A DNA stretch of 64,000 nt from Callorhinchus milii (lineage: Eukaryota), in assembly GCF_018977255.1 (NCBI RefSeq), contig NW_024704753.1:620001-684000 (forward strand), given 5' to 3'. Position 1 is the first letter of the stretch, and each line of letters begins with the position of its first letter. The notes under the pieces are model-generated. The model had not been told where the DNA came from, did no database searches, and saw only the letters and a list, made by a program, of their open reading frames with translations. A program made the position numbers and the translations under genes. This document shows, piece by piece, positions 1 to 64,000 of the stretch.

Positions 1-614
1 AGCCCCGAGACCGTGTGTTTTGCTGACGTTTAAACATTAACCATCAGGGATTATTCATTCACTGAATGTCAGCCGGGAATTGGTGAATGGGGGGGTGGGC
101 GGGTGAGTGGGGGCTATTACATCGCTATCCTTCAACAGGCAGAGAGTCCCAGTGAGGGTCCAGTCAGTCCAGGCGGTGTCATTCCCTCTCTGTCTGCCTC
201 TCACGCTCTCTCTGTCCATCTTGTTCTGTGACTCTCTATCTCTGTCTCTCTCTCCCTCATTCACCCTCTCGTTCTCTGTCTCTCTCTCCCTTTCTCACTC
301 CCCCTTTCTCTCTCCCTTTCTCTTTCTTTCTTTCTTACTCACTCTCTCTCACTGCTGTACACACAGCTGCTATTTCCAGCTCTCACGAGAGAAACCATGG
401 AAACCGCCTCCTGTAATGTCTTTCCCTGAAAGACGGAATTTGTATCTTGTTTTATTTCTCGAAATTCTCAAAGCTCAGTAACTATTGCCGGGTGTAGTGA
501 CTGTGGTCGTGGGAAGCCCGGGGTGGGGTGGAGGGAAAAGGGGGGGTTGGTTAGGATGTGGTGATTTACACACTAGTTAGTGTGAGATGCGTTGTGTGTG
601 AGCGAGGGAATGAG

Positions 615-742
615 CGCTGTGTCAGGGAGTGAGTGTGAGGGAGTGAGCGAGGCTGTGTCAGGGAGTGAGTGTGAGGGAGTGAGCGAGGCTGTGTCAGGGA
701 GTGAGTGTGAGGGAGTGAGCGAGGCTGTGTCAGGGAGTGAGG
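615..742 (+). repeat. 36-bp minisatellite
   Basis: gctgtgtcagggagtgagtgtgagggagtgagcgag, about 3.5 copies. Confidence 0.9.
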
Positions 743-1997
743 GCAATGTCCCCATCAGTGATCGTTGACCTTTGCTGTAATCGCTGCAGTGATTGGGAGG
801 TTGACTGTCACTAACCACAGCTACAGTCTGACACACGGCTCCAATTAATTATTGATTCAGTGTTTAACCAGGAGCTTTAGGTCAATATTTTACCTCCCTC
901 CGTCTCCTCTCCCCCACCCTCCCCCCACCTCTCTCCCACTGTCTCCCCTACCCACTCTCCGCTTGCCCCTCTCCACCCCCCATCTCCGGCTCCTCTCCCT
1001 CCCCCTTTCCCCACTCACTCCGCCATCCCCTCACACCTCCTGCCCCATAATTAGATCCTGTCTGAAGACCTTCCTTTTTGACCCCTCTCCGCTACCGTTA
1101 GGAGCTGTGAGACACTGCCCTTCCCGTGTAAATCAACTTGTTGCTCTGTGTGCGCGTGTGTGTGAACATGTGCGTGCGCGTGTCTGTATGCGTGGATCTA
1201 TGTGCGTGCGTGTGTGTGCGGGTATGTATGTGCGCGTGTGTCTGTGTATGTGTGTGTGTGGGTATGGGTATGTGCGTGTGTGTATGTGTCTGTGTGAGCG
1301 TGTGTGTGTGTGTGGGCTGTATGTCGCGGGGAGGTGTGGGCAGCGTGTTGGGAGTGTTGGTGTCACCGTACAGTTGCCTGTGGGAGGGGGAGGGAGCAGC
1401 AGCAGCTGTTGGTAACAGGATGTGATTCACGGCGACTCAGGGGAACGAGCAAAACACTAATTACATATTTTCAAGCCACCTTTTGATTGTGGAAAAGACA
1501 TTCCTGTATCCAGCGGCAACGTGACTCCACACGCCTGGAGCTGCTCTCAACCTCTCCACTCACTGCTCCCAGCCTAGAGCGAGAGAGAGAGAGCATTGTA
1601 AACCCACCCACTCCACTGTGTGACACCCCCCAGGGGGAATGGGGTGAGAGTAGAGGGCTCCAGTGGGGGAGTGAGCCCCAGCACCGACACGATGGGGAGA
1701 GAACAGGGAATGGGGTGAGAGTAGAGGGCTCCAGTGGGGGAGTGAGCCCCAGCACCAACAGGATGGGGGGTGTTGGTTTGGTTTTGGGGGTTAAGCGAGG
1801 GGGGCGAGGGGAGGATGTGAGTGTTGGACTGCCATCGCTGAGGGAGGGAGTGTGAGTGTTGCTGAGCCACCGGCTGGAGTTTGTAATAACACAGAGGCTT
1901 TGTGCTGCCACTGACACGGCCCATTGTGTCCCTCGCACACTGCCTGGCCTCGGGCAGCGGCCAGAGCGTGTGCCCACCCGGAGCTCCCTGCGGACAT

Positions 1998-2102
1998 ACG
2001 CTTACACACGCCAGCCACATGCTTACACACGCCAGTCACACGCTTACACACGCCAGCCACATGCTTACACACGCCAGTCACACGCTTACACACGCCAGCC
2101 AC
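1998..2102 (+). repeat. 21-bp minisatellite
   Basis: (c/t)gcttacacacgccag(c/t)caca, 5 copies. Confidence 0.9.
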
Positions 2103-4499
2103 TCCGCGATCTCACCCGCAGTGAACTCCACGCCCCGATTACTCCAGTCCTGGCCAAACCCCACTGGCTCCTGTCACAGAGCGGATCCACTTCAAGATCC
2201 TCACTCTAGTGTTTAAATCCCTCCATTCTTTCGTCCCCCATCTCTCTCCACTCCTCTCTCCCCACAGCAGTACCCACTGCCTCCGCTTTACTGGGTCCGG
2301 CCTCCTCTGCGTCCCCCGAATCCTCCGCTCCACCATCGGCAGCCGTGCCTTCAGCCACTACACCCCGAATCTTTGGAACTCCCTCCCTCAACCCCTTGGC
2401 CTCGCCCCCTCCTTCCCCATCCTCAGATCTCGCCTGAAAACCTTCCTTTTCGACCGCTCCTACGGTCACCTTCCCCTCCCCCCGGCTCGGCCTCGGACTC
2501 CGCCATTGTTAAGCTAAGAGACGCCGCCCGGCGTGGAGGGTGCTGTATAAATGCAAGTTGTTGAATTGCATGTCAGAGTGACTCCAGGGGCAGTTACAGG
2601 ATGGTGTAGTGACTGTGCATTTGTGGGTAAAGATGGCAACCAAAGTCTCTTCCTACTTCAACCCCACCCCCACTCCGGGGTGAGTTGGGGGAGGGGAAGC
2701 GAGGCTAAGTGTTGGCGTGAGGAATGATGACGCTGAGGCTGAGGCCAAGAGATGACAGGAACCACAAGTGTTAATACTCAAACCACAACTAGCAACTGCA
2801 CACTGGGTCCTGTCCCACAGGGTTTCCTCTCCCCTCGGCCGGGGCGGGGTGGGGGGCCAAATGCTATCAAATGCTATCAATTACACGCATTGCTCTCACA
2901 GCTCTCATAATGATCCTTGTATTTCACACAGCGCCTTATCACGTCTTTGAGACGTATCAAAGCGCTTCACAGGATTTACTGTAAAGTGTAGTGACTGCAT
3001 ATTTTGTGGGCGTGCAGCAAATTAATCCCTCCCTTCCCCAGTGGGGGCTGGAGGCTGAGCCTGGTTAAGCTTGGCACGGTTTGGCACATTGGGCCGGTGG
3101 AATGGCCTCGCTCTGTGCTGTCACTCTCGAGGTCAGGACACAATTGAATCGTCTCTGTTAATGTTCAGTGCAAGTCTGAGCCTGAGACAGAGGGCAGGGA
3201 GCATCTATCTGTGTGTCCGTCTGTCTGTGTGTCGGGCTGTGTGTCTGCGTGTGTCACGATATAATCTTACACGCAGCCCAGCCACACTCCAGCTCACACA
3301 CTCCCCCTGTGTCTCGCACACACACACACACACACAGACACAAACTCCCCCTCCTCATAGACACAGACCCACACACTCAGGCTAAGACTAGTTGGTTCCA
3401 GTTAGAGTAAAGCCACCTTATCTGTGTGGGAGCACACTTCCTGTAACACAGCCAGGAGCCTGATTGCTACATAATGGTGCTGGGCTTTTGGCCAACGCCT
3501 GCCATGCTTGCTCGCTCGCTCACTCGCTGATCCCTGTCTAACCGTTCCTTCCCACTGAAAGCGGGGAATAATCCCCAACCCCAACTCCACCCCCCACACA
3601 CAAACACCCCATTTCCCCCACACCCCCCAAACAAACCAGTTCAGTGTGTGTCAGCCAGGCTCGGTATGTGTAGTGACTTCGGGTTTTTGTGGCCGAACAC
3701 AGCAGCCGGTTTACACCCAGCAATGTCCCCAAAAACAGCCGTGAAGTGAGCCACTGACGTTATTTGGGGGATTGTCGGCCCTGACCCCGGGAGAGACGGA
3801 GAAACAAACTCCCATGGCTTTTTGACGAGTGCCGCAAGATCAGTTTATAGACAGACAGTGTGGCCGAGAGTGGGTGTCGCTGGGGGCTGTGACTGTGTGT
3901 GTGTCGGATGCCTGTTATTGGGGTTGGAATTATCGGCACCTTGTAATGGTGAGAGAGTGATAATAATAATAATAATAATCCTTGCATTTGATAGTGCAAC
4001 TGAAGGAGAGTGAGAGCAAGAAGAGTAATAGAGAGCAAGAGAGACAGACAGAGCTTAACAGAAAGAGCATGAGAGAGGGAGAGAAACAGAGAGAGATAGA
4101 GAGTGAAACAGAAAGATAAAGAGTGAAACAGAGAGAGAGAGGAGAGATGACACCTCTCCCAGGCTGAGCTCAGGGTGTATACAGAGCTAATCTGGGACCT
4201 GCTTCCTGTCTGTATTCGGTGATTTCACGCCTCACTTGCTGTTGTTTGGATTTAATTCATTATGTTTTCCTGAGCAAATTAATGTCAGAACATCACCGGC
4301 AACCCGCTCCCTAATTATAGCCTTAACAAAACTCCAGCATCTTGTAAACCTCTCCCCCCCACCACCACCGCGCAAATCTCACACACTCACTCACACACAC
4401 GCTTGTCTGCAGAGCCAAGAGAAATGAATCACTAACTGTGACTGAGAGTGAGAGAGACAATTGAATATACAGGAAAACATAAGAGCACAGGGAAGCACA

Positions 4500-5075
4500 C
4501 CAGCACAGACATGATGGGGAGAGAGCGAGAGCAGGGAATGGGGTTAGAGTAGAGAGCTCCAGTGGGGGAGCGAACCCCAGCACAGACACGATGGGGAGAG
4601 AGAGAGAGAGCAGGGAATGGGAGGATTAGAGTAGAGAGCTCCAGTGGGGGAGCGAACCCCAGCACAGACACGATGGGGAGAGAGAGAGAGAGCAGGGAAT
4701 GGGGTTAGAGTAGAGAGCTCCAGTGGGGGAGTGAGCCCCAGCACAGACACGATGGGGAGAGAGAGAGAGAGCAGGGAATGGGGTTAGAGTAGAGAGCTCC
4801 AGTGGGGGAGCGAGCCCCAGCACAGACACGATGGGGAGAGAGAGAGAGAGCAGGGAGTGGGGTTAGAGTAGAGAGCTCCAGTGGGGGAGCGAGCCCCAGC
4901 ACAGACACGATGGGGAGAGAGCGAGAGCAGGGAGTGGGGTTAGAGTAGAGAGCTCCAGTGGGGGAGCGAGCCCCAGCACAGACACGATGGGGAGAGAGAG
5001 AGAGCAGGGAGTGGGGTTAGAGTAGAGAGCTCCAGTGGGGGAGCGAGCCCCAGCACAGACACGATGGGGAGAGAG
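4500..5075 (+). repeat. About 79-bp satellite-like unit, roughly 7 tandem copies; also dispersed
   Basis: gggttagagtagagagctccagtgggggagcgagccccagcacagacacgatggggagagagagagagcagggaatg; other copies at about 1635-1755, 9052-9150, 10030-10140, 15800-15900, 29120-29460, 53755-53815 and 56800-56920. Confidence 0.92.
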
Positions 5076-6889
5076 CAGGAAAGAGAGAGACAGAGAGAGG
5101 GAGACAGGCTGAGCCAGACAAAGATGATCATCTAACCAGATAATCAGGACCTCTTTTCACGTAACTAAACCTTGCTGTGTGTGCAGGAGCAGTGCTGGGG
5201 TCAATGTCCCAAATAAACCCCTAAATCGCCCCCTTTTCACATCTCAGGAGAAAAATTGTGTAAAAGTTAGTGAGAGCGAGAGTTAAACCGGTTTCAACAG
5301 ATTGTTTATTTATCTTCAGGGTTGATTGGATGAACTGAAGGGTTACTCACCCTCTACTCTCTCCCCTCTACCCAAATCCCCCCAAATTACCCCCCTCTCC
5401 CCCCAGTAAATCTCCTCCAGACTCTGAGCCGACAGCGAATGGGGGAATGGTGAGAGAGTCAATGAGTGAGCTGTGAGCGCCTCCCAGTGGCCACATTGGC
5501 TCATTGCATAGGCAAAACCCTCCTGTTCTCAGTAATTTTTCTTTTTTTTGTGTGTTTTGCCCACAAAGTACACAGTAAATTCACTTTATGGTATGTTCTG
5601 TGAAGAGATTTGAGATGTCTCAAAGACATTAAGGCGTTATATCAAATGCAACAATTATTATGTATTATTTACTTTGGCCTCTGACTGTTGGACCTTTGCT
5701 AACATTAAACAACTCAAATTCACTCATAGCCTGTCTGTGTGCACACACACACAAACCACACACACAGACACTCACACAGACTATATAACACACACATGCA
5801 CCATATACACACAGATTATGTAACACATACGCACATACCACATACACAGACTATAACGCACATAGATTGTGCCAAACGCACACAGAGTCCAATGTGGGGT
5901 TGAGGATGGCAGGGACACGCCCTTGTTGTCCCCGGGGCGGTGTTTAACAGCTGCGGTGCGCAGGGTGGGGATGATGTGCTGGGTTTGGCAGTGCTGGGGC
6001 TTCAGTTCTTACAGAGGGGGTTTGGAGCTCGGCCAGTGGTGCTGCCTCACCGACATCTGTATCTCATTGTCATTCTCAAAGCTGGAGCTATGTGCCAGAA
6101 CCATGTGGTGTGCACTGTGTGCCATCAGCCAGCGCTGTGAGCCATGAGCTGTGTGTCTCAGCGTGATGCATGGCCACAAGTGGTGTGGGGGCACCGAGCT
6201 TACAGCTGGCTCATCCGCACTAACAGTCAGATGTTCATCCACACAAACAGCCCCCAGCCTCCACCCCACAGCCCCCAGTCTTCTGCCCCCAGCCCATAGT
6301 CCCCAGCCTCCAGTCCCCAGCCTCCATCCCCCCAGCCCCCAGCCTCCATCCCCCAGCCTCCATCCCCCAGCCCCCAGCCCGCTCCTCCAAGCCAGCCAGA
6401 CCACGATCAGCAACTCAGCTCAGCGTGGGGTTGGGTGTTGGGGCCTTGGGCACTGACAGCCTCGGCTTCAATGTTCCCTGTGAGAGACATGTTAATGATG
6501 GTGGGGGGTGGGGGAGCTGCCAGTCTGTCTCTCTGCCCGTGTTCTGTGCCGTGTGGCTCGGGAGTATGTGCAAACACTAACAGACACCCAGTGACGTTCA
6601 GTGTGTGACGTGCGATGGCACTTGTGAAATTATCACGTCCTTCACTTGACAAAACTACTCCTGCAGTGCAGGGAGCAGCCTGGCGGGGTGGGGGTGGGGG
6701 GTGGAAGGGGGCGCAGGGGGAGAGCAGAGCGTGTTTGTGTGTGGGGGGGGGCAGAGCTCGGGGGAAATCCATTTGGCGGTGGGGGGAAGGAATTCTTTAT
6801 TAAGGGCTTGCCAGCGAAAAAGGGGAATGTGAGGAAAGGTCCCGTGTGTGGGGGTGCACAGAGCATGTGTGTATGTGTGGGGGGGGGCG

Positions 6890-7128
6890 CAGGGCACGTG
6901 TGTGGGGGGTGCGCGGGGCACGTGTGTGTGGGGGTGCGCGGGGCACGTGTGTGGGGGGTGCGCGGGGCACGTGTGTGTGGGGGTGCGTGGGGCACGTGTG
7001 TGTGGGGGTGCGTGGGGCACGTGTGTGGGGGGGGCGCGCGGGGCACGTGTGTGGGGGTGCTCGGGGCACGTGTGTGGGGGTGCGCGGGGCACGTGTGTGG
7101 GGGGGTGCGCGGGGCACGTGTGTGGGGG
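6890..7128 (+). repeat. About 24-bp GC-rich minisatellite with 10 CACGTG motifs
   Basis: ggggcacgtgtgtgggggtgcgc repeats. Confidence 0.9.
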
Positions 7129-7379
7129 AAAGCCAGTGCAGTGGGGGCTCTGTGGGCAGCCCATGACAGAGCGCACAATGGGCTGAATGGCCTCTTTCTG
7201 TGCTGCAAAATTTGGAAATCATTTAGAAACATCGTCTGAGAGGTTTCCGGGGCATTCCCCCCACTCCCCGCGGCCAACAACAACAACAACAGCAACAGCA
7301 ACAAAACCCTGGAAATAATAATCACTGTCCAAAATAAACCCTCTGCTCTGTAACCCACAGGGGAGGGGGGGAGGTTTAG

Positions 7380-7700
7380 ACACCCGGAACCTTTCTTCCG
7401 CGCCTGTGTTTTCCACCTGCGGCGGCCGAGGGGGGAAGAGACAGTGGGACGGCACCGCCGCGCTCGGTCCTTTCTCTTCCGGCGGCGACTGAGGTGAGAT
7501 GGCGGCGGGTGGCGGGGACGGCGCGGGCGGTACAATCGGGCGCCATCCGCGGCGCCGGGCGGCCACCGGGCGGCGGTGGAGGCTTTGGGGAGCGGGGCGG
7601 GGGTCCGGGGGGGGAGTGGGGTGGGGCGCGGGGGGGGGGGGAGCGGCCGTGACGGTGTTCTCCCGCTGACCGCCATGTTGTTGTTGTTGTTGCTGTGTTC
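7380..7700 (+). promoter_or_regulatory. RPL29: RPL29 CpG-island promoter and non-coding exon 1 (about 7469-7493) with 5'TOP/TCT start
   Basis: cctttctcttcc oligopyrimidine start followed by donor gag|gtgaga at 7494; ETS-like ccggaa at about 7384; YY1-like gatggcggc (about 7498) and ccgccatgtt (about 7670); CpG-dense. Typical vertebrate ribosomal-protein promoter layout. Confidence 0.85.
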
Positions 7701-7706
7701 CAGGCA

Positions 7707-7743
7707 ATGGCCAAGTCCAAGAACCACACCACCCACAACCAGT
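7707..7743 (+). CDS. RPL29: RPL29 coding exon 1 ([12 protein letters not shown])
   Basis: Acceptor ttccag at 7703, ATG 7707, donor gtgagt at 7744. Confidence 0.96.
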
Positions 7744-10329
7744 GTGAGTCTCCCTCTCAGCCCCGGCGGCAGCTCTCCGGGCCCCGGGCCCCGGGCTCGG
7801 GCCTGTGCCCTGTGCCCTGTGCGCTCGCGCCCTCCAGACGTCTCCAAAGCGCTTTCGCGGGGACACCCCGGAAAGTGTAGTGACTGTGCATTTCCCCCCC
7901 GGGCGGGGCCGGGCCGGTGGTCCCGGTGCTGGGGCTGCCCTGAGGGGTGTGGGGGGGGGACGTGCGGCCTCGCTCCGCTCCTCTCCCCTCCCCTCCCGGT
8001 ACCGTCGGGAGCTGCTCGAGCGCCTCCTATCAAATCTCCCCTCAGCCCTTCTCCCGCTCTCTTCGGGTGAACGATCTCATCCTCTTCAGTCTCCACGTCA
8101 TCGTAGCCTCTCATCTCTCACGGTCCCGTTTCTGGTCCATCTTCTCCGCACCTTCTCCAAGGCCCCCGGTACCCTTCTCCCGACTCGGGCACAGTTACTC
8201 CTCCTCCTAAACCAGCGCTTTGTGTAATATTATAAGAGTGATCTTTGCATTCGATACGGCGCCCGATCACGTCTTCGAGACGTCTCAAAGCGCTTCGCAG
8301 GGCAGACTGTAAAGTGTGTTGACTGTGTGTTTTGTGGGCCAAACACGGCGGCCAATTGCACACAGCAGCGTCCCCACAAACAGCCGTGGGTTGAAGTGAC
8401 CAATTTATTATCTTTGTTTTTTCTTGGCGGCTTATTATCAGGCGCGTGGAGTAAGGAAACTTGCCCATGCTGTGGCCCTGCCGGGGGTCAAACCCAGGTC
8501 TTTCACTCGCAAGGCGAGGGCTCTAACCACTGAGTTACAGAACATAACTTCCTCGCTCTTATAATCTGTGCCTCTATTTATAAAACCCACGGATCCCATG
8601 TGCTTTTTTAACCGCTTTGTCAATTTCTCCTGCCACCTTCAAAGCTTGACTGGAGCCTGCATTCGAAAGTGATTGTGGCATTACCTGTGGCCTGGTCATT
8701 GATGCTGCAGGCAGAGTATTGTAAATGTTTCCCCGTGTTTATGGGGGTGTCTGTCTCCCATTGAGCCTTGTAATGTTTCCACATGCCGTCGCTCGCTGCT
8801 GTTTATGTGAATTTAGTTATTTGCACGCTTCTAACCTGTGTCGTTTACACCCCAGCTCGTAAGTGGCACAGAAATGGGATCAAGAAACCCAAGACAGAGA
8901 GATACGAGCCTCTGACTGGGGTGAGTACAGAGTCGCTGCAGAGGTGGAAGAGAGCTCGAGCCATCACAGTACAGTTTACATTTATATATGCTTTCGCATT
9001 GGAATACTTCCAAAGGGCTTAGGTAACAGGGCACGGACACGACAGGAAAAGGGCAGGGAATGGGGTTAGAGTAGAGAGCTCCAGTGGGGGAGCGAGTCCC
9101 AGCATAGACACGATGGGGAGAGAGAGAGAGAGAGAGCAGGGAATGGGATGAGTGGCGAGTTCAGGTTCTGAGTCCGAGCTGAAGGCCGATGCTGAACTTG
9201 TTTCTGTGGGTAAATGCTTGCTGGAGCCTGCATTCGAAAGTGATTGTGGCTCTGTCTGTGGCCTGGTCATTGATGCTGCAGGCAGATTATCGCAAATGTT
9301 TCCCCGTGTTTATGGGGGTGTCTGTCTCCCATTGAACCTTGTAATGTTTCCACATGCCGTCTCTCGCTGCTCCTTTGTGAAGTCTGTTTAATGAGGCGAG
9401 AAGATTGCAGCTTCTCTGGCGGCCACTCTACATCTGTTACCTTTGGATTTGCTTAAACTGTTTTTTGTTCAGCCGAATGTCTTGACAGTTGCGGAAACCC
9501 GTCCTCAGTTTGATTATTGAACGTAAACTGAGAATTCCATGCATCCCACCTACACGTGGAAACTCCAGAGATAAATTGGTAGAATGGAATGCCAGTTAGG
9601 ACCACACTGGTTGTTAGAGCTGTGGCTTGCAGGGTTAACTGGAGCTGAGTGGGATGACTCCTTGCTCCCAGTTACCTGTAAAAAAGTTTCCTTGCACTTG
9701 CCATGTTTCTACAGCTCATGTTGCTGGGCTCTGTTGGTGACACGCTTCCACTTTCGGCTGTCATCAGCAATGCCCTGGAATACTGCAGACGCTCCTGACT
9801 CAGGAACTGGACGAGAGACCGTCACAGAGGACAGGCTCGATTCTGACATTCCATTGCCAAACATGTCACCTTGGGGCCAGTTTAGCACCACCAGCCCCCG
9901 CCCCACCCTTCAAGGAGTTGTCACTATGGTTAAATAGTTGTAAATTATTTTCCAGTTTGTTTATAGATAATTTCATTTATTTTCCGTTTCCCCTTACCTG
10001 CCTGCCTCTGATAGTGACTTTGTGAACTCTCACTCCCATTCCCTGCTCTCTCTCTCTCTCCCCTTCGTGCCTGTGCCGGTGCTCGCCCCCCCCCACTGGA
10101 GCTCTTTACTCTAACCCTGCTCTCACTCTCTCTCACCCCATTATCTCTGCTCAAAATGCATGAGGTCCAATCTGTATGTGGTCAGATTTGTTTGCAGTGG
10201 ATCTTGCTAACTTTCGCTTTTGCTCTCTCTCAGGTGGACCCCAAATTCCTGAGGAACATGCGATTCTCTAAGAAACACAACAAACGAGGGAAGAAGGCGG
10301 TCGCTGCACAGAAGAGTGTGAAGGGCTGA
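7707..10329 (+). CDS. RPL29: 60S ribosomal protein L29 (eL29), 65 aa; join(7707-7743,8856-8920,10234-10329)
   Basis: Spliced translation [65 protein letters not shown]; canonical eL29 N-terminus; all introns GT-AG with matching phases; AATAAA at 10426-10431. Confidence 0.97.
8240..8540 (-). mobile_element. Older SINE copy (RPL29 intron)
   Basis: Degenerate tRNA head at the right end, L2-type tail at the left. Further copies at about 25045-25400, 32515-32850, 37260-37580, 39560-39820, 42085-42307, 43185-43450 and 50150-50445. Confidence 0.85.
8655..8786 (+). ncRNA. SNORA71: H/ACA box snoRNA, SNORA71 (U71)-like, copy 1 (RPL29 intron)
   Basis: cctgcattcgaaagtgat...ctggtcattgatgctgcagg hairpin, H box AGAGTA 8713-8718, ttccccgtgttt second hairpin, ACA 8781-8783 about 70 nt before the 3' splice site; matches my recollection of U71 sequence. 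Confidence 0.85.
8856..8920 (+). CDS. RPL29: RPL29 coding exon 2 ([12 protein letters not shown]...LTG)
   Basis: ccccag acceptor, gtgagt donor at 8921, phase 1 to 0. Confidence 0.96.
9226..9357 (+). ncRNA. SNORA71: H/ACA box snoRNA, SNORA71 (U71)-like, copy 2 (RPL29 intron)
   Basis: Near-identical paralog of 8655-8786; H box AGATTA 9284-9289, ACA 9352-9354. Confidence 0.85.
10234..10329 (+). CDS. RPL29: RPL29 last coding exon ([11 protein letters not shown]...KG*)
   Basis: Polypyrimidine tract plus cag acceptor; TGA at 10327-10329. Confidence 0.96.
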   Translation: [31 protein letters not shown]

Positions 10330-11254
10330 ACCCGTGAGCTGTGACACTCACTATCCTGGGGCGGGGAGCAGGGTGTGGGGGGGGGGGGGGGGTAATGTCC
10401 ATATCATGTTATGATAAGTTTGTTAAATAAAAAAAAATTATCCTTGCACTTGCCATGTCTCCGCGGCTCATGTTGCTGGTCTCGGTTGGTGACCCTTTGG
10501 ACTTGGGGTTCGAGCCCCACATCGGAGCTTTACGCCGAGTCTCGGCTGATGCAGAGTCGTTGGGGAACCGAGATGCTGTTCTTCAGATCATGTGTTAAAC
10601 TGAGCTCCTGGTGATGGCTGCTCAGGCAGACATTAAAAGTTCCTGTCGTGCTATTCAGAAAGAGGAGGGAGTTTCTCTCCTGGTGTCCTGGCCAACAATC
10701 CCCCAAATAACGTTGGTGATTTATTTACTGTGCAATTGGCTGCTGCATTTTGGCTACAAAATAAACAGTCAATTCACTTTAAAGTACATTCTGAAGCACT
10801 TTGAGATTTATCGAAGACATGAAAAGGCGCTGTATCAAATGCAAGAATTATTATTATTTATTTACTTCCCGGCTGCTATTGGGACATTGCTGTGTGAAGG
10901 TGGATCCTGTATACATCCACAACATAATAATAATTACACCTGATAAATAATATAATAATAGTAGTCCTTATATCTGAGACAGCGCATTTCACAGCGGGAG
11001 AATGTCACAGGGTTTACCGTAAATGTAGAGTGACGGTTCTCACCTTTTGGGGATCCAGCAACAGGACTTTATCTACAGTTATGGATTGGTCAGTCCAGAG
11101 AACTGGCTCATACTAACAGTGCTACTGCTTACCCTGACCCCTCATTAACACAAAACTCCAGTAGTACTTATTTCATGTCAAATAACTTCGGTTTTATATC
11201 ATGCACATACTTCAGCACACAGTATAAGGTAAAAGTGCAAGTCTTCAAAACTCT

Positions 11255-12110
11255 CCCATCACCAGTAGCTCCTCCCCATCACCAGTAGCTCCTTTCCCAT
11301 CACCAGTAGCTCCTCCCCATCACCAGTAGCTCCTCCCCATCACCAGTAGCTCCTTCCCAATCACCAGTAGCTCCACCCCATCACCAGTAGCTCCTTCCCC
11401 ATCACCAGTAGCTCCACCCCATCACCAGTAGCTCCTTCTCCATCACCAGTAGCTCCTCCCCATCACCAGTAGCTCCTCCCCATCACCAGTAGCTCCTCCC
11501 CATCACCAGTAGCTCCTTCCCCATCACCAGTAGCTCCTCCCCATCACCAGTAGCTCCTTCCCCATCACCAGTAGCTCCACCCCATCACCAGTAGCTCCTC
11601 CCCATCACCAGTAGCTCCTTCCCAATCACCAGTAGCTCCACCCATCACCAGTTGCTCCTTCCCCATCACCAGTAGCTCCACCCCATCACCAGTAGCTCCT
11701 TCTCCATCACCAGTAGCTCCTCCCCATCACCAGTAGCTCCTCCCCATCACCAGTAGCTCCTCCCCATCACCAGTAGCTCCTTCCCCATCACCAGTAGCTC
11801 CCCCATCACCAGTAGCTCCTTCCCCATCACCAGTAGCTCCTTCCCCATCACCAGTAGCTCCACCCCATCACCAGTAGCTCCACCCCATCACCAGTAGCTC
11901 CTCCCCATCACCAGTAGCTCCTCCCCATCACTAGCAGCTCCTCCCCATCACCAGTAGCTCCTCCCCATCACCAGTAGCTCCTCCCCATCACCAGTAGCTC
12001 CTTCCCCATCACCAGTAGCTCCTCCCCATCACTAGCAGCTCCTCCCCATCACCAGTAGCTCCACCCCATCACCAGTAGCTCCTCCCCATCACTAGTAGCT
12101 CCGCCCCATC
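11255..12110 (+). repeat. 20/21-bp minisatellite
   Basis: ccccatcaccagtagctcct(t), about 40 copies. Confidence 0.95.
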
Positions 12111-13085
12111 ATTAATAGGCAAACAATCTACACAGACAGTGCTCTCAATGGCAAGCTATGTGGTTTTAGCTGGTTAGACTCCAGCATTTATCCCAATACA
12201 CAATGGGCTCCCCTGAAGCCTTGGCTGTTGCCAACCTGCACCTCTTTGTGAGCCAGATCCACAAGCAAAGGCTGACCCCAAGGCTGGTGGGAACAGGTAT
12301 CCACTACAGTAGTGACTGTAGATGAATGCAACAGGTAATTTGTGCACAGCAACATCCCACAAACAGCCACGTTATGAATTAGTGATCTTTATTTGGAGGA
12401 TTGTTGGCCAGGACCTCGCGAGAGAAGCTCCCTTCTCCTTTTCCAACAGCCGCGGGAGCTTTAATGCTGCCTGAACAGGCACAGACAGGAAGCTTCACTT
12501 AACATCTCAGCTGAAGGGTGTGATAGTACAGCACCGCCCCCCCCCCGAACTGTACTGTATCCAACACAGGACTTAAACCTCACAGCCTGAGGCCGGACTG
12601 CTACCCCCAGAGTCAGGCTGTCCTCATCGGCCTTCCCAACTCTTCCCTTCTCAAGCTGCAGATCATCCAAACTCTGCAGCTGGTGTACTCTCACGCACCA
12701 GGCTCTGTGACCCCATCACTCCCACCCTCGCCCGGCTCCACTGGCTCCCCATCCCCCAGCGGATCGAGTTCAAGATCCTCGTCCTCTCCTTTAAGGCCAT
12801 CCATGGCCTTGCCCCCTCCTACCTCTCTGACCTGCTGACTCCCTACCAACCTGCCCGCTCCCTCCGTTCATCGGGCTCCGGGCTGCTCCATGTCTCCCGG
12901 CCGACCCGCCCTACCATCGGTGGCTTTCAGCCTCTCTGCCCCCACACTCTGGAACTCCATCCCAGGGTCTCTTCGCCTCACTTCCTCCCTCGCCTCCTTC
13001 AAGGCTGGTCTCAAGACCCTCCTCTTCGACCGTGCCTTTGGTCTCCCTCCCATCTCTCTGCCTTTCCTCACCCCTACACCTGTAG

Positions 13086-13412
13086 GAGCCCTGTAGCTCA
13101 GTGGTTAGAGCACTCGCTTTGCAAGTGAGAGACCTGAGTTCAATTCCAGGCAGAGGGCGAAACCTTGGGCAAGTTTCCTTACTCCACACAGAGCCTAATA
13201 ATAGTCCCTCCAAAACCAAAAACAATAATAAATTGGTCATTTTCAATCTACGACTGTTTGTGGGACATTGCTGTGCGCAATTGGCTGCCGCGTTCGCCCA
13301 CAAATATACAGTCAATTCACTTTACAGTGTGTTCTGTGAAGCGCTTTGGGACCTCCTCCCGACGTGAAAAGCGCTATATCAAATGCAAGGATTATTATTA
13401 TTATTATTATTA
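13086..13412 (+). mobile_element. Full-length tRNA-derived SINE (Deu-like core, L2-type tail, (TTA)n), nested in an L2 3' end
   Basis: A box tagctcagtgg, B-box-like gagttcaattcc, tRNA-like stem-loop, core tgtgggacattgctgtgcgcaattggctgccgcg, tail gcgctttggga...gcgctatatcaaatgcaagg(att)n. Confidence 0.9.
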
Positions 13413-16400
13413 CACCACCCCTCCCCCATGCTCAGGCCCCGCAGCTGACTGTTCAGGGCTTTGGGACGTCCTCCCGACGTGAAAGGCGCTCTATAAATGT
13501 AATTTTGCTGTTGTCTGACACACAGGCACAGTCACAACACCTCACAGTAAATGCTGAGGAAGTACTTTGAGGTGTCCTCCAGATGTCCTGCTCGCTGTAG
13601 ACCACAGATCGCTTGTCCCCAGGGAGCTGTATAGGGTTGTCCTCACCACAGGCACTGCTCCATATACCAACCCAGCATGTTCACTGAACTCCAGCTTATG
13701 TGTGTGTGTGTGTGTTTGTTGCGTGTGAGAGGAGGAAGGGGTTCTGCCTGCACCAGATAATGACAGCAATAGAGAGATGTATATGGAGACGGAGAGGCAG
13801 AGATATGTGGTGCTGTATCTACAATGGGGGCAGGTCCCATTCCATGTGGTTATGAGGCTGAGCGTGAGGCTTGTGTGCAAGTCAGGACGGGTTGACGATG
13901 GAGCAGGGAAGTGGGGGGTGGAGAGTAACAGCCCTGAGGGAGTTGGTCATGTTTGTACCTGTTTGTTTTTCGACCAATAAATTGCGAAACAATGGGAAGC
14001 TTTAAGCTGTGTGCCAGAGGCTCCTGCCAGGCAGGAGGGACGACTATGAGATGGGGCGGCAGTAAATGCTGATTCTATTGAGGTTGTTTCTCACAGGGAC
14101 TGGTTATAATCATTAGGTTATATCCTTATCACACCTTCCGAGACGTCTCAAGGCGCTTCACAGGGTACTCTGTACAGTGACTGTGTGTTTTTGTTAGCCA
14201 GAGAGCTAAGGAAGGTGAGAGGATCTCACGGTTTTCAGTTGGGGATTTCCAGTGATTTGTCTGTCTGTCTCTCTCTCTCTCCTCCACCCAAAACCACCAG
14301 CAGATGTTCTGTTGCAAAACAACAGTTTCGTTTCTCTGATTTGATGTCACTGGCCTCAGTTCCTTTGGTTTTGTTTTCTGACAGGAAACTAGATGCTGCA
14401 CAGCTAATGGCCCTGGGCTTGGGGGGGCCTCACCGCCAGGGGGATATTGAGGGCAGAACAGAACTCAAGCAGTGTTGATATTAGTAACATTACATTCTGT
14501 TCCAAATTAATGATTATTGCTGCTCATTCACAGACTGTAAGCCTTCCAACAACACTTGTTCAGACACATGTGTGGGGGGGTGGGCGATGTCACAGAGCAC
14601 TTTACAGAGACGGGAGTGGGAGTCCGAGTGGGAAAGGGGAGGATGCGGGCGGGGTGGAGGTTGGCAAGGAGGGAGGGGAACGCAGGGCGAGGAGGGAGAT
14701 GAGGCACAGATGGATGTGTGCGAGTGAGCACTCTATCCTCTTAGTCAGATTGCGGGTGTAAGCCCCACATGGGGACTTTGTGCTCACGAACCAGGTCTGG
14801 GTTTCACATCGCATTCAAAGAGCAGCATCTCTGACAATGCAGTGCTCTCTCTCCCCACAATCTGTGCCGGGGGAGGAGAGGCAGAGAGAGAGAGCTGCTT
14901 TGTCAGAGATACTGCTCTTTGGATGCGATGTGAAACCCAGGCCCAATCTGTGCGCTGTACAGGTGGACGTTAAAGATCCTGTGGGTTATTGGGGAAGAGA
15001 AGGGAATTTCTCTCTCTCTCTCCCAGCGTTCTGCCCAACAATCACCCGATACAATTACTCAGTCACTTCATTGGCTGTTTGCAGGATATTGCTGTATGCA
15101 AATTGGCTGCCGACGTTGCCTACAAAATACAAAAGTGTATGTAACTGGGTGTGTCTGTGAGGTGTTAATCTAGAGTGAGTAAGTGTGTATGTGTCTAACT
15201 GAGCCAGTGTGTGTAGCTGCCTGTATCTGTGAGTGTCAGTGCGTATAAGGAGGCCATTCAGTCCCTCGAGCCTGTTCTGCCATTCTGATAGATCATGGCT
15301 GATCTGTACCTCAACTTCAACTATCCGCCCTTTTCCCCATATCCCTTGATACCCTGACCTAACAAACATCTGGCCACTTTAGTCTTGAAGACGTAAATGG
15401 ATCCGGCATCCTTAGCCTTTTGGGGGAGAAAGTTCCAAATTCCCTCTACTCTTTGGGTGAAAAACTACCTCCTGATTTTATTCCCAAATGGCCTATCTCT
15501 AGTTTTAAGATGATGCCCCCTTGTTCTGGATACCCCCGGCACCCGAGGAAATAGTTTCTCTGAAGCTACCTAATCAAATCCGTTTAAAAACGTCAACTAG
15601 GTGTTTCAGTGTGTATGTGTTTGTGTGTATGAGTTGATAATGTAGGTTGCGGCCAGTTATATTGCCACTTCCTGCAGAACTTAGTAAAGCCACAGAATGT
15701 CATAATCTTGAGCAGGTTCCTCTACAGTCTGGCTTCTAGTGAAAGTGTCTGAGCTGCTGCTGACAGTCTGGGTACCCTCACAGTATCCCGCTCTATCTCC
15801 CCATCGTGTCTGTGCTGGGGATCGCTCCCCCACTGGAGCTCTCTGAAGCGCTCCACTCTAACCCCATTCCCTGCTCTCTCTCTCCCCATCGTGTCTGTGT
15901 CAGACTCAGGGACGTGGGGGTGGGGGTGGAGGAGGTATGAAGCTGTGTGTGTAACTTCAGAGAGGTTTACAAAATGCTGGAGTTGTTCAGGCTATAATTA
16001 GGGAGTAGGTTGCCAGTGATGTTCTGACGCTAATTTGCTCAGGAGAACATAATGAATTAAATCCAAACGACAGCAAGTGAGGAGACTGAGTGCATTCCGG
16101 CTCGCAGTCCAGGCTAACGCAACGCTGGTGGAAGTGCGCTGTTATTGCAGGCCGGATCTCAGCGCGTGGCTTCCGTGTCAGAAACCGGACACGACAAATG
16201 GGCTGAAAGATTAACATTTATCACACGACTGAGACCATCGGTGACCGCGGGCAGAAAAGCGTCTCGTCCACACGCCAAGTACATGCAGCGTCTCAATCGC
16301 AAGCCAAACACATGCTATCAGGTAATTACTCCCCCCATCTGGAGGTTTCCCTTTCATGATCACATTCCCGTTCCCGTGGCTGTCTGGACGTGGCCTCCTC

Positions 16401-16507
16401 CTCCAGCCCGGAAAATCCCGGAGAGAATCAGCGGCTCCTAAACCCTCATCGGATTGTTGCTGTGTGGTCAGAGCGGGGGGGCGAGCCGGGCCGGGCTGAC
16501 GGAGGAC

Positions 16508-16575
16508 TCACATGTAGGCGGTGTCCGGGCTCTTCCCGGGATAGAGCTGGGGATTAGCCACAGGCTTCCCGGGTT
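16508..16575 (-). CDS. Shisa5-like paralog last coding exon
   Basis: ctcgttgcaacag acceptor; [22 protein letters not shown] in frame. Confidence 0.7.
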
Positions 16576-19500
16576 CTGTTGCAACGAGATAGAGAAGCAC
16601 AGCCGGGGGTTAGCGTTAGCCCCTGAACCACACCAACACCCACTGCGCACGTTGACACCACACGCGACGGCTCTCATGCAGCGCGACAATCAATCACACG
16701 TTTACATTCCCGTGTAATGGGGCCCGGTCCGGGGATGGGAGACCGGCTACTCACGTGTGAGGTTGTCCTGATCCTGGTACGGTGGTGGCTGTGGGTTAGC
16801 CTGGCTGGCGTAGGCCTGGGTGTAGGGCCCGGGGTGGGGATATTGGCCAGGGCTGAACTGTGCAGGGGGCAAGTATGTGGGCACAGGCTGGTAGATGTGG
16901 TTAGCCATGCCCCCGATCGGCACCTGTCCTTGGTATGGCACCATAGTGGTCACAACAGCTAAGAGACAGGAAAGAAGATCAGCACCAACCACTGCCCTGC
17001 CCCAACACCAACCATGCCCACTGCCCTGCCCACCCACTGCCCCCTCCCCCCAACACCAACCACGCCCGCTGCCCTGCCCCAACACCAACCACGCCCACTG
17101 CCCTGCCCCAACACCAACCATGCCCACTGCCCTGCCCACCCACTGCCCCCTGCCCCCAACACCAACCACGCCCACTGCCCTGCCCCAACACCAACCACGC
17201 CCACTGCCCTGCCCCAACACCAACCACGCCCACTGCCCTGCCCACCCACTGCCCCCTGCCCCCAACACCAACCACGCCCACTGCCCTGCCCCAACACCAA
17301 CTACGGCCACTTCCCCGCCCACCCACTGCCCCCTGCCCCCAACACCAACCACGCCCACTGCCCCACCCCACATTGTCCCACGCCCGCCACTAACCACACC
17401 CACTATCCTGCTCTCAACACTGCCCTCGCCCACCACCCCTCCCCCAAAACTCACCCTGCTGCAACACTGCTCCACCCCCCAGACTGCCCTGCCCACCCCC
17501 AAACACTGGCCCCGCCCATCACCCTGCCTCCAATCCCCCCCCCTCCCACCTGAGACTGAAGGGTGACTTACTGGTGGGAGGGGGGGGATCTTTGCAGACT
17601 GCATTGCAGCAACAACAGCAACAGGAAATGACTGCACCCACGGCCAAGGCCACCAGCAACACCAATCCCACCCATATCAGGACGGTGATTCTGGACACAG
17701 AGAGAGACAGAGATAGAGGGAGAGATCAGAGTCACGCAGAGGAGGGGGAAAGACAGAGTGAGCGAGGGATGGATGGAGGGACAGAGTAAGGGAGGGAGGG
17801 ATGGATGGAGGGATGGAGTAAGGGAGTAACAGAGGGAATGAGGGAGGGACAGAGTGAGCGAGTGACGGAGGGAGTGATTGAGGAAATGACGGAGCAAGTG
17901 ATGGAAGGAGGCAGTGACAGACAGATAGACAGACAGAGTGACGAGGTACTCACATGGGACTCCTCTCCTCGCAGTAAGCCCCAGACCAGCTAAAGCTGCA
18001 GAAGATATCTGCCAACACTGTCCATGTGGAAAGAGACAGATGAATGAGATGGACTGAAGTCAGCACACATTCCCCATCCAAACATCACAGCGTGTAGTGT
18101 AGTGACTGTGTGTCATCAGGCAGTGTGGAGGGGGGGTGGGCACAGACTGTCCTCCCCCATCCCCCTGCACCCTAAACTCTCTGTGGAAAATATTGCACTT
18201 CCTCTCCCCTCTCTGCTCACTGTCTGAACTAGTCCTGTGGCTCAGTGGTTAGAGCGCTTGCCTTGCAAGTGAGAGACCTGGGTTCAATTCCAGGCAGAGG
18301 GCGAAACCTTGGGCAAGTTTCCTTACTCCACACAGAGCCTAATAATAATCCCTCCAAAACCAAACAATAATAAATTGGTCATTTTCAATCAATTGGCTGC
18401 TGGTTTCGCCCACAAATATACAGTCAATTCACTTTACAGTCTATTCTGTGAAGCGCTTTGGACGTCGAGAAGACGTGAAGAGCACTATATCAAATGCAAG
18501 GGTTATTATTACTATAGTCATTGACTCACCAACCAGTGAGAAGCCTTCCTCCACACTGAATCCATTAAAGTACCCTCACCCACCACCATCTCCTCGTCCC
18601 CGACCCACGACCAGCCCCCTCCTCGTTTCCAGCCCGGATCCGAGTCAGACTTTCACAGCCATTTCTCCCCACCCACATCCTCACACAGTGCTCTCCCCCC
18701 CAACATATAAAGTGTGGGGCAAATCCCAACCAGCCCTTGGTGTTCCCCAGTGATCATTTCAAAATTCCCCACCAGTAAATTGCGCTTCCATAATAATAAT
18801 AATAATCTTTGCATTCGATACAGCACATTCTCACGATAAACTGTAAAGTGAATTCACTGTACATTTTGTGGGGGAAATATATTTTTTTGTATATTTTGTG
18901 GCCAAAATAATAATAATAATAAAGGTAATGGCGATTTTACAGTATAATCTGTGAAGTGCTTTGAGACGTCTTGAAGATGTGATATCCGTGATATCAAATG
19001 CAAGGATTAATGTTATTGTATGATTATTGCTTACAAACTATTTCCACTAGTGGGTGGGTCGGTCACCCGAGGACACCGATTCAAAATGGTTGTTAAAAGT
19101 AACAGAGTGGAGGTGAGGAGAATTCTTTTCACACAACAAAACAACAACAACAAAATTTATGGAGCGCCTTTCACGTCGGGAGGTCGTCCCCAAAGCGCTC
19201 TAAGGGAGAAGTAGATGGGTTTTTGGGGAGGACAGATTGCAGGGCTGTGGGGAGAGCGTGGGGGAATGGGATTCATTTCATCGAATCATACACCACAGAA
19301 AGAGGCTATTCGGCCCATCGTATCTCCCCCAACTCCGAAAAGAGCAATCCAACTCAATCCCACCGGCCCGCTTTCTCTCCATAGCCCTACAATCCTGTCC
19401 TCCCCAAAAAGCCATCTACTTCTCTCTTAAAAGTTGTTATTGAATCGGCTTCCACCACCCTTTCAGGTAATGCATTCCAGATCCCAACAGCTCGCTGGTG

Positions 19501-20281
19501 AAAACATTTTTCCTAACCTCCCCTCTGTTTCTATTAACAATTAACTTAAATCGGTGTCCTCGGGTTACCTTCCCACAGGTCAGTGGAAACAGTTTTTCCC
19601 GGTTCAACCTATCAAATCCTCTCATGATCTCGAAAACCTCTAGAAATCTGTGTTTAATGTGTTTATGGTAGCAATAATCCTCGCATTTGATACCGCGCCT
19701 CATCACGTCTTCGAGGCGGCTCAAAGCGCTTCACAGAATATATTGTAAAGTGAATTGACTGTATATCTTGTGAGCAAAACGTGGCAGCCAATTGCGCACA
19801 GCAGCGTCCCACAAACAGTCGTGTATTCCGTGACCAAATTATCATTATCATCATTTTTTAAAAAAAATTTAAGGGATGACTACCCCCGGAAAGTGATTCT
19901 ACAATCGACTGACAACTGGGTTCCTGCTCGGTTAACAGAGGTGTTTCTGGATAAAAGTGGGATAAAATTGCCCCTTTGAGTTCAGCCACCACCAGTGACT
20001 ATTCCTAACAAAATCCACCCCTCACCACTACACTCACCCATCTTCACTCTCCCCACCCCCACTCCCCCACCACACACACTCTCTCCCTCAAAAAACACCC
20101 CTCATTCCCTTCCCCTCCCTTTTCTCTCTGCTCCCCCCAAAAAAAATCCATCACTGTGTTGACCCTTTCAGTCTGTGCCAGGCAGACGCAACTCCTGTGA
20201 CTGACAAAAGTGCAGATAAGTTTCCAGCATGGACTCACCAGTGGGTAGGAGCACAGCCCCGAGAACCAGGCACCTCGCCAT
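16508..20281 (-). CDS. Shisa5-like type I membrane protein with minimal ectodomain, 165 aa; complement join(20239-20281,17954-18017,17572-17690,16755-16958,16508-16575)
   Basis: Five GT-AG exons splice in frame (498 nt): signal peptide [17 protein letters not shown], short ectodomain [49 protein letters not shown] cluster, VVTT plus Pro/Tyr/Gln tail with PPPY, ending TAYM*. The TM exon is 119 nt, phase 2 to 1, the same as in the neighbouring SHISA5. Confidence 0.8.
16755..16958 (-). CDS. Shisa5-like paralog exon 4 (proline-rich, PPPY)
   Basis: tctcttag acceptor; gtgagt donor; [10 protein letters not shown]...[12 protein letters not shown]. Confidence 0.85.
16988..17368 (+). repeat. Intronic minisatellite (cccactgccctgccccaacaccaaccacg)
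   Basis: Tandem 29-bp-based units inside the Shisa5-like paralog intron; explains the long spurious ORFs here. Confidence 0.9.
17572..17690 (-). CDS. Shisa5-like paralog exon 3 (TM plus Cys cluster)
   Basis: ctgtgtccag acceptor; gtaagt donor; 119 nt. Confidence 0.85.
17954..18017 (-). CDS. Shisa5-like paralog exon 2 (two-Cys ectodomain)
   Basis: tctctttccacatggacag acceptor; gtgagt donor; 64 nt, phase 1 to 2. Confidence 0.75.
18231..18515 (+). mobile_element. Same SINE family, internally deleted copy
   Basis: Same head and tail as 13086-13412. Confidence 0.88.
20239..20281 (-). CDS. Shisa5-like paralog exon 1 (signal peptide)
   Basis: gagATGG start context; donor gtgagt; phase 1. Confidence 0.7.
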
Positions 20282-20994
20282 CTCCTCACTCACAGCTCTG
20301 CAAACTCCAGACAAGAGTTGGTTAAGTTTTGTGCAGATCTCAGCCCTTCCCGTCAGTCAGCAAGTCAGCCTTGGTCCACAGCCTAACCCTGCTCTGGAGA
20401 CTGAGAGAGAGAGAGAGAGGGATGGGGGTGAATCCCAAGAAACAGTCAAGTAAGTGCAGAAAGAGAGAGAGAGGAGAGGGAGGAAGGAAGAGAAAGAGAT
20501 TGGCTTTACAGTCAGTTAGGTCCTTGGCTCAGACACACACACACACATACACACCACAGAACAATGTAAAGTCACAGAGAACACGCTGTATGTTTAGAGT
20601 CCCAGCACAGTGCCCTCCAATGCTTCCTGCTGAATATAACAGCCAATAAATCTTATCTGTTAGTGCTGTAATGGTCTGTGCTGCCACAAACCCAGAGCTG
20701 CGCTATCTCACTTAGAATTCAGGGGCGATGATGCACAGCTAATGGTTGAGTCGTCTCAAAGCCCTTCACAGGATTTTACTGTAAAGTACAGCAACTGTGT
20801 TTAACGGTCTAACATCTCATCCCAATAATGTAGTGTCAGCCTAGACTGTGTGAGTTCGAAGGGGTTAGACTGAGGAGAGCGAGGCGAGAGTGGGTTAGAG
20901 TTATAATAATAATCCTTGCATTTGATACAATGCCTTATCACATCTTCGAGACGTCTCAAAGCGCTTCACAGAATATACTGTAAAGCAACACCAC

Positions 20995-21700
20995 CCAAGG
21001 ATGCCCACTCCACCTCACTGAGCCAGTCCAGAACCTTGGCGACTTGTTTGACCCTCAACTATCCTTTCTACCCCACATCTGCCTTGACTCGCTCTGCCTT
21101 CCCTCACCTCCGCAACATCGCCCGGCTCTGCCACTGTCTCACACCGGAGACCCCCGAGACCCTCACACACGCATTCATAACATCCAGGCTTGACTACGCA
21201 AACTCCCTGCTTGTCGGCCTCCCCAACTCCTTGCTCCATAGGCTCCAGGTCATTCCGAACTCTGCAGCCCGTGTCCTCTCCTGCACCAGGCTCCGCGGCC
21301 CTATCACCCCCATCCTCGCCTGACTCCACTGGCTTCCCTTCACACAGAAGATACAGTTCTAAATCCTGGTCCTCACCTTCAAAGCCCTCCATGGCCTCGC
21401 CGCCCCCACCCCACCTGTGTGATCTCCTAATCCCCTACCAATCTTTCCGCTCCTTCCACTTTGCGGGCTCCGGCCTGCTTCATGTCCCCTGTCTCGCTCG
21501 CCCCACCATTGGGGGCGAGCCTTTGGGCACTCTGCCCCCACTCTTTGGCACTCCATCCCGCAGTACCTCCACCTCACCCCCTCCCTTACCTCCTCCAAAA
21601 CCCATCTCAAGACCCTCCTTCGGGTCTGAAACACTGACTGTCCAACAACTTGCGTCCTCCCAACATGAAAGGCACTTTACAAATATAATTTGTTTTTTGC
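20995..21700 (+). mobile_element. L2-clade LINE 3' fragment
   Basis: HLRNIARL...ETLTHAFITSRLDYANSLLVGLP...RLQ..NSAARV; further L2 ends at about 2095-2565, 12600-13515, 25885-26230 (-), 39290-39555 (-), 45195-45390 and 54490-54690. Confidence 0.88.
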
Positions 21701-24184
21701 TGTAAAGTGAATTGACTTTATATTTTGTGGGCGAAACATGACAGCCAATTGCTCACAGCAGCGTCCCACAAACAGCCGTGGATTGAGTCAGCAAATTTTT
21801 TTTGAGAGATTATTACGCCCGGAAAAGCCACCCAACAATCGACTAACAAGCGGGTTCCTAGTTACTGCTGATAGTGCGTGCGTGTGGAGTAACAAAACTT
21901 GCCTAAGGTTTTGTTTGTCCTGAGCAGGAAAGTTTGTGGCTGTCAGTGGCTATTGAGGTCGGGACAGCAGAAACCTTCGGAAGGTAAGTGGCCGAGTATG
22001 AGAAACCATTAAGGGTGTGTGTGCAGAAAGACAGAGAGACAGGGGGAGGCTGTGGAGGGAGATGGTGGGGTGGGAGGGTGGGTGGCCGGGGGGGGAGTTC
22101 TGTACAGAGAGAATTTCCATTATTCGATGGTTTCTCATACCTCTTCCATTTCCCTTTAGAATCACTGTGTTGACCCGACCTGAATAGCCACTGACAGCCA
22201 CAGGAGGGCAGGGGGAGCGAGGCGAGGGGGAGCGAGGTGTGGTGTCTACACGTATGTAGAGCACACAGGATGGGTCATGCAAATGTGTGCACATATTATG
22301 GTTTGTCCGGAAGCAACACCCCTTCACCCCTCTGCCCCCCGCCTCCCGTCACAGGGGGCTGGTCTGCCTGTCATGTCCTGTGACAGGATGCTAATGTTGT
22401 TTCTTTCTGTCACAGGATTGCTGTATTGAGATCTGTGTAAATCTATTTTCTGCCTGTAAATAAATATTATATATTTTGTTTGTAAAAATGTAATTAAAAG
22501 GCCGTGCGCGGGGAAGCAGGAGGGAGTTTATAAAAGGATTCAGAAACTCTTTAACAACTTTTGTTGAGTTTCTAATGGCCATCCTCCACCTACACCATAG
22601 TCAGGTCTGTAGTCCATCTTGGTCACAATCCACCATTCTCCGCAGGAGGGGCAGGATGTCCCTGGCTGTGCCAGGTATCTGCTGTGAGATTGCGTTACTT
22701 ACCTTACGATCCTATTTGATCCTGGTTCCCCTCTCCTTGCGCGGTCTTTGACCTTGCTTATGATCACCTTCTGCCTCCCCTCTGGCTCAGTATCAGGCTG
22801 TTAAGTGCTGTGAGACATTCTGAGGGAGTGAGGGATGGGGGTGAGGGGATGGGTTTGAGAGAGGGGTATATGAGGGAGAAGGAGGGGTCTATGGGGGTGA
22901 GTGAGGGGGGGTATGGGGTTGAGGGAGGGGGTATGGGGGTGAGGGAGGGGGTATGGGGGTGAGGGAGGGGGGTATGGGGGTGTAAGTGCGATGCGGAGGG
23001 AACGGACAAACATTCCTGAGTTTGAAAGAATGAACGAAGCTTTGACAAAAGGGTCTGCATTTATTTACTGGAGACGGGAATCGCTATGAGAGACAGAGCC
23101 ACAGCTTGGAGCACATCACACTCAGTTCCCCACCCCGTCCCACCCCCAAACCCCCCCCGGCAGCGAAGCTTCAAGCTACAGGGAAGGGCGAATAGGAGGT
23201 GCAGGTCTATACATAACCCTTGGGGAGGGGGAGGCTGAGTTAGACAGCATCAGTCTGTATGTTGCTCTCTCTCTCTGCATAGTTCCACAGGAAAGAACAC
23301 ATATCCAGCACCTTATAAAATGGCAACACAGGCAGGACGGCTGGCGGGGGGGGGGGCGGGGGGGGGGGCACAGTCTAAATGTGAATCAATCTGACTGTGG
23401 ATACTGTGAACAAGGCATATTGTAGTGTGTGAGAAAAAAAGACTGTGAGCGAGAGGCACTATGTGAGAGTGTATGTGAGAGAGGATGTCGTGTGCAGAGA
23501 ATGCCGGAGATTTGAGTATCAGATTGTAATCGAATGTGTGAGTGAGAGAGATGAGAGTGAGTGTGACAGAATAGGAGTGTGAGAGTGAATAGTGAAAAAG
23601 AGAATGTGTGCGAGACTGAGACAGCCACTGTGAGAGTGTGAGACAGTGTGTGAGCGAGATAGTGTGTTTGTGAAGGTGAGAATGTGTGAGTCAGAGAGAT
23701 GAGACAATGTGAGTGTACATCAGAGAGTGTGTGTATGAGAGTGAATGTGAGAGAAAAAGAGAGAGAGAGAGATTTTCCACTGACCAGGAGTGAAGGAGAG
23801 TGAGTGAGCGAAGGAGGGAGGCGGTGAGGCATTAACCTTCACAGAAGGGGAAAAACTCTCGATCGGAAACCTCCGAAACACCCGGTGAAAGTCAAGACAT
23901 TAAAAGTACAAAATTTTCTCTCCCCACAAAAGTGCTGGAGCTCCCGGTAACCGGGAAGGGGATCAGGAACAGCCTCGCCCCGTCCTGTTCGCAGTTCCTC
24001 AAACACAGCAGCACTCTCCCCGCAGGGAACTCCCTCAATCACCCACAGACACAGGAAAACATCCTATAAAAAAAATCCCGTAAAAACCATCCGGTAAAAA
24101 GGAATTGAAAGTTCCCTGCCGGATCGTCAGAGGCTGGACCGTTTACAGGCGTCTCTCGGGACAGCACGGGAGGCTGGACAGCAA

Positions 24185-24366
24185 CTACTGCGATGGTGGT
24201 GCGTAGGCAGGATTGTACGCTGGTTGAACCCCGGGGTTGTAGACAGCCGGAGCAGATGGATTATATGGAGCTGGAGCAGAGGGGCTGTAGGAAGCGGGGG
24301 CAGCTGGGTTGTAGACAGGAGCACTGTAGGGAGGGTTTGCCCCGGGGTACGGAGCATTGGAGCCGA
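24185..24366 (-). CDS. SHISA5: SHISA5 last coding exon
   Basis: ttcctcctcacag acceptor; ends [10 protein letters not shown]; candidate AATAAA on the minus strand at 23060-23065. Confidence 0.9.
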
Positions 24367-27300
24367 CTGTGAGGAGGAAAGAAATGTCAGGAAGAAGGTT
24401 TGTGATGACAACAACAACAACTTGCATTTACACAGCGCCTTGCACCCCGGGTGGCGTCCTGGAGCGCTTAGAGGACTGTAAACAGAAGTCACTGGGAACG
24501 CTCAGCAGGTCAGACAGCATCCATGGAGAGACAACGTTTTGGGTCCACAACCCTTCGTCAGAATGGTAGTTAGGGTTAGGGATAGGGATAGGGTTAGGGA
24601 TAGGGTTAGGGATAGGGTTAGGGCACTGGATCAAATGCAAGGTAATTCCGGTGAAGGGTCGTGGACCCGAAACGTTGGCTCTCCATGGATGCTGCCTGAC
24701 CTGCTGAGCGTTCCCAGCGACTTCTGTTTTTGTTTTCGTATTTCCAGCGTCTGCAGTATTTTGTGTTTTACTTTAGACAACTGTAATTCCCCTCTTCCCC
24801 CGGCTGCGAACCTTGTGTTCCCCCCATCCGCCCGCTCACCCACCCGCGTTCTGACCCCCACCCCTCCCCACCCCCCACCCGTGCAGTGATTGCTGGTGAG
24901 AGGCTCGAGCGCTGCTTCAATCTGGAAGTGTCGTTAAAAGGGACCTCAAGGGGAGAGAGGAATGTGAGGCTGCAATACCAGGGCGGGCCAGCGGGGGGCG
25001 CCGCTACCCTACCCCCAGCTCCAGCCTCTGTGTGACTAAGAGTAATAATCTTTGCATTTGTTCCAGTGCCTCAGCACAACATCGACAGACACCGCAAACC
25101 GCTTCACAGGATATACTGTAAAGGGAATTTACTGGATATTTTGTAGGCAAAACGGGGCAGCCAATCGCACACAGCAGTATCCCACAAACAGCCGTGGATT
25201 GAGTGACCGTGTTATTATTATTATTTTTTGGAGGGATTATTACCACCGGAAAGCGATCTGCCAATCGACTAACAAATGGTTTCCTCTTTATTGCTCGGTA
25301 AACAGAGGCGTGTGGAGTAAGGAACCTTGACTAAGGTTTCGCCCTGCCCAGGAATCGAACCCGGGTCCTCTCGCTAGCGAGGCGAGCCCTCTAACCAATA
25401 TGATACAGGACAGTAACCCTCCGTGTGTGTGTGTGTGAACCTACGCGTGTGTGTGAGACCCTCTGTGTGCGTGTGTGACCCTGTGTGCGTCTGTGTGTGT
25501 ATGACCCTCTGTGTGTGAGATACTCACTTGCCACGGTGTCCTGGTATGAGGGGGGCTGAGCAGAGTAAGGGGTGGGGTAAGGAGGGGGGTAAGGGGCCCC
25601 TGTGGGGTAAGGCATGGCGCCCGGCGGGGGCTGGGCGGGAGCGGGGGCATAGCCCTGGTACCCGCTGTACCCGTGGGGCGGTTGCTGTGGATAAGCCATT
25701 GGCTGCACTACAGTGGTGGTGGTGGAACTGGTCACAATGGCTGGAAGAGAAGCAGAGAATAACTGGTTAGTGGTCAAACTACCCCAAGCTCTCCTCGCTG
25801 ACCTATCTCCATCATGCTAACCACACGCTAACTAGCCTCACGTTAACCTGCCTCACTTACACTAAGCAGCGTCTAACAATAATAACAACACATTATATTT
25901 AAACGGCGCCTTTCATGTCGGGAGGACGTCCCAAGCCACTGGACAGTTAGGGATTTGGACCCGAGTGGAGGTTGGGATTGGGAGGGTGGAGGGCAGGGAG
26001 TGGGTTAGGATGGTAACCGAAGACACGGTCGAAGAGGAGGGTCTTGAGACGCGTCTTGAAGAGGCGAGGGAGGGGGCGAGGCGGAGGGACTGTGGGATGG
26101 AGTTCCAGAGATTGGGGGTGGAGCAGGCCGCCGCCTGCTGAGCAGAAGGAGCGGACAGGTCAATATGATCACAGAGGTAGGGAGGAGCAAGGCCGTGGAG
26201 GGCTCTGAAGGCGAGTAACCAGCGTGTAATGGGTGTGCCCTCTGCACAGAGCACAGAGAGCTGAGGGTATTAATGACAAGGCTGAAGTCTCCATGTGCAG
26301 ATGATTAGAGGGAGCCCAGGAGCCGCTGACTAGAGCGTCGCCTCTGCTCTGTGCCTCTGGCTGTGTATGAAACAGGAGGTTCTCAGTGTAATTACAGCAG
26401 GAAAGGATCGCCTATTTTTATCCCTCATCAGGAGCTAAAGGGCAGTGTCAGACCTGGTCACTGGCCTCACTCAGTCTCTGGGTTAGGAGGATAGCGGGTT
26501 CAAGCCCCTCCAAGGCAAGACGCAGAGTGCACAGGCCAGACCCACGCTCCAACACGGAGCTGGGGGTGGGAGCTGGGGGGAGGGGTGAGCGCCACATTTC
26601 CGGAGACGCCATCCTTCGGATGAGACTGTGCCCTGTTCAGGGTGTCCGGCTGGACGGTAAAGATCCCGCAGGGCTGTTGGGAACTGCTTGGTGTCCTGGC
26701 CAACAACCCTCCCCCCCACCACCCCAGACAGCAATCACCCTGTTCACTTCTTCACTTCACGGCTGTTTGTGGGGACATTGCTGTGAGCAAACTGCTGGTG
26801 CGACAGCCAACGAAACACACTACACTTGACAGCGACAGGGTGTGGAACACTGCAAGTGGCTTTGTGGTGACGGCCGGATGTGAAATGGCTTTTGATTGTC
26901 TACACTGACAGCAGTTGGCTGTCTGGGCTCCTCTCTCAGTGTCAGACTGAGCCGACAAAGAGCACCAGCCCCCCCCGCCCATCGTCTCACAATGTGGTTT
27001 GTGTCAATGCAAAGCCCCCCCACACCCACCTGCCCCCAAACACCCTCCCGCCACTCCCCCCTGACCTCACCCACACAACAGAGTAGCTGTTCTCTCGCTG
27101 TCTGCAGTGTTTCCTCCATATTCTACACAAACCTCAACATGGCTGAGCTTGTGAGCTCTGCTCAGCCTCACCTTCAATAATTATATTAACGGTCCTGGCG
27201 TTTGACCCGGCGCCTGATCACGCTGTTGAGACGTCTCAAAGCGCTTCACAGGATTTACTATAAAGTGTAGTGACTGTGTATTTCGTGGCAACACCAATTG

Positions 27301-28695
27301 GGTACAACAGTCGTGGATTGAGAGATCAAATTATTATTTGTGAGGATTATTGCCCCCGGAAAACACAGTCACTCCACTGTACAGTGTATTCTGTGAAGCG
27401 CTTTGACCCATCTCAATGACGTGATACAGCGCTGTGTGAAATGCAAGCATTATTATTACTATCTCTCCCTCGCCTCCCCCCCCCCCGGTCTCTCTCGCTC
27501 TCGCCTCCATGCAAGTCTCTCGCCATAAGGTGGGGGCGGTGGAGGACTCGTGCTAACTCAGACTCTGCCGCGGGGGGGGGGGGGGGCGAGAGGGGGGTCT
27601 TGTTGGCCGGGGGGGAGGGGGGGGTGTCACTCACGTTGCCGGCTCCGCCGTGCGATCTTGTAGAGGATGCAGCACGGGCAGCACAGACACAACACCACAG
27701 CTGTCACGAAGATCACAAAGAAGCTCACACCAATGGCCACGAAGGAGCTGAAACTGGAAGAGATCAAAGAGGTCACGGTGGGGAGGTTGTGTGGAACGGA
27801 GATCACTGTCGGGGGGGGGGAGGGGGGGAGAGAGGTCACCGTGGGGCAGAGAGAGAGGTCACTGTGGGGGGAGGTGACCGGACGGAGGTGGGGGGGGGTT
27901 TGGGGGAGAGGTCACGGGTGTTTGTGTGTCTAACACTGACTGTGTGGCGCTCAGCTCCCACCCTCTAACCCGTCGCTGGTTCTTCTTTAGAGAACATGTC
28001 TACTTTGGGCGTTTCCCAGCTGTGCCGAGCCTCAGGGGGGGAGTTTGAAGCCGGAGAACTTTTGAAGTGTAATGTGTGCACTTAGTTAATCAAGAACCAG
28101 AAATCTGTGAGCGTATATGTTTGCGTGTCTGTGTGTAAGAGTGTATGTGTGTTTGCGTGCGTGTGTTTGAGTGCATGTGTGGGGAGGCACTCTTTCCCAG
28201 GATTAAAGCATGTCACGTGACGATCTTCCACGCCATCCTTTGCCCGAGTAGACAATGAACAGACGACCCCTCCCCACCCGAACACACACACACCCTCCCC
28301 CCACTGAGAGTTTCCCAATAACTCAGTTAACGCAAATATTGAACAAACACACAGACACACGCACGCACGCACACACAGACAGAGACACAAGACAGAGACA
28401 CACACACGCACAGAGACACACACACAGAGACACACACAGAGAGACACAAGACAGAGACACAGAGACAGAGACACACACACACAGAGACACAAGACAGAGA
28501 CACAAGACAAACGAGACACACACACACACACACAGACACACACACAGAGACAGTAGCCTGTGGGTCCATGTTTACTGCTGACAGACACAGGGCTCGGCAC
28601 AGTGTGAGCTGTGTAACCACCTGGTCACTAAGTGGCAGCTCCCCTGGGGGGGGGTGAGCAGCAGCAGAGAGGGTAACAGCTTACCCGTCACTCAT
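24185..28695 (-). CDS. SHISA5: Protein shisa-5 (scotin), short form; complement join(28685-28695,27635-27753,25528-25740,24185-24366)
   Basis: TM followed by [12 protein letters not shown], then [12 protein letters not shown]...YQGY...YPPPYP...PPSYQDTVA and terminal YNPAY, all characteristic of SHISA5; GT-AG introns in phase. The first mini-exon (MSDG) is the least certain part. Confidence 0.85.
24480..24770. mobile_element. Penelope-like inverted-repeat (pLTR) remnant with hammerhead-like cores, enclosing telomeric repeats
   Basis: 85-nt inverted arms 24480-24564 and 24645-24729 (8 mismatches); each inner end carries a degenerate CTGANGA-stem-GAAAC motif. Confidence 0.7.
25528..25740 (-). 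CDS. SHISA5: SHISA5 proline-rich exon
   Basis: ttctcttccag acceptor; gtgagt donor; 213 nt, phase 1 to 1; PPPY and PPSY motifs. Confidence 0.92.
27635..27753 (-). CDS. SHISA5: SHISA5 TM/Cys exon
   Basis: ctcttccag acceptor; gtgagt donor; 119 nt. Confidence 0.9.
28685..28695 (-). CDS. SHISA5: SHISA5 putative first coding mini-exon (ATG AGT GAC GG)
   Basis: aggATGA followed by gg|gtaagc donor; phase 2 matches the TM exon, giving [12 protein letters not shown]. Confidence 0.55.
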
Positions 28696-30777
28696 CCTGA
28701 GTCCAAGGCACCGACCGACCGACCGACCAGAGCTTTGTAGATCTTACACTAAACTCTCAGCTCCAGCCATCGCCCACACAAAACCCACCCCCAGCACTCA
28801 GCCAGGGACTGCTCACAGCCCTGCTCCGCACCACACAGCCCCTCACAAGCACAAACACACCAGCGAGCACTCCCCCCGGTACGTACACAGCCCAGTGATT
28901 GTGCTGCCTGTGGGTAGCGCCGGGGTTAAAGCCTGCCGTTCAGGCTTGTCAGTGCTTGTGACGGGCTGGAGCCAACGCCTGTTCCTGTGTGAGAGCTCTG
29001 GGCGATTGCCAGTTCCAGACACTCACTTCCTCCCCGGCTCGTGTTTATATCAATGAGGAGAGGAAGTTACACACACAGCTTCATACCTCCTCCACCCCCA
29101 CCCCACGTCACTGAGTCTGACACAGACACGATGAGGAGCGAGAGAGCAGGGAATGGGGTGAGAGTAGAGAGCTCCAGTGGGGGAAGCGAACACCAGCACA
29201 GACACGATGGGGAGAGAGAGAGAGAGAGCAGGGAATGGGGTTAGAGTAGAGAGCTCCAGTGGGGGAAGCGAGCCCCAACACAGACACGATGGGGAGAGAG
29301 AGAGAGCAGGGAGTGGGGTTAGAGTAGAGAGCTCCAGTGGGGGAGCGAGCCCCAGCACAGACACGATGGGGAAAGAGAGAGAGTGGGGTTAGAGTAGAGA
29401 GCTCCAGTGGGGGAGTGAGCCCCAGCACAGACACGATGGGGAGAGAGAGAGCAGGGAATGGGAAGGGCAGGGAAAGGGGACTGAAATAATTGGTCTTGAG
29501 AGGGCGGCGCAGACATGATGGTCCAAAGGCTGTGCTGTTCATTTCCATGTTTCCAACCAAAACCCTACTTCCTTCTTAACGTCCCGTTCCTTCCTGTTTA
29601 TGGTAATAAAGTCTCGGGGCAACGGGGAGCTGGCAGTGTTAGCAGACCCCAGGTCAAGCCTGGTCACTTTCCCTCTGACTGATCCATTGTGAGTGGCTGG
29701 TAAATGGATAGAGGAAGGAGCAGGAGGTGGTGGGGTGGCTGTGGGGAAGCGCTAAGCTACATCAAGATGGTCACGGACACCAGAATATGCCAGGCCTGGC
29801 CCAGCACAGGGAAACCCTGAGAGATGCCATCTCACACCTCACTCACACAGCAATGTGAGCCCGCTCTCCAGTCAGTGTCAGGGTGGCGCCATGCCCTGTG
29901 CCCTGGCTCCGTGCTGGGGCTGGTGCTGTGGGGGGTGGTGTGGGGGGGGTGGGGCTCAGTCTGCTTCTCCCTCCAGTCACAAAGGGTGGGGAGAGGCGCT
30001 AGCCAGGCCCGCTGCAAACACACAGCCCCCACTCCCACCCCAAACCCATGCCAGTCACTCACTCGGGCTCCAAACCAGAGTGGTAAACATCAGCTAAGGT
30101 TCCCCTCATGAGTGTGAGTGTGTGTGTGCATGTGTTTGTGGGGGCGGGTCAGTGCGTGTGTGTGTGTGCATGTGTTTGGGGGCACACACCCCACCCTACA
30201 ATATTTGAATAGTTGATTTACAACTAGACTTCCTTTACTGATTAAGTACATTCCCTTCTCAGATCAAGCAGCACATGAATGCCATTCTCCGAACATTGTG
30301 TTCTGATGAAAATATTACTTTGCCACAAAAGGGGAAGAGATAACTCCCTCCCCCCCCCGCAGCTCAGAACACAACACACAGAAGACACAAGGTGTGGTCA
30401 ATTCTGCTTAAAAACTACACTGCTAAGAACACTACAATTTAGAACCAAATAAATAAACAAAACGAGGGCAGATGAAGCACACACACGCACGCACGCACAC
30501 ACAATCTTCTTTTATGAGCAAGACCTTCACAATCGTTTGATGACGTGGGACACAGTCAAACAAGGAAGAACCTTTGGAAGCCGAATGGAACCGGAGAAAG
30601 ATTAAGAACACGTAATCATGAACTCAGGGCACATCATTGGAAGACTCGGGAGAAAAGTTACTGTACAAGAAACAGATCCTGAAATGTTTGGTCACAAGTG
30701 GCTTTTGAAGTCAGGAGCAGAGCTTTTCAGAGGGAATGGAGCAAGTCTGGTACAGAGGGAGTGCAGGGAACCCCATT

Positions 30778-31573
30778 GGGGTGGGGGGGGAGCACAGGGG
30801 TGGGGGGAGCACAGGGGGGGAGCACAGGGGTGGGGGAGCACAGGGGGGGAGCACAGGGGGGAGCACAGGGGTGGGGGGGAGCACAGGGGGGGAGCACAGG
30901 GGGGGAGAACAGGGGTGGGGGGGGAGCACAGGGGTGGGGGAGCACAGGGGTGGGGGGAGCACAGGGGTGGGGGGGAGCACAGGGGTGGGGGGAGCACAGG
31001 GGTGGGGGGAGCACAGGGGTGGGGGGAGCACAGGGGTGGGGGGGGCACAGGGGGGGGGGGGGGGGGGGGAGCACAGGGGGGGGGGGAGCACAGGGGGGGG
31101 GGGGAGCAGGGGGGGGGGGGAAGCACAGGGGGGGGGGGGACAGGGGGGGGGGGAGCACAGGGGGGGGGGGAGCACAGGGGGGGGGGGAGCACAGGGGGGG
31201 GGGGAAGCACAGGGGGGGGGGAGCACAGGGGTGGGGGGAGCACAGGGGGGGGAGCACAGGGGGGGGGAGCACAGGGGGGGGGAGCACAGGGGGGGGGAGC
31301 ACAGGGGGGGGAGCACAGGGGGGGGGGAGCACAGGGGGGGGGGAGCACAGGGGGGGGGGAGAAGCACAGGGGGGGGAGCACAGGGGGGGGGAGCACAGGG
31401 GGGGGGGAGCACAGGGGGGGGGAGCACAGGGGGGGGGGAGCACAGGGGGGGGGGAGCACAGGGGGGGGGAGCACAGGGGGGGGGAGCACAGGGGGGGGGG
31501 AGCACAGGGGGGGGGAGCACAGGGGGGGGGAGCAAGGGGGGGGAGCACAGGGGGGGGAGCACAGGGGGGGGGA
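30778..31573 (+). repeat. G-rich minisatellite (Gn-AGCACA-Gn) abutting an assembly gap at 31574-31598
   Basis: gagcaca cores separated by long G runs. Confidence 0.92.
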
Positions 31574-34056
31574 NNNNNNNNNNNNNNNNNNNNNNNNNTG
31601 TGTTGTAGAGGTTGTTAGGGGGGTATATGGGTGGGGGAGTGTGGAGAGGTTGTTGGGTGTATGGGTGGGGGGTGTATGGGTGGGGGGAGTGTGAGAGGTT
31701 GTTGGGGGTGTTGGGTGGGGAGTGTGTAGAGGGTTGTTAGGGGGGTATATGGGTGGAGTGTGGAGAGGTTGTTGGGTGTATGGGTGGGGGGAGTGTGGAG
31801 AGGTTGTTGGGTATATGGGTGGGGGAGTGTGGAGAGGTTGTTAGGGGGGTGTATGGGTAGGGGGAGTGTGGGTGGGGGGAGTGTGGAGAGGTTGTTAGGG
31901 GGGTGTATTGAGGGTGGGTTTGAGGGGGAGCCAAGGAGGGACTGAGGAGGGGTGGGGTTGGTGAGGGGGGACGAGGAGGGACTGAGGAGGGGGTGGGGGT
32001 GGTGAGGGGGGGCGAGGAGGGGGTGGGGGTGGTGAGGGGGGGCGAGGAGTGGGGTCGGGGGCCAAGGATCTCTGGGGCCACTCTAGACCCGGGATGACAA
32101 CCTGTCGGATGCCTTGTGATGTGTGTCCCTGACATCAGATTTGTTGTTGTGACTGTTCTACACGTGTGTAACACGGATGCACGAAACACACGAGTCGGCC
32201 GGGCCAACGCCCCAGCGCAGTGAGTGCTGGGGGGGGAGAGAGCGGCGCATTGTCGGAGACCCCACCCTTCAAAATGAGAGGTTAACCGCCCCTCCCGGTC
32301 TGCGCTCTGCTCAGCCAGACTGTGATTAATGTCTGGGCGACCCTATTGTAAAAGGGATGGGAGTCTCTGGCTCTCTGTGCGCCTCTGGCCGCAGACCGGT
32401 CACTCACTGCTACACCTCACTGTGTGCAAATTGGCTGCTGCCGCTCGCCAAAGCCAAACCAGTCACTACAGCCACCCGTGAGGCACTGCCAGGGATATTA
32501 TTACTGTGTTAGTGACCCCCATATCGTGGTGGACAGAGCGCTCGTCTCGCAAACGGGTTTGATTCCCGGGCAGGGTGAAACATCGGGCAAGTTTCCTTAT
32601 TCCACACCCCCTCTGTTTACCTATAAGTAAGTTGGGAACCCAGTTGTTAAGTCGATTGGCGGATTGCTTTTCTGGGGGTAATAATCACTTCAAAAAAAAA
32701 TTGGTCACTTCAATCCGACTGTTTGTGGGACGATGCTGTGTGCAATTGGCTGCCGAGTTTCGCCCACAAATACACAGTCAATTCACTTTACAGTGTAATT
32801 GGGGAAGCGCTTTGAGATGTCTGGAAGACGTGATAAGGCTCTGTATCAAGGTTTGAGGCTCTGGCCAGACCTGCCCTAACAGTGTGTGGATAGTGAGAGC
32901 CTCAGGGAGATGGGGACCGCAGACTTGCCCGGGAGGTGAGGCTAAAGGAATCCGTGCCTTTTGATGAGGTCAAATGTCTCAAAAAGTGCTTCAAGTGGAA
33001 TATCTGTGAATGTGTGATTTGTGAGTGAACCCGGCAATCCAGTAATAATCTCTCAAGAAAAAAACAATGATAATTTGGTCACTTCAATCCACGGCTGTTT
33101 GTGGGGACGCTGCTGTGCGCCATTGGCTGCCACGTTTCACCTACAAAATACAACAGTCAATTCACTTTACAGTATATCCTGTGAAGAGCTTTGAGACTTT
33201 TGGGTATGTGATAAGACTCTGTATCAAATGCAATGATCATTATTATATAATTTCCCACAAACAAACAGCTGTGAAATGACAGATCAGTTTAATCTGGGTA
33301 ATTGTCAGCCAGATACCTTCCCTTTTCTAACAGCACCACAGGATCTTTAATGTCCCGCTGGACAGGCAGAAGGGGAGCAAGGTTTAATGTCTCATCCAAT
33401 ATTGTCGTTGCTCTCTTCCCCCCCCCCAGTACTGGAGCCTCAGCCGAGACTGTGAGCTTAAATTCCCTGATGCGGGGACTCGAAGCCTCCTGACTCAGAG
33501 GCCAGAGCATGATCGAGTGAGTCAGTCTGAAACCCTAATTATGTAAACGGGAAGGATTTATTTCTATTTGTCGGTCGGGAGAGGTCTTCAATTTAAGTTC
33601 ATCACAAGGGAACACGGGGAGAGTTAGAAAACTTTCAGCCACTTGCCCAGCGAAGTGAAGTGAAGTGAAGGGCCTATTTGGGGCAGGAATGTGCTGAGTG
33701 CACGGCAGGTGAAAGCTTGCCATGGATTCACTCCCAGTCTCCCGGCAGGAATCAGGAATGTGTTCGTGTAGAGACAGCAAACAGTGCCAAAAGCTCCCAG
33801 TACAGGGGCAGGGGGAGGGGATGGTTAGGGAGGGTTGGGGGTGGGTGGGGGGAGCGAATGTGATGGAGCGTTGGGAGCAGCACTCGTGTCTGGGCCAAGC
33901 GCTCTGAGACGCTAGCCCGTGTGAAGGCCGTTATATCAGTGCAAGTCTCTACACAAACACATTCTTCACAAATACAAGTTGTTGTTGCTCGCGCTTTCTC
34001 CATCTCTCTCCCTTCCTGTCTCCCTCTCACACTCTCGCTCTGTGCTGCAGTTTCAG

Positions 34057-34120
34057 GTTCCCATCTATGTAACGGTGTGTACACGGATGACGATGATCTC
34101 TGCCTGGACGACATCAATCA
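34057..34120 (+). other. ALAS1: Putative ALAS1 5'UTR exon
   Basis: Long pyrimidine tract plus tttcag acceptor and ca|gtgagt donor 2.2 kb upstream of the ATG exon; could instead be the 3' part of a first exon starting near a TATA-like ttatat at about 33931. Confidence 0.5.
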
Positions 34121-36351
34121 GTGAGTGTTCGATTTCACACCTCAACCTGGCGCTTGGCATTCACAGCTCGGCACCCCCCACCCCGCACGCACACACACAC
34201 TGATGCCCCTGCGTACACACACTCTTGATTGTGATGATGCCTCCTGTTGCCCAGCCCACATTAGCACTGCTCAATCTTGTAATTTGTTGAGTGGTTTTGA
34301 GTGCTTCACACTCGCCCCTGTGGTGGTCTTCTGTGTTAGGGGCAAGAAGGGAAATAGGCAATCAACTCTTTCAGTAGAAGAAGTAAGTTGTTGAAGAATC
34401 CATCTTAAATGTTGCTGTGTTGGATTATTTATTGACTACTTTAAGTACAGTACTTGAAATGTCTCATCCATACTTGGGTTTACACTGATCGTCTGTACTA
34501 GGGCCAGTGCATGGAGTTTGTTCATGTTAAGGATCTTAATTACCTTTTGGTTTAAAATTGAGCATCAGTGAGTTGCGATGTAGCTTGTGTGGTTTTAAAC
34601 CAGTCAACTCTTACTAGTGGGTGAGCGGTGTGCACTGCATTGTAGAACTCAACCTAATAAATATGAACTTGTGATCTGGTAAGATAGCATCCATAAGTGT
34701 TTCAGGTAATGCCCACTGTTAAAGGTTGCCATAATCTGAAGACATTTTAAATGGGAGAGGCAGGTGAGGAGAGAACACTGGTGTATGCACTGTACTTTAG
34801 ACCCATGTGTAAACCAAGCCTATAAACTGCTATAAATACAAGTCTCCGTACATATTCTAATGTGAAACCTACCTCCAAAGATCTGGGTGCAGTTTTGATC
34901 TTCAATCAAAATAGCTTGTGATATAAATAACACTGCTCCCTCCCCTGCCAGGCATTGTTTTGATGCTAAATGTGTAGCTCTGTGAATACAGGGTTGGCAT
35001 TGCTGTACAGGCACGTTGCTTGCAAACACTTATAACTTTGGTGAATGTCCACGTGAAGTGGTAAGGTGATAACTTTACTTGCTAGGTTGTTGGGGTAAAT
35101 CTTCAAGAGAGGTTTTGTTTGTTGTTTAGTAGTTGCAGACTTTGCCAGCTTGTTTTTCCAATTGTAATCTTGCAGGTGCTAGTGATGGTGTGAGTTGAGT
35201 TTGTTTGAGGGCAATGGGACTACATGGAGAGCTCTTTCAGAAAGCTGTCACTGACACGATGTGCTGAGTAGCCTCCTTCTGTGCTGTAGTATTCTCTGAT
35301 TTTGAGCGTCATTGTGACTGGATATTTCTAGCCGTCTAATTCCGTCAGCATCACTGAGCTGCTTCAGCATCGCCCCTCCACTCCCATTGTCTCAATACAT
35401 GAGGAACTGATTGAGATGTCTAAACCAGATGCCCACACTCGGGGTTTCATTTGGAGCATCTGACCCTGTAGCCATTTCAGGCTAACGGCCGCTCTGGAGT
35501 GTACACGCTTAAACCTGTGCATTTCTTGTTTTTGTGAGAACCTTACCTAGTGTAAAGTAGCATGAACCTGTTGAGGTGTGGGTTTGCCGTTCAGTTTCTG
35601 AGATGCCAGTGGAACAGTGTCTTCAAGTATGTTTATATTTGAGCGATTGAGAATGTTTGTTTCTGTTTCACCGTGTAAACTACATTGGCTTCTGTGTTGA
35701 CTGGCACCGTTCTTAAAACCACTTTGAGGTAAAGCCAATTTGGTGTACAAGTATGCTTTTAGCTTTGGAGAGAATGAAATTATTTTTCCGTTTACCTAGG
35801 TAAGCCTTTAGTTTAAGGAAATTATTCATTTTTAATTTAGTGCCTGGTGCTGATGTAGACCCTCTCTGCTCTGACCCAGCTAGGCTATCGTTGTGTTACT
35901 GTGACATTGTTTATGATGCATTTTTTAAACTGAACTGTAATCATTGAGATTCCTGATCTAGTGACATTGAGATTCCCCATCTCTAGTGCAATGAATATCG
36001 TAGTCAAGATATTGGAAGGAAACTTTGATTGATGTAGGAGGTTTTAATACAGAAGAAAGGAAGTAAACTGATTGCTGGTGTTAGAGGGATGAGATATAAG
36101 GAAAGATTAGATAAGCTTCAGCCTCAAAGCAGTGGCCTCGGAGACCACCTGAGAGGTATATATACAAGATGTTAAATGGCATCAAGAAAGCATTAAGCGT
36201 CTAGGTTTTCTTTTCCATAAGTAATCTCCTGTGCAATGTGTGTATTCCCACTTCGGAACAGCTGGAAACGTTAGTTAAGTGAGTGTTGGAAGTATTTACC
36301 TGGGAGGCTTTGCTCTGAAAAGTTTAATTTTTTTGCAGATTGAGAACCACG

Positions 36352-36547
36352 ATGGAGACTGTTGTTTGGCGTTGCCCGTTCCTGTCCCGTGTCTCACAGA
36401 ACTTTCTCCAGAAAGCGGGCAAATCCCTGATCTACTATGCTCAGCGCTGCCCCGTCATGATGGAGTCAGCAAGCAAGCTGGCAATGCGTAACGTCACCAC
36501 CTCTGCTGCTCACCACCAGACCAAGGAGACCACACCAGTGACTGAGA
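36352..36547 (+). CDS. ALAS1: ALAS1 coding exon 1
   Basis: Acceptor at 36338, ATG 36352, donor gtaagg. Confidence 0.96.
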
Positions 36548-39500
36548 GTAAGGACCCCTTTGCCCCTCTGCGTATAGGCAGCAGAACTCCCCTTCCCTGG
36601 CTAAAGGCGGCAAGTGTTCAGTTTGGGAGGGAAGGGGAGTCGAGCAGCTTGTTTTGTTGGGGTGTGGTGAGGCGGTTGAAGTTCCAAGATCAGTAATGTC
36701 AAACAATGAAGCCTGTTCCTTGTGACTGACTGATCTGAACAGGGAAATGATGGAAACTGCTTAGTGTAGCTGTAACCCAGTAATTAGTTATGAGGAACTG
36801 ATGTTTAAAAAAAAATCCAAATATGTTCTTTGGCCCAAGGGCCAAAAGTCTCTGCTTTGCATTTCCTGCTAAGCACAGCGCTTTACATATTTTGAAACTA
36901 TTCACTGTGGGAAAACATGATTCTTTACATATTGATTGTTTCTTCACTGTTAAATCAGGGTGTTACCGGCATAGTGGAATTATTTGGGTGAAGTATTTTG
37001 ACACTTGTTATTTCTACTGTTGCTTAATGGGAAATGTGATGCCCGCAGGGTGTGGATATTTTTCTCATGTCTCCATTCTATGGATTGCAGTAACATTAAT
37101 GTGCAGCTGTCAGATGGCATCATTCAGAATTTGGAGAAATTTAATCTAATTTGCCTTTTAATTTGAAAAAGCAAGGATTTCAGTCAGTGAGCGGATTGTA
37201 CATTGAGTTTTGAATTCTTGTATGGAATGCTCTTTGATCTCATTGAATTTGAAAATGTGCAGTCCTGCAGCACAGTAGTTAGAACGCTCACCTCACAAGG
37301 GAGAGGACCTGGGTTCGATTCCCGGGCAGGGTGAAACATCGGGCAAGTTTCCTTATTCCACACACCCCTCTGTTTACCTATAAGTAAGTTGGGAACCCAG
37401 TTGTTAAGTCGATTGGCGGATTGCTTTTCTGGGGGTAATAATCACTTCAAAAAAAAATGTGGTTACTCAATCCATGACTGTTTATGGGACATGGCATTGG
37501 CTGCTGCGTTTCACCCACAAAAATACAGTCACTACACTTTACAGTATAAGGTGCTATATCAAATGCAAGGTTTATTATTAATTTTTGTCTGTAGTTGTCT
37601 GCTCTGGGCATTTTCTTGAACAATCTTTTCTCTGTGCCACAGAACCCAACGCCTCACGTGCAGCTCCGGCGAGTGTCCCCAGCGTCCAACTTCCCCTGGG
37701 ACACCCGGCCCCAGGTCCAGGCCAGGCTGTCGCCTCCAAATGCCCCTTCCTGGCTGCTGAGATGAGCCATGGCCACAGCAGCGTGGTCCGCAAAGCCAGT
37801 GTGGAGCTTTCGGAAGATGTACAGGAGATGCACGCTGTCAGGAAAGGTAGGATTAACTAGGTTTATAACCTTGTACTGTGGTGTTGGACTTAAATCCAGA
37901 ATGTCCTTGTATTCCAACTTAGTATGGTGGTGCATGTCACATTGCTTGAGTGTGAAGCAGGATCTCTATATTTCCCAATTGTCCGTGCCTCCCAGTCCTT
38001 TAAAGTTCGTGGTATTTTTATTAAGCACCCGTTGTTTTGAGCCAAGGCCAAATCGAGATCATGCCTCTGAATTTACACCACCTGAGCTGAGAGTGTCAGC
38101 AAGTCTCATCATTTCAGGTGTGCATCCGTCTTTGATTTCTGCATGTTTAGAATTGTTTACTCCACTGTGGCGATGCCATTGATCTCAGCACTAATCACCT
38201 TACACCCACGTTAGGATTGTTTTAATATTGATGGCATCAGGCTAACCAATTGCAAAATTACCCTTCAGAGTTGGCTCATAATCCAGCTGCTGTCAGTGTG
38301 AGTGAAGTGAGCAGACAGCAGCCCAGCCTCCTGAGAAACCTGCACGGTGCTGTCAAGCAGAAACGTCCGTCCCATCTCATTCAAGACAACATGCCCAAAT
38401 GTAAGTGTTAGCTACAGAAATGTAATGAGCATCCCAACTTATCCCAATCTCAATTTATACTATTCTGTAGTTACTTTTTTTTCCTCATCAATTGAGGGGC
38501 AAGGGGTGGGTGGGAGAGAGGAATGGTGTGTGGGTGCTGGTTAAACTCCTGACATTTATTTTAAATCACTTTGGAGTGTCTCCTTAACCCTGACCTGCTG
38601 TGCACAATTAGCTTCTGCGTTTCGCCTACAAAATATACAGTCAATTCACTTTACAATATGTGCTGTGAAGAGTTTTGAGACGTCTCAGCAATGTGATCAG
38701 GCGCTATATCAAATGTGAGGATGATTATTATTATTATTACTAATATTATTCTCTTTATCTGCAGCTGTCCCAGCCTTCAAATATGATGGTTTCTTCGAGA
38801 AGTCGATCAACGCGAAGAAGAAAGACCACACGTATCGAGTCTTCAAAACTGTGAACCGGCGAGCAGATGTCTTCCCCATGGCTGACGATTACTCTGACTC
38901 TGTTAGCATCAAGAAGGAGGTGTTTGTGTGGTGCAGCAACGATTACCTGGGGATGAGCCGGCACCCCAGGGTCGTGGCGTCTATAATGTGAGTGTCCCTC
39001 GCAACTGTACCTACACACTTTACTGGCCCACGGCTTTTTGTTGGGAACGATTTTCTATTTGTCAACGTATCTGCACCTTGGCTTGTACGCAGAATGTCTC
39101 AGTTTGCAGTTGGCTGTGCTTCTCTCCCCAACTGGTGTATGTCAACACAGCCTTGCACACGAGAGGGGTGTGGTGAGGAATGAAGCCCCGAGTTAAACAT
39201 GAGCGAGATGGTGGGCAGGGTGGAGCAGATTATAATAAAAATGTAATAATCCTTGCATTTGTTGTAGCGCTTTTCATGTCTTCTAGACAACAACAACAAG
39301 ATTCCATTTATTGAGCGCCTTTCACGTCGGGAGGACGTCCCAAGGCGCTGTACAGTTAGGTCAGGACCCGAGCAAGGGGGAAATGGTCAGGGTGAGGGGA
39401 GGGAAGGGAGGGGGTGAGGAGGGGGTAGAGAGTCGAGAGGGGAGCTGAAGGCTGAAGGTCAAAGAGAAAGGTCTTGAGACCGGCCTTGAAGGAGGAAAGG

Positions 39501-42500
39501 GAGGAAGCGGCGAAGGCACTGGGGGATAGAGTTCTAGAGCCTTGGGGCTGAGAGGCTGAAGACATCTCAAAATGCTTCACAGAGTATACTGTGAAGTGAA
39601 TTGATTGTATATTTGTGGGTGAAACGTGACAGCCAATTTCGCACAGCAGCGTCCCACAAACAGTCATGGATTGAGGGACCAATTTTATTTATTTTTCTGA
39701 GGGATTATTATCAGGCGAGCAAGGATTAAGGAATCTTGCCCAAGGTTTTGTCCTGCTGGGAATCGAACCCAGCTCTCTTGCTTGTGAAGCGAGTGCCCTA
39801 ACCACTGAGCTACAGGACTCCACAGATTGGAATGCCTTTGTGTGCAGAGAATTCCTTTCTGAACTCGTACAAGATCTAATCCTCTAGCTGGCTTCAGTTT
39901 GCCTTTGTTTCCAGCTGTGTAACTGGAAGCTCGGTTTCCTTTCCAGGGATGCCCTGCGGCAGCACGGTGCGGGAGCTGGGGGCACCAGGAACATTTCTGG
40001 AACCAGCAAATACCACGTTGATTTAGAGGGTGAATTGGCTGATCTTCACGGCAAGGACGCTGCTCTGCTGTTCTCCTCCTGCTTCGTAGCCAATGATTCA
40101 ACGCTCTTCACTCTGGCCAAAATGCTCCCAGGTACGTATGGTGCTCAGTGAAACCTGCTTACAAGATCACTGGACTATCCTTAAATATACTTACTGCTGT
40201 CTTCCCATTGTTTGAGAGTTCACCAGACTAGCCTTAAACTCCCTCTGGTAACCTGTTCCAACTGCTGGTGTCAAATACTTCCCATACTTTTGGTGTCTTA
40301 TCTACAGAATCACTTTCACATCCCTGGCCATTGCTGCCTTGGCTTGTCGCGCTGGGTTTACAATCCCTTCAGATCCCCACAGAGATGTCTTGTGCTGCAC
40401 GTTACCTGTTTAATAGCTTTGCGTTCCGCACCCTAATTGCAACTTTTTGCCTAAATGGTATTTATTCTCTCTCTGCTCTACAGAAAGCTGGTCACATTGT
40501 GATGTTTAAATCATGCTTGTTAATTTTAATAAAGTGAATTTCCTTTCCTTCGAATGTCTGTTACAGGACTTTAACCACTTTGTGAATCATTGTGTACGTT
40601 TCTGAGCAAGATGAGTAACTCTGTTACCAGATACTTCACAGCCTTGGCTTTTGAGCAGTGTTGGGTTACGAGGCTTGTTTTGTCTTACTGTGGGCTCCCT
40701 GTCGTTGGGAATGATTTCAGAGGCTGTGTGTGTGTGCGTGCGTGTGTGTGTGTGTGTGCGTGCACTAAGTTCTGTTTCCATTTGCTCAGGTTGTGAGATC
40801 TATTCTGATGCGGGAAACCATGCCTCCATGATCCAAGGAATTCGGAACAGTGGTGTTCCCAAGTTCATCTTTCGTCACAATGATGTCAGTCACCTGCGGG
40901 AGCTGCTGCGTAAATCCAATCCGGCCACTCCCAAGATCGTGGCCTTTGAGACTGTGCACTCAATGGATGGTATGTGTCTGTAATCTATTCCCATTGTAAA
41001 GGGAACTGGGTGTAGTGTGTCAGCAAGCTAATAAGGTAATTCCTAAGTTGCAAAACCTCCCAAACTAGTCTGGCCACATTTATTTACCCTGAAATCTGTT
41101 AATATGTTTGCCTCCAGTACAGTCACCATTTACTGTAAATCTTCCCTCTGCCCCTGCCCAACGTTGAAATGTTTGATGAGGTCCTGTATCAAACGTTAGG
41201 ATGATTTTTAGAGAAACACCGATTGTAGTGTGATTGGGTTATGGGCTCTGACATTTCAAACCGAAACATCAGAGAACGCACAGAGTTGGCCTCACAGTGC
41301 TGGCCGGCTGGCTTCCTGAGTGTTAAATGGCCAACCTCCTGTTGGTTTAATCCCTGCCTTGGGACGTCCTCTCGATGTGAAAGGCGCTATACAAATGTAA
41401 TTTTGTTGTTGTTTGTCATTGCCTGTGTTGCTGGCTATAAATGCTCAGCTCCCAGCAGTGACAGCCATAATCTGGGTGGTGACTATACTTTAAGCACAGG
41501 AAGCCAACCAGTATTCTATGTACAGGCACACAATGTGGAAGAACTGACCACAATCGTGCTGGTTATAACGCCCTCTCCCCTCACATCACCAGATTACCTG
41601 GGCTGTACTGTATGGCAATGGTGGTTGGGCAGGGGCAGAGTTAAATTTCCATATTGTGGTTTGAAAGCCTTTCTTTCCCAAGTGTCTGATGTTGCCTTTT
41701 CCCTCAGGCGGTGTGTGCCCGCTGGAGGAGCTGTGTGACGTGGCACATCAATACGGTGCCGTCACCTTTGTGGATGAGGTCCATGCCGTGGGGCTTTACG
41801 GCTCTCGGGGTGGGGGCATCGGCGATCGTGACGGGCTCATGCATAAGATGGACATCATTTCAGGAACCCTGGGTATGTGCTTCCTGGCCCTCTTTCCTGG
41901 AGTGCTGCGAGCCTGCTGCTATTGTGGTGGATTAGGGCACTCTGACCTCGGAAGGATGATGATTGAGCAGAACAACACTTGCTAGTAGCTGGAGTGCGTG
42001 TACGGGGCGATGTTTCTCACGTCATTTGGTGTCGTTTCCAAAGTTCATGACCAATAAATAGGTAGATCTCCTCAACGCCACTGATTAATAATAATAATAA
42101 TAATAATCCCTCCAAAACCAAAAACAATAATAAATTGGTCATTTTCAATCTACGACTGTTTGTGGGACATTGCTGTGCGCAATTGGCTGCCGCGTTCGCC
42201 CACAAATATACAGTCAATTCACTTTACAGTGTGTTCTGTGAAGCGCTTTGGGACGTCCTCCCGACGTGAAAAGCGCTATATCAAATGCAAGGATTATTAT
42301 TATTATCAACAACAGCTTGTGTTTACATCGCGCCTTTCACTTTATAGGCACTTCAGTCACCCTTATTAACAACCCACAGTTGGTATATAATTACTATTTA
42401 GTGAAAGTCTGGGAGTTTGGGCTTTATTATATTAAAAAATAATAGTGGTTTGATTACGTTAGTAACCCATTTAATGCTGTTTAGCAGCAATTTTGTATAC

Positions 42501-45500
42501 AATACAGGATGCTGACGTTTATCACTCTGAATGCCTGTTGTCAGATGTAATTAAAGCACTGACCTAGAAAGGCTTCAGAGAAGAGTAAACTGAGCCTGTG
42601 ACCGAGTTTGCCCAATATCTGTCTTATATTAAATAATGGTAATGCTTATCAAATTACAGCCATGTGATACACAGCCGCCTTCTTGTACAGGAGTGTGAAC
42701 AGCCTCTTTACAAAACAGCCATTGTACTGGATGGTCCTGGGTTTACTAACCCTCAGTGCCAGTTTTATTAGCATCATTACCACTGCACCTAATCAGATGG
42801 TGAATGAAATGTTACACAATAAACTTTGTTCCCATTTTGGCTCTGACCTTTCAATGAGAAAGTTGTATCCTATGCAGGCTGAGATGTCTTGTAATTCCCT
42901 TTGTGCATGAGGGACATTTGGATTACTGATGCTCAGCAGATTGTGTGGATGCTGCCTTCTGAGAATCATTCTGTGTAGCAGGAGCCACATCCTGCTATCT
43001 CTACCCCAACCCCACCCCCCACCCTTACCCCAGCACATTGCTTGGCATCATTGCTGGTAACATTCAGACGTGCAGCAATTTGCTGAGATCTGCTTTCTTC
43101 CCTGCTGAATGTGGTTCATGTTGAAACTGTTCTGCATGTTGGCGTTTGTGCTCATGGAACAATTCATAGCAAAAGTGGAGTTCTGCAGTCTAGTTAGGGC
43201 AAGCTCGCCTCGTAAGCGAGAGGACGTGGGTTTGATTCCTTAGGCAAGTTTCCTTACTCCACACGACTCTGGTACCTAGTAGTAAGTAGGGACCCAGTTG
43301 TTAGTCGATTGGTGGATCGCTTTCCATCGGTGGTAATCCCTCCCCAAAACCACAAAATATACAGTCACTTTACAGTATATCCTGTGAAGCGCTTCGAGAC
43401 GTCTTGACGTGATCAGGCACTATAGCAAATGCAAGGATTATCATTATTATTAAAGCCGCTCTCTTCCTTTCGCAGGGAAAGCCTTTGGCTGTGTTGGTGG
43501 CTATATAGCCAGCACGGCTTCTCTCGTGGACCTGGTGCGTTCCTACGCCGCTGGCTTTATCTTCACCACCTCGCTGCCGCCCATGCTGCTGTCGGGGGCC
43601 CTGGAGTCGGTGCGCGTGCTAAAGAGCGAGGAAGGGCGGTTGCTGCGACGTAAACACCAGCGTAACGTGGCCCATATGAGGCAGCTACTGATGGACGGAG
43701 GCTTCCCTGTCATCCAGTGTCCCAGTCACATTATCCCCATCCGTGTGAGTGTCCCTTCTATCACTTCAGGCCTACACTGCCTGAGCTTCTCATCACCTCG
43801 TGTTTACTGTATAGCGCCTTTCACGTCGGGATGACATTCCCCAGCGCTGGGGGATGTTCCAGCGACTCGGGATGTCCTCATGTGAAGGGCACTAAACAAA
43901 GGTAATTTGTTGTTGTATTTTGATGCTTTTCATTGTGTTTCCTGTAAACTGGGAATCCTAAATCTGTGTCAGGTTAATGGTCTCCTGTGATTTGATACCT
44001 TGTTTGCTGGAGGAGCCTGGTTCACGTTGAACAGGCGGCTTGTGATAATATGCTGTGTGTCAGCTCTCACATACCCCAAAACATTAAGGCATCGCTGCCT
44101 CTGAAGTGGGAGTTGATGGCCACACCCTCTGGGCAGGTTGGAGCAATATTCCTGCTCATTGAATTGATGGGGAATGTGTGTCAATGAGATCTTACTTGTA
44201 AGTGGTTTGCTTTGTAAAGGATTGCCCGCCCCACCTCACTGACTAATGTGCTTGGTCTGTTTCTGCAGGTTTCCAACGCAGCGCAGAACACCAAGGTCTC
44301 TGATCAGTTGTTGAGTAAATACAACATTTATGCCCAAGCCATCAACTACCCCACGGTGGCACGTGGTGAGGAGCTCCTGCGCATCGCTCCTACACCTCAC
44401 CACACCCCTCAGATGATGGATTACTTTCTGGGTAAGATACAATGATGTGTGGGACACAGGGGCAGCCAGAACATCTGCTTGTTACACTCGGCTTGACACT
44501 CTGTCACAGCCCATTGTGTACTGAGGTGCTCACTCATCTGCTGGCTAAACAAGGCAGCCAGACTGTCTGGCCAAAACACATTATCAGTTTACTGTGATGC
44601 TTGGTGTATAATGCCACTGGTATTTAATGACTAGCAACTACGGTGATGGCTGTGTCACTGGGACATGCCCTTGGCTCTGCCCAGTGTGTTTGGGAGTTGG
44701 CAGTGTGTGGTTAATCCTGGGTGAGTGGATTAGTGATTTAATGGTATGCAGAAATGTTAGGTTACTTTCCTGTGGAGTCTAATAGCTCAGTGATTAGAGC
44801 ACTCGCTTTGCAAGTGAGAGACCTGAGTTCAATTCCAGGCAGAGGGCGAAACCTTGGGCAAGTTTCCTTACTCCACACAGAGCCTAATAATAATCCTCCA
44901 AAACCCAAATCAATAATAAATTGGTCATTTTCAATCCACGACTGTTTGTGGGACATTGCTGTGCGCAATTGGCTGCCGCGTTCGCCCACAAATATAGTCA
45001 ATTCACTTTACAGTATATTCTGTGAAGTGTTTTGAGATGTCTAGAAGATGTGAAAAGCGCTATATCAAATACAAGTATTATTATTATAAGCAGGACAAAA
45101 CCCTCGGCAAGTTTCCTTACTCCACACACTTCTGTTTACCTACCAGTAAGTGGGAATCCGGTTGTTAGTTGATTGGTGGATCGCTTTCTGGGATCTCCTT
45201 AGCCTCCTTCAAGTCCTGCCTCAAGACCCTCCTCTTTGACCATGCCATCAGCCACCCCCCTTCCCCTCCCCTGCCTTTGCCCCCCCCACCCCCGACCCCA
45301 ACTCGGGTCTGAAATGTTGTATTCGGTTCAGCGCCTTGGGACGTCCTCTCGACATGAAAGGCGCTGTACAAATGTCATCTTGTTGTTGTTGATACTGCTG
45401 TGGGACACTGTTGTGAGTAATTGGCTGTTGTGTTTTGCCCACAAAATGTACAGTTACTTTACAATATATTCTGTGAAATGTGTGTGTCACAGACGGTAAG

Positions 45501-45709
45501 CAGAGTGAAGGTATGCCAGACTAAATCTGTTTTATTTTTATTAAACAGAGAAGCTGCTGATTGTGTGGAAGGATGTTGGGCTGGAGCTGAAATCCCACTC
45601 CTCTGCAGAGTGTAACTTCTGCCATCGCCCCCTACACTTTGAGCTACTGAATGAGAGCGAAAGGTCCTATTTTGATGGCTTGAGCAACTTGGTGTCTGTG
45701 AGCGCCTGA
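36352..45709 (+). CDS. ALAS1: 5-aminolevulinate synthase 1, mitochondrial, 625 aa; join(36352-36547,37643-37846,38269-38400,38765-38987,39947-40131,40790-40969,41708-41872,43476-43744,44269-44431,45549-45709)
   Basis: [26 protein letters not shown] presequence with three CP heme-regulatory motifs; [46 protein letters not shown] (PLP lysine); C-terminus [15 protein letters not shown] is ALAS1-type; 1878 nt open across 10 GT-AG exons; AATAAA 45842-45847. Confidence 0.98.
37643..37846 (+). CDS. ALAS1: ALAS1 coding exon 2
   Basis: ASKCPFLAA...EDVQEM; 204 nt, phase 1 to 1. Confidence 0.95.
38269..38400 (+). CDS. ALAS1: ALAS1 coding exon 3
   Basis: ...[10 protein letters not shown]; 132 nt; gtaagt donor. 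Confidence 0.92.
38765..38987 (+). CDS. ALAS1: ALAS1 coding exon 4
   Basis: [14 protein letters not shown]...[13 protein letters not shown]; 223 nt. Confidence 0.97.
39947..40131 (+). CDS. ALAS1: ALAS1 coding exon 5
   Basis: [15 protein letters not shown]...[17 protein letters not shown]; 185 nt. Confidence 0.97.
40790..40969 (+). CDS. ALAS1: ALAS1 coding exon 6
   Basis: [20 protein letters not shown]...FETVHSMD; 180 nt. Confidence 0.97.
41708..41872 (+). CDS. ALAS1: ALAS1 coding exon 7
   Basis: [12 protein letters not shown]...[11 protein letters not shown]...DIISGTL; 165 nt. Confidence 0.97.
43476..43744 (+). CDS. ALAS1: ALAS1 coding exon 8
   Basis: [12 protein letters not shown]...[15 protein letters not shown]...SHIIPIR; 269 nt. 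Confidence 0.97.
44269..44431 (+). CDS. ALAS1: ALAS1 coding exon 9
   Basis: [23 protein letters not shown]; 163 nt. Confidence 0.97.
44776..45088 (+). mobile_element. Same SINE family, near full-length (ALAS1 intron)
   Basis: High identity to 13086-13412. Confidence 0.9.
45549..45709 (+). CDS. ALAS1: ALAS1 last coding exon
   Basis: [24 protein letters not shown]...VSA*; TGA 45707-45709. Confidence 0.97.
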
Positions 45710-47109
45710 TCCGCCTGCCCAGGGAGGGCACTGTGGCTCTCCCCTTCCTTCCCCCATTACATCCAACTTTATACTCCACTGATTTTAACAGAATATATAC
45801 ATATAATTTATACAAGTTATTCCATGATGGGGGCAAAAACTAATAAAAATAGTAAAATCATCTGCGTGTCTCTGGTTTGCTCAGTGCTGTGGGTGAGGCT
45901 GTCACTCAGTTACTTTCTGGGAAGAATATGACACATGGTTGTGAAAGGGCTGCTTTCTAGAGATATCAGCAAAGACTTTGCCAAAACAACTCATTCCCAC
46001 ATCTCCTTCCTGTCTGAATGTTGTTGTTGGGTCCTGACGCTGGGGATTTTCAAAGATGCTTTAAATTCCTAAATTAGTTTGTGCGGTCAATTCACTTTGC
46101 AGTATATCCTGTGAAGCGTTTTGAGATGTCTCAAAGACGTGATAAGGTGCTATATCGTCACATTTTGCAGTAAGTTTTGTTTTGAAACAAAAAAAACAGA
46201 AGCTCTGTGTGGAGTGACTGCCCGTAAGTATGTGTTGCTGTCACGCCTGATTTACAGTAAAGCCTTCCGGCTCCTAGTGGGAAGTTATCTGTTCCAACTC
46301 TGTAAAAACTGGAATCCAGTCTATTTCCTGCTGTCTCTGACCTCACTGACTGACGCATGATGAGGAAACCTATTGCCAGTTCCTTTTGCCGGAACTGACT
46401 TACTTGTCAAGACAAGCAGATTGCAAATGTTTTCAAGGGTTTCACCCACAAACACACGGTCACTATGTTTTACAGTATATTCTGTGAAGCGCTTTGAGAT
46501 GTCTCGAAGATGTGCAAATGCAAGGATTATTATTAAGGTTTCACTGACCATCAGGAGCTCAGTCCAAAGTTTTTTTCTTTATATTTTCCTGGTGCACTAT
46601 AATAATAATAATCTTTACTATAATAATAATCCTTGTGTTTAATACTGCACCTTATCAGGTTGGTGAGACGTCTCAAAGGATGTACTGTAAAGTGAGGTGA
46701 CTGTATTTTGTTGGCAATACGTGGCAGCCAATTGCACACACTGGCCCATGAGGGGAGGTGTTAAACCCGAAGGTTCCCACCCAGACCTGTTCAGGTTAGA
46801 GACTCCCCAGACTCGGGAATGGGGGGGGGGGGGGGTTGTTCCGGGTTCTGGGCTGACAATCCCGCAGATTAGACACTCTCAGTGACTTCAAGGCTGAGGA
46901 CAGACCTTGCCCTGCTTTGCCTGGTGTGTTTCCCTACCCAAACACACGCCACACGCGGCAGCATTATCAATGAAATATTTCGGACGTTTTGACTATGAAT
47001 TTGGAAGGTTTTTTGTTTAATCTTGTAACTTGGGGTGGGGGTGTGCTGTGGTGTTGCAGCCAGAGCAGGAAAGGCCGGTTATTATAATAATATTCATCCT
47101 TGTGTTGTC

Positions 47110-47960
47110 ACACAACACAAAATTACATTACCTTTCACGTTGGGAGGATGTCCCAAGGCGCTGAACAATCAGAGCTCGCGTGGGCGGGGGGTTTGGGTCA
47201 GTAAGGGTGGAGGGCAGAGAGGGTAGGAGGGTGGCCAAAGGCACAATCGAAGAGGAGGTTCTTGAGGCGTGCCTTGACGGAGGTAAGGGAGGGAGCGAGG
47301 TGAAGGGTATGTTAGATGGAGTTCCAGAGGGTGGGGGCAGAGAGACTGAAGACCTGACCGCCGATGGTGGGGCAGGCCGGTCGGGGGACATGGAGCAGGC
47401 TGGAGCCTACTGAGTGGAGGGAGAGGACAGGTTGATAAGGGGTTAGCAGGTTGGAGAGGTAGGAGGGGACAAGGCCATGGAGGGCCTTGAAGGTGACGAT
47501 GAGAATTTTGAACTTGATTCTCTGAGGGAAGTGGAGCCAGGCAAAGGTGGGTGTGATGGGGTCATGGAGTCTGGTGTAGGAGAGGACACAAACTGCAGAG
47601 ATCTGGATGATCTGCAACTTGTGGAGGGAAGAGTTGGGCGGGGTAGTGGCGGAGTCGGGAAATGTTGCAGAGGTGGGGGAAGGCAGAGCGTGTTATGGCA
47701 TGGATGTGGGGGAGAAAGGACAGTTGAGGGTTGAATAAGATGCCTAGGTTCTTGACTGGCTTGGTGAGGTGGAGTGTGCATCCTTGGATGCTGTCAGTGC
47801 CTGAGGTGCGGAGGCGTTGGCAAAAGCCAATCAGGAGAGTCTTGGTCTTGCTGACGTTCAAATGTAGAAAGTTGGCTCTCATCCAGGACTTGATGTTTGA
47901 CAGACAGTCTGTCAGGACATCAGTGGTCCTGGGGTCGAAGATGGAGGCAGAGAGATAGAG
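47110..47960 (-). mobile_element. L2-clade LINE 3' fragment (RT C-terminus plus tail)
   Basis: Broken frames: WMRANFLHLNVSKTKTLLIG, VKNLGILF, HIHAITRSAF.HL.NISRLR, RIKFKIL...FKALHGL.PSYLS.LL, FS.SAPTLWNS; typical of L2. Confidence 0.88.
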
Positions 47961-48699
47961 TTGGGTAGAGTTGATATAGTAAATTAGAGGCTGAATTTAT
48001 GGAATGCATTAGAGATAGTTTTCTAGAACAGTTTGATGAGGAACCAACCTGCTTTTCTCCCTTGCTCAGGGTCTGACTCCCACCACTGTGCAACGCTCCG
48101 AGACGCTGCCCTGTGTTCTCCACTTCTCAAGTGGAGTCAGACCCTGAGCGAGGGAGAAAGGCAGGGAGGGGGCTAGAGCCACAGTCAAAGAGGGAGGTTT
48201 TTAGTTGGGATTTAAAGGTGGGTCAAGGGGATGAGGCAGAGCTGTGGAGGCAGCGCGTTCCAGAGGAGCGGCTGAAGGCTCAGCCACTGATGAATGGGGT
48301 GGAGGGGTCGCTCGGGGGGGGCGGGGGAGTGTAGTGAGCGAGGGGTGAGAGAGGTAAAGGAACAGTGGACCCGACAGGTAGGCTTGATAGTCTTTGCACA
48401 CGGGACCTGGGGCAGCAGTGAGGAGAGGAACCTGATCTTTCAGCAGTGAATAGGCCTGAGCTGCCGAGGTGCCAACACAAAGTTGTGACATGTTATTGTC
48501 TGTTTGGAACCACACAGTTCCCTCATTGCAAGACGTTCCTCATTCTTCTTCTCGGAAATGATAAGCAAATGCTATGTAACTCCCCACCCACATCATCATC
48601 TCCAAGTAATTGCTTATTTTGTTCAGTGATGGAATTATGTAAGCAGATACGATTCTCCAAAGAGAGTGAGAGAGAGAGAGAGAGCGCATTTCATTCCAA

Positions 48700-49020
48700 A
48701 TAATAATAATAATAATCCTTGCATTTGATATAGCGCTTTTCACGTCAGGAGGACGTCCCAAAGCGCTTCACAGAACACACTGTAAAGTGAATTGACTGTA
48801 TATTTGTGGGCGAACGCGGCAGCAATTGCGCACAGCAGTGTCCCACAAACAGTCGTGGATTGGAAATGACCAATTTATTATTGTTTTGTTTTGGAGGGAT
48901 TATTATTAGGCTCTGTGTGGAGTAAGGAAACTTGCCCAAGGTTTCGCCCTCTGCCTGGAAATGAACTCAGGTCTCTCACTTGCAAAGCGAGTGCTCTAAC
49001 TACTGAGCTACAGGACTCCA
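48700..49020 (-). mobile_element. Same SINE family, full-length
   Basis: Reverse complement of the 13086 copy; tccaaa at both ends may be a target-site duplication. Confidence 0.9.
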
Positions 49021-49653
49021 AAGATCTACTTCTGGGATTTCCATGTGTAAGTGGGAGGCATGGAATTCTCAGCTTGGTTTGGAGAACTCTTAAACAACGC
49101 TGTTGAGTTTCCGTGTGTGTTAGATACACAGCTCCCCAAAAAGAGCCCCAAACCACTCCCGCTCCCGCCTCCCCAGACCGGTTTCATGCAAATCTGTCGG
49201 CAAATCAGGAAACACTGAGAAAATTCCAAGCATTTGTCTGTAACTAGCTGTAACTTCCTCCTCGCTGAAACCTCTCCCCTCCCCCCACACTCCCTGACCA
49301 GGAGACCCTCATCGGGAGATTGTCTGCCCCCCTGTACAGCACTGCCCACCTGTACCTCGTCACGCCAAGCAGACGTGCTCTGTCTCCTGTCAACTCAGCA
49401 CAGTCTGACTTCAGCCAAGCCTCAAACACTCCTCTCTCTCTCTCTCTCTCTCAATCCTCTTCCCCCATCTTGTCTCTCTCCCTCCATCACCCGCCGTGTC
49501 TCTCGCTTTCTTTCTTCCCCACACTCTCTCCCCCTTCTGCCCCTCGTCTCTCTGTCTCTATCTCTGTCTCTCTCACCCCGGCGTCTCTCTCTCCCGCACA
49601 CACTCTCCCCCTTTCCTCTACCCTATCTCTCTGTTTCTCTGTGTCTCTATCTT

Positions 49654-49684
<31 letters not shown>

Positions 49685-51651
49685 GTCTCTCTCTTGAGTT
49701 GTGAGGTTGAAGGCCACTCTCTGATCTCACTGGTATTTGGGACAGCTGGCTCCAGATGTTGATAAACTGGCAGTGTGTTGGCATGTTAGTGCGTTAGAGT
49801 GTGGTCGGAGCGGAGGGACTGAAGGTCGCTGATGAAAGGCTGTCTGTTATCTGCTGTCAGGAATAGTTCAGTCCGTGTGTGAGGCCAAGTCTCGCTGTGA
49901 AGGGCAAATACTGACTGAACAAAGTCAGGGCCTCAGTGAAGGCTCAGGACGCGATGTGGGGAACACGGAGTCCCTGTGCTCCTGGAGATCTGATCAATAA
50001 TCCTGACATTCCCCGGCACCTCCTGTAGTGAACCTTGGAGTGGCTGCTTCTCGATCCTCAGTACAAACCCAGCCAAACATGGAGTCCTGTAATCCCTTCA
50101 AAAAATAATTTGGTCACTCAATCCATGAAGGATTATTTTTTTTTTGGATTAATTTTTTGAAGGGATTATTGCCCCGGAAAGCGATCCACCAATCGGCTAA
50201 CGAGCGGGTTCCTACTTACTGCTGGTAAACAGAGGTCTGTGGAGTAAGGATTTGCTTAAGGTTTCACCCCGGCCGGGAATCGAACCCGGGTCCTCTGGCT
50301 TGCAAGGCGAGCGCTCTAAACACTACGTTACTGTGCGCAATTGGCTGCCGCTTTTTGCCCACAAACTACACAATCACTGCACTTTACAGTATATTCTGTG
50401 AGGGTATTGAGATGTCTCAATGACATAATAAGGCTCTGTATCAAACAAAAGGGTGAAAGAGTCTGGGAATAGGGCTCATTATATAATATAACACTCCTAT
50501 AACACCCCTAATCTCTGGAACTCGCTGCCTCAATCCCTCCATTTCACCCCTTCTCTATCAGTCTCTCCCCCTCCGTCCCAGTCACCTCTGTGGTGAGAGA
50601 CACAGAGAGAGCAGTGAGTCCGCAGGGATATTAATGATAACAATCCTTGCATTTAACACAATGCCTTTCAGGAGGACGTCTCCAAGGGCTTTGCAGGATT
50701 TACTGTAAAGTGTAGTGACTGAGTGTTTTGTGGGCGACCTCAGCAGCCAATCTGCACACAGCAACATCGCGCTAACAGCCATGAAAGTGAGCGAACCATT
50801 TAATTTTAGGGAAAAGGAGGGTGAGACGGATTGCGGTGTCTGTGACTCACGGAGTAGAGGGAGGGAGGGCAGGAGGGAGGGAAGGAGGGAGGGAAGAGTG
50901 AGTGTGTGTTGGAGAGAGAGATACTGAGGGTAACACAGTGACCTCACAGAGCAAACATGGAGCTGTGGTGCCCTCTGGTGGTGAGACATGTAATTGCAGG
51001 GAGATAGACAGGTGACCAAAAAGGCACATAATACCATTGCAATATCTAATAAGTTTCAAAGAAATGATGATATATATGTATATATATATTTAGATAATAG
51101 GGTAGTTTTCACGACTTTTTGGTCATGCTGTATTTTATGTGTTACATAATCTCTTCACTTCTCCTGTAGAATAGAATCATAGAATCTTCAACACAAAAGG
51201 AGGCCATTCGGCCCGTCGTGCCTGTGCCGGCTCTTTGAAAGAGCTGCCCAACCAGTCCCACTCCCCGCTCTTAACCCAAAGCCCTGCACATGTCTCCTTT
51301 TCAGATACCTATCTAATTCCCTTTTAAAAGCTAATATGGAATCTGCTTCCACCGCCCTTTTGGGCAAAACCCTTTTCACTTTTTTTTTCCTCCTCACTAT
51401 AAAATATTTCAATTAGTCGCTGTTGCTAATTATAATGGTGGTGGGATTTGGGGGGAATAATTAAGATGTGGGGAACTGAAGTTTTTCTATGTAAATGGAT
51501 GCGAGTGAGAACTCTCACTAATAAAACTAATTCTGATCACATTCGCCTACAAAACCCACAGTCACCTCACTTTATAGTAACTTCTGTGAAGCACTTTGTG
51601 ACGTCTCGATGACATGATGAGGCCTTGTGTCAAACTCAAGGATTTTTTTTA

Positions 51652-51975
51652 TTAATAATAATAATAATCCTTGCATTTGACATAGCGCTTTTCACGTCGG
51701 GAGGACGTCCCAAAGCGCTTCACAGAACACACTGTAAAGTGAGTTGACTGTATATTTGTGGGCGAACGCGGCAGCCAATTGCACACAGCAATAATGTCCC
51801 ACAAGGTGTCGTAGATTGAAAATGACCAATTTATTACTGGTTTTGGTTTTGGAGGGACTATTATTAGGCTCTGTGTGGAGTAAGGAAACTTGCCCAAGGC
51901 CTCGCCCTCTGCCTGGGATTGTACTCAGGTCTCTCACTTGCAAAGTGAGTGCTCTAACCACTGAGCTACAGGACT
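51652..51975 (-). mobile_element. Same SINE family, full-length
   Basis: Reverse complement of the 13086 copy. Confidence 0.9.
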
Positions 51976-54059
51976 TTGTTATTATTAACAAAGCTTTATG
52001 TTAAAGGATAAAGATGATAATAATAATCCTTGCGCTACAGCAAGACAACAGCACAAATATAATAAAAATATAACAGTGCAAAGACACAATAATAATCCTT
52101 GCATTTGATACAGCGCCTTATCATGTCGTCGTGACGTCTTAAGGCGCTTCATGGGATACACTGTAAAGTGTAGTGACTGTGTTTTGTGGCGAAAGATAAT
52201 GTGTAAGTGGGGATGGTGTCAGTGACAGCACGTTAGTGCTGTCCAATGCCGAGAGAGCACGTGAGGTGTGAGCGTGTCTCCAACAGGGGTCGCCCAACGC
52301 CACCAAATCCTCTCATTGGGGGTCCGGCTGTCTCCCCCCCCCCCCCCCACCCCCCCCCCCCCCCCCCCCCCCCCGTCAGGATGTTATGCACATGTTGAAC
52401 ACCAGATAGCGCTGTATTGTCACAATCAGTGAGAGGGTGTCAGTGGGGGTGAGAGGGTTTCAGAGACGAGCAATGAGTGCGTGGGGTCAGAGATACCTCC
52501 TGTACACTCCACACCAAATACCCACGAAGGTTCCCCACCCTGAGCCGCGCGCAGGGACCACAGGCCATGTTAGTGACCAAATTTCTTACGCTCTAATTTT
52601 TCTTTCAGGAAATAACGTTCTGGGATATAAAAATAATAGCAATAATCCTTGCAGTTGATACAGCGCCTTATCACGTCTTCGAGACGTCTCAAAGCGCTTC
52701 ACAGATTATACTGTAAAGCGTAGTGACTGTGTATTTTGTGGGTGAAATGTGGCAGCACTCTTATAGGTAGTTCGGGACATGCTCAATAAATGGAATCTTG
52801 TTGTTGTTGTACGTGCACGCGACCGCCAGGAAGGCGGAAGGCAAACTAGATGGACCTTGGTCTTTTTTTCGTCTTGCATTTCTTATGTTCTTAAATGATC
52901 TGAAGGATTATTGGCCAGTTCACGGCGCCTCTGATAATGCGGTACCCCCCCCCATGCCGCCCACCTCTCCCTCTCTCCCCACACCGTGTGGCCACACAGA
53001 GCTGCTGACGGCCCCTCACGTTCTCTCTGCGCTTCCTCCGACGACAATGAAGCCGGCATCAGTCACTGCTGCAGTGGGTGGCGGTGTGACTGGGGTTTTG
53101 CCAACGCTTGTTTTCCACAATCACGCGGCCACCCAGCCTCCTGGGCCCATTCTAAACCAGGTTTGCCAACCTGCCCGAGTCACACGGCAACAACCCCCCC
53201 GCTACCCCCCACCAGGCTCGCTCAATGCACAATCTTTCTCTGTCCCTGGCGGAACCAGCAACCAAACACACAGTTACAGAGCCACACACACACACAGTCA
53301 CTTACATACACACACACACAGTCACACACACACACAGCCTGTGACTGCTCAGCTTCACCCTCTCAGTCCACTCACGTCACTTGTCAGTGATCAGTGTGGT
53401 TGTGTGGCTATTGTGCCTGTGAGAAGTTGTGTGAATGGAGCTGAACAAATAAGAAAATCACTTCCCAGCAAAGCTCACACTGACCCTCAATCAGCACCTC
53501 ACACAGGCAGCAGCTGCTGGCATTCAGTGTGTGTGTCAATGGCATGAAAAGGCAGGTAATGTGGAGTTCAGGACAGAATGGAGATAACCGGTGGTTCCAG
53601 GTGGGAAGGGAGGGGGACAATTATGAGGATAGGCACAGGGCAGGACTGCTCACTCACTGAATGCTCTCTGGGAGCCAGTGAATAGGTGTTGATTGTAATG
53701 GCAGCTCCTGTTGGCCCTCCCATTGACATGTTTACCAGAGTCTTTCTCTCCCCATTGAATGGGGTTAGAGTTGAGAGCTCCAATGGGAGGGTGAGCGCCA
53801 GCACAGACACGATGAGCTGAATGGCCTGTAATTCCCTGGATTCTGTATATAGGAATGTCCATTGGTTTGTGGTTGCAGCTGTCCGTGTCCAATCTGTCCC
53901 ATCCGCTTCCTTGATCCATGGCAGAGAGAGAGACAGAGAGGTGTACCTGAACTGACCTATGTACCTGTACTTGCCCTGTGTACCTGCCCTCACCTGTGTA
54001 ACCTGCACTGACTTGTGTATCTGGGCTCCCCAAATCCATGTGTTGTTCAGCTCCTTTCA

Positions 54060-54430
54060 CCAGGCAGCCATTCAATACACACTCCCTTCCCTTGTTTGTG
54101 TGTGTGTATTTTTAGCCAAAATGAATCACCTCATGTCCCCCTTTGTTGAACCGCATCTGCCACTGATCTGCCCATTGTGCTTAACTGTGTGAATCCTCCT
54201 GCAGCCTCTTGCCATCCTCCTTACAATTCATTAAGCTTTCTAGCGTGATATCATCTGCATTCTCTGACACTGAACACCCTCCAGCCAAGTGCAGGTCATT
54301 GATATAAATGGGATAGAGGCGAGGCCCAAGCACAGCCCTGTTACACGCCACTAATAACCTTCCTACAACCTCCAAAAGTAACCTTTTACCCTTTGCTCTA
54401 TTCTGCTTTCTATCCTTCAACCAGCCTTCA
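54060..54430 (-). mobile_element. CR1-clade LINE RT fragment
   Basis: VLGP.LY.IYINDL...ADD...EDGKRLQED remnant; other CR1 3' ends at about 15240-15600, 19035-19640 and 51170-51365. Confidence 0.75.
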
Positions 54431-57400
54431 ATCCAAATCACCAATAAATAAAAGGGGCTCCATCTCGGAGCCCCTCCACCTTGCCCCCTTTCCCCCCCCA
54501 ACCACCCCCCGTCTCCTTCAAGACCCTTTTCTTTGACCGCCACTCTCCAACCCCACCCTCACTGCCCTCCACCCCTCCTGATCCCAAACCCCAGCTCAGG
54601 TCCAAACCCCTTATTATCCAGCGCCTTGGGACGTCCTCCTGACATGAAAGGTGCTGTTTAAATGCAGCTTGTTATTTGTTGTTGTTGAAAGGAAGCGTTG
54701 GAGAGTGTGTGGGGTGGGGGAGAGAAATGTACAGTGTGTGAACGCACTCTATGAACTCTGAATGTGAGCTGAAATTTTAGCCTGTGTCTCTCTGAGTACC
54801 AGGAACCCAGCTCGGACTCCAAGCCATCATTTGCCCTTCACACCTGTCGTTCTCCTGGCTGCTGCCCATCACCAGCCTGAAACCCGAGAGTCAGCCCCAA
54901 CCCCAATCCACAACCCCACCCCCCCAGCCCAGACTCAAGCCCAAACCCCCTCCCCTCTCCCTCTTCTTCTGCAATAACCTGCCGTGTTTCGCCTACAAAA
55001 TATACAGTCAATTCACTTTACAGTCTATTCTGTGAAGGGCTTTGAGATGTCTCGAAGACGTGATAAAGCGCTGTATCAAATGCAAGGGTTATTATTATTA
55101 TTATTAACAAGCGGCTGCTAATAAATGAATGTGTGTGCAAACACGGGATGGAATAGGGCCTTGTGTTGGTGTGACCCCCCCCCACACATACACAAACTCA
55201 CTGATAGCGATAGCCAGTAAAATCCCCCCACCTCCCCCTCAAGTAAATTTGTATCAAAAATAACAAGCCACCACTTGACGGCATTCATTGCTCTCCGCAC
55301 TGTGAGAAGCTTTTATCTGTGAGCTTGTAGATTTTAGTGCGCTCTCCCTGTAAGTTATTATTATTCCGGGCACGTCACACGGGAGCAAAACACTGACATT
55401 AAGAGCCTTATGTTTTACATTGCGAGCTCCATGCTGAGTCCCTTTGAAATGACTCCCCACTGGGGTCCCAGACCCAGTCAGGCTGTTGTTTATCCCCTCA
55501 CTGAAATATGTGGTGGATTATCAAATCCTAAAGCCTCTCTCCTCAAACCCTCTCCTTTAGCACTCGGCCAAACCTCTCAACCATAAAGTAGCTTAAAGAC
55601 CGACTGTTAACACTCAGGCGTCTTACTCGAGAAGGTAATTCCGAGAGTTTTATTTACACTGAAATCTAACCCTGAACCACAGATCTTTCCTGCCTTCTGG
55701 TCCCTCGTTTCACCACATCTTACAATCTTCTGACGCAGTGACGAAGTGCTATGAGGGCGACGGGTTCTTTAAATAAATAGTCAACATTTGTTTAAGCAGT
55801 GGTAGGGTGTCCCTCTGCTCAGAGAGGGGCTGAGATCAGGGGGAGCACTGGTACAGGGAACACAGAGGTTAGAGGATAAATATCATAAAAATTTATAATA
55901 AGACAGAGGAACATCTGACTCCATTGGCCCAGTGATCTCCTTCTCCTTGGATTTCTACCACCATAGGGTCTCCCTGGAGCTCAACTGGCCCCAAGAAGAC
56001 ATGCTGGCAATAGAGTGTCGGAATCAAGCCAGCCCTCTGTGATGGTCTCTAGTCCGGTTCCTGAGCCAGGCGAGTCCGCAGTGTCCCAGTGCACTCACTG
56101 CTGATGGCAGCACAGCCCGGCCTGGCTCATCGGCAGGACCTGAAAGGGCGAACCATTCACTGGGGGCAGGGAATCTTCCACCTCAGCTCCTGTTAACCCT
56201 GCAGCCAAAGCCCTAACGGGGAGGGTGCTCCTAGCTGGACAAGCAGTGGGAAAACTTGCCAGACAGCAATATCAATGGCAAGCTATGTGGGAGGAGAGAG
56301 AGTGCGCATTCCATTCCAGACACAGGGAAATTTCCATATGTAGGTGACGTACATATGTAGGACTCTCAATCTGGTTTGGATAGTCTGAAACACGGTAATG
56401 GGTTTCCAGCCGGTATCTCTCACACGAAAACCCATCACCGTGATCAGCTGGGTGTATGACACACGGAAATTGGGCTTTGGAAGGTGGATCTGAGGCCATG
56501 AAGAAACCCTGCCCTTCAGAGATTGTCCAATCATAGATGTGTCCTCCTGTAGGGGTTATTACACCACAGAGAGTTGTGGATGTGCTGTTGGAGGAGATTT
56601 CCTCATGCTGTGTACACGCAGACAGCACGTGTTTGAGACTGTAAGCAGTTGCAGTGATAAACACAAGCATTCTGTAATGTTTGCACGTGGAGAATCAATC
56701 CAAGGTTGCCTTTTGCTGTGTGAAAATGTTGTAAGGTTTCCCGTGTTGGTCGCTGATATTTCTGAAACATCTGGTACAGAAGAGATGGTAAACGCCCCAT
56801 CATGTCTGTGCTGGGGCTCGCTCCCCCACTGGAGCTCTCGACTCTAACCCCATTCCCTGCTCTCTCTCTCTCTCTCCATCGTGTCTGTGCTGGGGCTCGC
56901 TCCCCCACTGGAGCTCTATGTATGAGTGTTCTGACAGCTGACAATGCCCTGATTACATACGAGTTGTAAAGTGAAATTTATTGTTAACGTTGGCCTAGTC
57001 TGTAGACAACACTGCAACTAGGTTAAGTGAATTCATAGTGAGCCCTTTGTAGCCTGGACACATGTGTATAGATACAAGATGAAGGATTTTGAGGGAGAAA
57101 TATGTTACTCCAGGAAATAGTCAGAATATAATAACACAGATCGCTGTTTGGGTGATTAGTTTTCATAACAACTGCTCGAATCTCAGGCGACAATGGGACC
57201 CGGTGTCATAAGGCACAAACCAAGAATGGTACCATTATGGGAACTATTATAAGGGGATATCTCCAAATTAGTTCAATTTGTATTGAGGAATCATCCTGAA
57301 AATTTTCAGCGCCTTGGGACATCCTCCCGACGTGAAAGGCGCTCTATAAATGGAATCTTGTTGTTGTTGTTGTTGAAAATGGTCATTCACCTCAAGGCTG

Positions 57401-59124
57401 TTGCTCAAACATACGAATTGGCTGCTGTGTTTGCACCCACAAACACGTTGGCTGATCGGCTGAGGGAGTAGGGTTCCACTGACCTCCGAGCCCAGCCTGG
57501 CCCGGGTTAATGTTCTTTGGCTCGTGTTCAGCCACTGCCCATCCACAGGAAGTTCATGAAAGCCTGGTCCCTGATACCACCTCAGGTGAGAAAGAGGGGG
57601 AGGGGGAGAGAGACAGAGAGAGAGGGAGAGAGAGAGAGAGAGAGAAAGGCAGACCCTCATCATGGGTCTGACTCCCAGAGTGACAATTATTCCCATGTTA
57701 CACAAAGCTGGTGGCTGCTCTGACATTGCGTGTGGTTTGGGATCAGAGGGTTACATGACAGTGTGTCAGCCGTTCACTCCTAACACTGAACTATAGCTTA
57801 AAGTCCCCAGGGGCATTAGGGTCAGGCATGATAGTACACTATCTCCCCCACTTCTCCCCCCTCCGCTGCCCTGCCCCCCACCTCCCCTCCCACACATACA
57901 CACAGCTCTGAGCTTAGATTTGAAAGGTCCTTCACCCGGTCAACAAAGCAGGGCCCACTCCAGCCTCATTCACCAGAGGCTATGTATTCTGTAACCAGCC
58001 ATTGCCCAAACCATAACCTGACCCTCACCATTATTCAGAAACCCTACAACAACAACAAGATTACATTTGTTAGCGCCTTTCACGTCGGGAGGACCTCCCA
58101 AGGCGCTAAATCCTTGCATTGATACAATCTCATCAATTCAAATCATCTCAAAGCGCTACGCAGTTTGCTGTAAAGTGTAGTGATTGGGTATTTCTGGACA
58201 AACTTGGCAGCCGATTTAATCTGGAGGATTGTCAGCCAGGACACGGGGAGAGAAAAACTCCCTTCTCTTTTCCTGACAGCGCCGCAGGATCTTTCACGTC
58301 CACCTGAACAGGGCACGGATGGTAATTGAGGTTTAACTTCTTATCTGAAGGACGGAACCCCTGAAAATGCAGCACTCTCTGCCCCCAACCCTGCACTGGG
58401 GGGGGGGGGGGTCAACCTGGACTGTGAATACCCTAATCCTTCAATAAATCCATTTTACTGCTGTGTGGTGGTGGTGTGTGGGGGGGTGGGGGGTGTTGAG
58501 CTGTTCAGGACGTGTTGTTCAGTGAGAGGCTCAGGAGCTGTCAGTGCTGGACTTTGGTGTCTCAACACAAACCAAGCTGAAGAGTGTTTTAGGTAAAAAT
58601 AAACTTTAATTGATTTGGAACCGTCCATTTATGTTCTGGGAGGAGTCTGAGTCTATCCGAGCTCTTTGCTCACAAGGCGTGGGAAAAGCTAATAGGGGGA
58701 GAGTGAGAGGGGGAGAGAGAGTGTTACGAGGAGAGAAACGACAGAGGAGAGGGTGAGAGGAGGAAGGGGAAAAGGGGAGAGAGAGGGTGAGAGAAGAGAA
58801 GGGGGCGAGAGGACAGAAGAGGAAGGGAGAGAGGGCGATAAGAGAGGGGAAGAGAGGGATAGAAGAGCGGTAAGGGAGGGAAGGGGGAGATGGGGGGAGA
58901 GAGAGAAGAGAGATGGAGGTAATAAGAGTGTTAGAGGGGAGAGATGGAGAGAGGAGAGGAGAAAGAGGATTTGTGCAGTTACAATGAGGGACTGGCCAGT
59001 CGCCCTGTGAATATTTACCTACTGCACAATGATAGCTAACACGTTCAAGCCTTTCCCCAGCGCAGTATCAGGGGAGTGTGGGCTCACTGTGAAGACTGTG
59101 CACAAACCAATTACAAGTGCAATA

Positions 59125-59260
59125 AAAACAGAAGTGACTGGGAACACTCAGCAGGTCAGGCAGCATCATAGCCATATAGCCTAGATTCTGCCTGACCTGC
59201 TGAGTGCTCCCAGCGACGTCGGTTTTTATTTCAGATTCCAGCATCTGCAGTACAGTACTT
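59125..59260. mobile_element. Collapsed copy of the same palindromic Penelope-like repeat
   Basis: aaaacagaagtgactgggaacactcagcaggtcaggcagcatc ... ctgcctgacctgctgagtgctcccagcgac, plus the same ttccagc.tctgcagta tail. Confidence 0.7.
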
Positions 59261-59324
59261 TGCCTTCCATTTATAACTGCATTCTGCACAGACACAGGCT
59301 TAGGCTTTTGGGGACTGGGGACAC

Positions 59325-60300
59325 AGACACACATACATACACACACACACAGCCCCTCACACATACANNNNNNNNNNNNNNNNNNNNNNNNNNNNNNNNN
59401 NNNNNNNNNNNNNNNNNNNNNNNNNNNNNNNNNNNNNNNNNNNNNNNNNNNNNNNNNNNNNNNNNNNNNNNNNNNNNNNNNNNNNNNNNNNNNNNNGCCC
59501 CTCACACACACTTACACAACAGCCCTCACACACACACCAGCCAGTTACACACACATACACACACAGCCCCTCACACACCACACAAACACACACAGCCCCG
59601 AGACACACACATACACACACAGCCTCGACATACACATACACACACAGCCCCGAGACACACACATACACACAGCCCCTCACACGTACACATACACACAGCC
59701 CTCACACACACATACACACAGCCCCTCACACATACCTACACACAGCCCCTCACACATACCTACACACACAGCCCCACACATACATACACACACAGCCCCT
59801 CACACACACATACACACACAGCCCCTCACACACACATACACACAGCCCCTCACACACACATACACACACAGCCCCTCACACATACATACACACACAGCCC
59901 CTCACACATACATACACACACAGCCCCTCACACATACCTACACACACAGCCTCTCACACATACATACACACAGCCCCTCACACATACATACACACACAGC
60001 CCCTCACACATACATACACACACAGCCCCTCACACATACCTACACACACAGCCTCTCACACATACATACACACAGCCCCTCACACACACATACACACACA
60101 GCCCCTCACACATACATACACACACAGCCCCTCACACATACATACACACACAGCCCCACACATATATACACACACAGCCCCACACATACATACACACACA
60201 GCCTCTCACACATACATACACACACAGCCCCTCACACATACATACACACACAGCCCCACACATACATACACACACAGCCCCTCACATACACACACTCACA
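59325..60300 (+). repeat. CA-rich minisatellite (acacagcccctcacacatacat) spanning the gap at 59368-59496
   Basis: Direct inspection. Confidence 0.9.
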
Positions 60301-60559
60301 TGCCCCTGGTCTATCTGCTTCTCTCATCATATCAGTGTTGGGGTGGGGGGGAGGGGTAGGTGTGTGTGTGAGTGAGGGCAGTGTATGTGGGAGGGGTGTG
60401 AGGGGTGTGTGTGGGTATGTAGGGAGTGTTTGAGGTGGGGGTGGGGGGCAGTGACAGGGAGCACTTGGCTGACATCCAAACCCAGGGATTCGGCAGCGGC
60501 TGTGAGAGGGGGTTGAGGTGCGCTTGTTCCCAGTCACTCAAGTCAGTGAGAGACAGACA

Positions 60560-60599
60560 GACAGAGAGAGAGGAGTCACCATCCCCACAGACACAGAGG

Positions 60600-60630
<31 letters not shown>

Positions 60631-60693
60631 GAGTCACCATCCCCACAGAGAGACACACAGAGAGAGGAGTCACCATCCCCACAGACACAGAGG

Positions 60694-60724
<31 letters not shown>

Positions 60725-60945
60725 GAGTCACCATCCCCACAGAGAGACACACAGAGAGAGGAGTCACCATCCCCACAGACTCAGAGGGAGAGAGCCACAG
60801 AGAGAGGAGTCCCCATCCCCACAGACACAGAGGGAGAGAGAGGAGTCACCATCCCCACAGACACAGAGGGAGAGAGAGGAGTCCCCATCCCCACAGACAC
60901 AGAGGGAGAGAGAGGAGTCCCCATCCCCACAGACCCACAGAGAGG
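60560..60945 (+). repeat. GA-rich minisatellite (gagaggagtcaccatccccacagacacagagggaga)
   Basis: About 9 degenerate copies. Confidence 0.88.
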
Positions 60946-61009
60946 CGCTGGCTCCCCGCCTGTGCCCCACACTGCACTCAGGACGCTTCCCCAGAGAATC
61001 GCTCGCACG
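60945..61009 (+). other. SLC6A11: Putative non-coding first exon of SLC6A11
   Basis: Short CpG-containing unique stretch ending in a strong donor acg|gtaagt at 61010; the 5' end is a guess. Confidence 0.5.
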
Positions 61010-61196
61010 GTAAGTGAGTGAGTGAGTGAGTGGAGCGAGGAGCGCATTCTCAGCCTCTGCTAAACATCACACGGCGTTGCGAATCGTCCCCGTCGGCAGC
61101 GCATTCTACAGCAGCGATGGTTCAGAGCTGAGCGGCGTCTCTGGGAATATCAGCTCCTCAGGCAGTTTGCATTCGGATTACTCACTGTCCCCCCAA

Positions 61197-62560
61197 CACA
61201 CACACACTAACTCCCTCACAGTCACACACACGAACTCCCTCACAGTCACACACACACTAACTCCCTCACAGTCACACACACGAACTCCCTCACAGTCACA
61301 CACACTAACTCCCTCACAGTCACACACACACTAACTCCCTCACAGTCACACACACTAACTCCCTCACAGTCACACACACTAACTCCCTCACAGTCACACA
61401 CACTAACTCCCTCACAGTCACACACACACTAACTCCCTCACAGTCACACACACTAACTCCCTCACAGTCACACACACTAACTCCCTCACAGTCACACACA
61501 CACTAACTCCCTCACAGTCACACACACTAACTCCCTCACAGTCACACACACTAACTCCCTCACAGTCACACACACACTAACTCCCTCACAGTCACACACA
61601 CTAACTCCCTCACAGTCACACACACTAACTCCCTCACAGTCACACACACACTAACTCCCTCACAGTCACACACACTAACTCCCTCACAGTCACACACACA
61701 CACTAACTCCCTCACAGTCACACACACACACTAACTCCCTCACAGTCACACACACTAACTCCCTCACAGTCACATACACTAACTCCCTCACAGTCACACA
61801 CACACTAACTCCCTCACAGTCACACACACACTAACTCCCTCACAGTCACACACACTAACTCCCTCACAGTCACACACACTAACTCCCTCACAGTCACACA
61901 CACTAACTCCCTCACAGTCACACACACTAACTCCCTCACAGTCACACACACTCCCTCACAGTCACACACACACACTAACTCCCTCACAGTCACACACACA
62001 CACTAACTCCCTCACAGTCACACACACACACTAACTCCCTCACAGTCACACACACTAACTCCCTCACAGTCACACACACTAACTCCCTCACAGTCACACA
62101 CACACTAACTCCCTCACAGTCACACACACTAACTCCCTCACAGTCACACACACTAACTCCCTCACAGTCACACACACACACTAACTCCCTCACAGTCACA
62201 CACACTAACTCCCTCACAGTCACACACACACTAACTCCCTCACAGTCACACACACTAACTCCCTCACAGTCACACACACACACTAACTCCCTCACAGTCA
62301 CACACACACTAACTCCCTCACAGTCACACACACTAACTCCCTCACAGTCACACACACTAACTCCCTCACAGTCACACACACACTAACTCCATCACAGTCA
62401 CACACACTAACTCCCTCACAGTCACACACACTAACTCCCTCACAGTCACACACATACTAACTCCCTCACAGTCACACACACTAACTCCCTCACAGTCACA
62501 CATACACTAACTCCCTCACAGTCACACACACATTAACTCCCTCACAGTCACACACACAGT
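61197..62560 (+). repeat. 24-28-bp minisatellite (ca)n-ctaactccctcacagt in SLC6A11 intron 1
   Basis: Roughly 50 highly homogeneous copies. Confidence 0.95.
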
Positions 62561-62700
62561 CTTCCCCCCACCCACTCCCTCACGCTCAGACCCACCGGCA
62601 CTGACACCGTGACAGACAGACAGACAGACAGACCAGTGTCCCCTCATGACAGACAGACGCTGACCCCCCTCCCGCCTGTCCCAGGTGACTATTGCAGACC

Positions 62701-62917
62701 ATGAGACAGGTGAAAGCTGACCCCATCCTCAACGGGAAGTCAGAGGATGTCCCGGACACTGAGGCGTCCAATGCCGCACTGGTGAGTGCCCAACAGCGGG
62801 TCCGGGAGCGCGGCCACTGGAACAACAAAGTGGAGTTTGTGCTGTCAGTGGCCGGAGAGATCATCGGCCTCGGCAACGTGTGGCGGTTCCCCTATCTGTG
62901 CTACAAGAACGGCGGAG
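62701..62917 (+). CDS. SLC6A11: Na+/Cl- dependent GABA transporter 3, first coding exon (gene continues beyond the window)
   Basis: [13 protein letters not shown]...[37 protein letters not shown]: SLC6 signature; the [18 protein letters not shown] string is GAT-3-like; acceptor at 62684, phase-1 donor gtacgg at 62918. Confidence 0.88.
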
Positions 62918-62974
62918 GTACGGTGCTGACCCCCACCCCCACCCCTCTACTGTCCCCCACCCCCACCCCTCTAC

Positions 62975-63740
62975 TGCCCCCCAAACCCTCACCCCAAACC
63001 CTCACCCCAACCCCTCAGCCCAACCCTCACCCCAACCCTAACACCAACCCCTCACCCCAACCCCTCACCCCAACCCCTCACCCCAACCCCTCACCCCAAC
63101 CCTAACCCCTCACCCCAACCCTAACACCAACCCCTCACCCCAACCCTAACCCCTCAACCCAACCCTAACACCAACCCCTCACCCCAACCCTAACCCCTCA
63201 CCCCAACCCTAACACCAACCCCCCAGCCCAACCCCAGCCTTCACCCCAACCCCAAACCCTCACCCCAACCCCTCACCCCAACCCCAACCTCTAACACCAA
63301 CCCTCACCCCAACCCTAACACCAACCCTTCACCCCGAACCCTCACCCCATCCCCAGCCTTCACCCCAACCTCTCACCCCAACCCCTCACCCCAACCCCAA
63401 CCCCTCACCCCAACCCCAGCCTTCACCCCAACCCTTCACCCCAACCCCTCACCCCAACCCTAACACCAACCCCTCACCCCAACCCTAACACCAACCCCTC
63501 AGCCCAACCCCAGCCTTCACCCCAACCCTAACACCAACCCCTCACCCCAACCCTTCACCCCAACCCCTCACCCCAACCCCTCACCCTAACCCCTCACCCG
63601 AACACCAACCCCTCACCCCAACCCTAACACCAACCCTCACCCCAACCCCTCAGCCCAACCCTAACACCAACCCTAACACCAACCCTTCACCCCAACCCCT
63701 CACCCCAACCCCTCACCCCAACCCTTCACCCCAACCCCTC
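62975..63740 (+). repeat. Degenerate telomere-like C-rich repeat (CCCTCA/CCCCAA/CCCTAA/CACCAA)
   Basis: Hexamer variants of CCCTAA in tandem. Confidence 0.85.
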
Positions 63741-64000
63741 TCCCCTATGTCTATCTCAGTCTGACACCTCAACACTCTCTCACACACTATGGTTCTTTGG
63801 GGAGCAGGGATGGTCTGTGTAATGTTTAATAATCTATCTCTTCTCTCCCCCTATTGTATTCCTCCCCTCTCATTTCTCCTTCTTTCCCTCCCTCTCTCCC
63901 CCCATTTCTCTTATTCTCTCTTTCCTCTCTCACCCCCCCCCCCCTTCACATCTCTCCCCATCTTTTCACTGTCTCTCTCTCCTCCATCTCCTCTTTCCTC

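Follow-up and report, generated by a model that had tools for sequence, protein, structure and literature searches.

The Shisa/STMC6 family is defined by an N-terminal core of six cysteines, C*C*CC*CC, with eight cysteines in Shisa proteins (PMC5578492, in excerpt). A first-pass annotation of 64,000 nucleotides of the elephant shark genome, the whole stretch analysed here (the window), had proposed a gene, mini-Shisa, whose product has a Shisa-like layout with only two cysteines in its ectodomain. This raises the question of whether such a gene is genuine, whether its shortened ectodomain is maintained or decaying, where it came from and what its product may do. Going by the translations, we take the gene order to be RPL29 (+, about 7.7-10.3 kb), mini-Shisa (-), a SHISA5-like gene (-, 23.4-29 kb), ALAS1 (+, its coding part starting at 36.35 kb) and an SLC6 transporter (+, at 62.7 kb).

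A splice-site and frame check indeed gave a coding frame of 165 codons plus TGA, open across five joined minus-strand exons, with an AG acceptor and a GT donor at every exon boundary and intron phases 1/2/1/1 (Table 1). The proposed five-exon, 165-aa reading frame therefore stands, with PPPY at residues 133-136 and AYM at the end. The start codon is preceded by an in-frame stop and has G at -3 and +4; the 5' UTR reaches at least 20392, and the 3' UTR lies under RNA-like contigs down to 16051. No AATAAA or ATTAAA polyadenylation signal was found in the stretches scanned. The coding sequence showed two variants, a synonymous change at A52 and S111G.

Table 1. Coordinates of mini-Shisa and of the SHISA5-like gene in the window.
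Feature	Position	Strand	Length	Phase	Content
Mini-Shisa exon 1, coding part	20239..20281	-	43 nt		ATG at 20281; most of the predicted signal peptide
Mini-Shisa exon 2	17954..18017	-	64 nt	1 to 2	end of the signal peptide and entire luminal part (~18 aa)
Luminal loop	17971..18000	-			C21-x8-C30 with G27
Mini-Shisa exon 3	17572..17690	-	119 nt	2 to 1	transmembrane helix; Cys run C59-C64 (17606-17623); C68
Mini-Shisa exon 4	16755..16958	-	204 nt	1 to 1	Pro/Tyr/Gln-rich tail; conserved YQPVP; PPPY (16777-16788)
Mini-Shisa exon 5, coding part	16508..16575	-	68 nt		includes TGA stop
SHISA5-like gene, likely parent	24185..28695	-			four exons, below
SHISA5-like exon	28685-28695	-			ATG; contig to 28987
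SHISA5-like exon	27635-27753	-	119 nt	2 to 1	transmembrane (TM) exon
SHISA5-like exon	25528-25740	-	213 nt		
SHISA5-like exon	24185-24366	-			

Transcription was assessed from contigs of four public runs on 15400-35399, of which X2, X3 and X8, from three studies, are RNA-like by a program's guess and X11 is DNA-like. The joints 16575/16755, 16958/17572 and 18017/20239 were present in 3/3 RNA-like runs and 0/1 DNA-like runs, the X11 contigs continuing through the introns, so that three of the four predicted junctions are borne out. The fourth, 17690/17954, adjoins a skipped repeat and was not among the matches listed. In record 20 of X8, exon 1 ends at 369 and exon 3 begins at 434. Since exactly 64 letters, the length of exon 2, separate the two pieces, the main transcript carries no extra exon, cysteine-rich or otherwise, between 18018 and 20238; assembled contigs lose rare variants, and a minor isoform could escape. 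No cysteine-rich exon was found in intron 1 or in the rest of the 64-kb window, and a match to one at 23370 was spurious, falling in the 3' UTR of the SHISA5-like neighbour.

The gene corresponds to elephant shark LOC103188787 (XP_007907085.1/XP_007907086.1, 165 aa), named 'protein shisa-5-like' by RefSeq; the RefSeq protein is identical (100%) over exon 4. Literature searches returned no paper naming LOC103188787 or 'shisa-5-like' and, by title, none on this gene among the shisa and shark matches listed, most subscription papers lying outside reach. Pei and Grishin, writing in 2012, may mention proteins of this kind. In the available part of a zebrafish Shisa survey, the elephant shark appears only for shisa-1 (PMC10531659). 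The first-pass annotation had suggested that the product may be an undescribed, lineage-specific adaptor: mini-Shisa is already annotated as a gene and, as described below, is common to holocephalans, sharks and batoids, but its anatomy was not found in print and appears to be undescribed.

A word-index search with the single mini-Shisa protein matched only itself, and phmmer against 1.84 billion representatives gave 5 matches at E up to 0.001, namely the query, two batoid proteins, a mucin repeat and an unnamed partial sequence. A profile search, in which the best 8000 candidates were scored, gave 14 matches, 12 of them named and all of those chondrichthyan. Cluster members included, homologues occur in 13 further named species, comprising nine sharks (Heptranchias perlo, Pristiophorus japonicus, Stegostoma tigrinum, Chiloscyllium plagiosum, C. 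punctatum, Hemiscyllium ocellatum, Carcharodon carcharias, Cetorhinus maximus and Scyliorhinus torazame) and four rays or skates (Mobula birostris, M. hypostoma, Leucoraja erinacea and Rhinoraja longicauda). R. longicauda has at least 9 copies (LOC numbers 144601581-585, 588 and 590-592), apparently on one contig; elsewhere one locus was found per species. The phmmer and profile searches gave no bony-vertebrate homologue, but they also missed canonical SHISA5 proteins, and a diverged orthologue could escape them. Folsomia mucin repeats (P0002, P0006-8) were dropped as a repeat artefact; also dropped was the unnamed P0005 (127 aa, E 1.2e-5), whose match covers only the TM and the Cys run. In a tree of 24 rows, from which the truncated P0036 was left out, galeomorph sharks group together, as do skates, and the eight tested Rhinoraja copies are monophyletic (100/99); the branches of the elephant shark protein and the neighbour are long, the base is not resolved, and the single long-branched outgroup is placed without support. 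Judged by sequence, mini-Shisa forms an old subfamily of cartilaginous fishes in which a minimal loop, presumably a cystine, is conserved.

The protein itself was compared across 24 family members (160-188 aa), a count that omits the isoforms P0009-12 and P0040 and the near-identical skate rows P0015-24. The loop was located by the pattern C-x5-G-x2-C, present in 24/24, and exactly two luminal cysteines, spaced C-x8-C, lie between the loop start and the TM in every one of the 24, as the two-cysteine claim had it for the elephant shark. The second cysteine precedes the TM by 8 residues in 20/24, the other four being Rhinoraja copies with insertions; in some copies of that species 12 to 60 residues are inserted after the loop. 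PPxY is kept in 22/24 (15/15 outside the Rhinoraja expansion, two copies within it being without the motif), YxPxP occurs in 22/24, and the TM with its juxtamembrane stretch contains 3-8 Cys in all but P0036. An N-glycosylation sequon is found in 12/24, and tail lysines number 0-3 and are not conserved. NPx[FY] is present in 23/24, the sole exception being the elephant shark protein, which is without the NPxF sorting motif proposed for elasmobranchs.

Is the loop simply a decaying remnant? Between eight elasmobranchs, pairwise identity is higher in the ectodomain (0.62) and TM (0.64) than in the signal peptide (0.42) or tail (0.45-0.48). Shuffling the 18 ectodomain residues of the elephant shark protein lowered its score against the elasmobranch profile from 91.5 to a mean of 68.6, with 0/1000 shuffles reaching 91.5. 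Since the ectodomain is conserved and shuffling it costs about 23 bits, the loop is under selection and not decaying. At the protein level, the invariant C-x8-C and Gly, the Cys run and the PPxY kept across the class likewise speak for purifying selection over neutral drift.

Hydropathy predicts a type I protein with a signal peptide and one TM, in accord with the AlphaFold helices at 3-16 and 35-63. AlphaFold models of two members show a helix, a two-strand hairpin over the Cys pair, a TM helix and a disordered tail at low confidence (mean pLDDT 56 and 51; pTM 0.25 and 0.19; hairpin about 50-60). Whole-protein Pfam scans gave nothing above cut-off, Shisa_N included, a sequence search of the PDB gave one weak TM match (E 0.38), and Foldseek with the low-confidence model gave nothing below E 7. 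Coronavirus E and Comm appeared in Pfam below cut-off, as TM-level noise. The Orthoreovirus p10 FAST family (PF07204) was rejected on similar grounds: P0014 scored 14.1 bits against a cut-off of 21.4, over the TM region only, and the best E, 0.0058, in four near-identical skate rows, is TM-level noise. p10 FAST fusogens also carry a polybasic juxtamembrane stretch, and the 24 proteins have only 0-3 basic residues after the TM.

The likely parent of mini-Shisa is the SHISA5-like neighbour, which we named from the likeness of its TM start to the mouse and chicken Shisa5 rows of supplement 5 of PMC7653359, where the tails are cut. Contigs of X2, X3 and X8 cover both genes. The RNA-supported form of the neighbour is without the cysteine-rich domain, no exon for which was found within the 64-kb window, where a gap lies at 31574-31598; its joint 27753/28685 was placed by inference and is not among the matches listed. 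The elasmobranch mini-Shisa profile aligned collinearly with its TM and tail exons at 53.6 bits, against a maximum of 4.6 in 1000 region-wise shuffles, in segments that include QGYxPxP and QPPSYQ; identity between the two proteins is low. Both genes have a 119-nt, 2-to-1 TM exon and a 1-to-1 tail exon. The proposed SHISA5 paralogy is upheld by these scores, and the equality of the TM exons in length and phase is confirmed. In the Atlas ranking, CYYR1-like mollusc clusters stood slightly above shisa-5 (0.89 vs 0.86; 0.92 vs 0.91). Going by these comparisons, mini-Shisa is likely an old SHISA5 duplicate; Shisa4, with its last Cys likewise near the TM, may be an alternative relative.

The ancestry of the luminal exon is a separate matter. 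The first-pass annotation held that exon 2 keeps the first Shisa cysteine and the terminal F.WS...C, and cited FVWSEERC of human SHISA5. That string is present in the rows given in supplement file 5 of PMC7653359, where human SHISA5 has eight luminal cysteines, the last of them in FVWSEERC, and where the first cysteine of zebrafish Shisa5 lies four residues past the LA signal end, like that of mini-Shisa, and the last about eight before the TM. In its Shisa4 rows, too, the cysteine spacing to the cleavage site and TM is similar to that of mini-Shisa and zebrafish Shisa5. The cysteine spacing of exon 2 thus fits the proposal, but F.WS is not conserved in the orthologues, which share only a hydrophobic-x-aromatic spacing ahead of the second Cys and the invariant Gly. 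Because the spacing to the cleavage site and TM matches, the first and last Shisa cysteines would have been retained and the six-Cys core lost. Human SHISA5 exon 2 is 157 nt long, phase 1 to 2; a 64-nt exon would therefore be shorter by 31 codons and still in frame. A ten-residue loop is too short to prove homology with the Shisa domain. We infer one duplication and an in-frame collapse, with the first and last of eight cysteines kept, before the chimaera/elasmobranch split, the single origin resting on parsimony. That split is dated to 421 Ma (PMC3692497, in excerpt).

For function, the reading that we moderately favour is that of a class-wide chondrichthyan gene, a tandem SHISA5 duplicate minus its cysteine-rich core, whose product would be a palmitoylated endolysosomal adaptor recruiting NEDD4-family ligases through PPxY. 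Because the TM, the Cys cluster, the Yxx-hydrophobic motif and one PPxY are kept, the protein would be an acylated ligase adaptor without the apoptotic domain of SHISA5. The signal peptide would be cleaved near A17, a small hairpin closed by C21 and C30 would sit some 8 residues from the membrane, and the cytosolic Cys cluster would be S-acylated. YQPV, with DNPxF in elasmobranchs, may sort the protein to endosomes, where PPxY could bind the WW domains of WWP1/2, ITCH or NEDD4; ubiquitination would then direct to lysosomes either the ligase itself or a membrane client bound through the TM and hairpin region. The available parts of the following papers describe related proteins. CYYR1 binds WWP1, WWP2 and ITCH through PPxY at late endosomes, with lysosomal loss of WWP1, and its binding dropped strongly only on deletion of two of its three PPxY (PMC11399591); by analogy, the single PPxY of mini-Shisa may bind weakly. 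The TM and proline-rich part of SCOTIN bind NS5A and carry it to autolysosomes for degradation (PMC4754343), its pro-apoptotic activity resides in the cysteine-rich domain while ALG-2 binds the PXY/PYP repeats (PMC2691584), and its tethering of ER to endosomes requires the proline-rich tail (PMC10398665).

Other functions can be read from the same features. The protein could be a surface receptor or co-receptor, its conserved hairpin binding an extracellular or luminal partner and PPxY mainly controlling its own turnover. Only the TM, Cys run and PPxY are better conserved than the ectodomain, and in 15/24 proteins the loop fits C-x2-G-aromatic-x-G-x2-C, which resembles the EGF C-loop pattern. 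An EGF-like domain, however, has six cysteines in three disulfides where the loop has two, and whole-protein Pfam and PDB searches returned no EGF or other family match. CKAMP44 needs its Cys domain to modulate its target (PMC6470934, in excerpt), but a loop of 18 residues, 8 residues away from the bilayer, has little surface to offer, and the insertions accepted after the loop in Rhinoraja also make a receptor unlikely. As a special case of the adaptor mechanism, mini-Shisa could be a SCOTIN-like innate-immune restriction factor that directs membrane proteins of viruses into lysosomes, with a host-pathogen race behind the expansion in the skate. SCOTIN is interferon-inducible and works through its TM plus tail (PMC4754343), and the Rhinoraja copies (at least 9 loci, 8 tested) show greater divergence in the ectodomain (p-distance 0.21) than in the tail (0.10) or signal peptide (0.02). 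Their juxtamembrane distance is even higher (0.32), however, so relaxed constraint may explain the pattern; with 0 ISRE-like GAAANNGAAA sites upstream in 20239-22300 (5 in the whole window) and a single locus found per species outside Rhinoraja, we consider this special case quite improbable. Coverage of mini-Shisa and its neighbour in the same three runs, and the partition of SCOTIN into a tethering proline-rich domain (PMC10398665), a cysteine-rich apoptotic domain and ALG-2-binding repeats (PMC2691584), would suit a modulator of the parent that co-assembles with SHISA5 by its proline-rich tail or competes for ALG-2, having no pro-apoptotic luminal domain. The count of 2 PXY and 0 PYP against 6 and 4 in the neighbour, together with the low identity, makes such a modulator very unlikely.

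A further alternative concerns origin: the luminal exon could be new or borrowed, for example from an EGF-loop fragment, and fused to a short SHISA5 copy from which the domain was absent all along. The domain-free, RNA-supported form of the neighbour and the failure to find such an exon in the window agree with this, as does the EGF-like pattern in 15/24, a pattern count only, and ten residues are insufficient to prove homology in any case. Exon 2, however, runs from phase 1 to 2, with five residues and a split codon after its last cysteine, as in human SHISA5 exon 2, and exons for EGF domains are mostly phase 1 to 1; both cysteines, moreover, are spaced from the cleavage site and TM as in Shisa4/5. 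We therefore think a borrowed exon improbable, and retain the SHISA5 duplicate with a collapsed domain as the likelier origin.

In the most far-reaching form of the favoured reading, mini-Shisa would be an undescribed Shisa subfamily more than 400 million years old, in which the eight-Cys domain was cut to one functional cystine hairpin. This hairpin would pick out membrane clients, possibly viral or immune ones, to be removed by lysosomes in a ubiquitin-dependent way; the subfamily would be amplified and diversifying in one skate, and the elephant shark parent SHISA5 may also lack the canonical domain. This whole combination is doubtful. Mini-Shisa is not a new kind of system. The family is defined by a cysteine-rich domain of poorly understood role, of whose core mini-Shisa would be a natural, long-conserved deletion; on this view the first and last Shisa cysteines should form a pair, and the adaptor function should lie in the TM and tail. 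The analysis also brings to light a tandem expansion in the skate Rhinoraja and corrects the automatic label 'shisa-5-like', which is misleading across shark genomes.

Compared with known systems, mini-Shisa resembles SHISA5/SCOTIN in its predicted signal peptide and single TM, in the Cys cluster next to the TM, in a PPxY-bearing Pro/Tyr tail and in the TM exon length and phases, but has two luminal cysteines instead of eight, no long linker and fewer PXY/PYP repeats, in 160-188 aa. The proline-rich tail with a PY motif that marks STMC6/Shisa proteins is present (PPxY in 22/24), whereas their six-Cys core is absent, with two luminal cysteines in 24/24; we therefore file mini-Shisa as SHISA5-derived and not as a canonical Shisa. 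The STMC6 adaptors CYYR1 and WBP1L have the topology predicted for mini-Shisa, and NEDD4-family recruitment by PPxY at endosomes is their working model (PMC11399591, in excerpt), but they retain the six-Cys domain and carry several PPxY motifs where mini-Shisa has one, and mini-Shisa gave no CYYR1 match in Pfam. TMEM207 is also a small, single-pass, STMC6-related PPxY protein without the canonical cysteine-rich domain, but the accessible part of PMC6125347 describes it as VOPP1-like with a membrane-adjacent WY/WF/IW motif, which mini-Shisa does not have; homologue searches and Pfam scans gave no match to TMEM207 or WBP-1. Short SHISA5 forms, such as the chicken Shisa5 row excerpted from supplement 5 of PMC7653359, a 173-aa Atlas cluster and probably the transcript of the neighbour, likewise have no cysteine-rich domain. 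Those shown start just before the TM with neither signal peptide nor loop and are forms of SHISA5 itself, whereas mini-Shisa is a gene of its own in which the presumed cystine loop is conserved. TMEM207 and the short SHISA5 forms are thus precedents for loss of the canonical domain.

The apparent first exon of the SHISA5-like gene adjacent to the mini-Shisa gene encodes only four residues ahead of the transmembrane (TM) segment, and no cysteine-rich or signal-peptide exon was found for it within the 64-kb window. Since the contig ends fall exactly at 27753 in all three RNA-like runs (public sequencing runs from three studies, labelled RNA by a tool's guess), there is a hint of a second upstream exon, perhaps located in the N gap.

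Features of the window and skate homologues; the last three rows are presumed identities.
Feature	Position	Strand	Basis or place
SHISA5-like gene	23360-28987	-	RNA-like contigs and exon search
N gap	31574-31598
Tandem repeat array	16980-17390		Intron 3 of mini-Shisa gene
Tandem repeat array, unit ~20 nt	11260-12100		Downstream of RPL29
Rhinoraja longicauda copies			P0028, P0029, P0031, P0032, P0036-P0039, P0041
RPL29-like exons	7707-10330	+	Translation
ALAS1-like exons	36350-44000	+	Translation
SLC6 transporter-like exon(s)	62700-62920	+	Translation

Within the probable 5' UTR of the mini-Shisa gene, an upstream ATG at 20548 (-) is in frame with the main ATG, yet an intervening stop makes it a short uORF.

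Rhinoraja longicauda carries at least nine mini-Shisa copies on a single contig, with ectodomain insertions and varying cysteine runs; two lack the PPxY tail motif, and in P0036 part of the luminal region is duplicated and the tail cut short. Immediately N-terminal of the TM segment, 12 of the 24 homologues share an NNTT-type glycosylation sequon; it is conserved among shark and Mobula orthologues, and is absent from the elephant shark and skate proteins. It is probably unusable because it sits too near the membrane.

The luminal loop (17971-18000 (-) and orthologues) matches C-x2-G-aromatic-x-G-x2-C in 15 of the 24 proteins, often with D-[IV]-E ahead of it. Both patterns are reminiscent of EGF-repeat motifs, a likeness that is possibly convergent.
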